A stretch of 64,000 nucleotides of DNA, from positions 17,918,001 through 17,982,000 of the forward strand of contig NC_058383.1 of assembly GCF_018350175.1 (NCBI RefSeq), written 5' to 3'. The DNA comes from Felis catus. Taxonomy: Eukaryota. The notes under the pieces were generated by a model. It saw nothing but the letters and a program-made list of their open reading frames with translations. It did no database searches and was not told where the DNA came from. Positions 1 to 64,000 of this stretch are shown one piece after another. Made by a program: the position numbers and the translations under genes. Positions within the stretch are counted from its first letter, which is position 1. The number at the start of each line of letters is the position of its first letter.

Positions 1-19
1 TGGGCATCTAAAGGGGATT

Positions 20-265
20 GGAGGCTGTATGTAGAGTTGGTTAAGAGCCCAGATTCTGGAGCTAGGCTGTCTGGGTTCAGATGCCATCTTTGATAGTTAT
101 GAGCTGGATGACATTCATCAAAGTACTTCATCTTTCTGCACCTTGGTTTCCTCATCTAAAATGAAAATAATGAGATCTACCTCATTGGGCTGTAAGGTTT
201 AAGTAAGCTATTTTAAGTAGAGTGCTTAGGACAGTGCCTGGCACATAGCAGGGACTTTCCAAGTC
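20..265 (+). mobile_element. MIR SINE fragment
   Basis: MIR core-like: ggtttcctcatctaaaatg...cctcattgggctgtaagg...acagtgcctggcacatag. Confidence 0.65.
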
Positions 266-899
266 TGCAGTTACCTGTTTGCTTTTTCAACTCAGAATTT
301 TCAGGCCCCCAGAGCAGGAAATGTCAACAGTTAAGTTGGAGCTGGGCCTAAAACCCATCCCTGTCCATCAGGACCCCAGCCCTGTGAGAGCCGAATGCCC
401 CTCTTTGTGGGCCCCCTTCACAGGGATCCCCCTCCTCTTGGAGAGGGTCTCTTGCCTCCTCCCATCCTCCTAAGGCCAATTTCTACTTGTATACCTAAAG
501 ATAGTGTTGGGTGTGTATGATTTACCCGTTGTGTGACCTCGGGCACATCACTTCCCTTTCTGGGATACCCACAGCCTGCTTCCCTCACAGTGCAGAGTAA
601 TGCTGGGGGGGAAAAAAAAAAAAACGTTTAAACTATTTTTGCTGCCCCTACGAGCCATTTCCACATCAGCAAAATAAGGCATTCCTTTTACTGATGACCT
701 CACTCCTTTAACCAGTGACCTCTTACTTGCCAGGTAAAACACAATCCAGATTGGAACCGCTTCAGCTTTGTGTTCCCAAACCCACCTTTCCTCCCTCCCA
801 GTGACAGCAGGACTCTCATCCTTACTGATTGATCTCTTATCACATACCCTCTCCATGGTGAGTTCTCTCCTATCTCCTCTACGTAAGCAACTTCCCTTC

Positions 900-1420
900 C
901 TTTCCACTAGCAGATATAAAGCATCATCGAGTCTCTTTCCTATTGACAAAACCCCAACAAATCTCCAGCCACTGCGCTCTTGCTTTTCACAGCCAAGCCT
1001 CTTAAAATGGATTGTCTACACCCATCCGCTGGGCTTCCTCATTCTCCTATTTATACTCTAACCCACTCAAGGATGGCTTTCACCCCCACGCCTCTTCTCA
1101 CCACTTTCCCGGAGTTACAAATACAGCGTCTAAGAGAGCTGACCACTCCCTCCATGAAACACTTTCCTCTAGATTTTCCAGACGAGACACTTCTGGTTTT
1201 CTTTCTAGCTGTGGCTGCCCTTTCACGAACTCTTCTTGGGTACCCTCTCATCCACTCCAGACCTGGTATCCCCAAACTACTATTTCCAATCACCTCTCTG
1301 ACCCCTCTGCGTTCACTTCACCCTCAACAAGTCCAGACTGGGGCGTAACCATTGTCACCACAATTCCTGCCCTGCTCCTCATCCTGTGCCCTCATCTCTG
1401 ACTCTGCCCGTCATCCAAGC
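900..1420 (+). mobile_element. Old L2 LINE fragment
   Basis: L2-like pyrimidine-rich tract including gctgaccactccctccatgaaacactttcctct. Confidence 0.5.
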
Positions 1421-1720
1421 TAAGAAATGAAATCAGCCGATCTCTCCTAGACTGAAGTTCATGCCTGCTTACCAACGAATGCAGTGGCTGTTTGATCAGA
1501 ATGTGCAGGATTTGTGCACCCTTCCAGGCCTGAAGTTATGAGGACAATCAAGGGCCAATCCCCCCCACGTAAAGCCGGTGCAAGAAATCCTTTTGGGCTT
1601 ATAGCCTCACTTGGCTCCATGGTAACTCATTCATATCACTCAAGCCTGGGGAAAACCCCAACTTTCCTCCTCCCCTCCCTCACCTCACTCACAGGCACGG
1701 GTGGGGTGAGGATTTAACAC

Positions 1721-1726
1721 TTTATT
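1721..1726 (-). terminator. Polyadenylation signal (AATAAA) of ZNF771
   Basis: tttatt on + strand, about 230 nt past the stop codon. Confidence 0.75.
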
Positions 1727-1953
1727 CACTAACACGGGCCAAGGGGTTGTAGTGAGAGGGAGTGGGCACTGCTTCCTGGGATCGCAGTAGGGCGTTCTCC
1801 CGGCCTCCCAGTTCCAAGGCAGTCAGGCCTGCTGTCCCACCCCTTTCCCAGTGGGGCGGGGAGATCCAGGGTAATGCAGGCCCAGGTAGGGGTCCCAGCG
1901 TGTCCCTGCCCCCAGCCGGACGCTAGCAGCCCCACAGGGACGAGAACGGCGGC

Positions 1954-10261
<8,308 letters not shown>

Positions 10262-10539
10262 CTTGGTGTTCTGGGGTGAGGGGCTGGGTCAAAAGCTCAG
10301 GACTTGCACCCACTCCCACCCCGCCCCGTGGCCCTGACCCCAGCAAGTCGGTGAAGCCTGGGCTTCTCCCGCTCTGCCCTGGTCTCTGGGTCTGCCCTCT
10401 TCCCTCCACCCAGCCCAGCCCAGCCCCACGCCCCAGGACCAGCTCCGAAGACACTCGTTCTCCCCACTCATCCCGGCATTCAAGGCCCTGTGCAGTACGA
10501 ATCTCCAGCCCCAGCAAGTCGGCACCCTCCCCACGCTGA

Positions 10540-11150
10540 GTCACTCCCCCGCGTCTGGGCCAGAGGCCCTGAGCTCTAGGGCATGGTCTGGGGGCGGGAT
10601 CGGGGCGGAGACCCCGGTGGGGTGCGCACTCACCAGCCGCAGATTCGGCGCTCGCACAGCCCCTGGCCAGGGCGCCGGGCGGTTGGGCACTCTGCGAGGC
10701 CGCGGCTCCGGGGGCGGGGTGGGGCGGGGCCTCGCAGACGGCCAGTCATTGGTCAGGTCACCTAACCCCGCCCACGAGGAGGAGGGGCCCAGAGGACCCA
10801 GGCGTCCGGCCAGAACTGCCCCGGGAGGGTGGCGAGCCCAGATCGGGCGCCCTCCGCTGTACCCCAACTCCCAGGAATCCCCGGCCACCCCATCCCGGCG
10901 TCCAAGGTCTTCGCAGTCCAGTTGTTGCCTACCTTCAAGGATCGTCTCCTGTGGCCGCCTCGGAGATCTCCGCTGCGGCCAAGCGCGTCTGCTCCGCCCA
11001 AAATAGGCCACGTGCGCTCCCGCCCCGGCCTGGGCCTCTCGCTGGCGCCCCGCCTGGAGGGCGGACCCGGTTGCCTGCTCACCTCTTCCCTTCCCTCTTT
11101 TTTCCTCCTCTCCTATTTTTTCTCCTTTCCCGGCGTCGCCCTCCCAGTCT
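10540..11150 (-). promoter_or_regulatory. CpG-island promoter of ZNF771
   Basis: CpG-rich; GC boxes (ggggcgggg ~10710-10730) and CCAAT (attgg 10748) just upstream of the putative first exon. Confidence 0.75.
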
Positions 11151-12899
11151 CCTGGTGTCTGGGATGTCTTGCCCCTTGAATATGTACTTCGCAAATCAAC
11201 AGCCACCCAAGCTACCGCAGCCACTTAGGGTGTGGCGTGCCTACTATGCGCCAGCATTATGCTAAGTGTTTTACACACATGATCTTTGATCTGCACAAAG
11301 GTGGGTCCATTTTACAGATCAGCTATCAGAACTTGAGGGAGATAAAACCGATTTGCGCAAGTTATACAGTAAGAATTCGCATAGCGTCCCTGACAAGTAA
11401 TAGCCTAAGTGGGAAATTAGTAGTCCCACGGGTCAAACCCAGTCCACAGAAGTATCTTGTTTGACTCTCAGGGTGTTTTTACTTTTTTTTTTTTTTTTTA
11501 ATTAGTTTTAAAAAATACAGGTCTTTTACACATTTTAATTTGCCACATTTAAGAATTGAGAGGTATTTTATGGGGGCACCTGGGTGGCTCAGTTGGTTAG
11601 GCCTCCGACTCTTGATCTCAGCTTCTCAAGGTCTCGATTCAAGCTCTCTGCTGGGTGTGAAGCCTACATACAAAAATAAATAAAAAATTTAAAAACTAAG
11701 ATATTTTGTATGAAGAGCTGTATTTCCCACTTCTGAAAAAGATACTTAATTCTCCCATTCTACGAACGGGGGAACTAAGATTCAGAAAGGAAAGAAAAGA
11801 GAACTAACATTCAGTAATTGCTTATAATCCTTATGTCTCTTTATATATCAGTCCAGTGGGAATCAATAATAATGTCTCCCTCTGACAAACGAAAGAACAA
11901 AAGCTTAGAGAACTTAAATGATTTACTCAAAGTCACATAGCTGGTAAGTACCAGATTCCAAAGCTCACGTCCTTTCGATTTCACCAAATTATCTTTCAGA
12001 AATGAAGTTACGTGGGGAAGCTGGTGGCAGAGCTAGGACTCAAACCTGAGTCTCAGTCTTCAGAGGCCAGGGCATAATTTGGAAGTTGGGATTACATCTG
12101 GTAAACTTTTGTTCTTCCTCAGAGAAAGTGTGCCTGGATACTCACACTCAAGATCACCAAGACCCACTTTGGTTGTGTTCATTCTCTTATCAAGTATTTC
12201 TTGGGCTCTATTACATGCCTGGCACCATTCTGGGTATTGGAGATGCAGTAGTGAACAAAACAGACAAAAATCTTGGCTGCTATGGAGCTTTTAAGAGTGT
12301 AAAAATGGTAAGCAAGTAAGTCAAGAAGATAATTTCAGATAATGAAATAAATAGGGCAAGATGATGCAGTAGAGAGTGTGGCTGTGGTTGGGGGTTTCTT
12401 TCATGTGGATAGGGGGAGCATCTCTGAGGAAATAATACTTGAGATGAATCTTGAATGGGGAGAAAGGATTAGCCATTTGAAAATCTGGAGGAAAAGTGTT
12501 CGAGACAGAACTGTAGAGGCCTAAGGTGAGAATAAGCTTGGCATATCTGAGGAACAGTAAGAGGTTTATGTGACTGGAGCCAAGTGAGTTAGCAAAAGGG
12601 TAAATCTAGCATGAGTGATGGAGAAGAGGTAGGGAGGGGCCAGGTTATGGCTGGAACCCCACTTCTAGCAAAAGGCAAGGCCTGCTTGCCCTGATTCAGT
12701 CAGTGAGGAGACTCCACTGGGAACAGTGAAAGTCACCACTGGCAGGGTCTCCTGCTGTGGGAAGGCTTTGGAATAGATGCTTGTGAAAAAGGAAAAAGAG
12801 GGCTTCTGTCCATCTGCTCTACAAATGTGTACAAGCATATACCAGGACTCAGATCTAGTTTCTGTGCTTGAGAATCTTAGAGTCTAGTAAAAAAAGATT

Positions 12900-12902
<3 letters not shown>

Positions 12903-12943
<41 letters not shown>

Positions 12944-12965
12944 TACATATACATATACATATATG
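12903..12965 (+). repeat. (TA)n microsatellite
   Basis: Direct tandem repeat. Confidence 0.95.
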
Positions 12966-14199
12966 AAAGGGAAAACAATAGATATATAAGTGTTCCGGCA
13001 GCATAGTAAGATGAGTGAATAACTGAATAACCCCCTTGGAAGGGAGTGGTTATTGGGTGCAGCCCTCGCTGAAGAGAAAAATGTGAAGGACCTTCAAAGA
13101 TGAGTGGGAGTTTGCCATATTGACAAGGAAGTAGCAGTTTATGGGATTGTAAACTCCTATGAAGAGCCCATCATGTTTCAAGGACACCGTTCACCGAAGT
13201 ATTCAGTGAGGCCTATTGTGTGCCAGGCTGCTGTTAGGACGGGGCGGGGGTGGGGGAGGGTGGGGTAGAAAGTTGAATTTGGAGAAGGCTTCATCTTACA
13301 CCTCACCCCTCTCCATTTCACTATTTGCCTTCAGACTCACTAGAACTTTACTTCAATTCTTGGGTGCCCAAAGACTTGGTGCATACTCTTCTTCCCGCCT
13401 AGAAGGCTCCAGCTCCTATCCTATCCCCCACTCCTTTTCTTAGCTTCTAGTTGCCACTTCTTTGGCGAAGCCTTTGAATCGGGCGGGATTCTCTTCTGTG
13501 TGTTTGCTTCCTGTAGAGTCCTTACTACACTTGGAATTATTTGGCCAACGTCCATCTTCTGCATAGAAACCGAGGGCAGAGACTTTGTCTTATTCATCCT
13601 CCTATCCCCCATACCCAGCACACAGTAGGTAATGCTGTTGAGTGACTAATTAGCCTCAAGAAGTTCTGCAGGTATTAAGTATTGAGAATAAGTAGATTCT
13701 AACCCAGGCTGGAGGTTCAGGGAAGGCTTGTGGGGAAAAGTAATGCTTGAAGTGTTCTGTCTTGGAGAGGTTAACAAGGGGGAGGGAGTGGGGATGGGGA
13801 TGAGCATTCCATGCAAACGGAGCAATATTTGAGAGGCACAGGGCGGAAACCACACAAATGGAAGACCTTGAATGCCAACTTGAATGCCAAGGAGTTACGT
13901 TTTACAGAGAAATGTGGAAATACGGCAGGGTTTTTAATAGGGGAGCGACACAGTCAGATGTAATTTTACAAAGTTCGCTGCAGGCTGGCTTGGAGGTCGA
14001 CTGGTTGGGAGGGGAAACACGGAACCCAGCAGGGGCGATCTTCCAAACACCCCCGGAGACCTCCATTCAGATCTGTGGGTGTGTGTGCACTTAAGGACCG
14101 AAGTCTCCAAGAACCCCAAGCTTGAATGCAGCATTCTAGGGTTTCGAGAGTGTATTTAACAACTTGGCAGAGGTGGGAAGACCCGGAGGAAGGGCGCTC

Positions 14200-14800
14200 T
14201 AGCAAGCTTTCGTTGGTTTCTAGGGAAGCCCGGCGGATGGTTACGATCTCGCGAGAGCGTGTATCCGGGGACCATTCCCCCCACGCAGAATAGCGGAGAC
14301 GCCCAACTCGCGAAGTTGCTAAGCGGTCTTGTACTTAATTTCTCAGATGGGTTAACTGCCCTCGTCTTCTTTGTCCCTGGCCAATCAGGTCAGTTCCTCT
14401 TTTCCTCCCCATTGGCGCCCTCCTCGGAAAAAGCTAGGAATTGTAGTCCTGCTCCTAATGACGCATGGGTCGCTGAGAATATATGGTTGTTTTTTTTCCA
14501 GGGACTAAAGAGGCATCCCCTTTGCCCTCCCTTTGGACTATGCAGTCAAACGACCTGTTTCCCGATAAATAAAAAAGGGCTTCAGGGAGGTGGGGTTTCC
14601 CAGTAGGCCCAGCATCAGTGTCGGGGACTTCTGTGCCTGTACTAGACGGACGGCCACCTTTCCCCGGGTACCTGTCGCCATAGCAACGGCGCTCACGGAC
14701 CGCTCACCCCCACCCCAGCCAGCCCTGTGGCGCCGAGTTTTTCCTTTTAGGGGCCGCGCTCGACGTTGTGGTGTAGGTGGCGCCCGTGGACAGCCAGAAG
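14200..14800. promoter_or_regulatory. Orphan promoter-like CpG element between the ZNF48 3' end and the ZNF771 promoter
   Basis: TCTCGCGAGA palindrome 14247-14256; CCAAT 14381 and ATTGG 14411; ACTACAATTCC motif on - strand 14437-14447; RFX X-box-like GTCGCCATAGCAAC 14674-14687. Confidence 0.65.
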
Positions 14801-15019
14801 TCAGGAGCATCAGCTGACAAACCTGGTGGCTGTTTTTTCGACTAGATGTCACACCTAGATAGCGGCAGACTATTCCAACTTCTTTATTTGCTGGGCTCAA
14901 AGACAAGAGACCCTCACAGGGTTACACATGGCTTCACCTGTGGTGGGGCTTTGACATCTTTTCCACCCCTCACCCTGCGCACACACACAAGCACAGAGTC
15001 CAAGCTTCAGACAAGAAAG

Positions 15020-15025
15020 TTTATT
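15020..15025 (-). terminator. Polyadenylation signal (AATAAA) of ZNF48
   Basis: tttatt on + strand, about 800 nt past the stop codon. Confidence 0.7.
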
Positions 15026-15822
15026 GGCAAGGAGATACATGGAAATGTGGCTGTCCTGCCTTGGAGCTTCCCTGGCCTCTCCTCACTCCAGTCCTGCCCT
15101 TCTCCCAGCCAGTTTGTCTCTGCTGACGTCCACCAGGACCTGGGCTTGGCATCGAGTGTAGGAGTGCTCCTTCTGCTGTCTCTGGTCTATTCTGCCAGTG
15201 TCCAGGTGTCAGGGCAGGTTGGGGTTCTCCAGGGCAGATGGGTCTGGGCTGTCCAAGAGCGCCCTTCCTGGCTAAGGCCATGTCCAGGGGCCTGAGCCTG
15301 CGTACTGCAGTCCACACAGCAACACTCTCCCCATCAGAAGGTTCAAGATGCTCCTGCCTCTCTACCACCCCAAAATCCTGAAGTCTCTCTGTTGTAAACA
15401 CAGGTCAAACCCTGTTTGGTGCTGGCCAGGGTGCTGGTCTCCTAAGGGCAAGGTTGGGTAGGAACAATCCTTAACAGGTTAAGAGGCAGCAGGAATTTAG
15501 AGTTCTTTAAGGGCCCTCAGGCTAAGGCCAGTTTATTCATTCAACAAGTACTTATTGAGTGCCTACACTATTCAGAGTACAAGGCAGTGTTCTAGAAGCT
15601 GGGGGTATAGACCACACTGTCAAGATCCTGACTGAGCCCAGCCAGGACAGTTTCCTGAGCTTCAAGGTCATTGTCTCCAATCTCTATTTCTATCTATTCA
15701 CTCCTTTCTCCCATTTCTTCCCCTTCTTCTCCCTCCCACCACCTCCCCGGCCCTTTCTTCTCTGCTTAAGCAGCCGATACCCTCCCTTTGGTCTCCTGGG
15801 CCTCCACCTTCCCTGGACCCCA

Positions 15823-18800
15823 TCATTCCAGTCCTGTTGGCGGCTCCTCTTTGAGGGGCCTTGCCCGACCATCCCCTGTCCCAAAGGGCCTCAGGACCAA
15901 GTGCCCACGCTGGTGCTTGATTCGGGCAGAACTGTCACCAAAACCTTTGCCACACTCTGCACACTTATATGGCTTCTCCCCAGTGTGTGTTCGCCTATGT
16001 TTGACCAGATCTGAGCTCCGGGGAAACTCCTTCCCACAGAAGCCACACACATGGGGCTGGCTGGGTCCAGAGGGCTGGGCTCGGACTCGGGGTCGAGGGG
16101 CCATGGGTGCTGGGCCAGGGGGGTTATGTGGCCTCAGGAGAGTGGATGGTGGTGGTGGCCGNNNNNNNNNNNNNNNNNNNNNNNNNNNNNNNNNNNNNNN
16201 NNNNNNNNNNNNNNNNNNNNNNNNNNNNNNNNNNNNNNNNNNNNNNNNNNNNNNNNNNNNNNNNNNNNNNNNNNNNNNNNNNNNNNNNNNNNNNNNNNNN
16301 NNNNNNNNNNNNNNNNNNNNNNNNNNNNNNNNNNNNNNNNNNNNNNNNNNNNNNNNNNNNNNNNNNNNNNNNNNNNNNNNNNNNNNNNNNNNNNNNNNNN
16401 NNNNNNNNNNNNNNNNNNNNNCTGAGTGTGAAGGGCTTCGAGGTGTCAGTGGGGGGCTTGTGCCAAGAGGAGGTGGGGGTGGGCTTGAGCTGGGGGGTGG
16501 GCTGGGGATCAGGGGGGCCAAAGGGTAGCCTGGGAAGCTGAAGTCCTGGGGCTCCATGTGAGTGAGGCGGTGGCGGAGGAGGGTGGAGCTGAGGCTGAAG
16601 GTGCGGTCACATTCCGGACAGGCGTGAGGCCTCTCCCCACTGTGGGTGCGGAGGTGTTTGACCCGGGCAGAGCTGTCGGCAAAGCCCTTGCCACACTCAG
16701 GGCACAGGTAGGGCTTCTCTCCCGTGTGCACCCGCAGGTGCTTCACCAGGTCTGAGCCCCGGGCAAACTCCTTTCCACACACATCACAGCCAAAAGGTTT
16801 GGGCCCCAGGTGACTGCGCTGGTGGCTCAGAAGGCTGCAGCTGAGCACAAATCTTTTGCCACAATCGGTGCAGATATATGGCTTGTCCTGGGCCTTGGGT
16901 CCCTGTGGGGCTGCTGTGGCTGCTCGAGAAGGCTGCCGTCTGGGCACCACGGGCCGGGGTGGCTGCTCCCCCCGGTGTGTCCGCTGGTGCTTTATACGAG
17001 CAGAACTGTCACCAAAGCCCTTGCCGCAGATGCCACATTTGTAGGGCTTCTCACCCGTGTGTGTCCGCTGGTGTTTCACCAGGTCAGAACTCTGCCGGAA
17101 GCTCTTGCCACATTCACCGCAGATAGTGGGGCGCTCACCAGCCGGGATCCTGGACCGAGGAATCTTTGGGGGACCCTGGGCTGGTGGTCGGGCTCTGTAG
17201 GGCTTTTCACCACTATGAGTTCGCTGGTGTTTGATACGGGCAGAGCTATCCCCAAAGCCCTTGCCGCAGACCCCACACTTGTAGGGTTTCTCCCCTGTGT
17301 GGGTCCGCTGGTGTTTCACCAGATCTGACATCTGCCGAAAGCTCTTGCCACACTCACCACACACGGCAGCCCGATCGCTAGCCTGGCCCCAGCGTGGCTC
17401 TCCCAGGAGCCGGGGACCTCTGTCCCGAGCCTGAGGTTTTCCCGGTCCCTCTCTCTGGACCCACAAGTCATCCCAGGTCTGGATGCCTTCAGGTTTGAGA
17501 GAGGCATTTCCTACTTCATGACCTGGAGCCGGATCTTCCTCTTCCTTGAACCCCAAGTCATCCTCCTGGGGGGGATGTTCAAACTCATCCGGCTGAGCAA
17601 TCTCCACATTCTCACTCCCTAAACCTGGGGAGACAAAAGGGAGTAGTAGACCCTGCCCTTTGGCTCAGCTCCTATCTTTGATGGCACCTTCCCCAGGAAG
17701 GCTTCCTTGGCGATCTGTAGTCACAAGGATGTCTCTCCCTCTCTCCTCTGAACTTCTGAAATACTTAGTATTGCTGCCTCTCATCAACAATGGTAACTTC
17801 CTGTCAACGTGCCCTTAATACGTGCCGGTCACTGAACTACCCATCACTGAATCCTTGCAAACAATCCTATGATACAATGCTACTACTACTCCCATTTTAC
17901 AGACATGGAGATTCCAAGAACTTAAGCCACTTGCTTAAGGTTATAAAGCATCACGCTGGTAAGAACAGATACTACACTTGGCCAAAAGGCCAGGCAGCGA
18001 TGGGGTTAGGAAGTATTAAAGCCATGTTTCTCACTCGGGTCTGTCTGATTTCCAGGCCTGTGTTAACCACTACATTATACTGTCTCTATATAGAACACCT
18101 ACTATTTACTATTTCTATTATATCTTCTTATATTAGCCCATTGTGTAATGTATTACTTCAATTATCTTGCATATACCTGAGAGGACCCAGACCCACACCT
18201 GTCCCTCAAAATGCTTAGGAGAGGTAAGATCAAGCACAAATAATTATAATTGTGGGCTCAGAAAAACTGCGGTCACAAGAGAAAGAGGAAATAAGGAGAT
18301 AGGGCGAAGCTTTCACAGCACAGAAAAGAGTAAACCATGGAGAGGAATGGAAGATAAAGCTGGAAAGGGATGTTGGGACTAGATTAGGCATGTAAGGCCT
18401 AGATCGAACACTACATTAAGGCTTTTAATTAGCAGGCAGAAGGGAACTAGGGAAGGTTTTTGAGAAGGCAAACAGGATTACATCTGGACTTGGATCAATG
18501 TGGTTGCTGAGTGCATCACTGAAGAGAAAAGGGCTGTGGGGAGGTTTTTGCAATTGTCAAGACGAGACAGAACGAGGCCTGAAGTAGGGCAGAGGCTGTG
18601 AGGCTGCTGATGAGTCTCCAGGAGTGGGGAGAGTCCTTGCGATGATGCCCCTTCACGGCCTGACGCACAGTAGGTGCTCAGAAACGTTGGCTCCCTCCCT
18701 CGGTTTTTGCTCCCCTCCCCCTCCCCCTGGAAGCACGGTTCACGTCCGATTTTTCTGGGCTTCGGCCAGACACAGCCCGGCACCGGAGTCCCCACCCAGC

Positions 18801-18918
18801 CTTTACCTGCCCGTGGCGGGATACTGCCCCGGCCCTCACCTGTGCGGGCGCCTCTCAGCTGCTCCCTCTCCTCTGCGCCCTGGAGATCCGGGCCCCAGGG
18901 CTCCACCGCGCGCTCCAT
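15823..18918 (-). CDS. ZNF48: Zinc finger protein 48 (C2H2); coding exons 18918-18840 and 17624-15823
   Basis: [26 protein letters not shown]|G (79 nt, donor 18839) joins acceptor 17626-17625 in phase 1: [15 protein letters not shown]... followed by many CxxC...HxxxH fingers with TGEKPY linkers and ending EEPPTGLE*. About 626 aa including N-gap 16162-16421. Confidence 0.95.
16162..16421. other. Assembly gap (N run) inside ZNF48 coding exon
   Basis: 260 N. Confidence 0.99.
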
Positions 18919-19760
18919 CGCCCGCACGCCGCCCTGAGCAAGGGGACAGACACAATCCCACGGTCACACAGCCATGTGCGGCCCGCGGCACCCTGTCGCT
19001 GCCCTCTGCCGGCCAGCGCGGGCACCGGGCAGCGGCCGGGTCCGAGGTGCGGGGTGCGGCTCCCGGTGACCCCCGCCCGCGCCGCCGGCCGTCCCTGCAC
19101 CTGCTGCTCCTTCCGGCCCGCAGCGCCCCCTTCTCCTCCCAGCCGGCTCCGGCTGTGCCACACCGGCGCCCTCACGAGCTCCTTGGCGGGGTTTCGCTGC
19201 CGGAGCCGCCGGCGGCCGGGGTATGCGGGCTCCGCGCCAAATGGGGAGGGGGCTCGGACCCAGGCTTCCCGGGGGCGGCCGCCGGGGGCGGGGACGGGAA
19301 GCGGAAGCGCCAGGCCGCACCAAGCCGCTCTAGGAACTGGGAGGAGCTGCAAGCCTGTGGAGGCCGCCCGCGTCTGCCGGCGCTCGGTGGCCGGCGGAAG
19401 GCCGCGTGCCGCGGAGAGGGCTACTCTAAGCCGAGGACAGTTGCCCGAACTCGGTGGTATTAACCGTGTACCTCCTGGGCCGGAGCCGGGTGATGAGGGC
19501 CGAAGACTCTTCCTAATTGTCGCTGTGTCGGGCCACCTGCGCCGACCCCCGGGGCTGGCCGACTGCGCCAGCCACCCTGGCCCGGAGAGACAAAGAGAGA
19601 TCGAAGACTGACCCAGGGAAAGGGGTGGGGGAGAGACCCAGGCAAACAAAGGGCGGCGGAGACCCCAGACGGGGCGGGGGCGGGGCGCCGAGACACAGGA
19701 AACAAAGCGCGGCGGGTCCGAGAGGCCTGGGGCCGGGGGTGGGGTGGGGATGGGGGCTGG
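18750..19760 (-). promoter_or_regulatory. CpG-island promoter/5' region of ZNF48
   Basis: Very CpG-rich; GC boxes, ETS-like cggaag; candidate first-exon donor at 19100. Confidence 0.75.
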
Positions 19761-21989
19761 GCTGGGGGAGACCGAAGCCTGAGCAGCAGCTAGAGGCTAG
19801 AGGCAGACGCCTGGGAAATGCTGGGGAGAGTCAGCCTTTGAAATCAGGCCGGGGCGGAGACCCTGAGCCAGACACAAAGTCGTAACCTAAGAACCCCCAG
19901 TCAGAACGCAAAAGCCGAGAGAGACCGAGAGAGCGGCGAACCAAAAATACAGGAGCAAAAGATTGGCCTCCAGAGACAAAGAGATGTAGAAACATAAGAG
20001 ATAGATGAAATCATTGGAGCACAGTCGGAAGAGCTATAAGAAAAGGAAGGGAATCTGCAGAGAAAACAGGCCCAGAGGCAGAGAAACAAAAGACAGAGAA
20101 ACTGGCAGAGACAAAGAGATAGAGACACAAAGAAATAGGCCACAGGGAGACTAGGGACAGGTCGACAACCCTACAAAGGCCACACCCAGGGAGAGGCTAA
20201 AACATTAAACTATCGTTCCCAGCTTGGTGGGCCGTTCCAGTGGACCCTGGGGCGTGATCCCCAGTATCTGTACTCAGCAAGCTTGCCTTTGGGGAAGGGG
20301 GGAGTGCTTGGAAGTGTTTATTATCTGATAAGTGAGGGGTGACAGAGGTTTGTATATCAATTCACAATTTATTAGCACCTCAGTGCTAAGCCAAGAGTTT
20401 GGGATAAGGAGGTGAAACATGTAAGATACATCCTTGGATGCTACCAGTTTTAAGGGGCAAGTACACAAACCATGAAAAAGAATTGTAAGGGTGTGAGTTA
20501 CATGGACCAGTTCAAGATACTGTGCGAGAGCAGGAAGAATTCTAAATTGGGAGTGAGTCTGCATGGTTCTGGATGCTTCCTATTCATGGGTATTAGACAC
20601 AGAAACTAGGACCACAAATCAATCAGTACATACTTAAGCATCACGAACCAATATCTAGACACTGTCTACTCCCTGGACTTACAAAGAAACTCTCCAGGGA
20701 GCTCTTGATCCAGTAGAATATGGAGATGTGGCGACAATGAGACAGATCTATACCAATCTGACGAACAAAATATAATAGGAATGTAGTGCAGAGAGATACC
20801 TTCTGTAGAGTTTAGTGGCTGTGGACTCTGTCTTTAAGGCCATTTATGCAGTCTGATTCCTGACCTTGTCACTTAACTACTGCTTGACACTGCGGAAATT
20901 AGTTCTGTTTCCTAAACTGTAAAATGGAGATGATAATACCGAATTTGAATGGTTGAGGATTAATATGTGTAATATGTATAAAACACTGAGCCAAAAAATA
21001 CCAGCTTTTACTCTTTTGGCTAGAGTAACCAAGAAAGAAGGTGGCATTTTTGAGCTAATCCTGACAGAACTAAGATTTCGACAAAGTCCAGAGCTGGCTG
21101 AGGTGGGGGCTGAATGAAGAGAGATGTGCCCCCACATTAACAGTTGCCTACACACTAATCGAAAACCTACTATGTGCTAGAAGCTTGAGATCCAAAGATG
21201 GCTAAGACCTACCCTCAAAGAGGAAAATAGAGAATAGTTCTGTTTTAATGTGTCACGATGTCATGAGTTTACATAATAGGAAAGCAGTGGAAGCTAGAGT
21301 GGTATGTTTATTCATTTGCTCCACAAACATTTCCTGGGGGTCCCCCATGTGTCAGGCACTTGTACCGGCAAACAGAGGTAAGAGGGTACCAAATGGCAAA
21401 GAGCTAGCCCCTCTCGGAGGAACCCTCCCCTGAAAGGCGGCCAGCCCACACACCATACTCACTCTTGGAGCTAGCTTTGACTTTAAGAAGAGAAAGCCTG
21501 GAGTCACTAAGTCCGAACCTGAACTCCGGTCTAAAGATACAGAAGCCCTTCTAGGGTCGCCAGGTGGGGCCTTAGGTAGCTATGCAGGTTTGATGGCAAG
21601 ATGAAAAAGAACGAATCTAGATAATTAAATGAGAAAACTGCCCACCATATATTGCCCATAGGAATGTCAAGGCAGGATCTTCCTTTCTCTGAACAGGCCC
21701 CAAATCTTATAACATGAATGACTGGACACATTTGTTTGAATAATAAGCATGTAAATGAATATTATGTCACTAGTAATTCATGTCATCTCTATACTAGATA
21801 AACCGAGAGCCTTTTCTGCAGGACAATTTGTTAATATGCACAAATGCCTTAGATACGTGACTTCCTTTGATTCAGTAATTCCCCTTCCCCTAAGGAAATG
21901 GGACAAGTACACAATGATGGCACCACAAACAGGCCCAACCCATTTCAGCATTGTTTATCACTGGGAAGAATGGGAATCAATCTAAATGC

Positions 21990-23270
21990 CAAATATCTAT
22001 GAATAGACACATGAAAAGATGTTCAACACCACTGATCATCAGGGAAATGCAAATCAAAACTACAAAGAGATTTCACCTCACACCTGTCAATGTCTAAAAT
22101 CAGAGGCACCTGGGTGGCTCAGTCGGTTAAGCATCTGACTCTTGATTTCGGCTCAGGTAATGATCTCGAAGTTCGTGAGTTTGAGCCCTGCATCGGGCTC
22201 CGCACTGACAGTGTGGAGCCTGCTTAGGATTCTCTCCCTTTTCTTCTGCCTCTCCCCTGCTCACTCTCTCTCTCTCAAAAATAAACTTAAAAAAAAAAGT
22301 TTAAAATCAACAACACAAGAAACAACAGGTGTAGGCTAAGATATAGGGAAAAAGGAGTTCCTGTGCACTGTTGGTGGGAATCCAAACTGGTGCAGCCACT
22401 GTGGGAAACAGAAAAATGGAGTTTCCTCAAAAAGTTAAAAATAGGGCGCCTGGGTGGCGCAGTCGGTTAAGCGTCCGACTTCAGCCAGGTCACGATCTCG
22501 CGGTCCGTGAGTTCGAGCCCCGCGTCAGGCTCTGGGCTGATGGCTCGGAGCCTGGAGCCTGTTTCCGATTCTGTGTCTCCCTCTCTCTCTGCCCCTCCCC
22601 CATTCATGCTCTGTCTCTCTCTGTCCCAAAAATAAACGTTGAAAAAAAAAATTAAAAAAAAAAAAGTTAAAAATAGAACTATCCTATGATGCAGCAATCG
22701 CACTACTGGGTATTTACTCAAAGAATTAAAAAAACACTAATTCAAAGTGATATATGCACCCCAGTGTTTATAGCAGCATTATCAACAATAGCCAAACTAT
22801 GGAAAGAGCCCAAATGTCCGCCAACTGATGAATGGATAAAGATGTGATATGTATATGCAATGGAATGTTATTCAGGTATAAAAAAGAATGAAATCTTGCC
22901 ACTTACAATGACATGAATGGAGCTAGAATATGATGCTAAATGAAGTAAGTCAATCAGAAAAAGATAAACACCATATGATTTGACTCACATGTGGAATTTA
23001 GGAAACAAATGAACAAAGCTGGGGTGGGAGGGGGAAGAGACAAACCAAGAAACAGACTCTTAATTATGGAGAACAAATTGATGGGATTACCAGAGGGGAG
23101 GAGGGTGGAGAGATTGACTAAATAGGTGATGGGGATGAAGGAGTGCACCTGTCGTGATGAGCACTGGGTGATGTGTAGAACTGTTGAATCATTATAATGT
23201 ACACCTGAAACTAATATAGCACTGTGTGTTAACTGAGTGGAATTAAAATAACAACTTTTAAAAAGCACTC
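21990..23270 (+). mobile_element. L1 3' end (ORF2 tail/3'UTR) with two nested Can-SINEs (~22103-22300, 22445-22660)
   Basis: atgaaaagatgttcaaca...atcagggaaatgcaaatcaaaactaca; gttggtgggaat...; tgaatggataaag; ...tgtacacctgaaactaatata. Confidence 0.85.
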
Positions 23271-23313
23271 TTATCAAATTGTTAAATGTCATTTTCCTAA
23301 AAATAAATGAACA

Positions 23314-23529
23314 GGGGCACCTGGGTGGCTCAGTCGGTTGAGCGTCCGACTTCAGCTCAGGTCACAGTCTCGCGGTCCGTGAGTTCGAGCCTCGCTGTTG
23401 GGCTCTGGGCTGATGGCTCAGAGCCTGGAGCCTGCTTCTGATTCTGTGTCTCCCTCTCTCTCTGCCCCTCCCCCGTTCATGCTCTGTCTCTCTCTGTGTC
23501 AAAAATAAATAAATGTTAAAAAAATTTTT

Positions 23530-23573
<44 letters not shown>

Positions 23574-23575
23574 AC
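23314..23575 (+). mobile_element. Can-SINE with (TAAA)n tail
   Basis: SINEC head and body followed by a tetranucleotide repeat at 23531-23574. Confidence 0.9.
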
Positions 23576-24210
23576 ATGTCAAAAAATAATATATAGATGT
23601 GTATTCACTAGAGAACAGTGTACAAAACATATGAAGTGACAAAAACAGGATTCCAAACAAAGTTATAGTATGATCCTAGTTTTGTAAATATGTTTATTCA
23701 CATTTATAGAGCTAGGAGAGAATCTAGAAGGATAAACATCAAAATAGGGTTATACCATGGTAGTGATACTGGATGTATATATCTTTTTAAAAATTGTTTT
23801 TAAATGTTTACTTTTGAGAGAGAGCAAATGAGCAGTAGAGAGAGGGGGACACAGAATCCGAAGCAGGCTTCAGGCTCTGAGCTGTCAGCACAGAGCCCAA
23901 CGCGGGGCTGCAACTCAAAAACTGTGAGATCATAACCTGAGCCAAAGTTGGATGCTTAACCAACTGAGCCACTCAGGTGCCCCTAGATGCACACATTTCT
24001 ATTCCATTTGCATTTTCTATTTTTTCTGTAAGAATGTGTTGATTATACAGCAAATAAATGAATATACATGTTATTTTCTTAAAGGCTCTTCAATAACTTA
24101 GGGAAGACCTGATCAGTTTGAACCCAGGGCAGATGCAAGGGGGTGGAAGGTGTAAAGAGAAGGAGGCCAATTATTTCTGATAGGAAGGTTCTGGAAACCA
24201 AGTGGATATT

Positions 24211-24976
24211 CAACTGACCCTTGAACAATGCAGGGATTAGGGACGCCAACCTTCTGCACAGTTTGAAAATGCACGTACAACTTTTGACTTCTCCAAAACT
24301 TAACTACTAATGAAATACTGTTGACCAGAAGCCTCAACAAGATAAACAGTTAACCCATATTGTGTATATATACTGTGTTTTTACAATAAAGTAAGTTGGA
24401 GAAAAGAAAATATTATTAAGAAAAGTTTAAGAGGGGCTTCTGGGTGGCTCAGTCGGTTGAGCTTCTGACTCGATATTGGCTCAGGTCATGATCCCAAGGT
24501 CGTGAGATCAAGCCCCCCATCACACTCCACACTGGGCATAGAGTCTGCTTGGGATTCTCTCTCTTTCCCTCTGCCCCCTCCCTCACCCCCACATGCTCTC
24601 TTTCTCTCTTCAAAATAAAAAAAAGAAAAAAGAAAATCATAAGAGAAAATACCTTTATAGTACTGTACTGTATTTATTGAAAAAAAAATCTTCATAGGGG
24701 CACCTAAGTGGCTCAGTCAGTTGGGCGTCTGACGTTGGCTAGCGTCATGATCTCATGCTTCATGGGTTCGAGCCCCACATGGGGCTCTGTGCTGATAGCT
24801 CAGAGCCTGGAGCCTGCTTGGGATTCTGTCTCCTCTCTCTGCCCCTCGGCTGCTTGTGTTCTCTCTCTCTCTCTCAAGGATGAATAAACACTAAAAAAAA
24901 AAAAAAAAAAAAAGAAAAAAATCTGCATATAGATGGCCCTGCACAGTTTAAACCCGTGTTGTTCAAGGGTCAACTG
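24211..24976 (+). mobile_element. Tigger2a-like TcMar MITE with two nested Can-SINEs
   Basis: Terminal inverted repeats caactgacccttgaacaa (24211) and ttgttcaagggtcaactg (ends 24976); internal cttttgact...aaaacttaactactaat. Confidence 0.8.
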
Positions 24977-25677
24977 CACTTGTGGAGAGCATCGGGGAGG
25001 AGCTCAGAGTTTTAATTAAGACTTTAGGGCTGCTCGGCGAGATAACAAATGCTGGAGGAAGAGCTGTGGTGGCATGAGGAGGGGTATAATTAGCCCTTCC
25101 CTTGGCTTCTCAAAGTACTCTGTTTATCTTCTTGTTACACTACATTTTTAGCACCAGTGCTCTGTGACACACTTGTGGCTGTCTCTGTCTCCCCAGCGGG
25201 CCGAAACCCTGACTGATTCACTGTCCGGATCCTCAGCAAGGAGATTTGAGATGATGACATGTCACACCCCTCGGCTGGAGTAATGCTAGCAATAACTAGC
25301 ATTCTGCGTGAGCTCATCTCATATGCTGGGTACTCAACTAAGAGCTTAATGTGGATTAGGCCATAGAATCCCCACTGTGACCCTAAGAGGTAGAATTATT
25401 AACGTTTAACAGATAAAGAAACTAAGTCACAGAGAAGTTAAAGTCAGATGGCCACGATCACACATTTCTTAATCACGATGTCTCCATAATCCTAGGACTC
25501 TCGCACAACATTGGAGTTTTGTGTGGCAGGAGATTCCAATCCTATCTGATAGATAAAGAAAGTAAAGCTCAGAGAGGTTTTCTCCAAGGTTACATGAAGG
25601 GGACAGTAATAGAAATGAGTGTGAAGGGTAAGATAGACATATGGCAACATGGATGAATCTTAAAAAATAACACTGAA

Positions 25678-26025
25678 TGGGGGTGCCTGGCTGGCTCAGT
25701 CAGAAGAGCGTGCGAGTCTTGATCTTGGGGTCATGGGTTCGAGCCCCATGTTGGATGTAGGGATTATGAAAACAAAACTTTAAAAATTTTTACTCTGTCT
25801 TGGGACGCCTGGGTGGCTCGGTCAGTTAAGCGTCTGACTTCAGCTCAGGTCATGATCTCACGGTCCGTGAGTTCAAGCCCCGGGCTCTGTGCTGACAGCT
25901 CAGAGCCTGGAGCCTGTTTCGGATTCTGTGTCTCCCTCTCTCTCTGACCCTCCCCTGTTCATGCTCTGTCTCTCTCTGTCTCAAAAATAAATAAATGTTA
26001 AAAAAAAAAGTAAAAAAATTTTTTT
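25678..26025 (+). mobile_element. Two adjacent Can-SINEs (short older type and felid type)
   Basis: Two ggg(t/c)gcctgg...ggctc heads with A-rich tails. Confidence 0.85.
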
Positions 26026-26199
26026 AAAATAGTGATGAATGAAAAAGTTAACAAATACATATTCATAGATATATAACCGTTTGCGTCAACATGCACCGCA
26101 TACTACACATTTTTCAAAATGTATACAAAGCAAAAAATTACACACAAAGCACATTAGGGTGGTTGCCTTAGGGCGAGGGATAGGAGTGAGCTATGAGGC

Positions 26200-26600
26200 T
26201 ACCTTAGTCTGCTTCAGCTGCCATAACAGAATACCACGGACTAGGAATCTTAAACAAAAGACATCAACTTTCACATAGTTCTGGAGACCGGAAGTCCAAC
26301 ATCAAGGTGCTAGCAGAGTTGGTTTCTGGCGAGGTTGATTTCTGGTTTCCTTGGGTCGCAGAGAGCCACCTTCTGTGTCCTCACATGGTCACATGGCCCC
26401 TCCTCTGGGCCTGCGCAGAGATCACAGGTGTCTTTTCTTATAAGGACCCCAGACCTGTTACTGGATTGAAGTCCCTTATGACTTCATTTAACCTCAATTA
26501 CCTTCTTAAAGGCCCTATCTCCAAATACAATCACATTGCGGGTTAGGGCTCCATCACATGATTTTGGGGTCGGGGGGACACAGTTGAGTTCGCAACAGGG
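26200..26600 (-). mobile_element. MLT1 (MaLR) solo LTR
   Basis: aagtccaacatcaaggtgctagcag...ccctatctccaaatacaatcacatt...ggggacacag. Confidence 0.75.
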
Positions 26601-27899
26601 GTTAATAGGGAAATAATAAATAGAACCACAAGGAATGGGAAAAGAAAATGAGGTTGGAGCAGTAGACAGGATCCAGATCAAGCAGGGCCCAATAGGCCAT
26701 AGGAAGGAGATCATCTGTAAAGGCTCAGAGAGGTCACTCAGTTCGTAAAGTCTAACGCCAGGGTTTGTGTATGTAGCTGATTGATTCCAAAGCACATGTC
26801 ATCTGACACTGCTTGAGTCCTGATAACTAAGTGGAAATGCATGTATTTCATTTTACCATGAGGAAAATGGAGTTTAGAGAAGTCAAATGACTTGCCCAGG
26901 TCACGTAGTAAGTGATAGAACTGAGGTTTGCAGAGTTCTTTCTGCCTCCAAAGCAAGGCTCCTTTTATATGTTCTGCAGCCTCCCAGCCTTTGGCCCTGA
27001 CCAACTTCATTCACTTGTTATTTTACGCACTCATTCATCGAGTATATTATTTATTGGCACCTTCTCTGTGCCAGGCCCTGTGCAAGACACCGAAGACATA
27101 GAAATGAAGAGAACATGGTCCCTGCCCTCAGAAAGCTCAGCCAGTAGAAAAGATAGCCAGATAAACAAATGAGAGCATTGGAGAGGCTTGTGAAAGGTGT
27201 TAGGGTCTGGAGGAGGGAAAATGACTCTGCCTGGGGTAGTTGCGCAAGATTTCTTAGAGGAAGATCTTTGAATCAAACCCTTGAAAGATCAAGAATACCA
27301 GAAGAAAAAACTCAATGTGGGCAGAACAAAGGATGTGGGCACTCTCCAAGGGCAAGTGAGAGAAGGGGTGATGAGTCCAGATGTGGAAGGCTCTGACTAC
27401 CAGGCCAGAACTCAGACTTAATTCTGAGGCCACTGGGAAGCCCCTGAAGGGGCTAGAGCAGGTGAGTGCCTTGGCCAGGATTCTAAAGTACGGTATCTCT
27501 GCCAGGGGTGTCCAAAGACTTGAAGTCCTTTTAAGAATCAGTTGAGCTGGTAAGGAAAATTGACGGCCCCTCCCACCTCTAATCTTGTTATGACTTTTGG
27601 TCCACGTAGACCGTGGGAACTTTAAAAAATTTTAACCATCCCAGTCAAAGCCTTCATCTCACTTACTAGAGATACTAACTTCCTTCCTTCCTCTCTGCCT
27701 ACACCCACCTCCCACCAGGGTGATGGGGCTACAGTGGGGGCTTGGGAAAAAGGTGTGTAGAGAACCGAGGGGTTGAAGCTTCCCATGGTGGGGGGGGGGG
27801 GGTTGCCAAAGGGATCCCGTAAGTGAGAACTCCAGGTATTCTTGGTCTTGGCTTTCCCCACCTCTCCGGCCCAGTTTGAGCATCTCAGCTTCCTACATT

Positions 27900-27998
27900 G
27901 CCCGCCCCCCCCTTTTTTTTTTTTTTGCCACACTCAACTTCCTGCCTCACCAGAGGAAGTGGAGAGAGACAGCAGGTGCAGCGACAGCTAGCAGGACC
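27900..27998 (+). promoter_or_regulatory. SEPTIN1 proximal promoter/5'UTR with ETS sites
   Basis: GC box 27900-27910, acttcctg ~27937, PU.1-like gaggaagt 27953-27960, directly before the ATG exon. Confidence 0.5.
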
Positions 27999-30900
27999 AT
28001 GGTGAGTCCTTATGCCCAGGAATACAGGCATCTCTGCCTTCAGCCCCCAGCCCCCAGAGTAGCCAGATCCAGGCCAACCCACAGCAGGCTGACTTCTCGC
28101 TCCTGAGGTCAGGTTATACCGGAGGGCCCTTCCTGCTGCCCCCAGCAGCCTCATACTGTCTACCCCCCACCAACAGGACAAGGAGTATGTGGGTTTCGCT
28201 GCCCTCCCCAACCAGCTGCACCGCAAGTCCGTCAAGAAAGGCTTTGACTTCACACTCATGGTGGCAGGTCTGATGGGTTTTGTATAGGGGACCGGTGGGG
28301 GGAGGGGGTCCTCAAGCCACTCTGGCTGTCTCCTCACCTGACCAGGAGGACCTGTCCTGTCTACAGGGGAGTCAGGCCTGGGAAAATCCACCCTCATCAA
28401 CAGCCTGTTTCTCACCAATCTCTATGAGGACCGGCACCTGCCAGAGGCCAGTGGTAAGATCCTCCCGTCCTCTCCAGGTTCTCTGTCTCTCCCATCCCCA
28501 GGCTGCACTCTCTTTCTTTTCATCTGGGTCTCCCATGACTTTCTGGGGGACTCAGGCAGCTCGCTGCTTTCTTGAGAAACTGAAAGATGGCTGGGGGCAA
28601 CTGTGATTCTGAGAACGGAGATCAGTCCTGTCTCAGGCCCCTACCCAGCTCCCTGTCCTCCCTGTCCTCTCTCTGTCCTCACAGCTCGCTTGACACAAAC
28701 ACTGACCATTGAGCGCCGGGGTGTGGAGATCGAGGAGGGGGGTATAAAGGTGAAGCTGACCCTGGTGGACACACCTGGCTTTGGGGACTCAGTGGATTGC
28801 TCAGACTGGTGAGGAGCAGGGGAAGGAGCGGGGGCTAAGCTTCCTGGTATGGCTACTCTATGAAGACTAAGGGATCAGTTACAGGGCTGGTCTGCTCTGC
28901 CCCTGCTCTCCCCAAAAGGTGGGGTCTGTTTCTGGTGTCCATGCAGCCAAAGTGCCCAGTGTTTCCTGACACCCTGCCAGTCTCCTCTGATGTCTTTAGT
29001 TGGAGCCAAAGAAACAAGTCCCCCTGCCCCCCCCCAACTCCTGGCTAGCCTTGGCCCCTTCCCTATGCTGTGGCCCCTCATCTCTGACTGTACTCTCTCC
29101 TCCCATACCCTAGCTGGCTGCCTGTAGTGCGCTTTATTGAGGAGCAATTTGAGCAGTATCTTAGGGATGAGAGTGGCCTGAACCGGAAGAACATTCAGGA
29201 CTCCCGTGTCCACTGCTGCCTCTACTTCATCTCACCCTTTGGCCGAGGGTCTGGGGGGATACCCTGGGGGCTGGGGTGTTTGGGGAGGGGTGGGGGAGGG
29301 TCTCAGTGGCTTAAGACTGAACCCTGACCAAATCCCTCGGTGCAGGCTCCGTCCCCTAGATGTGGCCTTTCTCCGGGCAGTGCACGAAAAGGTCAACATC
29401 ATCCCAGTCATTGCCAAAGCAGATGCCCTGATGCCTAAGGAAACCCAGGCCCTCAAGCAGAGGGTAGGTCTGGTGACCTCTGACCTTTGGCCCTACATGA
29501 AACCAAAAGTCGCCATCAAACCTGAACTCAGCTTTGACTTCGTTGATCTTGGGCTAGCCTTTTGGAAGCATGATGTGTCAGGCTAGTCTGTGGGAGAAAA
29601 TTCCTGAGGAAGATGGGGAGTAAGCTGACTGAAGGAGCTGTGTCTCTGGAGGCTCAGAATGGAACCCCTGGGCTGGATGCTTTGCTAAGGCCTGAGAGTG
29701 GCAGCAAAGATATGATCACTCTTGATAGCCCTCCAGCCCCAGGATAATGACCCCCACTCCAATGACTTAAGTAATCTCTACACTCAACATGGGGCTGAAA
29801 CTCACAATCCCCGAGATCAAGAGTCACATGCTCCACGGACTGAGCCAGCCAGGCACCCCTTTGAGATTTTGGTTTGGGGTATCCTATATGTCCACCTCTC
29901 ACCATCTCTTTCATGTCTTTCTCTCTGTCTCTGACCACCTGGGACCTGTATCTCATTGTCTCCCACCAGGCAATGTCTGCTGCTCACAGCCTCTGTGTTT
30001 CTCTCTGTGTCTGTTCCCAGATCCGGGACCAGTTGAAGGAGGAGGAGATCAACATCTACCAGTTTCCCGATTGTGACTCTGATGAGGACGAAGACTTCAA
30101 GAGGCAGGATGCAGAGATGAAGGTGCAGAGGCAAAAGGAGGAAGGGGCAGAGAAGCAGGGGAGGAGGAGGTGTTGGTGGAAGCTGACAAGGAGGTTTCTG
30201 GCGAGGAGGGGCCAACGGTGATTCCCTGACTTCTGCCCTCCAGGAAAGCATCCCTTTCGCAGTTGTCGGTTCCTGCGAGGTAGTGAGGGACGGTGGGACC
30301 CGTCCAGTGAGGGGACGCCGCTACTCCTGGGGTACTGTGGAGGGTGAGTAAGGTGGGGCACGCGTTCTGAGGCCAACAGGGAGCCCAGAACGCCGCTGAG
30401 TTAACAGCACCCAACATATGAAGTTGGGACGATCTCCGGTCCCGGGGGTCTTAAGAATCAAGAGGGGTCCTTGGACTGCAGACCCTCACCTAGAGTGGGG
30501 GCAGGACTCCGGGCAGACTTGACCCGGCCAAGAAGCTCCCTGACGCTCGCCGGTCCGCCCCTCAGTGGAGAACCCACATCACTGCGATTTCCTGAACCTG
30601 CGACGGATGCTGGTGCAGACACACCTACAGGACCTGAAGGAGGTGACCCACGATATTCTCTATGAGGGCTACCGGGCCAGCTGCCTACAAAGCCTGGCCC
30701 GGCCTGGGGCGCGTGATCGAGCCAGCCGCAGGTGAGAGCTCGAGCTCAGTCCTAGATGCTCCCAAGGCCCGGCCCTCACTACCCCGGACCCCGCCTTCAC
30801 CATCCAGACCGATCCCCCAGAATCTTTCCCCACCCACTTTGCTGACGGCATTGGAAGGACAAGGCCCCGCCTCCTAGACCCCAACCTCGCCCCACGCCCT

Positions 30901-31269
30901 GCCTCGCGGCTGTGACCCACAACCAAGGGTCCCGTCCTTGATTCCCTGTCCTCCCCCCCCCCCCACCCCGCCCTCTAGTAAGCTTTCCCGCCAGAGCGCT
31001 ACAGAGATCCCGCTGCCCATGCTGCCTCTGGCCGAGACCGAGAAGTTGATCCGCGAGAAAGATGAAGAGGTGAGCAAGTACCTCGCTTCCCACCCCCCCT
31101 CCCCGACCAAGAATCCAAGTCCTCTGCGAAGTCCCTTTCTGGCCTCGCCCGGTCCCACCGCCTGCAATCTTGCCCCGCGCAGCTGCGCCGCATGCAGGAG
31201 ATGCTGGAGAAGATGCAGGCCCAGATGCAGCAGAGCCAGACTCAGGGCGAGCAGTCGGACGCACTCTGA
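27999..31269 (+). CDS. SEPTIN1: Septin-1, 367 aa, 11 coding exons
   Basis: Exons 27999-28001, 28177-28267, 28367-28453, 28685-28808, 29114-29248, 29346-29463, 30021-30122, 30244-30343, 30566-30731, 30979-31069, 31183-31269; all GT-AG and phase-consistent (1104 nt). G1 GESGLGKS, G3 DTPG, G4 AKAD, septin-unique element RGRRYSWG, C-terminal coiled coil ending QSDAL*. Confidence 0.97.
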
Positions 31270-31534
31270 GGCCCCCGCCCCGGCCCTGCTTTACCTCGGC
31301 TCCGCCTTCAGTCCGTCTTTTGTCCAATCCCCGAGCCTCTGGCTGCCGGGCGCTTAATCCCAGAGCCCCAAACTGAGAAGTCCGCCCCGGCGCTGGGTTC
31401 TCGGGCTAACAGGTTCCCGCAATGCCAGAGTTTGTAGCTCCGACTTTGGCCCCGCCCCTCCCCGCCCCGCCCCGCGCTTCCCACCCCGCCCCCTGACTCC
31501 CATCTCCGCCCCTCTTCCCCCAAGTTGTGACTTC

Positions 31535-31540
31535 AATAAA
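31535..31540 (+). terminator. Polyadenylation signal (AATAAA) of SEPTIN1
   Basis: aataaa about 265 nt after the stop codon. Confidence 0.8.
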
Positions 31541-31754
31541 AAGTTTCCCCGAAGCCACTCGCGTCTTCGCTTTCCCAGCGGGAATAAGTAGCGGGTGAAA
31601 CCGCCCCACCCAGGCCTCCGGGCCACTCTTTACTCATTCATTTGTTGGGAGCTGTCTTGGTACCAGGCAGTGTTTCAGCCGGGCATCCCACCTGAGCCCC
31701 TCTCCCACAAATGCACCGAAGGCGCCGCAGCTAAGAAACAAAGACCAGTTGAGT

Positions 31755-31760
31755 TTTATT
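31755..31760 (-). terminator. Polyadenylation signal (AATAAA) of MYL11
   Basis: tttatt on + strand, 65 nt past the stop codon. Confidence 0.8.
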
Positions 31761-31824
31761 AGGAGTCGGGGTGGGGGGTCGGACTGGCAGGAGGCATTGG
31801 CCAGCAGAGGCCTAAGAGGGTCCC

Positions 31825-33894
31825 CTACTCCTGGTCCTTGGCGTCGCCATGCGTGATGACGTAGCAGATGTTCTTGTAGTCTACATTGCCTCCCACGTCG
31901 GGGGGGAACGCTGCCCACATGTTCCTGATCTGGGGAAAGATTCAGGGGCGTCTTCTACCGGTTGCGTACGCTCCCCTCACCCCTCCCTCTGCGTCTCCCG
32001 GGCCCCTCCCCAACTCACCTCTTCCGGGGAGAAGCGGTCGCACTGCGTGGTAAGCAGCTCCTCCAGGCTGGAGAGAGGTGACATATGGGGAGTTGAGACT
32101 GGGCTTCGTGGTTCCTTTCCACTCCCTCCCACCTCATCCTTTGTTGTCATTCCTGGTATCATCTTCAAAACCGAAGTCACTGTAGATCCCTCACTGGTCT
32201 CCCAGTCTGGCCTCCCTGCTTTTGCTCTTCCCCTCCCGAATGTGCTATCAAAATGTACTCCTATTGCCCATTTCCACAGTTCTAATTTTTCCCTTATTCC
32301 CTCCCTTATACCTAACCCTTGGTAAGAATTTAAGGAGGCTTTCTGTGTGTGAGCAGCTGGAGAGGGTCACTTACAACTGCTTCTTGATGGTGCCCTTCCC
32401 CTCATGATCCAGGACCTTGAAGGCTCCAGTGATCACGTCCTCAGGATCAGCACCTGCAGGGTCAGAGGGCATGTGAAGCGGAAGGGTCCCTGAACGGTCT
32501 GTCCTTGAAAGGTCTGGGGAGGAGTGGTTGGGGGCTTAGATCCAAGACACTTCATTCACCTTTAAGCTTCTCTCCAAACATGGTCAGGAAGACGGTGAAG
32601 TTGATGGGACCACTGGCTTCCTTCATCATGGCATCTAGCTCCTCATTCTTCACATTGAGGCGCCCTGGAGCAGGGTGGGGGGAGCTGGAGTGGGGTCCTG
32701 GGGCCAAGGGTTGATCCTTCCCATAATTTCAGATCATCCCACCCACTTTTTGCCTGGGCAGGCTGAGGCCCAAGGTGGGGCTAGCAGGGCTGAAACCCAA
32801 GGCTTCCATATTCCCAGTACTTCCTCAGTCTTGAGTCTTTATGGGTGGGATAAGGGGCTCACCCATGGCTGCGAAGGTGTCCCGCAGATCTTCCTTGTCG
32901 ATAATGCCATCACGGTTCTGGTCGATTACCGTGAAGGCCTGCGCAAGGTAGGGGCAGGGAGGGGTTAGGTCCCTTATGGCCGGGCTTCAGCATCCCTATC
33001 CCAGGCAGATCAGATTCTGGCCCCCAGCCAGCTGTCTTCTTACATGCCAAGCAGGGAGGGGAGCAAGGAATTCTAAACCCTTCCCCTCCCCCCCCCAAAC
33101 AGGTGCACATTCCAGGGAGGGGTATGAGGGGGGAGGAACAGCAGGGGGTGCCTTTGGTCAGCCTTCAGTCTCCCTTCTCCTCTCACCTCCTTGAACTCTT
33201 GGATCTGAGTCTGGTCGAACATGGAGAAGACATTGGAGCTTCCGCCCTCTGCTGCCGCCCTTCTCCTGGCCTTCTTGGGTGCCTGCGGGGTGAGGGATGG
33301 GCAAAGGGGTCTATGGGCCAATCCCTACTCCTCTCTGGAGGCAGTGGATTAGATTCAGGGTTCTTTGGGTCATTTTTCTAAAGCAACTGTTCTGGCTCTA
33401 GGCTTCCCCTCCCTTATGACCTCTGCTGAGGGGACTTGCTTAAATCTGTATCCCTAAATTCCTGTCCTTCATCCTACCCAACAAGTGGGACTTCTCAACA
33501 AGTCCCCTTCTCTGTGCCCTGAGCCTGTCTCCTCTGAGTCCCAGACTTGTTGTGTGACCTAATCTACTCATTCACCCTGTCTGAACCTCTACTTCCTCAT
33601 TTATAAAATGGGAGTTGGACTTCTTGCCTGGCTGGTCCCAGAGGGTTTGGGGAAGAGGGAGTGCAGAAAGGTGCAGAGGATGCTTTGAGAGGGACAGGTC
33701 TGTGAGTGGAGAGTCTGGGCAGATTATCCTTGGTTGGGTCCTTTAAGCCGTCATTCTGTACGATCCCCATTAGTAATGCCAAGAAAGGGAGGATTCATCT
33801 TTTTTTCTCTTACTGGACTGGGAATCGGCTATGTTCTTTTCAAAAGTGAAGCTGCCCTGAGGTCTGAGGGGTCTGGGGGATTCTCACTCACCAT
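31825..33894 (-). CDS. MYL11: Myosin regulatory light chain, fast skeletal (MYLPF), 170 aa, 7 coding exons
   Basis: Exons 33894-33892, 33282-33187, 32938-32863, 32664-32560, 32453-32375, 32067-32019, 31929-31825 (513 nt). [51 protein letters not shown]... (EF-hand), ending [10 protein letters not shown]. Confidence 0.97.
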
Positions 33895-33959
33895 GTCTTC
33901 GGTCTCCTGGGGGCAAGGCAGTGGCTCTGGCTGGAAAGGAGCAGAGTCAGCCTGGGGCA

Positions 33960-34100
33960 GTCCCTCTGGGGTTATATAGTCCTGCCCCAGGGAGCCCTCA
34001 ACATTCCAAGGTAACCTTAGCCCTTTCGGTGCCCACCCCAGATACCAAAATAGCCCAGCTGAGGGCCTCTCCTTTCTTGGAGGGCCAAGCAGCAGCTGGA
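33960..34100 (-). promoter_or_regulatory. Muscle-type promoter of MYL11
   Basis: TATA box (ctatataa on - strand, 33972-33979), MEF2/CArG-like ctattttgg (34045-34053), CAGCTG E-boxes at 34056 and 34093. Confidence 0.7.
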
Positions 34101-36789
34101 GCCCAGGGAGGGAGGAGGGAGTGGGTCTTGGGATGCATGTCTCACTGGGACCTGGGTAGAAAGGGATGTTCTCTTTCCCAAAAGCGGGCTGGAATGTGCC
34201 AGAGTTCAGAGAGGACCCAACCTGAGGGACAGTACTGGGGGAGAGATGAACCAGGCCCCTGTACCCCTGAGTGGGTGGGTCCAGATTTATTTATTTACTT
34301 TTGAAACATTCCTTATTTTGAAATTAATTTTTTATGGTTTTACTTATTTTTTTAAATATACATATTTTTTATTTTTAAGTAATCTCTACACCCGATGTTG
34401 GGCTCAAATTTAACCCAGAGATCAAGAGTCGCATGCTCTACCAACTGAGCCAGCCAGGCACCCCTCCAGATTTAAACCCAGTAAAATTATTGAGCACTTA
34501 CACTGTGCCAGGCACCGGGCTGTGCTTCATGGGTGCATTTTGGCAAGCACAATCCCTCAACTCCCATTGTGGAGTTCACAGTCAAGTGTATGTATGCCTG
34601 TGGGGTAGTGGCAGAGTTGAAAGGGAGACAGCTGTCTGGGAAAGCTGAAGAATAGGAAAGTCCTCTACCTCCCCTTCATGGTGGAGGGGAGGGTGTTTCA
34701 AGAAAAAAAAAACGCCAAGCATAGAATGACCAGGGACTAGAGACTAGACAGAAAGCCTGCTCTGTGAGTTTGGGCTTCGTGCTTCAACTCCCTGGGTCTT
34801 GTTTCCACCCTCTATAAAATGGGTATTAATTCCCATCCCACAGAACTTGTGGATATGAACACCATTTGGGAACAGTTTAGTGAAATATAATCATTACAAT
34901 GAATAGTTAGGCCCTGTCTTGGTGGACTTAGAGTCTAGCTGTGGAGACAGGATAAATGCAGAGAATGATTCACAGCGTTTGGTCAGGAGTACAGAAGTAG
35001 AGAGCATAGCAGCTGTGTCTGGGAGTATGGGGATGACTTTATGAAGGCCAGGAGAAGTGGGTCAGGTGGAAGTGGAGGGGCAGGTGTGCTAAGCAGAGAG
35101 CACAGACGGGCACAGGCCTGGAGAAGTGAAAGATCACGTTGCCAGAATGGTAATGGGGCTTGAGCAGAGGGTGCAAGGGGCTGGAGACCAGAGACTGGAG
35201 GGGCTTCAATGCCAGGCTGAGGGTTGAGAACTTGGGAGCCTTGGAAAGGTTTGAAACAGGAGAACATAATGGAATGTGAGTCTGTAATCGTTTCTTTGGG
35301 TCCTATTATGAAAGTTGGAACCGAGCGGAGGGGAGTCAAAGACCCCAAGAGGACTGCTACTTGGTCACCTCCGCCTGGGGGGCTGGGATGGCCAGTGGCC
35401 CCTTTCTCCATTCTGGGCAAGAACAAGTTTGGCTGACTGTATGACTTTGAGGTGCCCTCTCCTGGGGAAATAGCGGCTGAGGAAACCCCAGGAGGCCACG
35501 ATGGGCAAGGACACCCATCTCCTCCTTCATCTGCTTCCTTTAGGACCCAGTGTCCTGAGGAAGATGCCTCCTCCGTCTCCCTCCTCCAGCCTCATGCCAA
35601 TGCCTCTAAGACATTTTCTTTTCTGGGCACTGGGGCCCAGCCACCTGTTGTCTCTAAGAAGAGAGAAGGAGCCACCCTAAACTTAGCAGCTGCCCTCGGC
35701 CTCCTGCACTGGCCCCTCCCTACTTCAGTGGACAGCTGTCTCACCTTATAAGGTTACCATGGGGGTCTAGGCCCAGGGAGGAGCCTTATTCCTGGATTCT
35801 GGGAGGGGAGGAAAACTCCAAAGAGGGGAAAAGGGAAAGTGCTCAGGTAGCTTGGGCCAAATGAAAAGTGGGGAAGTTGAGGAGGAGATCAGGAGCTGTA
35901 TATCTAATTCAGACACTGAATGAGAATACACAGGATCTGGGTCTGAGCTGGGAGTGAGTAGCCTAAGAGAACTCAGAAACCAAGGAGGACCTGGGCATTG
36001 GGAGCTAGGTCTGACTGAAATTTCAGGATGGTGGACTCTGTATGGAAATTTGGGCCCTCTAACCCTGAGGCTCAGAGGGATGTGGGTCAGAGAAAGGAGA
36101 GGCTTGTAAAGTCAGGGCTTTGTGTTTGTGGTCTAGGGTAGCAAGGGCGGGGGGGGGTACTCAGGAGATTGGGGTCTGGTTTCTTAGAAAATGAGGAGTA
36201 TAGAGAGGTGTGGCAGTGAGGGGAGAGGAGTTGATGGGATAGGTCCTGGATACCCAAAAGAATAAGAATACAGATATGGGAGTTCCTGTTACTGGGAATT
36301 CATAGTTTGGGTCTAGGATGCCTACTAGAATGCTGGGGGGCGGCACTCAGAGGATGAGGAATTAGAGCCTGGATTCTGGGGAGGAGCTCAGATAGCTGGG
36401 GAGCTAGGAGAAGGACTTAAGGGCTTGGGAGGATCTAGAGAAATGGGTCGCTTAGAGGATTTGGAGGCTCTGGTTATAGTCGCCTGGGCTTTGGAGTATT
36501 GAAGTTGGTTGTGAGACCGAGATGAGAACTAGAGACGGAGTGGAGGTTGAGAGGACTTGATCAAGGCATTGGATCTGTGGTAGGGTCTCACAGACCACGA
36601 CAGTGAGGTGGCTCTGAAGCTGGATGGAGAAGGGGAGCCTAGGAGGCGCTTGACTGGCTCAGTTGGTAGAGCATGCGACTCTTGATCTCGGGGTCGTGAC
36701 TTGAAGCCGCACGTTGGGTGTGGAGCCTACTTAAAAAAGAGAGAGACAGACAGAATGGGAGCCCAGAAAGGACTCAAACAAAGCAGCGC

Positions 36790-37894
36790 CATGCTCTTAT
36801 TGGCTAAGGGCTGCAGTAATGTCCCTGGCCCCCGCCCCCTCACAGTGCTATCCCCAACTGTCACCCCCCTTCTGCGCTTGTCTCCGGTTGTCACCGATAT
36901 CCCTGGGCTGGCACCGCCTGCTGGCAGCACCCCTACACTTTGGATGCTTCCATTGGCTGAGACAGCCGTCTCTCTTCCTCCCAATTGCTTAAGCGAGGGA
37001 ATGCGTTTATTGGCTGACAATGCAAATTAATTGCAAATTTGGCCTGCCCCCCCCCCCCCCCCAGCTGTCATTCTTTCGTGACCTTCTTGGGAGACTTTAA
37101 GAATTCCTCAGCCCTTCCTATTGACTGCGGATGCCGTCTGTCACTGCCTAAATAGACGCCACTGTCTGTCAACTTGCCCTCCACCTACTCGCCCTTTTCA
37201 TTGGCTCCCTTTTTAGTATTCCTATTGGCCAAGCTAGCCTCTTCTCGCACAGCACCCGCCTCCTTCCGCGGTCATTCACTCTTTAGCCATTTTTATTGGC
37301 CAGGGCGTTCAGCCTCGCGCTTTTCTATTAGTTACTTCTTTCGTCCCACCTCCTCCTGCCTTCACCCCCCTTCTCATTGGTCTTCCAGCCCTTCTTCTTC
37401 TCCATTTCCTCTTCCCAAATTACCCAGCCCCTTCCCACCTCCAGCCCCACCCACCCTTCCAACGATTGGCAGAAACCCAGTTCCCCCTCTCCTATTATTC
37501 GCCCAAACACTCTGACGAGGAGGGAGAAAAAAGGAGCGCGACGGCACTGTCCGCGCGCAGGCGTGAAACGCCGAAATGCTGGCCGCTTAGCCGGCACTGA
37601 GGCGTGTGCGCAGGCGCGAGGTCGGCCGCTCGCCCGGAGCAGGAGGGAGGGGGCGGCGGCGAGAGAGCGCCAGGGGTGAGAGGGCGCGAGCGAGACCCCG
37701 GCGCCTGGCGCCCCAGGACCCTTGCCACGCCTCCGCGCGCCCGGCGGCGGCCCGCGCGCCGCCCTCATCTGCGACGCGCGCCGGGCCGCGCCCTTCGCCT
37801 TCTCCTCTTCCTTGGCGGGCGGCGCGGAGCGGCCTGAGGGGCGGCGCCTTCTGCGTCCGCCCCGGCGGGGTGATGTGAGGGGTGGCCCGCGGCC
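36790..37894 (+). promoter_or_regulatory. TBC1D10B promoter: CCAAT-box array followed by a CpG island
   Basis: ATTGG at 36799, 36952, 37009, 37200, 37224, 37295, 37376 and 37465; octamer ATGCAAAT at 37020; CpG island from ~37530. Confidence 0.7.
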
Positions 37895-40800
37895 ATGGAG
37901 ACGGGCCCGGCGCCCCTGGTGGCCCCGCCGCGCCGTCATGGCGCCCCCGCGGCCCCCTCGCCGCCGCCCCGCGGGTCCCGGGCCGGGCCTGTCGTGGTGG
38001 TGGCTCCGGGGCCGCCAGTGACCACGGCCACTTCGGCCCCCGTCACCCTGGTGGCCCCCGGGGAGGCGAAGCCCGCCTGGGTCCCGGGGCCCACCCAGAC
38101 CTCGGCCCCGGCCTCGACCGTCACAGGCAGCACAGTGGTGGTGCTGACTCTGGAGGCCTCATCCGAAGCCCCGAGGGCGCAAGTCTCCGCTGACCCAGAC
38201 CCCCTGGTGCCCGCGGCAGTGGCAGGAGCCGAGATGTCCATGGCTTTGGGCCCGGGGACAGATTCTCCGAAGACGGAGGAGGCTAGAACCTCACCCGCCC
38301 CTGGACCAGGTACCCCCACCAGGACCCCTTCCAGAACAGTTCCTGGGGTTCTGACCGCCAAACCCCCTCTTGCCCCCAAGCCGGGAACCACAGCTGCCTC
38401 AGGAGTGACCGCGCGGGTTGCAGCAGTGACAGCAGGACAGGTGGCAAGTGGACATGAAGCTGCAGCAGCAACATCAGCATCAACTGCACAGGCTCCAGAG
38501 GACCCCTCAGGGTCTGGCACAGGCCCTTCAGGAACTTGTGAGGCTCTGGTAACTGTCGTGACGGTCACCCCAGCTCCGGAGCCTGCTGAAAACTCTCAGG
38601 ACCTAGGCTCCACGTCCAGCCTGGGACCTGGCATCTCTGGGCCTCGAGGGCAGGCCCCGGACACTCTGAGCTACTTGGACTCTGTAAGCCTCATGTCTGG
38701 GACCTTGGAGTCCTTGGCAGATGATGTGAGCTCCATGGGCTCAGACTCGGAGATAAATGGGCTGGCCCTTCGCAAGACGGACAAGTATGGCTTCCTTGGG
38801 GGCAGCCAGTATTCGGGCAGTCTGTGAGTACCCAGTGGGCACCCCGTGGGGCTTCAGGGAAGCAGAGGTTGGGGAGGAGGAAATGATACACCTTGCCCAG
38901 ATCCTGGCAGCTCAGCCTCCTCCAGGACTTCAGGGGAGTGGCTCCAGCAGGAGTGAGCTACTTGGTGATCCCTGTCATGCCTAGAGCATCCTGAGGTTTT
39001 GGTGGCACTTGCATGTTAGAGTTTCAGGCCAGGTGTCAGGAGTTCTGGGTTTGAGCTTTGCTTTTAGTGTGTTGTGTGCCCTTGAGCTAGTGTTTTCCCT
39101 ATTTCTGTGTCTCAGTTTCCATCTCTATATAGTGAAAGGTTGAATGAGGTAATACTTAAGGTCGTCCCAGCTCCTTGATGTGAAAAACTCCAGCTGTGGG
39201 TCAGATATTCTGGAGGGCTGGCTGGGCAGGGATTCTGGTAGAGATATTTGGTCCCTGAAAGGGAAGGAGTCTGGGAGGGATGCAGTCATCTTCCCTCCCC
39301 CATAGCCCTAGGTCTGATGGGATGATGAGCTGGGGGAGGCCTGGTCGGTAGAGGGGACACCGTGAGGGTAAGGCTCCTCTGCGAAACAGAGAAGGGCAAT
39401 CTTGTGTTTTTACTGAAGGAAGGGGATGGGGGAGGCCTCTTCCCCATTTCCTCATCTCCCCAGCCGGGCTTACTCTTTCCTAGTTCCCTCCAGGGGCCTG
39501 AGTCACTCCTGATGTGGGGGTGTGATTGCCTCTGACTTCTTCCTTCCCTCTCTCTGGGAAGGATCCTGCCCATTGTTCATGTACCGCTTTAACCTGCTGG
39601 TCAGTTCAACCTACAGCATCACCTGAGCACCCAGGTGCCAGGCCCTGTGCTAGGTACTAGGGATAAAATAGTTGTTTCAAGGCACTCATTGTCAAAAGGG
39701 AGAAACAAATACTTAAACAATTGATGTCAATGTGTTTTAGGTTTAGCCTAGAGATCTTTACAGGATTTTGTGAGTACTAGGGAAGGGACCTTTTGCCCAC
39801 TCAGAATTCAACTGAGTCTGTTCCAAATCCTGAAGAATGAGTAGGATTTAGTCTAATCGTGTTATGTGTGTTGGGGTGGGGGGCACCTGCCTGGAGTTGG
39901 GGAAAACACTGTGGGAAGGTATTCTAGGTGTTTTATAATCCAACAAAAAACAGAAAACCTTTGATTGAGCACCAACATTCATGGTCCTAGGAAGGCAACT
40001 GAAGTTTGACCTTGGTGTTTTCCCATGCTGGAAGGATGCACTGTTGTACCCAATGTATAGGTGAAGAAACAGGATTAGAGCAGTTGAGTGAATTGCCCCA
40101 CTCACACCTGGATCTGTGTGACCAGTGGCTTTCTCCTCAATACTCTGCTGCCCTAAGGAACTTGGATTGAATTGGATTTCAGTGAGCCCCTCTTGTGTGC
40201 CAGGCACGTTGCTCGATTATGTTTCTCTGCTTTGTAATTTTGTCCCTCTAAAATCTATCTTCCATGCTGGAAGAACATACTTCTGAGGCCAGGCTGACTG
40301 GGGCACATGTTACCTTAAAAACTTATGGTAGCTCTCCCCTGGCCACAGGATAAAGTCCCATGTGCTTTATTCTGCAGATGGACTCCTTATTTTCTGCCTT
40401 TGCCAGTCTTTCTGGTCTTCTCTCCCACCACTTCTCACCATGCACTTAATACTGTGGTCCTGTTGAACTGATTGTAGTCTCTTCCCCTTCATACTCAGGC
40501 TGTTCCACCTGCCAGGAATGCCTTTCTCCTCCTTCTTGTCTTGGTATGTTCTACTCAGTCCCTCCTGGCTTATAATGAAGATGTCTCCTCCTCTAGGAAG
40601 CCTTTCCTGATATCCACTGCCCCTACTCCAGTCAGTGCCTCTCCTGTGCATTTTTGTTATTTCATTTCCCACACCACATTGCAGTTATCTCCCCTGCAAG
40701 CTTGTGACCTTCTTGAGGGCAGGAAAGATATTACCTAATTCTTCCTGATCCTTAGTAGGGTTTGGAACCAACTTATGATAGAAATTAATGAGCAATGATG

Positions 40801-43717
40801 GGCGCCTGGGTAGCTCAGTTGGTTAAACGTCTGACTTTGGCTCAGGTCATGATCTTGAGGTTCGTGAGTTTGAGCCCTGTGTCAGGCTCTCTGCTGACAG
40901 CTTGGAGCCTGGAGCCTGCTTCAGATTCTGTGTCTCCCTCTCTCTCTGCCCTTTTCCTGCTCACGCTCTGTCTCTCTCTCTCAAAAATACATAATAAATA
41001 TTTTTAAAATATTAATGAGCAATGATTAAGTGGTTCTAAGACAAAAGAAACTAATAGTTAATGAGCCCATCCATTTGCCAGTCCTTTATATACAGTTTCT
41101 CAGTAGTTCTCTCATACCTTTGTGATGTAGATGGTGGCATCCCTTTTTGACAGATGAGGAAGAGATTCAGGTTATCACTTGCCAAGATTTCCCAATTTCT
41201 AATGGACAGAACTGGGATTTGAGCTCAGGTTGGTCTGGAAATTCAAGCGCTTTCTTCCATTCCACTCATTTCCTGGTACTGGCTCCTACACGTAACTGTT
41301 TCAAGACTCCTGGGGTATCTTGAGTGTGAAGCTGTGACAGAACAATGGGCAAACAGTGCAAGGAAAGCTTCATTTGCTTGAGAATCTCGGGTGACTTCAG
41401 GAAGGAGGTAGAGGGAATTGCAGGTGGCCCAGGGGATCTCAAGGGTCTGATAGGAGGAAACTCAGTTGCTTCTAAGGAGGCAGAGAAGTATATTTATATT
41501 TGTTCTGTATTCTGTTTTATGGATAACAATTGCTCTTACTGAGCACTTGCTATTATATAACCTCTCAGGTAGATCCTATTTTTTTCTCCACCTTACAAAT
41601 GAGGAAATTGAGGCTTAGAGGAATTCTATGACTTGCCCAAGGTCACACAATGAGTAAGTGGTAAAGCTAGAACTTGGACCCAGGTCTAATGCAAACTGTG
41701 GCTTTTAAATATTCTGTACCCTCTCCCCAAACTTGTATGTGCCATCAGCAGGATTTGAACACACCCAACATGTACAGAGATCCAACATGAGAACACCATC
41801 TCTGTACAGAGATTCCTTCCAAGGGAAGAAGTCCTTTCAGTGTGGTGAACTAGGCCCTTCGATGGCTAAGTGGCCAGATATCCTGATATTTGGTAGCTCA
41901 CAAAATGCTTTTACATCCAGTCTCTCATTTGAGCCTGGGGAGGTGGGTGGCTTGCTTCAGTTCTGCCAGCAATCCATGTTTTATACCACTGCTGTTGACC
42001 CTTTCCATGCTTTCTTCATCCCGCAGAGAGAGCTCCATTCCTGTAGATGTGGCTCGGCAGCGGGAACTCAAATGGCTGGAGATGTTCAGTAACTGGGATA
42101 AGTGGCTGTCACGGCGTTTCCAGAAGGTTTGGGAGGCTGACTGGTGGGCAGGGCAATGGACAAGTTTGGAAGGGGTTAGGGAGAGCTCATATACTCCAGG
42201 GAAGCCATGATAGTATTTGTTCTCTAGACCACATTGGGGATGGGTGGTTCTTGGGCCTGGGGGGAGGAGTAGTTTTAAAGATAGAAGGCCAGGCCAGGTC
42301 CAGTGGAGTCAAGCCAATGAGATGTGGGAGGGCTGTCCCAGGAAGCCTGAGGACTGCTGGGGAAAGCCTGGAGGCTATGCCAGCCCCTGAAGCTGTCACC
42401 CTGCCTGCCACTCTGCCTTAGGTGAAGCTGCGCTGCCGGAAGGGGATCCCCTCCTCCCTCAGAGCCAAGGCCTGGCAGTACCTGTCCAATAGCAAGGAAC
42501 TCCTGGAGCAGAACCCTGGCAAGTTTGAGGTGTGTCCAGGGTATGGGGACATGTGATACTGTGTGAAGGGTATCATCAGTCCCCCTAGATCCTGAGATAA
42601 TCCCTGATGTCCCACTGCAGGAGCTGGAACGGGCTCCTGGGGACCCCAAGTGGCTGGATGTGATTGAGAAGGACCTGCACCGCCAATTCCCTTTCCATGA
42701 GATGTTTGCCGCTCGAGGAGGGCATGGGTAAGATGGCCTGATCACGTGGGTCAGTCTGTAGAAGGCTCCAGGTGGATACAGGGCTGGGTTGAAAGCTGTT
42801 CTTGCCCTCCAGGGCTTCTAGGAAGGTGGTCCTTAATGTATTGAGTGTCAAGCCATATTGAGGGAACTGTCCTGGGAAGGAGATTCTGACTCAGGGCTGG
42901 GGGGTTGTTGGAGGGGAGATGGAGAGGCACAACAAGGACTTATTGAAGAGGTTGCATTTGAGTTGGGTTTTGAAGGTTAGATGGGAGCAGAGCCAGGGGC
43001 AGGTTTTTCCTGGCTGGGGGTTTATATAAGCTGTCTCTGGGATGTGGGGTTGAGTGGAGCTGAGGCTGGAAAAGCAGTTTCGGGTCAGATCACCAGAGGG
43101 CCTTAAAAATTGTTCCGAGGCACTTGTACTTTTGTTCTCTATGCTAGACTTCCCCAAGATGTATATATATCACTCCTTAGTAATATGCAAGATGGTATTA
43201 GGTGACTCTCAGATGCACATTTTTCATCAGTTGGTTCATCTTTTCAGCAAATATTTAACTGAACACCTGCTATCTGCCAGGAACTGGTCTAGTCACAGAT
43301 GATAGCAGTTAACAAGACAAAAATTCCTGCCCTTATGGGGCTTATTACATTTTAGTGAGGATAGAAAATAAGTAAATAAGACAAAGAAGGAAAGTATGTT
43401 GTATGTGAAAGGGTGGTAAGTATTAAAGAGGAGTTTAAAGCAAGAAAGGGGAATAGAGAATGTGAATGGAGATGTGGTTATAATGATCTGACTTGTGTTT
43501 TAAAAGGATCATTCTGGCTGCTGTGCTGAGAATAGTATAAGGAGACAAGGACGGAAGCAGAGAGACTTGTTAGAAGACTATTTCCATAATCCAGGAGAGA
43601 GAGTATGATAGATATATCAGAATGGTAGCCATGGAACTATGGGGAAAAGTGGTTGGGTTCTGTCTATATTTTGAAAGTAGAGCCAAAAGGATTTGCCAAT
43701 AGATTAGATGTGGACTG

Positions 43718-43751
<34 letters not shown>

Positions 43752-46700
43752 GAATTAAGGCCGACTCTGAAGGTTTTGGGCCTGAGAAACTAGACAAATG
43801 GAGTTGTTCATATATTGGTGTGGATGAGAAAAGGAGGTTAGAGGGGTATGTTAAGAGCTCAGTTTAGGAATGTGAAGTTTGAAATGCTAATTGGACATCC
43901 ATCTGGAGATGTCAAGAAAGTTGGATGTATGACCTGTATAAGTCTGGAATTTGGGGAGAAGTTTAAACTGGAGGTAAGCTGGAGATTGAGAGTTATTGGC
44001 CTCTAGATGGGACTAAATTTCACCTGTGGGATTGGACGAGCTCATCAAGGCAGCAAGTGTAGATACAAAAGGAAACTCAGAGATTGAGCCCTGCAGCTCT
44101 AACATTTCAAGAATGGGAAGATAAGAACGAACCAGCACAGGAAGGAGAAACTAGAGAGGTAGAAGGAGAACCAGGGCAGTGTGATCTCTGGAAGCAAATC
44201 GAAGAGGGGTTTTGGGACCAGTTGTATGGAATGCTGCTGATGGGTCAAGTAAAGTCAAGTCTGCAAATTGACCTCTGGATTCAGCACAGTAGAGGTCATT
44301 AGTGACCTTGATAAAGGCAGTTTGCACAGGGCAGTAGTGTAGAGCCTGACTGGAGAATGGGAGGAAAGAGATTAAAGACAGCAAGTCTGTATTCTGAAGT
44401 TTTGCTGACTAGGTAGAGAGAGAAATGATGTAATGTTTGGAGGGGAAGGGGGGTAGTCAAGAGACTTTTTTTGTAACATAGAGGAAATAACAGATACTGG
44501 TATGCCACTGGGAATGATCTAGTAGGGAGAGAAAAACTGATGATGCAGGAGAGGTGGGAGGCTTGCTGGAGTGATGGACTGTGTAGGTGAGAGGGGATGG
44601 GACGCAGTACCCAAGTGGAAAAGCTGTGTTTGGCCAGGACCACAGACAGTTCACCCACAGCAACAGGGAGAAAGCAGGGACACAGATGCAGGTAGGTGGG
44701 TAAAAATAGCATGGGAGCTTGTGGGAGTTACATGTTTAATAGGTATTAGGTAAAATAACTAGTACATCAAACCTGTCATTTCATGGATGCTATTGCTAAG
44801 TGGAGAAAAAATATTAAGTAAATAGTACTGGGGAGGTATGCAGGTAAAACACAAGATCACACTTCAATGACTGAATTTGGGGATGTAAGAGGTTATTACT
44901 TTTTACTTTTTTCTGGGTAAGAAATGAAAGTCTGAGCTACGGAATGGCTGTGGAGGTAGAGAGAAGGAACAGGCATGAATGAAACTCAACATGTAGTGTT
45001 AAGACTTGATTAGCCACGGGGAGTGATGTAGGGCTCTCTTTTCCAACGTGAGGCTAAGTGAATGGAATTCTCAGACACAACGATGGGCACCCTCAAGAGG
45101 ACAGGTCTAGAGCAGAGATTTTATTCTTTGGGATACAGAGACACGAGAAAGGTCTGAGGCACAGCTGGCTTCTCAAGCCTTCACCAAGAACCAGGTCCCA
45201 ATGGACATGCTGGCAGAGAACTGATGAAATCCACTGAGGCAGTTAGGGCAGGCCCTGCTCTGGGGTGATCAAAGAATTCAGACAGTGCTACGGGAGATCT
45301 GATGCTGTGGACAGTGGAAGCTTTCTGAAGAAGGTGACCTTGAAGGTCTATGGGGTGGTGGCAGATGAAGGATGGAGAGAGAGCACATCCTGTGCTGGGG
45401 AACGGGTAGGGAGCACATAGGATGTGGAGGCAAGGGTGGGAAGCTGGAGCCTGGAATGCTTTGATGATGGTCTCGGTCATTGGCTTAACCTTGATAGCAG
45501 TGCTAGGAAGGTCGGTGGAGGTGCGTGGTGGTGAACCTCTGAGGTTAATCTGGAACTGGATCTAGGAGGGGTCTGGGCTGGGGCTGGTTGTGGGGGGCAG
45601 GCTTAGTTTGGGGCAGAGAGCCCCCAACTCCTGTGATTGCCCTCATGGTCTTTCCCAATACCCACAGGCAACAGGACCTGTATCGAATCCTGAAGGCTTA
45701 CACTATCTACCGGCCCGATGAGGGCTACTGCCAGGCCCAGGCCCCAGTGGCCGCCGTGCTGCTCATGCACATGCCTGCTGAGGTCAGCATACGCTGGTCC
45801 TGGTTGGGGAGGGACTGGGAGGACCTTGGCCTACAGTGGTGATGGGGGAGCTCTCTGCTCCCTGTTTCTCAGGCCCCTCCCTCCTTCCTTGTTCTCGCTC
45901 TTCTCAGCAAGCTTTTTGGTGCCTGGTGCAGATCTGTGACAAGTACCTCCCCGGTTACTACAGTGCAGGGCTGGTGAGTGTCTGGGGGCTGGGTGCACCC
46001 AAGGTTGTGACTTTCTCCTGAGGCTGCAGGGAGGTCCTTGTCCTGCCTCCTCCCTCTCCCCCCCCCCCCCCCTTGGTCCTTTTGTCCCTCTGCTCTGGGC
46101 CTCTCCCACTGAGGTGAGGATCCCCCACTAGGGACAGTCCTACCCCACGGGAGCCACAGTAGGCCTCTTCTCATGGTTCATCCCACTTCCAGGAGGCCAT
46201 TCAGCTGGACGGAGAAATCTTTTTTGCGCTGTTGCGCCGGGCCTCCCCGCTGGCACACCGACACCTGCGGCGGCAACGCATTGACCCCGTGCTCTACATG
46301 ACAGAATGGTTCATGTGCATCTTTGCCCGCACCCTGCCCTGGGCTTCAGTGCTGCGTGTCTGGGATATGTTCTTCTGTGAAGGTACTTCTGTAGCCGTTC
46401 AGGCCATGAGGGGGCCGGGGTTTCCATGGTGGCTGCCAGAGAGTGGCCTGCTGCCCGAAGTTGCCTCTGGGACCTAGGCTTCCCTGTAAGCAGTCTGGGG
46501 GCTGGAGAAACTGGGGCCTAGTCTTGGCTCTGCTATCAGTCCAGAACCTACTGTTCCTCTCAGGAACTCGAAACCCATGGCAGCTCATTTCCCTTCGTGG
46601 GACCTCAGTTTCCTCATCTGTACGGTTGGCACTAGACAGGGATGGGGCCTGTTGAGTCTCTTCTGACTGGGACACACTGAGGTCCCAGCCCTGATCACCC

Positions 46701-47613
46701 GCGCTCTCTTCTTTCTGACCTTGCAGGCGTCAAGATCATCTTCCGCGTGGCCCTGGTGCTGCTGCGTCACACGTTGGGCTCAGTGGAGAAGCTGCGCTCC
46801 TGCCAAGGCATGTATGAGACCATGGAGCAGCTGCGCAACCTGCCCCAGCAGTGCATGCAGGAGGACTTCCTGGTGCACGAGGTAGGCCGTGGCCTTAGCA
46901 CACCCACACCTGCTTCAGCCCATCCCCATCCTCACCTTCACTCCGGTACCCGTTTCTTCTCCGTCTAGGTGACCAACCTCCCAGTGACAGAAGCACTGAT
47001 TGAGCGAGAGAACACAGCCCAGCTCAAGAAGTGGCGAGAAACCCGGGGGGAGCTGCAGTATCGGCCCTCTCGGCGACTACATGGCTCCCGGGCCATCCAT
47101 GAGGAGCGTCGGCGGCAGCAGCCACCCCTGGGCCCCTCCTCCAGCCTTCTTAGCCTCCCTGGCCTCAAGAGCCGAGGCTCCCGGGCAGCTGGAGGGGCCC
47201 CCTCCCCACCCCCTCCTGTCCGCAGGGCCAGTGCTGGGCCTGCCCCAGGACCTGTGGTCACCGCTGAGGGACTGCATCCATCCCTTCCTTCGCCTACCGG
47301 CAACAGCACCCCACTGGGTCCCACCAAGGAGACTCGGAGGCAGGAGAAGGAGCGGCAGAAACAGGAAAAGGAACGTGAGAAGGAGCGGCAGAAACAGGAG
47401 AAAGAACGGGAGAAGCAGGAGAAGGAGCGGCAGAAATGGGAAAAAGAGCAGGAGAAGGAGCAACAGAAGCAGGAGAAGGAACGGCAGAAGCAGGAAAAGA
47501 AGGCCCAAGGCAGGAAGCTCTCACTGCGTCGAAAGGCAGATGGACCCCCAGGCCCCCAGGATGGTGGGGACAGGTCCTCCGCATCTGAGGCCCGGCAGGA
47601 TGCTTACTTCTGA
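37895..47613 (+). CDS. TBC1D10B: TBC1 domain family member 10B (Rab-GAP, EPI64B), 804 aa, 9 coding exons
   Basis: Exons 37895-38823, 42027-42126, 42422-42529, 42621-42727, 45668-45782, 45908-45973, 46193-46382, 46727-46881, 46969-47613 (2415 nt). Pro/Thr-rich N-terminus [15 protein letters not shown] Arg finger IEKDLHR, Gln finger YCQ, charged C-terminal repeat, C-terminal DAYF. Confidence 0.97.
43225..44710 (-). mobile_element. Long L2 fragment in TBC1D10B intron 4, containing (GA)n at 43721-43748
   Basis: cagcaaatatttaactgaacacctgctatctgccagg..., aggatcattctggctgctgtg..., ggtcattagtgaccttgata. Confidence 0.7.
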
Positions 47614-48660
47614 CCTCTGTCCCCGGGGCTGGACTGCATGGCCTCCCTTGTTTTCCCCTCAGTCAGGAGCAGGCCTGGCCTGGGGTGCTGCCCCGAGCTT
47701 CCTGGGCAGACTGTCCTTCTGGGGAAAGTGGTTTGATTTCCCATCTCCTTGCCAGCTGCTGATCCCTACACAGCTGGGACAGTGACAGTGCATGGGGCAG
47801 CTGCCTTTCCTCGGGGCAGGTGTGAACAAGTCTGGAGCCCCTTCACCTCCAGTTAGGTCCTGCTGGGGTCTCTGGCACTCCTGCCCCGATTTCCTTTGGG
47901 GTTCTTTCCCAGGTGCAGTCCTGATTGGCCTTTTGTCACCTCAGGGGTGACTTGGCAATGGGAATCAGCAGTTTTCAGATTCTTACACTCCAGTTGCTCC
48001 CCTTATCCATGAGTGGAGCTGGGTTCCTCTTTCCCTTCTTCAGCCCTGCTGGTCTCCCCCACTTCCTGGCTGGGGGCCACGGCTCTCCTTGCTCTACTTC
48101 TGGACATCTCTGTTGTAATTATGTACAGAGCAGCTGGTCGGCCCAGGGTGGGGGTGCTTGCTCTGTCTTCTATCCTTTGGTTCTCCTTCCATAATGTTCT
48201 TGCACTCGTTTATTTAAGGGGACATGCACTGGCACAGGAAATGTCCCCCCTTTCCCCACCTACCATTCTCCTTGTTCTCTTTCACCCACCCTCCTCTGTG
48301 TTCTCAGGCCTCTCCTGCTTTGTCTTACCAGGGCCCCCGCCTTCCACCTTGTTTCCCCTCCAGCCCCTATCTGGGTAAGGGGTCTTCCCCTGAGCTCCAG
48401 GGGGTGGAACCCAATGTTTACATTCTCTTGTCTGCTCCCACCCTGTGCGGCGCTTCGAGGAATCAGAAAAGAACCTGCTGTTGTACCTGGGCCTGTCTCC
48501 TGCCTTGTTATTTGATAAAGGGAGTTAGAATAAGAACTAGGTGGGGTGGGGGTGGGGAGGAAACAATGGAGCAGGCCAGGATCTGGGTGTCTGCTGAAGC
48601 ACTCAGCTGGTCTTGGCAGGGAGGGACCTTTTGGCCTTTGGTCCATCTTTCAGTCACTCA

Positions 48661-49281
48661 TCAACAACTGTTGAGCTCCTGCTCCCCCTTTGCCTGGGAT
48701 CTGCTGCCTCTGTTGTCACTGGACTGGAGTCCTCTACGCACCACCTGCAGCACCCGGATCTCTTTCCCAAAGTGCTCGTGCAACTCCTGGAAGCTGGAGG
48801 GGGGACTGAGGGTGGCTAGGAAGCCACAGTCCTCTGGGGGTGAGCTGGGTTGTTGGCCAGCTGCCTGGCACAGCTCCCGGTACTGGGCCTCCAGTGGGGG
48901 TAGTAGCGCCACCAGCCGCCTCCAGCTCACCCCAGCCAGTGCCCACAGCCACGCTGCCAGCTCTCCCTGGTTTTCTGCTGCCAGCTTGTAGGTCCGCCCA
49001 CCTTCTGTGCCCTCAACCCCGGGGGTCAAGATGGTAAAGGCATAGGGTTCTGTGGCCCCGAGGCGTGGCTCCACCTGGCAGTTTTCTAAGAGGATGAGGC
49101 CCAGGGGTGTGCGGTCTGCCTGGTGCTCCAGGTAGAAGAGGAGGTTTCCCCGGAGGACAAACCAGCGGCGTTGATAGCTGATATTTCGGGCTCCCTTCTT
49201 TAGCAAGATGCCCTCCCGGTCTGGAGCCTGTGTTCTGTATCCGTGGAAGAAACTGAGCACGGACTTTCGGTGCAGTTTCAT
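48661..49281 (-). CDS. Sesquipedalian/PHETA (IPIP27/FAM109)-like PH-domain endocytic adaptor, 206 aa, single coding exon
   Basis: Family-type start MKLHRKSV; PH domain GILLKKG...YQRRWFVLRGNLLFY...PLGLILLENCQVE...YAF...RTYKLAAENQGELAAWLWAL; C-terminal F&H motif SFQELHEHFGKEIRVL. Kozak context accATG. Polypyrimidine/AG acceptor at 49307-49306, 24 nt upstream of the ATG. Confidence 0.88.
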   Translation of the reverse strand: MKLHRKSVLSFFHGYRTQAPDREGILLKKGARNISYQRRWFVLRGNLLFYLEHQADRTPLGLILLENCQVEPRLGATEPYAFTILTPGVEGTEGGRTYKLAAENQGELAAWLWALAGVSWRRLVALLPPLEAQYRELCQAAGQQPSSPPEDCGFLATLSPPSSFQELHEHFGKEIRVLQVVRRGLQSSDNRGSRSQAKGEQELNSC

Positions 49282-50199
49282 GGTAGTTCAATCTGGGAGT
49301 TAACCCTGGGGGCAGGAGAGAGGAGGGGTGGTCTCCTTATTATCATGGGTACCCCATGCTGCCCTCCTGGGGCTCCAGTAGGTTCTTCCTGGGCATAGCC
49401 TTAGTCTAGTGGGATTCAGGACTGTCCTAAAGACCTAGAGGTCTTGTCCCCACAGCACAGGGACCCATACCCACCCCCCCCATCCCCCCCCCCCCCCCCC
49501 CCTTTAGCTCTCCCCCTTGGGCCAGCTTACAGATTCTGGGCTGGGGCCGCTGGGGCCCTACTTGCCAGCAGTGGGGCTTTATCCTGAGGCTGTGGTCTGA
49601 GAGAGAGGCATTGTTGCCTCTTTCCAGGCCTACCTGAGATCGGGGCACAAGAGGCTTCTAGCCTGGATTCTGGACACAGGAACCACTGTCACCTGTACGG
49701 TGATGGCTCTTCCCACCTCTGAAACCAGGAACTCGACCAGGGGACAGGCGTGGGGTAAATGACTTCCCCTGGGTCCTAAAGAGAGCTGGGTTCGGAAAGT
49801 GCCCCCAAAGCCAGCTGGGGGCTCCAGGCGGGCCATCGTGGGAACTCGGTCTCTCCTCAGGGAGAAGAGCAAGGCCGCACCTCGGACTAGGAGAGGACAG
49901 AACTGGACACTGACTGGGAAAGCAGGATTCCTATGGAGACGGTGAGGGGCACAAAGCCCTTGGCCAACCCTGGGGAAAGGTGACTCAACTCTGTAAAGGG
50001 AACCGGGCCGAAACCCACTGTCCCACTTCGCCCCTCCCTGATGCTGGGCGCCCCTTTAAGTAGTGTGCTTCACTTTCTCCTCAGAGTCTCCAACTGCTGT
50101 AGGAGGGAATCTAAACCGCATCCGGCCATCCCTATCGTCTGATCAGGGTCTAGGCGTTCATTTGTGGCCTGTTCTCGCTGTTGTCGCCCCCAAACTGCT

Positions 50200-50950
50200 C
50201 ACGTCACCCTGGGGAGGGCGGGGTTGTCTTCTCCGCTCTCGGCGTACTTCCGCCCGCTTTTCCAGCTAGTCATCTAATCGGAGTGAAGCCACTTCCGGCC
50301 TTCTCTGGAGCCTTCCGCAGTTCTCTTCCGGGTGATGGCGCCCGGCGCCCCGGATGTAGCCCTGGTGAAAGTCTCTCTTTTTCTTCCCCCACGGCCTCCC
50401 GTGGATCCTGAGGTGAGCGCGAGCCGGTGGGGCTGCTCGAATCCCCGCGGCTCTGCCGCCTCTCTTTGTACACTTAGGCTTGTACACTTAGCCCAGGACA
50501 GTTGGGGGTCACCCCGCGGAGCTGGGAGTTCAGCGCGGGGCGGAGGGGGTGGCCAGGACGCCAGGTCCTGGGTCCGTCCAGGCCCCGCGGGCTCTGAGGG
50601 AGCTGGGGGTGGAGGAGAGGGTGTCAGCCCGCGGATCCCCGTCGCACCCAGGACTGCGGGGGCTAGGGATGGGGGGGGGGGTACGTGGGGGAGCCTGCCT
50701 TTTTTCGTCAAGGGTGGGGGTTGCCCGTGGGGAGCCCCTCTGCGCCACCGCCCCTCCGCCCCCGCTCCAGCAACTCTTTTGGATGCCGAACCAAGTCCGG
50801 GGGGCCTCCTGGCGGCCAGCTTCCCTTTCGGCCCCTCATTCTGTGCTCCCTCTCCTCCCGAGCTGGATCTAGTGCGTACCGGGTGATTATTTGTTGTGCT
50901 GGGGCTCTTCCGCGGTGAGTAGCCTCGCCCACTTCCCTTAATCTGCATCC
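50200..50950. promoter_or_regulatory. CpG-island promoter of CD2BP2, probably bidirectional
   Basis: Tandem ETS cores cttccg at ~50247, 50292, 50312 and 50325; YY1-like gatggcg 50334; CD2BP2 exon-1 donor GAG|GTGAG at 50412/50413; PHETA-like gene lies divergently. Confidence 0.75.
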
Positions 50951-50991
50951 TTTCTCTCGGCTCAGCCCAGGGAAGGCTCCTCAGTCCAGTC

Positions 50992-52700
50992 ATGCCAAAG
51001 AGGAAAGTGACCTTCCAAGGTGTGGGAGAGGAGGATGATGAGGATGAAATCAGTGTTCCCAAGAAGAAGGTGAGGGGGCCAGACTCCTGCATTCTTAGGA
51101 GGAGTGAGGGGAGAGAAAGAACTAGAAGCCAGAAGAGAAAGAAGGGGGCAGGGGGCAAAGAAAGCAGAGAGGGGGCTAGCTTTTCCATGTTCTCTGGGAA
51201 GTGGGTTTGGAGAATTTCCAGTTGGGGAAGGTTTTGAAGAAAACTCTACCTGGAGTATTTTGAGGAATAGCCAGTAACCTGCGTCTCTCAACTTGCTGGC
51301 CCTTCCTCACAGCCAGTGGATCCTGTGGCTGGGGCAGGGGGTCCTGGGAGCCGCTTCAAAGGCAAACACTCTTTAGACAGTGATGAGGAGGATGATGATG
51401 AAGAGGAGGGGTCCAGCAAATATGATATCTTGGCTTCGGAGGATGTGGAAGGTGAGCTAAACCCAAGAATTGGTTCTGCTGGAGGAACAGATAGAGCTTT
51501 TGGGGATGGGGGGGTGGCAAGGGCGCGCACGTGCGTGTGTGTGGGTGTGTGTGCGCACGCGCGCGTGCACCCAGCACGGGATGCCTGTGTCTTTCATGCA
51601 GGTCAGGAAGCAGCCACGCTCCCCAGTGAGGGAGGTGTGCGGATCACACCCTTCAACCTGCAGGAGGAGATGGAGGAAGGCCACTTTGATGCTGATGGCA
51701 ACTACTTCCTGAACCGGGATGCTCAGATCCGAGACAGCTGGCTAGACAACATTGACTGGGTGTGGCCCAGGGGCTGACGTGGTGGGGGCCTGGAGGCAGC
51801 CAGTGCTGGGCTTGGGCCCTGCTCACGGTTTGTAGGAGATAACCACCCCCACCCCTGTTTTCACATCACAGGTGAAAATCAGGGAGCGGCCACCTGATCA
51901 GCGCCCACCGTCCGACTCAGAGGAAGAGGACAGCCTGGGCCAGACACCAATGAGTGCCCAAGCCCTTCTGGAGGGCCTTCTGGAGCTGCTGTTGCCAAGA
52001 GAGACCGTAGCTGGCGCACTGAGGCGTCTGGGGGCCAGAGGAGGAGGCAAAGGGGGCAGCAAAGGGGGTGGGCGGCCCAGTTCCCCCCAGCGCTTGGATC
52101 GGCTCTCTGGGTTGGCCGACCAGATGGTGGCCCGGGGCAACCTTGGCGTGTATCAGGAGACAAGGGAACGATTAGCCATGCGGCTGAAGGGGTTGGGGTC
52201 CCGGACCCAGGGACCCCCTGAGACCACACCCCCTCCCTCTCTGGACATGTTTGCTGAAGAAGTGGCAGAGGGGGAGCTGGAGACCCCAACTCCTACGCAG
52301 AAGGGAGGTAAGACTGGAGGGCAGAGGAGTGCTGGGGGCAGGGGCAGGGGCCAGGGAACTTGAGGCCCAGATGGCCTTGTCTGTTGTTTTAGAAGCAGAG
52401 TTGCCAGGAGATGGTCTGGTGGACGTGATGTGGGAATATAAGTGGGAGAACACAGGGGATGCTGAGCTGTATGGGCCCTTCACCAGCACCCAGATGCAGG
52501 TAAGCCCCTTTCTACTTCTTTCTGCCACTTCTCTCCTCCCCCACCGCCCATACCAGTCCTTTCCCAGCTCTTGCTCTCTTTTCCTGCAGACCTGGGTGAA
52601 CGAAGGCTACTTCGCAGATGGTGTTTATTGCCGGAAGCTGGACCCTCCTGGTGGACAGTTCTACAACTCCAAACGCATTGACTTTGACCTCTATACCTGA
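50992..52700 (+). CDS. CD2BP2: CD2 cytoplasmic tail-binding protein 2 (U5-52K, GYF domain), 342 aa, 6 coding exons
   Basis: Exons 50992-51069, 51313-51451, 51602-51759, 51872-52307, 52393-52499, 52590-52700 (1029 nt). [12 protein letters not shown]..., GYF domain WEYKW...GPF...WVNEGYF..., ending IDFDLYT*. Confidence 0.97.
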
Positions 52701-52816
52701 GCCTGCTGAGGGCCCGGTTTGGTGGCCCCTTCTTTCCTGAACTCTCTGGAGGAGGCCCCAGCTGCCTCAGGCAGTGAGGACTTGAGGGGCCACTTTTCAG
52801 TCAATTTCCCTTTCCC

Positions 52817-52822
52817 AATAAA
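52817..52822 (+). terminator. Polyadenylation signal (AATAAA) of CD2BP2
   Basis: aataaa about 117 nt after the stop codon. Confidence 0.75.
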
Positions 52823-54352
52823 AGCCTTTGGTTACATATTAGGGCCTTGGCTGTGCTGATGGCCAGAAGCCAAGGACCCCTTTGGACTCGCCTCATGAGT
52901 GTTTTCTCATGAAGTTCCTTCTTGGGAGTTTCTGGTTACTTGAACCACTTCACCTTTGTTTGTCACTCTGGGGGCAGAACCAGGGCTGTCAGGTGGCCTC
53001 TGGAGTTTCCTCACCATCTAAAAATCCCTTTCACTCACATGCTGTCCTCCAGTATCCTCAGAGGGGGCTCCTATTTTGCAGTTGTTAGGTCTTTGGCCTT
53101 CAGAACCTCAGAGTCTCTGTCTTTGTAGCCGGTGTAAGGTAGAGCACCAGAAGTGGAGATTTGAGGCCTTGGGGGTTGGGACATCTGTTTGGGGGGAGTA
53201 GGAAGCCTGGTATCCACTGACTCCACTGTATTAGGCTTCGTAGGGGAAGTGCATACTCAGTGTTGGCACTCGAAAGCCCCTTCGAGGCCACCTGGGCCAA
53301 CCCCTGAACTGGCACAAAGAGGGCCAGTGCCTCCCTGGAGCTCACACGGCAAATCAGAGAGCTGGCCCAGCCCCAGTGGGCTTCTTTTCCCAGACCTTTC
53401 TTCGCACCCTTGAAATCCTGTGAGGTTTACATTTCCTGAGCTCCCAGTGTGTGTGGGCAAGTGCGGTGAAGGAGCTGAGATAACTGGGTTAGTCCTCTTC
53501 CAGGAATTCAGATTCTGGGAGGTGTGGTTGGGAGGGAGACTGGTATAATTGTATTGTCTGGACCTGGCACCTCCCACCTCTCGCCAGTGCTGCTTTTTGC
53601 CCCTTTCTTGTACCAAACTAGGTTGAACCCTCCACTTTTCTACCTTGGTTGTCCATTGGAGTCTCAGGGGAGCTGTAAAATTACTCCACAAATTCTAAAT
53701 GAATTAGTCTAGATAGTGGCTCAGTGGGTGGGGCTTTTTGAAAGCTCCCAGGTGTTTTCCAACGTGTGGACAGGTGGAGAGCCACTGGGCATGACTCGGG
53801 ACTGAGATTACACCCGGAGAGGCCACTTCCCAGGTCCTGCTGTGGTGGCAGAGCTGAGCATGTGTGGCCAGGGTTCTGCTGGTCTGAAACAGGATTGCTG
53901 AGCACCAGGACCCCAGGTGGAAGGATCCAGGCTTGGAAGTAGGAAAGACGGCAGGTTGGGGATACTTGATGCTCTAGTGAGGCCTCCAACTTCTGTATTA
54001 ATTGGGTCCATGCCGGTGCCAGCCCAGACTTAGTGGTCACTGATTCCAAAATGCCTTCAGTTGTAAGAAGTGTTTATGTGTCATTAAGAAAACCCTGCCA
54101 ATTGCATTTGTAAGATGTCCTTGATTAAAAGGTGCATCTGGATTTCAGAAGTGAAAAGCAATACAGCTGGTCACCTTTATAACCCCAATGACTGACTGAC
54201 TCATGGGAGGTGTTTACTGTTGGGTGAATAGATGAAAGCCAAGGGGGTGGTTCCCTTGGATGTACCACTGGCACCTCGGGCTCCACACATCCAGATGTCA
54301 CCCCATCTACCCCTCACAGTGTCCTCCTGTGATCACCTTCCTGATGTCAGGC

Positions 54353-54670
54353 TGTGTAGGCAGAATAATGGATGGTCCCCCGGCGATGTCCATGTCCTCA
54401 ACAAAATCTGAATATGGGACCCTACATGGCAAAAGAGACTTTGCAGATGTGATTAAACTAATGACTGAGGTGGGCAGGGGGGGGGCGTGCTATCCTGGAT
54501 TATAGAGGTGGGTGGGCCCAATGTCATCACAAAGGTTCTATAAAGTAAAAGAGCGGAGGGTCAAACACAGCTGCTGGCTTCGAAGACGGAAGACCAGGCC
54601 ATATGCCAAGGAATGCAGTGTCCTGTAGAAGCTGGAGAAGGCAAGAGAACAGTCCTTCCTGAGCTGCTAC

Positions 54671-54703
<33 letters not shown>

Positions 54704-54832
54704 CAGCCCCACTGAGGATTTGAACCCAGTGGAAAGCATTGTGGACTTCTGACCTCCAGAATCCTAATAAAGTTGTGTTACTTCAAGCCACAAAGTTTGT
54801 GGTTGTTACAGCCCTGATAGGAAACTAACACA
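54353..54832 (+). mobile_element. MLT1 (MaLR) solo LTR
   Basis: tgtaggcagaataatgg...ggcaaaagagactttgcagatgtgattaa...agaagctggagaaggcaag...ggaaactaacaca. Confidence 0.8.
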
Positions 54833-54969
54833 TACCCCACCTAGCTGAATGCCTCTCCCCTTCCACGAGCATCACTGGAGTTCTCTTCCCTTTGGCTGTG
54901 GCCCTGCTGCAAGCCCCTATCAGCACTTCACTCCTTTGCCTTTCCTAAAACTGTTAGGTGTGTACATAA

Positions 54970-55690
54970 AATTACTATTTTTTACCAAGAGCTTTACTGA
55001 GATGTAATGCGCCCATTTGAAGTGTACACAGTTCAGGAGGTTTTTTGTTTTTTGTTTTTTTTTTTTAGAACATTCACAGGGTTGTGCAGCCATCACCACA
55101 ATTTTAGAACATTTCTGTCAACCGTAGAAGAAACCGCCCCTCTTACTCCCCACCCTCCTCATCCTCCAGTCCCTGGTAACCACTAATCTACTTCCTGTCT
55201 CTGTAGAGTTGCCTATTCTGGCCATTTCGTACAAACGGACTCCTACAATTTGTGGTCTTTTGTGTCTTCTGTATCTACTTAGCCAGTTTTTGAGATTAAG
55301 CCATGTAATATGCAATAGTAATCTTTTTTATTGTTGACTATTCCACCATATGAAGGTATGGTATATTACCATTAACTAAACCTCACACTTTGTTTGGGTT
55401 TTACTAATTTTTCTCTTCTGTCTCTTGTTTGTTCCAGAATATTTTCTGGGATACCACTTCATGTTCAATGATCATGTCTCCTTAACCTCTGGTCTGACAA
55501 TTCCTCAGAGTTGTTTTTGCTGACTTTTGACAGTTTTGAGGAGAATTGGTTAGGTATTTTGTAAAATATTCCTCAAATTTGGGTGCTTTTTTTGGTCTGG
55601 GATTTTTCTCGTGATTGGATTTGAGTTATGGTTTTGGGGAGGGAGACCATGGAGGTGAAGTCCCTAACCTTTTACTGGAAACTTATAATG
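54970..55690 (-). mobile_element. Old L1M fragments
   Basis: ttttagaacattcacagggttgtgcagccatcaccaca...ccagtccctggtaaccactaatctacttcctgtctct. Confidence 0.7.
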
Positions 55691-55994
55691 GCTTCATTTC
55701 CCTCGAGATAAAGTTCAAAAGCTTGAAGGTGACTGAGAAGGTCTTCCAGGGCCTGGCTCGATGCAGCCCCTCCAGCTCCACATCTGCCTTTGCTTTCCTT
55801 CTCCATTTTCTTCCCTGATTCCAGGCTCCAGCCTTATCCCAGAACAGGGCAATTTGATTTCTCCAGGCCTGGCCAGTGATGTCTTTCTCTTCTCTGTCTG
55901 GGAAAGACCAATTAATAGATCTGTTGTACTTAATTCTAGGTCTCCTTTTTTTTTTTTAATGTTTATTTTCTTATTTTGAGAGAGAGCATGCGCG

Positions 55995-56025
<31 letters not shown>

Positions 56026-57594
56026 AAATGGGGGAGGGGCAGAGAGCAAGAGGGAGCCACAGAAACCAAAGCAGGCTCCAGGCTCTAAGCTGTCAGCACA
56101 GAGCCCAATGTGGGGCTCTATCTCGTGAACCACGAGATCATGACCTGAGCCGAAGTTGGACACTTGACCAACTGAGCCACCCAGGCACCCCTAGGCCTCC
56201 CTTTCCTACAGGCTTCCTAATAATCCACTCCCCACCCCCCTGGTTGGTCATTGTTTCTTCCACTGTGCCCAATAGCACAGATGTCTGGCCCCATACCCAG
56301 AGCAGTTTTTGCTGGCCTGTCTCCACCAGTTGGTCTGAGACAGGAGTTCAGTGCTGATGGATGACTAGGGGATGAGCCAAGTCTTTCCCGGTGGGACTCT
56401 TTGTCCTTGCTGTCCCAGAAGGGATGAGGTGTGACCTGGATGGGCAGTGTACAGGTGTCTAGACCCAATAGTCTCTCAGCGAGCAGGGCTGAAGGATCAG
56501 TAGGGTCATTTTTACTGAGGCCATGGGCAAATTTACAGGGGGGCTCAAGGTCAAAGCTGCAGATGTCATCCCTGTATCTGGGACACCAGAGCCTTTTGTC
56601 TGTGGCAGGCCATTTCCAGAAGACTGGAAAGAGTGGGAGAAGGCGAGTCCAGGCTCAGGCTGTCACACCCTCCCCTGGGCATCTGGTGGTCCTGGGGGAG
56701 ACAAGGATGGTGGAGGACTTCAAAAAGGAGTTAAAATTGGCAAAGGGTCAGGCTCCACAAAGCCCACGGAGTTTGGGGGTCCCTTAATGCCTTTGACACA
56801 TCTGTCACCCCTTCCAGACCCACCTGGCTGGTTTGATGCCTCTTTGCAGGGCCACTAATGCCAGGCTCCCAGGCAGTGGGGAGGCCTGAGACTGAGCGGC
56901 TTGCCTTCCATTCTGCTCCCAGCCAGGGCCAAGTCGAAGCCCTGGAGATGCCCAGCTCTTCCTGACACTGAGACCCAAGGGGAGTTTCTTTCAAGGGCGG
57001 ATTTGGAAGCGGATGTTTTGCACGAGGCCCAAGGGTGGATGATGTTTCTTCCGAACTCCACATGGAGGCCAGGCTTGCCCCTTGGTCCTTTCTGGCCATT
57101 CCCCGGGTTCAAGGGTATGCCGTTCTGTGGTCGGTTCAAGCGGCCACCAGACCTCCTTTTGCCCCCTCCGGGGGGCCATCCCAGCACACATCTCCCTCTG
57201 GCCAAGTGGGGTCTGCTCACCCTGTCCCCACCAGTCTCCCTGTTCTCCAGGAAGCTTGTCTGGCTCAGCCTGCCCTGTAGATAAGACCCCACCTATCTGT
57301 GGAGACACCACACGTGACAAGCCTGTACAACCCACTGTAGGTGTTGGCGCTGCCTGAGACTTGCTTGGGTAGCCTCTGGTTTTCCTGTTCTGATGCTATT
57401 GTTCTTGCCCTCGTTTTCCTGTCTCCACTGACTACCCTACGCATCTCTGCCCCGCAGCTCCAGGGGCGTCAGCTCCACTACCCTGTTTTGGACACATTTC
57501 TCTGTCTCAGCTCTTCAACTTGCTTAAATACAATGTCGGCTTTTCCCAGGCTTAAAACGTGGTACTAAACCTATCTGCATTTGAAAGGGCATCT

Positions 57595-59171
57595 GGCATT
57601 TCTTTTCTTTTTCTTTTTCTTTTCATTTCTAATGTTTATTTATTTATTTGGTGGGGGGGGGGGGAGCGCAGACAGAGAGGGAGAGAGAGAATCCCAAAGC
57701 AGGCCCCGCGCCAACGTCAGCCACGAGATCACAACCTCGGTTGAAATCAAGAGTCAGATGCTCAACCGACTGAGCCACCCAGGTGCCCCTGGCATTTCTT
57801 AAGTATTTAAATAAGTTAGGAATATTATGTGTAGTCTTTCTGACTACCTACTATTCAGTTACGAATGTCCTCCATTTTGCTGATGAGAAAAGCGAGGCTC
57901 ATAGAGGTGAAGTGATCTATCTCATGCCACACAGCCTGAAAGTGGTAAAGCCGGCCTTTGAACCCGGTGTGTGTGATCCTGAAGTCCAGCCAGAATATTT
58001 GGTGAAATGTCTGCTCTTATTTTTTTTTAAGATGTTATTTTTAAGTAATCTCTATATTCAACCTGGGGCTCGAACTCACAACCCCAAGATCAAGAGTCAC
58101 ATGCTCCACTGACTGAGCCAGCCAGGCGCCCCTATTCCTATTTTTTGTCTATGATAAAATTCGGTTATTTGTCTTATTATTATTGAGTTTGTAGCAGACA
58201 GTTACATATCCCAGATACAAGTCTTTTGTCAGATATATCTTTTGCAAAATATTTCTCTTGGTCTGTGGCTTGTTTTTAACTTCTTTTTAATCAGTATCTT
58301 TTGAAGAGTGGAAATTTTAAATTTTGATGAAGTTCAATTTTGGATTTTTTGCCCTTATAGTTTGTGCCTTTTTGTGTCCTATCTAAGAAATCTTCATCAA
58401 ATTCAGAGTCACCAACATTTTCTGATTCTTCTAGAAGTCTTATAGTTTCAGTTCTAACATTTAGGTCTATGATATCTTTGTGTTAACTTTTGTATACACT
58501 TCACTTTTTTTGTGTATGGCTAGCCAGTCACGTGAGCATGTTTGTTGAGAAGATTCTCCTTTCCACTGTTGAAAAATTGCCTTGCCCCCTTTCCAGAACA
58601 TCAATTGTCCGCATATATGTTCATCTATTTCTGAATTACATATTTTGTTCCATTGGTTTCTATGTTTATCTCTATACTAATACTATACTGTCTTTTTTTT
58701 TCTCATTTTTTAAAAAAAGTAATCTTTAAGCCAGCCCATCAAGGGGCTTGAACTCATGACCCTGCTATGAAGAGTTGCATGTCCCATTGACTAAGCCATC
58801 CAGGTGCCCCTCAGTACCATACTGTTTTGATAACTGTAGCTTTTTTTTTTTTTGCCTTTTTTTTTAAAGTTTATTTATTTATTTTGAGAGAGAGAGAGAG
58901 AATGCACGTGTGCTCATGCTGGCAGAGAGAGAGAGAATCCCGAACAGGCTCTGCACTACACTGTCAGTGCGGAGCCTGTTGCAGGGCTCGATCTCACAAC
59001 CCTGGGATCATCACCTGAGCTGAAATCAAGAGTTGGATGCTTAACCGACTGAGCCACCCAGGTGTCCCGGTAACTGTAACTTTATGGTGAATCTTGACAT
59101 CAAGTAGTGAACATCCTCTAACTTTTTTCTCTTTAAAGATTGTTTTGGCTAGTCTATGTCCTTGGCATTTC

Positions 59172-59211
<40 letters not shown>

Positions 59212-61718
59212 ATTCATTTTTGAAAGACAGAGTGTGAGTGGGGGGGAGGGGGCAGAGAGAGAGGGAGACACAGAATCTGAAGCAGGTTCCAAGCTCCAAG
59301 CTGTCAGCACAGAGCCCAATGTGGGGCTCGAAATCACGAACTGCGAGATCATGACCTGAGCTGAAGTCAGACGCTTAATCAACTGAGCCACCCAGGTGCC
59401 CCTGTCCTTGGCATTTCTAAATAAATTTTCGAATCAGCTTGTCAATTTCCCGAAAAACCTGGTTGGGATTTGAAGGGAATAATGTTAAATCTATGTAGAA
59501 TTGATATTATTTCTTCATTAAATGTTTGGTGGAATTTACCAAAGGAGCCATCTGTATCTGGAATTTTCTTTGTGGGAAATTTTTTTTCCCCTGAATTTTT
59601 CCAGGTATTATCTCCAGTTTATGGGGACCATGAAGGAATTCAATTGGTTTTATCAAGTTCACCAGCAAAGCAACAATGTGAAACCTGAGAGTGAATCCTT
59701 TCGGCTTCCAAATATTTTGAAAGCTGGCTCCTGAAAAATAACAACAAAACCATTGTATGGGGATGCCTGGCTGGTTCAGTGGGTGGAGCGTGCAACTCTT
59801 GATCTCAGGGTCATGAGTTCAAACCCCATGTTGGATGCAGAGTTTAGTTAAAAATAAATAAATAAAATCTAAAAGAAAAAAAAAGTTGTATGATGAGAAA
59901 GTATTTCTGGGATTGAAAGAGAAAAACCTTGTCTCTCATACCTAGAAGTCTGTGCTGGTTCCAAAGAGAATGTTTTTATTTTAGGCACAGAGCTCCAATT
60001 AACGTTATGGGAAGATTTAACTAGAAATTCAATTTCGTTAATTATATGTGAGGCTATTTAAGTTTTCCGTTTCTTCTTGAGTGTGCTTTGACAGTTTGTT
60101 AGTTTTAAGGAATTTTTCCATTTCATCCATGTGATTGAATTTGCTGGCACAAAGTCGTTCACGGAATTACTTCCTTAATTTCATTTTTGGTCTGTTGCAC
60201 TTTGAATATGTCATTCTACTCACTGACTTCTGGCCTCCATTGTTTCGGATGAAAAGTTTGTGTAGGTCAGTGTTGATGCTCTCTGCACATGGTGAGTCTT
60301 TTTCATTGCTGCTTTTATTATTTTCTCTTTGTCTTTCTTTAAAAATAATTTTTTTAACGTTTATTCATTTTTTGATAGAGAGAGAGAGAGACAGAGCGTG
60401 AGTGGGGGAGGGGCAGAGAAAGAGGGAGACAGAATCAGAAGCGGGCTCCAGGCTCCGAACTGACAGCACAGAGCCCGCCGTAGGGCTCGAACTCATGGAC
60501 CGCACCGTGAGATCATGACCTGAGCCACCAGGCGCCCCCTTTTTGTCTTTCAATGGTTGGCTATGATGGGTCTAACTGTGAATCCCTTTCCATTGATCCT
60601 ACCTCATATTCACTGAGCTTCTTGGATGTGTAGATTAATTTTTCAACAAATTTGGAAGTTCTGGGCCATTGTTTCCCTTTTTTCCCCTCCTTTTCCCTGA
60701 TGCAGTACTCTATGAGTTTCTGTGGTGACATACTCTGTGACAAAATGTTTAAGATTTTGGTGTCATAGTCAGTGTCCCAGGTTTGAATTCCAGCTCTGCC
60801 AGTTATTAGTTGTGTAAACCCAGACAAGTCACTTCATTGCTTTGAGTCTTTATTTAAAAAAATTTTTTTTAATGTTTATTTATTTTTGAGAGGGAGACAG
60901 AGTGTGAGCAGGGGAGGGGCAGAGAGAGAGGAAGACACAGAATCTGAAGCAGGCTCCAGGCTTCGTCCGAGCTGTCGGCACAGAGCCCAACGTGGGGCTC
61001 GAACCCACCCACCGCGAGATCACGACCTGAGCCGAAGCCGGATGCTTAACCGACTGAGCCACCCAAGTACCCCACAGTCTTATTTTATGTTTACCACCTT
61101 ATTATAAAGGATATGATAAGGGATACAGATGACAACATGAACGGCCAGATGAAGAAGTACATAGGGTGGGGTCCTGGAGCTTGGGGTCCCAAGTTCAGGA
61201 GCTTCTCTTTCTATGAAAGTGGGGTGTGCTACCATCCCAGTATGTGGCCTCTGGTGCGACTCAGCTTGGACGCTCTGTGATTCTTTGTTCAAATCTTTCT
61301 GCTCTTTTCTCTCTTTTCCTTTCCTACTGGGACTCCTGTTATGTTTATGTTCGTACACCTGATGTTGTTCCATAGATCTCTGCGTAAAGACTCATTTTTT
61401 TTCTTGCCTTTTGAAGCAAGAATCTGAGTTCTTCAGATTGGGTAGTTTCTGTTGATCTTTCTTCATGGACATAGATTCTGTCATCTGTCATCTGTCATGT
61501 CAAATCTGTTGTTGAGCCCCTGTAGTGATTTTTAAGATTTTATTTTTAAGTAATCTCTGCACCCAACATGGGGCTTCAACTTACAGCCCTGAGACCAAGA
61601 GTCACACTCTCCACTGTCTGAGCCAGTCAGGTGCTCCTCTAGTTGTGCATTTCAAGTCTGGAGTTTATTGCCATTTTAACCTTTTGTTTAGTTTTGTTTG
61701 GTTTGGTTTGGTTTTTTG

Positions 61719-61749
<31 letters not shown>

Positions 61750-61915
61750 CATGAGCTGGGGAGGGGCAGAGAGAGGGAGAGAGAGAATCCTAAGCAGGCT
61801 TCATGGTGTCAGTGCAGAGCCCGACTTGGGGCTCCATCTCATGAAACGCAGGATCATGACCTGAGCCAAGATCAAGAATTAGACGCTTTAAAAAAAATTA
61901 AGCTTATTTATTTAT

Positions 61916-61952
<37 letters not shown>

Positions 61953-62085
61953 CAGAAAGAGAGGAAGAGAGAGAGAGAATCCCAAGCCGGTTTCGAACGG
62001 TGAGCACGGAACCCGATGTGAGGCTCCAATCCGTGGAACCACAAGGTCATGACCTGAGCTGAAATGAAGAGTTGGACGTTTAACC
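57595..62085 (-). mobile_element. Fragmented L1M with about 10 nested Can-SINEs, a MIR piece and a MER21-like LTR fragment (~61080-61250)
   Basis: Antisense L1 ORF2-like AT-rich segments between many SINEC copies; ttattataaaggat...cagatgaagaagtacataggg resembles MER21. Confidence 0.7.
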
Positions 62086-62433
62086 TGTGGTCGGGTCCCC
62101 TCCCTAAGGAACGAGAAAAAGAGAGAGAAAACTTCAAGGTAACCTGGCTATGTGCCTACATGACAACATCCCTCATGACCTTGTAGACAGACTACTTAAT
62201 CAGACTACATGTTTGTGTGTGTTATCATATATCATATGATATCATATGATATCATATATCATATATCATATATGGGAGACAAAGAAATAGAAAATGTATT
62301 AAAAAAACTATGCCATGTGACATGTGGTGCTCAGTTCTTCGGGTATGAACCCAACTGAGCGGTGCCGGCATGAATAAAGTTGCTTCCTGGAAATTAAAAA
62401 GCCTCGGTGTCTCTGTGCGAGAATCTTGCTACA
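62086..62433 (+). mobile_element. 5' LTR of a class I (gamma-like) endogenous retrovirus
   Basis: TG...CA ends, AATAAA at 62373-62378, immediately followed by a PBS; interrupts a Can-SINE at ...tttaacc|. Confidence 0.8.
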
Positions 62434-62438
62434 TTGCT

Positions 62439-62458
62439 TGGGGGCTCACATCGGGGAT
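62439..62458 (+). other. Primer-binding site, tRNA-Pro type (degenerate)
   Basis: tgggggctcacatcggggat resembles TGGGGGCTCGTCCGGGAT. Confidence 0.7.
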
Positions 62459-63126
62459 TTGGAGATGGTGCGTTTCTACCTCTTTTGCCACTGGGGTACA
62501 GCCTCAGAGCGCCAGGAGAAGCCACCTCGCTTGGTGCCAGCGGACCCTTTCACCCGTGGGAGATTAAACTATCCCGGGGTGCCGGGGTGCCGGGGCGAGG
62601 ACCCTGTGTGGGCTAACAAAACCTGTGAGGCCCAGGAACCAGCTTAACGAGTGCCACCCGTCAGACTGGTAAGAACCTGGTTCGTTTTGGCAGACCTGCC
62701 CCTAAGAGGCAGAGGGGAGTCTGATCACCTCTCAGAATTGCCCTAGTAACTCTCCACAAGGGTCGAGGAATGCAGCTGTAACTCAAAGGTGCTGAATGTA
62801 GGGCGGTGGGCTGGAGTCATTGTATGGATGTGTGTGAATGAGACGACAACGGGAAGGTTCCGACCTGGCCAAGGGCCGAAGCGGGTGTTGAGTCCTGGTC
62901 CGAGGTTCCGTGGTGAGGCTTAAGGCGGTGTCAGACTTCCTCGGGAGTCTGATCCTGGTCGGGAATTGAAACTGAACCCGCCAATGCTAAGAGGTGCCTG
63001 AAATATCTTCGAGAGGAGAGCGGGCGGGAACGGACAAAGTGGATGTGCATCCTCTCCAAACTAGTCCCCCTCCTTCCTTTTTTCCCCCCTCTCGTGTGTG
63101 TGAAAGTCGTCTGTTAGGGGCAGGAA

Positions 63127-64000
63127 ATGGGTGGAAAGCAGAGTAAAGCGCCTCTCCTAGAGTTTATGTTGAGAAACTGCAAAAAGGGATATTCAGGAAA
63201 TTATGGTGTGAAATTAACTCGTGAAAAGCTCCAGGCATTCTGTGAAATTGATTGGCCATCATTTGGGGTGGGCTGGCCCTCCCAGGGTTCACTTGATAAG
63301 GAACTAGTTGGCGAGTGTTCAGGGTCATCCCCTGGGGGATCCAGGCCACCCTGACCAATTTCTTTACATTGACTGTTGGCAAGACCTGGTCCTATCCCGG
63401 CCGCCTTGGCTAAAAAGTCTCTGTTGAGAGAGCTGTAAAGTTATGATGGTTCACATCATGGCTTCCTCCAAATACTGGCCAGAGATTAAAAAGCCCATAC
63501 TGTTGGGAGAACCTGAAGAAACACCATATGTCCCACTGCACCCCTTACTGCCACCTGTGCCTCCAGCAGCCCTAACTACAGAAACCTCATCAGAGTCTGC
63601 CTCCAGCCCCGAGGCCTCACCAGCCCCAGCACCACCAGCCCCCCTGAATGTGACCGACTTCCCTTGGACCACCAGTCTTAACCCCGTATATGACTCCTGA
63701 ACGACGACTAGAGAATCAGACTGGTGGAGGCAGCCCCTCCCTGCAGCCACACTGGAGAGCCCTACAGATGCCACTGAGGGAAACCAGGGGACCCATCTAT
63801 TATGATCAGGAAGGCCAGATCCAAGGAGGCCAACGTGTTTTTATGTACCCACCCTGTATCACTACGGAGCTCCTAAAATGGAAGCACCATACCCCCTCTC
63901 ATACAAAGCCCCAGGCCATGATGGACCTAATGCAGTCCATAATTCAAACCCACAAACCTTCCTGAACGGACTGCCGCCAACTTCTTCTGACCCTCTTCAA
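63127..64000 (+). pseudogene. gag: Disrupted ERV gag (matrix, Pro-rich region, start of capsid); runs off the window end
   Basis: MGGKQSK myristoylation-type start; LQAFCEIDWPSFGVGWPSQGSLD and [12 protein letters not shown] matrix motifs in different frames; QMPLRET...LLKWKHHTPS...THKPS*TDCRQLLLTLF capsid; several frameshifts and stops. Confidence 0.88.

What the first reader, a model, noticed from the sequence alone, without database searches (positions are those of the whole stretch)
31825..49281. Paralogon evidence that the PHETA-like gene is an ancient ohnolog rather than a retrocopy
Known: human PHETA1 lies at 12q24 near MYL2, SH2B3, ATXN2 and ATP2A2, whose paralogues MYL11, SH2B1, ATXN2L and ATP2A1 lie at 16p11.2. 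Seen: the PHETA-like ORF is about 15 kb from MYL11, is strongly diverged from PHETA1/2 outside the motifs, and has no obvious poly-A tail or target-site duplication. Inference: it is the 16p11.2 member of a whole-genome-duplication paralogon.
Basis: partly seen in the sequence, partly recalled or inferred. Interest (0 to 1): 0.7.

Follow-up and report, generated by a model that had tools for sequence, protein, structure and literature searches.

The report
Third PHETA adaptor, broken in primates
This carnivore genome carries an intact third copy of the PHETA endosome-adaptor gene whose relatives sit beside the same neighbour gene from sharks to mammals; it likely arose in an early vertebrate genome doubling, is broken in the primate records examined, and is likely the true counterpart of the zebrafish gene called pheta2.

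Summary
Observation confirmed: a 206-aa PH-domain ORF (49281-48661, minus strand) lies 14.8 kb from MYL11, between TBC1D10B and CD2BP2. It is a third vertebrate PHETA/IPIP27 paralogue ('PHETA3'), not a mammalian retrocopy. It groups with shark, bichir, gar, teleost, coelacanth, amphibian, reptile, monotreme and marsupial proteins (100/98), apart from PHETA1+PHETA2 (100/99); joining it to mammalian PHETA1 is rejected (p-AU 0.00025). Its orthologue shares a contig with CD2BP2 in 18 of 19 comparable non-mammals, with consecutive accessions in horn shark. In this genome MYL, SH2B, ATXN2 and SERCA paralogues flank both PHETA3 and PHETA1, so an ohnologue is likely (about 0.8); an equally old transposed copy is not excluded. 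The missing poly-A tail and target-site duplication carry no weight at this age. Additions: zebrafish 'pheta2' is probably PHETA3; non-placental PHETA3 keeps a C-terminal clathrin-box-like motif while PHETA1 keeps the PxxP motif; primate and baleen-whale records are frameshifted; the human lncRNA CD2BP2-DT probably overlies the relic. OCRL binding and expression in this species are untested. The scan noted the same gene before in a lizard genome.

The parts
48661..49281 (-). PHETA3 (third PHETA/sesquipedalian/IPIP27 paralogue) coding sequence, 206 aa, single coding exon
48937..49218 (-). PH domain (residues 22-115); basic beta1-beta2 residues K28, R38, R39 kept
   Evidence: Pfam; AlphaFold model mean pLDDT 81.7; Foldseek best hits are PH domains
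48862..48924 (-). Helix after the PH domain (residues 120-140), the coiled-coil region of PHETA1/2; carries a mammal-specific proline
   Evidence: Pro at 127-129 in 26 of 27 mammalian PHETA3 rows, 0 of 66 other rows
48757..48795 (-). F&H motif SFQELHEHFGKEI (residues 163-175), predicted OCRL/INPP5B-binding helix
   Evidence: motif definition from PMC3046058 and 10.1101/616664
49306..49633 (-). Predicted GT-AG intron in the 5' UTR, acceptor 24 nt before the ATG
   Evidence: sequence; spacing fits a marmot RefSeq model (93 vs 96 nt spliced, 424 unspliced) and an unnamed Logan record (87 vs 92, 420 unspliced); not shown by reads of this species
49634..49800 (-). Predicted upstream non-coding exon
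   Evidence: tblastn of N-terminal extensions P0016 and P0021
48209..48214 (-). Only AATAAA on the minus strand within 1 kb of the stop; candidate poly-A signal, inside the likely TBC1D10B 3' UTR
   Evidence: use not tested
49900..50500 (.). CpG-rich stretch (o/e 0.67) between PHETA3 and CD2BP2; likely shared bidirectional promoter
   Evidence: inference
50992..52700 (+). CD2BP2 coding region, head to head with PHETA3; the synteny anchor
37895..47613 (+). TBC1D10B coding region, tail to tail with PHETA3
   Evidence: name recalled from sequence and position
31825..33894 (-). MYL11 (MYLPF) coding exons
   Evidence: name recalled from sequence and position
28687..31269 (+). SEPTIN1 exons (3' part)
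   Evidence: name recalled from sequence and position

Best explanation
The ORF is an intact third vertebrate PHETA gene (PHETA3) that split from the PHETA1/PHETA2 line before sharks and bony fish parted, likely in an early vertebrate whole-genome duplication, and that likely works as an endosomal adaptor recruiting the phosphatases OCRL/INPP5B through its F&H helix. Shown: the three-part anatomy (PH domain, helix, F&H motif), the deep tree position, the link to CD2BP2 across jawed vertebrates, and matching paralogue pairs round PHETA3 and PHETA1. Inferred: the single ancestral gene had both an SH3-binding PxxP motif and a C-terminal clathrin-box-like motif (as fly dIPIP does); PHETA1 kept the first and PHETA3 the second; placental PHETA3 then lost the box as well, leaving a minimal PH + F&H adaptor that decayed in primates and baleen whales.
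For: Tree: IQ-TREE on 54 rows, PHETA3 26 rows one clade 100/98, PHETA1+2 100/99, vertebrates 100/98 against 8 outgroup rows; PH+helix columns only 99/91. AU rejects mammalian PHETA3 + mammalian PHETA1 (p 0.00025) and PHETA3 + PHETA2 (p 0.0125). Synteny: same contig as CD2BP2 in 18 of 19 comparable non-mammal species (5 of 6 lineages); horn shark XP_067883730-2 next to XP_067883733-6 on a 501-kb scaffold, bichir XP_039620967-8 vs 964, salamander NDU88_004559 vs 004557, snapping turtle KAG6922157 vs 158 on an 83-kb scaffold. Paralogon in G000: PHETA3 has MYL 15 kb, ATXN2-family 763 kb, SH2B 789 kb, SERCA-type 812 kb away; PHETA1 has SH2B 34 kb, ATXN2-family 112 kb, MYL 374 kb, SERCA-type 796 kb away. 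Constraint: among 21 placental rows mean identity is 0.88 in the PH core and 0.90 in F&H against 0.49 in the tail. Motifs: terminal box in 49 of 57 non-placental PHETA3, 0 of 27 placental, 0 of 21 PHETA1/2, 7 of 84 outgroup rows, chance 0.6%; PPxPPRR in 0 of 84 PHETA3 and 16 of 18 PHETA1. Fly dIPIP has both motifs (PMC6408333). Zebrafish pheta2 mutants act redundantly with pheta1 in kidney endocytosis (PMC7272357).
Against: The caecilian Rhinatrema has PHETA3 and CD2BP2 on different chromosomes. Positions in non-mammals are proxies (contig length, accession order), 13 of the 18 hits are turtles, and no teleost or frog could be compared. Only one lamprey and one hagfish row were named and their place is unresolved (63/25; p-AU 0.42 for lying outside). 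No PHETA match was found at the third segment with MYL and SH2B paralogues (C41 8.4-9.0 Mb). Teleost PHETA3 has coding introns that the mammalian gene lacks. Inside PHETA3 the tree departs from the species tree (sharks with tetrapods), though the species arrangement is not rejected (p 0.24); with one long outgroup row included, that row fell inside PHETA3. Mutating the fly box did not affect cytokinesis rescue. No binding or expression data exist here for the mammalian protein.
Confidence: 0.8

Rival explanations
1. PHETA1/2 and PHETA3 split by a single-gene event (retroposition or a small DNA duplication) in the vertebrate stem, and the paralogon position is incidental.
For: The age bracket alone does not prove WGD; cyclostome placement unresolved; only two of up to four expected segments hold a PHETA; intron content differs between teleost PHETA3 and the rest.
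Against: A copy landing at random in today's genome would fall within 1 Mb of any paralogue of the four families about 0.5% of the time (rough, post hoc, and higher for an ancient small-chromosome genome). All three paralogues keep an AG acceptor 14-24 nt before the ATG. Complementary motif retention fits co-duplication and partition.
Confidence: 0.15
2. The tetrapod/shark gene and the ray-finned-fish/coelacanth gene are two different old copies (hidden paralogy, or an intronless copy replacing an intron-bearing parent).
For: Two subclades inside PHETA3 (98/83 and 97/95) cut across the species tree; coding introns were seen only in teleosts.
Against: Bichir (one subclade) and shark, salamander, reptiles and mammals (the other) all lie with CD2BP2; the species-tree arrangement is not rejected (p 0.24); shark and platypus rows have odd composition.
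Confidence: 0.04
3. A mammalian retrocopy or processed pseudogene of PHETA1 or PHETA2.
For: Single coding exon; broken in several mammal records.
Against: Orthologues from shark to marsupial; AU rejection; conserved position; domain-wise constraint.
Confidence: 0.01

Closest known systems
PHETA1 (sesquipedalian-1, IPIP27A, FAM109A)
   Same: PH domain, following helix, F&H motif, single coding exon with an acceptor just before the ATG; 44% identity.
   Different: Separate clade since before the shark/bony split; lacks PPPxPPRR (pacsin-2 site); lies by CD2BP2/TBC1D10B instead of SH2B3; non-placental members end in LIDL/LIDF; mammalian members have a proline in the helix.
PHETA2 (sesquipedalian-2, IPIP27B, FAM109B)
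   Same: Same anatomy; the placental protein also lacks PPPxPPRR.
   Different: PHETA2 belongs with PHETA1 (100/99); PHETA2 + PHETA3 as one clade is rejected (p 0.0125). PHETA2 lies beside a septin on another contig; its date is unresolved.
Zebrafish pheta2 (zgc:153733)
   Same: Probably the orthologue: divergent, no PPPxPPRR, no synteny with PHETA1/2, chromosome 3 (PMC7272357); its published oligos read SMIVRD and RYE-G|gt, the PHETA3 pattern and teleost intron, and predict the reported 44-bp fragment.
   Different: Multi-exon coding region; teleost PHETA3 proteins are longer (about 250-290 aa) and keep the terminal box. The zebrafish protein itself was not retrieved, and the reported 180-bp fragment does not fit the teleost spacing.
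Drosophila dIPIP (CG12393)
   Same: Single pre-duplication orthologue with F&H motif and a C-terminal putative clathrin box (PMC6408333, passages).
   Different: Also has the PxPPPRR motif, which PHETA3 lacks.
RefSeq 'sesquipedalian-1-like' LOC models
   Same: Automatic annotation already labels this gene in many vertebrates.
   Different: No paper found that treats it as a distinct third paralogue.

Membership tests
PHETA/Ses/IPIP27 adaptors | N-terminal PH domain of the PHETA type | tested here: met
   Pfam PH; best own-genome hits PHETA1 E 7.6e-23, PHETA2 1.4e-9; model
PHETA/Ses/IPIP27 adaptors | C-terminal F&H motif with F, H and the E-I pair | tested here: met
   FQELHEHFGKEI; pattern in 26 of 27 placental and 51 of 57 other PHETA3 rows; H168 invariant in 93 of 93 rows
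PHETA/Ses/IPIP27 adaptors | Coiled-coil helix after the PH domain | tested here: inconclusive
   Helix 120-140 predicted, but remodelled with a proline in 26 of 27 mammalian rows
PHETA/Ses/IPIP27 adaptors | Physical binding to OCRL/INPP5B and endosomal location | not testable with these tools
PHETA1 orthologue | PPPxPPRR motif and SH2B3 neighbour | tested here: not met
   0 of 84 PHETA3 rows carry the motif; the true PHETA1 is on C27, 34 kb from an SH2B gene
PHETA2 orthologue | Groups with PHETA2 in the gene tree | tested here: not met
   p-AU 0.0125; the true PHETA2 is on C16
Ohnologue (1R/2R) | Duplication after invertebrate outgroups and before the jawed-vertebrate crown | tested here: met
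   outgroup rows are unnamed, so amphioxus and tunicate are not individually confirmed
Ohnologue (1R/2R) | Both copies lie in paralogous segments | tested here: met
   four family pairs within 0.82 Mb of each gene
Ohnologue (1R/2R) | Position is ancestral, not a later move | tested here: met
   with CD2BP2 in 18 of 19 non-mammals; proxy data
Ohnologue (1R/2R) | Both segments map to one pre-duplication linkage group in an outgroup genome | not testable with these tools
   75 metagenome loci were short; none had a CD2BP2 or septin hit
Retrocopy | Nested in a parent clade, at a new site, with poly-A/TSD and loss of parental introns | tested here: not met
   the 5' UTR acceptor is kept

The most novel reading that the evidence does not exclude
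Vertebrates have three, not two, OCRL adaptors of this family. PHETA3 is the clathrin-box-bearing ohnologue and is the gene knocked out as 'pheta2' in zebrafish, where it gives the stronger craniofacial phenotype; most mammals still make it, primates do not, and the human relic lives on as the cancer-linked lncRNA CD2BP2-DT, whose YBX1-binding segment would be former PH-domain coding sequence. Loss of this third adaptor could be one reason OCRL defects differ between species.
Probability: 0.35. Interest if true: 0.75.

Novelty: new member of a known kind. Interest (0 to 1): 0.52.

Why it matters
Papers state that vertebrates have two IPIP27/PHETA genes (PMC3046058) and that zebrafish has orthologues of both (PMC12329224). 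If zebrafish pheta2 is PHETA3, its kidney and jaw phenotypes describe a gene that is broken in primates, and fish are no model for human PHETA2. A third F&H adaptor present in carnivores, ruminants, squirrels and marsupials is a testable modifier of OCRL (Lowe/Dent-2) biology across species, a clean case of motif partition after duplication, and a candidate protein-gene-to-lncRNA conversion in humans.

Tried and rejected
Expression: one search listed 14 runs marked or guessed as RNA holding 0.80-0.89 of the words of 47900-50400; no reads were laid, and such a share needs intronic sequence too, so it is not used as evidence. Homodimer prediction (residues 1-145, two copies) gave no verdict, score 0.01, alignment not used; it is no evidence either way. 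The ESM Atlas gave no answer. No PHETA-family structure appeared among 59 PDB sequence matches. The 'sperm-associated antigen 8' name on a turtle protein (P0048) suggested another locus; rejected because other turtles place the gene with CD2BP2. Apparent introns in turtle and sturgeon gene models were not accepted; only the teleost introns are seen in DNA (L011). Dating PHETA2: neither an amniote-stem origin (p 0.14) nor an older one (p 0.44) is rejected. One long outgroup row (P0331) was dropped; the Crotalus row was mis-cut to 14% fill. Paper searches for zebrafish neighbours of pheta2 found nothing usable. Oltrabella 2021 (IPIP27A in zebrafish) was not held, and the supplement of PMC12005790 with the CD2BP2-DT sequences could not be read; both may bear on the claims.
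Full report
Observation. The window reads, in order, a zinc-finger gene, SEPTIN1 (+), MYL11 (-, 33894-31825), TBC1D10B (+, 37895-47613), a 206-aa ORF (-, 49281-48661) and CD2BP2 (+, coding 50992-52700) (gene names other than CD2BP2 are recalled from sequence and order). The ORF has a Pfam PH domain at residues 22-115. The genome's other matches are PHETA1 on C27 and PHETA2 on C16, then two weak PH hits. It is 44% identical to PHETA1 and 34% to PHETA2. The nearest named proteins are hyaena (92%) and lion (88%), so the host is likely a cat-like carnivore. No poly-A remnant or convincing flanking repeat is present.

Distribution. A search with the ORF gave 95 proteins, among them 'sesquipedalian-1-like' records from carnivores, moles, shrew, rodents, armadillo, hippo, musk deer, tree shrew, marsupials, platypus, echidna, turtles, frogs, sturgeons, gar, teleosts and sharks. 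A profile search of 50%-identity representatives added coelacanth, bichir, salamander, caecilian and anole members and one lamprey and one hagfish protein. Mouse, rat and human were not among the named hits; that search needs shared 5-residue words, so absence is not shown.

Tree. FastTree on 157 rows and IQ-TREE on 54 chosen rows give two jawed-vertebrate clades: PHETA3 (26 rows, 100/98, holding the window gene with marsupials and monotremes at 100/100) and PHETA1+PHETA2 (18 rows, 100/99). Using only the PH domain and helix gives 99/91. With one long outgroup row left in, it fell inside PHETA3, so it was removed. Holding mammalian PHETA3 with mammalian PHETA1 is rejected (p-AU 0.00025), as is PHETA3 with PHETA2 (0.0125). 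Lamprey and hagfish pair up but their place is open. No shark PHETA1 was in the set, but sharks inside PHETA3 already put the split before the shark/bony divergence. The internal order of PHETA3 is not the species order; the species order is not rejected (p 0.24).

Position outside mammals. A search with one CD2BP2 exon (145 hits, 120 listed) and cluster look-ups let contig lengths and accessions be compared. PHETA3 and CD2BP2 share a contig in 18 of 19 comparable non-mammals: horn shark (501,112-bp scaffold, consecutive accessions), bichir, Pleurodeles (locus tags two apart), two anoles and 13 turtles (Chelydra consecutive on 82,704 bp; Gopherus evgoodei on 597,620 bp). Rhinatrema is the miss. 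Malaclemys and Lepidochelys olivacea were left out because the lengths shown belong to another species. That accessions follow genome order is common practice, recalled, not shown. Echidna, shrew and bonobo also share a contig. TBC1D10B and MYL11 were not checked outside this genome.

Paralogon. In G000, myosin regulatory light chain, Phe_ZIP (SH2B), LsmAD (ataxin-2) and SERCA-type ATPase hits lie 15, 789, 763 and 812 kb from PHETA3 and 374, 34, 112 and 796 kb from PHETA1. The closest TBC1D10 paralogue is on the PHETA1 contig, 13 Mb away. A third segment (C41 8.4-9.0 Mb) has MYL and SH2B copies but no PHETA hit. In zebrafish atxn2l and sh2b1 are on chromosome 3 and atxn2 on 5 (PMC12730607, passages), as are pheta2 and pheta1 respectively (PMC7272357, sections 7 and 23). 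Old age, ancestral site and paralogous surroundings together make WGD the likely origin; a random landing would hit such surroundings about 0.5% of the time (rough and post hoc).

Introns. All three paralogues have an AG acceptor 14-24 nt before the ATG. For PHETA3 a GT-AG intron 49633-49306 fits a marmot model and an unnamed Logan record; colobine and whale models use the same acceptor. Full-length intronless ORFs occur on several invertebrate genomic contigs of 7-34 kb, other invertebrate loci break at differing residues, and a teleost-like contig (L011) has introns at residues 27/28 and about 129. An intronless coding region is thus widespread and is not a retrocopy sign.

Zebrafish pheta2. 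The paper reports it as divergent, lacking PPPxPPRR and synteny with human PHETA1/2. Its gRNA target reads SMIVRD and its reverse primer RYE-G followed by a GT donor, the residue pattern and intron of teleost PHETA3, and this predicts the reported 44-bp fragment exactly. The 180-bp fragment does not fit, and the protein was not retrieved, so the orthology is likely, not proved. No teleost row fell with PHETA2.

How it likely works. The model shows a PH fold, a helix at 120-140 and the F&H motif in a helix (pLDDT 81.7; PH matches). F, H and the E-I pair needed for OCRL binding (PMC3046058, passages; 10.1101/616664, passages) are present. Among 21 intact placental rows the PH core (0.88) and F&H (0.90) are far more conserved than the tail (0.49). 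Non-placental PHETA3 ends in LIDL/LIDF-type words in 49 of 57 rows, turtles in LIDLE, the sequence of OCRL's own clathrin site (PMC3313792, passages); placental PHETA3 (0 of 27) and PHETA1/2 (0 of 21) do not, and PPxPPRR is confined to PHETA1/2 (broken and fragmentary rows were left out of these counts). Fly dIPIP has both motifs, though its box was dispensable in a cytokinesis rescue (PMC6408333, passages). I infer partition of motifs after duplication, and that the carnivore protein is a minimal adaptor bringing OCRL/INPP5B to endosomal membranes to remove PI(4,5)P2. Binding, location and expression in this species are untested.

Losses. Records from bonobo, lemur, four colobines and two baleen whales follow shifted frames of this ORF, while tree shrew and hippo are intact; a pipistrelle record lacks the start. 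These are gene models, not checked DNA. Human CD2BP2-DT is a 1215-nt divergent lncRNA (PMC12005790, passages, where 'pseudogene' does not occur). In the window the gap between CD2BP2 exon 1 and the likely TBC1D10B 3' end is about 1.75 kb and the ORF fills its distal 0.6 kb, so a 1.19-kb divergent transcript would overlap the relic if human spacing is similar; this is geometry, not alignment.

Novelty. Ten paper searches found no description of a third paralogue; 'sesquipedalian-1-like' gave 0 papers. The library lacks most subscription journals. Automatic annotation already marks the gene, and this scan noted it in a lizard (e1-10286716). Verdict: a real, new member of a known family; first reading supported; interest 0.52.

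Noticed in passing
window 48661-50300: The human lncRNA CD2BP2-DT (1215 nt, reported to bind YBX1 in breast cancer) likely overlies the PHETA3 relic, by geometry only.
   Followed up: partly
L003 (G000:C16:135144485): PHETA2 groups with PHETA1 and lies beside a septin outside the PHETA1/PHETA3 paralogon; it, rather than PHETA3, may be the relocated copy. Its age is unresolved.
   Followed up: partly
window 48209-48214 and 47613-48560: The only nearby minus-strand AATAAA lies in the likely TBC1D10B 3' UTR, so the two transcripts may overlap tail to tail.
   Followed up: no
window 48862-48924: All but one of 27 mammalian PHETA3 rows gained a proline in the helix that forms the coiled coil of PHETA1/2; none of 66 other rows has it.
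   Followed up: partly
G000:C27:27.99 and 28.01 Mb: Two near-identical septin copies about 19 kb apart with equal scores; a tandem duplicate or an assembly duplication.
   Followed up: no
P0539, P0540 (turtle records): A turtle gene model fuses septin-1 to CD2BP2, suggesting SEPT1 abuts CD2BP2 there, a different local order from mammals.
   Followed up: no
P0226 (Rhinatrema): NCBI names this caecilian protein sesquipedalian-2 and it sits weakly with PHETA2 (55/72), hinting that PHETA2 may be as old as tetrapods.
   Followed up: no
L002:1303-1950: PHETA1 coding sequence has GC3 of 0.98 against 0.71 for PHETA3 and 0.76 for PHETA2.
   Followed up: no

Follow-up and report, generated by a model that had tools for sequence, protein, structure and literature searches.

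A stretch of cat (Felis catus) DNA of 64,000 nucleotides, the window (contig NC_058383.1, positions 17,918,001 to 17,982,000), contains what we read as a functional protein-coding gene: the feline member of an ancient third PHETA/Ses/IPIP27 lineage, spread through the jawed vertebrates and sister to PHETA1 and PHETA2 together. We put the probability of this reading, which draws on sequence comparison and structure prediction, at about three in four. This third PHETA-family gene is conserved, has so far gone unstudied and is already present in public databases as automatic models.

Structure of the gene and its surroundings

The ORF list and its translation give an uninterrupted coding sequence on the minus strand at 48661..49281, consisting of 206 codons and a TGA stop at 48661-48663. 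The sequence-only reading had described an intact ORF for a protein of 206 residues starting MKLHRKSV, and this is confirmed. An identical protein is found in public collections (P0362), and the feature represents a complete CDS in a single coding exon. Several ORFs longer than 206 codons are listed for the GC-rich window, so ORF length alone is poor evidence; the more-than-chance status of this ORF rests on its Pfam match and on 96 homologues.

The start codon occupies 49279-49281 (context ACC ATG A). As an in-frame TGA stands 9 nt 5′ of it, no earlier start is possible within the exon. Its context had been called a good Kozak sequence; this holds for the purine at −3, but position +4 is A rather than G. 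A candidate 3′ splice site at 49306..49330 on the minus strand, read from the sequence, consists of an AG (49306-49307) after a 23-nt pyrimidine-rich tract (49308-49330). The AG is exactly 24 nt 5′ of the ATG, where a splice acceptor had been noticed earlier, and another AG is found at 11 nt.

N-terminal extensions of gene models from hyaena (P0371 and P0374) and marmot (P0016) were compared by local tblastn with positions 48601-52000 of the window. The extensions mapped to 49634..49836 on the minus strand, and the upstream parts of the hyaena models aligned to the 49634-49636 edge. As the mapped segment ends at a good donor, CAG/GTAGGC, we infer a 5′ UTR intron of 328 nt (49306..49633, minus strand, with GT at 49632-49633 and AG at 49306-49307) together with one or more exons upstream of it. 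The extensions vary from species to species and are therefore not conserved as protein. The exon, traced from 49634 as far as 49836, is probably non-coding; it contains in the cat an upstream ATG (49834-49836) whose frame closes ahead of the main ATG. The gene would thus comprise a single coding exon preceded by one or more non-coding exons.

The C-terminus differs among eutherians. In cat, hyaena, dog and sea lions the protein closes with ...NSC or ...SS, where other eutherian proteins have ...C-L-L-(M/T/I)-S-D. A relic of the ancestral eutherian end can be read at 48650..48664 on the minus strand, where the +1 frame across the stop gives L-M-S-D-stop. The last six ancestral residues have been lost in carnivores through a frameshift.

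The last exons of a TBC1D10B-like gene are found at 45549..47610 on the plus strand (Pfam RabGAP-TBC, E = 5.5e-10 and 1.3e-17). ORF 46969-47610 is the end of this protein, and its N-terminus, METGPAPLV, lies at about 37.9 kb of the window. On the other side is the 5′ part of a CD2BP2-like gene, at 50992..52697 on the plus strand, with its N-terminus at 50992 in ORF 50923-51234 and a Pfam GYF match (E = 4.1e-9) in 52188-52697. The Pfam matches thus agree with the placement between TBC1D10B and CD2BP2 that had been proposed. Because both neighbours are on the plus strand, one on either side, the third PHETA/Ses gene is convergent with the TBC1D10B-like gene and divergent from the CD2BP2-like gene. 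A region at 50200..50800, between the two divergent genes, is CpG-rich (GC 0.63-0.71; CpG observed/expected 0.57-0.84), and the CpG observed/expected ratio over the third gene itself (48600-49999) is 0.05-0.46. The CpG-rich region is a likely candidate for a bidirectional promoter region shared with the CD2BP2-like gene. The window also contains a C2H2 zinc-finger ORF at 15.8-17.7 kb, a septin exon at 28.3 kb and MYLPF-type light-chain exons at 32.5-33.3 kb on the minus strand.

Runs from at least 11 studies, one a gut metatranscriptome and 14 whose RNA nature is only a guess, contained 74-85% of the words sampled from 48400-50300. As this stretch spans the intron and possibly the 3′ UTR of a neighbour, the match is weak evidence of expression.

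Domain organization and the F&H motif

Residues 22-115 (48937..49218, minus strand) match the Pfam PH domain PF00169 with E = 3.5e-15, and the closest solved sequences in the PDB to this region are those of the GRP1/cytohesin PH domain (E = 1e-13). The structure of the 206-residue protein was predicted with AlphaFold2 from an alignment of 71 sequences. The model, with a mean pLDDT of 81, contains an N-terminal helix (residues 5-14), seven strands and a long helix (105-140), after which a disordered linker leads to a C-terminal helix (164-192). When the model was used in a Foldseek search the matches were PH domains, the best being that of GRP1 (1fgy, E = 6.7e-9), with PEPP1 and DAPP1 also found. 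Profile match, predicted fold and structural matches all uphold the PH domain described in the initial reading.

The long helix, residues 105-140 (48862..48969, minus strand), is predicted with pLDDT 83-97 and is the C-terminal helix of the PH domain running on past the domain. It matches the region that in IPIP27A/B forms a coiled-coil segment with a reported role in dimerisation (PMC3046058). Prediction of a homodimer from two copies of the cat protein gave a score of 0.01, which speaks neither for nor against dimerisation. The linker, residues 141-162, is 22 residues long and not proline-rich, and the pacsin-2 motif PPPxPPRR is absent from the 206-residue protein.

[quoted passage not shown] Mutation of its conserved E-I pair strongly lowers binding to OCRL1 (PMC3046058). 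Residues 163-175 of the cat protein (48757..48795, minus strand) read SFQELHEHFGKEI, in which positions 2, 6 and 9 are F, H and F and positions 12-13 are E-I, in agreement with all four of these published rules. F164 and H168 are invariant across 71 family members; the blocks F164-E169 and G172-I175 are invariant across 20 eutherians. The motif stands at the opening of the predicted C-terminal helix, in agreement with the helical Ses1 peptide (PMC6743453). The protein had been said to end with the motif, quoted as SFQELHEHFGKEIRVL; the motif is complete, but the wording was loose, as 28 residues follow the quoted sequence.

Distribution of orthologues

A protein search yielded 96 homologues of the cat protein, and those that were intact and near full length were all automatically named "sesquipedalian-1-like". 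Intact carnivore homologues were found in hyaena (92% identity), lion, jackal and sea lions, and also in dogs and seals. Other eutherians with intact homologues were moles, shrew, beaver, kangaroo rat, marmot, squirrel, hippo, musk deer, tree shrew and armadillo. Identity to the cat protein was about 60% in marsupials, about 56% in monotremes and about 46% in turtles, and frogs and sharks were matched as well. Cluster look-ups gave further mammalian members in eleven other felids (nine of them with exactly 206 residues), spotted hyaena, meerkat, cattle, sheep, goat, deer, pika, rabbit and hare, and non-mammalian members in Anolis, caecilian, salamander, lungfish, coelacanth, bichirs and several teleosts. 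The sequence-only reading had proposed that the gene was retained in carnivores. This is too narrow, as intact orthologues extend across most mammals and most jawed vertebrates, as far as sharks. A metagenome contig scan with the eutherian alignment returned a single locus, at 39% identity (L001).

In all, a length of exactly 206 residues was seen in 10 other felids, one hyaena and the meerkat, two more felid models having other lengths, and the ORF is of similar length in about 40 further named mammals. The cat protein differs from those of nine other felids by 2-5 residues, none of them inside the F&H 13-mer, and is 88% identical to the dog protein. The protein thus evolves fairly fast, and this counts, like the lost C-terminal residues and the upstream ATG, against the functional reading.

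The family has been treated in the literature as two genes: "vertebrates have two versions" (Noakes et al. 2011, PMC3046058), and further zebrafish paralogues were sought by Ates et al. (2020) with none reported (PMC7272357). In the literature searched we found no paper on the third gene under any plausible name, "Ses3" having only unrelated uses among the matches listed. The gene had been called uncharacterised. This stands in so far as the searches found no paper on it, but the exact cat protein is already an automatic model in NCBI and UniProt, and the fish orthologue has probably been studied as zebrafish pheta2.

Phylogenetic position

Full-length profile matches tie the cat protein to the PHETA/Ses family. 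The main tree was calculated with IQ-TREE under LG+C20+F+G4 PMSF from 76 rows and 237 columns, and support is given as ultrafast bootstrap/SH-aLRT. The outgroup rows were cluster representatives; one of them was checked and was nearest to an arthropod cluster. The third-gene sequences formed one clade (99/95), and all PHETA1 and PHETA2 sequences together formed its sister clade (100/100). PHETA2 sequences, from amniotes only, formed a clade (100/99) nested in tetrapod PHETA1, and this clade excludes the cat gene. A quick tree of 100 rows was concordant, with an SH-aLRT support of 96 for the third clade. The split of the two vertebrate clades is independent of root placement.

All three genes are found in echidna and in the turtle Carettochelys, and the CD2BP2-linked gene is found together with PHETA2 in Tupaia. 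The separate clade and the species carrying all three genes bear out the view that this is a third paralogue, distinct from PHETA1 and PHETA2. On these sequences the CD2BP2-linked gene appears to be the older lineage of the three, not a late addition. 16p11.2 and 12q24 have many paralogue pairs in common (SH2B1/SH2B3, ATXN2L/ATXN2, ATP2A1/ATP2A2, MYLPF/MYL2, CORO1A/CORO1C and KCTD13/KCTD10), and these fit a possible origin of both PHETA clades in the early vertebrate genome duplications.

Alternative placements were compared by AU tests. Trees in which the mammalian third genes were forced inside amniote PHETA1/2 were rejected (delta lnL 54, p = 0.0004). Under a looser constraint, requiring the mammalian third genes and the whole PHETA1/2 clade to form a group, the tree was 25 lnL worse but was not rejected (p-AU = 0.087).

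Constraint and loss in other lineages

Named mammalian species with the ORF open number more than 50, and include lineages that parted more than 150 million years ago. Neutral evolution of the cat ORF was simulated with substitutions only. Under these conditions the share of ORFs still open was 26% at d = 0.05, dropped to 1.1% at d = 0.2 and had reached 0% by d = 0.5.

Conservation within the protein was expressed as mean pairwise identity among 20 eutherians. The F&H 13-mer (residues 163-175) was the most conserved segment, at 0.91, followed by the PH core (residues 22-104) at 0.86, the helix (105-140) at 0.81 and the N-terminal part (1-21) at 0.79. Values were lower in the linker (141-162, 0.68), the helix after the motif (176-192, 0.55) and the tail (193-206, 0.48). 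Taken together, the indirect evidence that the gene is under coding constraint is strong.

Degraded copies were found in several lineages. Models from colobine monkeys have a frameshift inside the PH domain, and a lemur model has several lesions. A bonobo model (P0033) shows 77% identity over 71% of the query, with residues 1-60 missing and about the first 21 residues of the model unmatched. Models from baleen whales and from the bat Pipistrellus are degraded, truncated or frameshifted. Such decay in several primates, baleen whales and a bat is as expected where constraint has lapsed. No muroid rodent protein was present among the 96 homologues, which is an absence from the search and not proof of loss.

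Alternative readings

A gene with one coding exon and a PHETA1-like MKL start might superficially be taken for a copy of PHETA1 or PHETA2, either a lineage-specific retrocopy or a recent duplicate, inserted between TBC1D10B and CD2BP2. The single coding exon is uninformative on this point, because PHETA1 and PHETA2 themselves have one coding exon. The third clade holds shark, fish, amphibian and reptile members, the AU test speaks against placement among amniote PHETA1/2, and the 5′ UTR intron, if correctly drawn, also argues against retroposition. A phylogeny placing the gene as a recent retrocopy inside the PHETA1 clade had been named in advance as the result that would count against a third paralogue; the trees gave instead a separate ancient clade, and a PHETA1-derived origin was rejected on these grounds. 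We consider it very improbable. It is somewhat easier to imagine, though still improbable, that the cat locus is a transcribed relic like human CD2BP2-DT, with an ORF left open by recent history and a protein that is neither made nor needed. The degraded copies in primates, baleen whales and a bat would fit such a relic, as would the description of the human locus only as an lncRNA, the C-terminal frameshift in carnivores, the upstream ATG in cat exon 1 and a residue private to the cat, E144Q, where 90% or more of eutherians have E. Against this, feliform, caniform and pinniped models are all open, and the cat frame shows no disruption of the kind expected of a unitary pseudogene or lncRNA relic, other feliform models being intact too. 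Felid proteins differ at few positions and leave the F&H 13-mer untouched, neutral simulation closes all but about 1% of ORFs by d = 0.2, and conservation centres on the PH domain and F&H motif.

The remaining alternative accepts that the protein is made, and concerns what it does. Having kept the F&H helix and lost the SH3-binding linker, it might act mainly as a competitor or regulator, occupying the single site on OCRL or INPP5B without recruitment of the pacsin type, rather than as a bridging adaptor. Tetrapod members of the clade have about 165-225 residues, compared with about 240-300 in PHETA1/2, the long linker being missing, and the cat protein is without PPPxPPRR, the motif that binds pacsin-2 (PMC7272357). 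Binding to the F&H site is moreover mutually exclusive between APPL1 and Ses1/2 (PMC6743453). However, PHETA2 and zebrafish Pheta2 are also without PPPxPPRR and yet are treated as adaptors (PMC7272357), and fish and shark members of the clade keep the long linker. The conservation of the PH domain and the following helix suggests more than a decoy peptide. With a linker of 22 residues and the pacsin-2 motif missing, a competitor role is a live alternative to an adaptor function, but in our judgement an unlikely one.

Predicted function and relation to known F&H proteins

If the cat gene is a functional PHETA/Ses member, its protein would consist of four parts: an N-terminal helix beginning with MKL, the PH domain, the long helix, and a short linker leading into a C-terminal helix that opens with the F&H motif. 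The F&H helix would bind the ASH-RhoGAP-like region of OCRL and INPP5B, and the PH domain and long helix would provide contacts with membranes, endosomal or trans-Golgi, and with partners. The absence of both the proline-rich linker and PPPxPPRR, which are features of PHETA1, would therefore make it a minimal PH-plus-F&H adaptor. On this basis a function as OCRL/INPP5B adaptor is predicted.

The cat protein resembles PHETA1 (Ses1/IPIP27A/FAM109A) in its MKL helix, PH domain, following helix, F&H motif with E-I pair and single coding exon, and is about 34-37% identical to non-eutherian PHETA1 proteins. It differs in being about 45 residues shorter, in lacking the linker features just mentioned and in belonging to a separate ancient clade. 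The loci also differ, PHETA1 being flanked by SH2B3 and ATXN2 (PMC7272357) and the cat gene by CD2BP2 and TBC1D10B. With PHETA2 (Ses2/IPIP27B/FAM109B) it has in common the PH and F&H adaptor layout and the lack of PPPxPPRR (PMC7272357), but in our trees PHETA2 is confined to amniotes and nested in tetrapod PHETA1, whereas the clade of the cat gene reaches sharks. APPL1 and Frabin/FGD4 place an F&H helix onto the same surface of OCRL/INPP5B (PMC6743453). Their architectures, BAR-PH-PTB and DH-PH-FYVE respectively, are unrelated, and they have the motif alone in common with the cat protein.

Putative fish and human counterparts

A second teleost paralogue, represented by Esox, Conger, Paramormyrops, Anguilla and Morone, fell in the clade of the cat gene in both trees. 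Unlike the cat protein, fish members of this clade have kept the long linker and are about 270 residues long. The published account of zebrafish pheta2 (zgc:153733, chr3:32.82 Mb) makes it the more divergent copy, lacking PPPxPPRR and showing no synteny with human PHETA1 or PHETA2 (PMC7272357). Since in our trees the second teleost paralogue belongs to the third clade and PHETA2 is restricted to amniotes, zebrafish pheta2 is probably an orthologue of the cat CD2BP2-linked gene. When a third-clade member from zebrafish or other ostariophysans was sought among the fetched proteins, the 12 ostariophysan ones were all of PHETA1 type.

In humans, the non-coding transcript CD2BP2-DT is divergent from CD2BP2 and lies on its TBC1D10B-facing side, as does the cat gene; this placement combines the name of the transcript and its published coordinates (PMC12005790) with the gene order of the region. 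CD2BP2-DT is an lncRNA of 1215 nt reported to have "weak protein-coding potential", in an account that leaves PHETA unmentioned (PMC12005790). The literature knows the locus only as this lncRNA, in agreement with the initial reading, which named a non-coding transcript divergent from CD2BP2. From its position, the bonobo model (P0033) and the proteins of non-human primates, we infer that CD2BP2-DT is the decayed orthologue of the cat gene.

These observations can be assembled into a wider history, which in our estimate could equally well prove right or wrong. Vertebrates would have three PHETA genes, the oldest split being between the CD2BP2-linked gene and PHETA1, with PHETA2 a later amniote copy of PHETA1. 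Most mammals would have kept the CD2BP2-linked gene, which would have been disabled independently in baleen whales, in some bats and in primates, where its transcript would survive as CD2BP2-DT. The gene is unseen in muroids, and zebrafish pheta2 would be its orthologue. The family history would then change, PHETA2 becoming the late copy and the CD2BP2-linked gene the old paralogue. Orthology of zebrafish pheta2 would probably be reassigned, with effects on what the pheta1/2 double knockout can say about human disease; the published double knockout would model a gene complement not shared by humans and mice.

OCRL is the enzyme mutated in Lowe syndrome, and the field works with two Ses/IPIP27/PHETA adaptors. 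If the wider history is true, an additional OCRL/INPP5B adaptor is present in cats, dogs, cattle and rabbits, and in carnivore, ruminant and lagomorph models of Lowe syndrome and Dent-2 a further competitor is predicted for the single F&H site of OCRL/INPP5B. A link to species differences in Lowe/Dent-2 biology, which had been suggested from the sequence, is speculation. The same history offers a possible origin for CD2BP2-DT, an lncRNA studied in breast cancer, as the transcript of a dead PH-domain gene.

PHETA2 as a probable derivative of PHETA1

The relationships among the sesquipedalian proteins were examined in a 76-row IQ-TREE phylogeny (LG+C20 PMSF) and in a 100-row quick tree. In both, the PHETA2 (sesquipedalian-2) sequences came exclusively from amniotes (P0259, P0376 and P0383 among others) and were placed inside the tetrapod PHETA1 (sesquipedalian-1) sequences with support of 93/99 in the 76-row tree and 94 in the 100-row tree. 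This restricted distribution, together with the nested position, suggests from the protein sequences that PHETA2 is a copy of PHETA1 that arose on the amniote stem, rather than an old vertebrate paralogue. In amphibians, the proteins that carry the NCBI name 'sesquipedalian-2', from Xenopus laevis (P0131) and caecilians (P0163 and P0166), grouped with PHETA1.

The C-terminus of the third paralogue

Reading across the stop codon of the cat third paralogue in the +1 frame gives L-M-S-D followed by a stop (window 48650-48664, minus strand). These four residues are the ancestral eutherian C-terminus, ..C-L-L-M-S-D. Premature ends, at ..NSC or ..SS, are common to the proteins of cat, hyaena, dog and sea lions, so the last six residues were probably lost in the carnivore ancestor through a small frameshifting deletion. 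Non-eutherian members and fish PHETA1 share a conserved C-terminal motif, L-[IL]-D-[FL]-[GSE], which as a sequence resembles a clathrin box.

The 5′ exon and intron

The predicted 5′ exon of the third paralogue lies at window 49634-49836 on the minus strand. It contains an upstream ATG (49834-49836) opening a frame of roughly 70 codons, which, if the transcript is spliced as predicted, would stop just ahead of the main ATG. Gene models of hyaena and marmot join this region in frame to the coding sequence as an N-terminal extension, but the extensions are unrelated to each other in sequence. Within the predicted intron, the plus strand carries a run of about 25 C with C-rich flanks (49470-49510).

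Gene order and runs of N

The 16p11.2-type block that the sequence-only reading had assigned to this locus is matched by the gene order in the window: ZNF, septin, MYLPF, TBC1D10B, third PHETA paralogue and CD2BP2. The septin exons (Pfam Septin) lie at 28342-30735 on the plus strand, and exons of a MYLPF-like fast skeletal myosin regulatory light chain, including peptide segments of 11 and 15 residues, at 32552-33321 on the minus strand. Runs of N, kept unaltered in the analysis, occupy 2294-2602 and 16162-16421, the latter interrupting a large C2H2 zinc-finger ORF (15826-17664, minus strand).

Relatives in other genomes

The 6.1 kb JGI metagenome contig Ga0065711_1064497 (L001), presumably eukaryotic DNA within the metagenome, encodes at 1263-1688 a PH-domain protein with 39% identity to residues 1-140 of the query, the cat third paralogue. 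The echidna third paralogue (P0036) and PHETA1 (P0143) are each reported from a longest contig of 84,223,737 bases; given this equal size, both may lie on one chromosome-scale scaffold. Two third-clade 'sesquipedalian-1-like' models of the catshark Scyliorhinus torazame (P0072 and P0074), both on a contig of 147,401,461 bases, may reflect tandem duplication or one gene split between two models.
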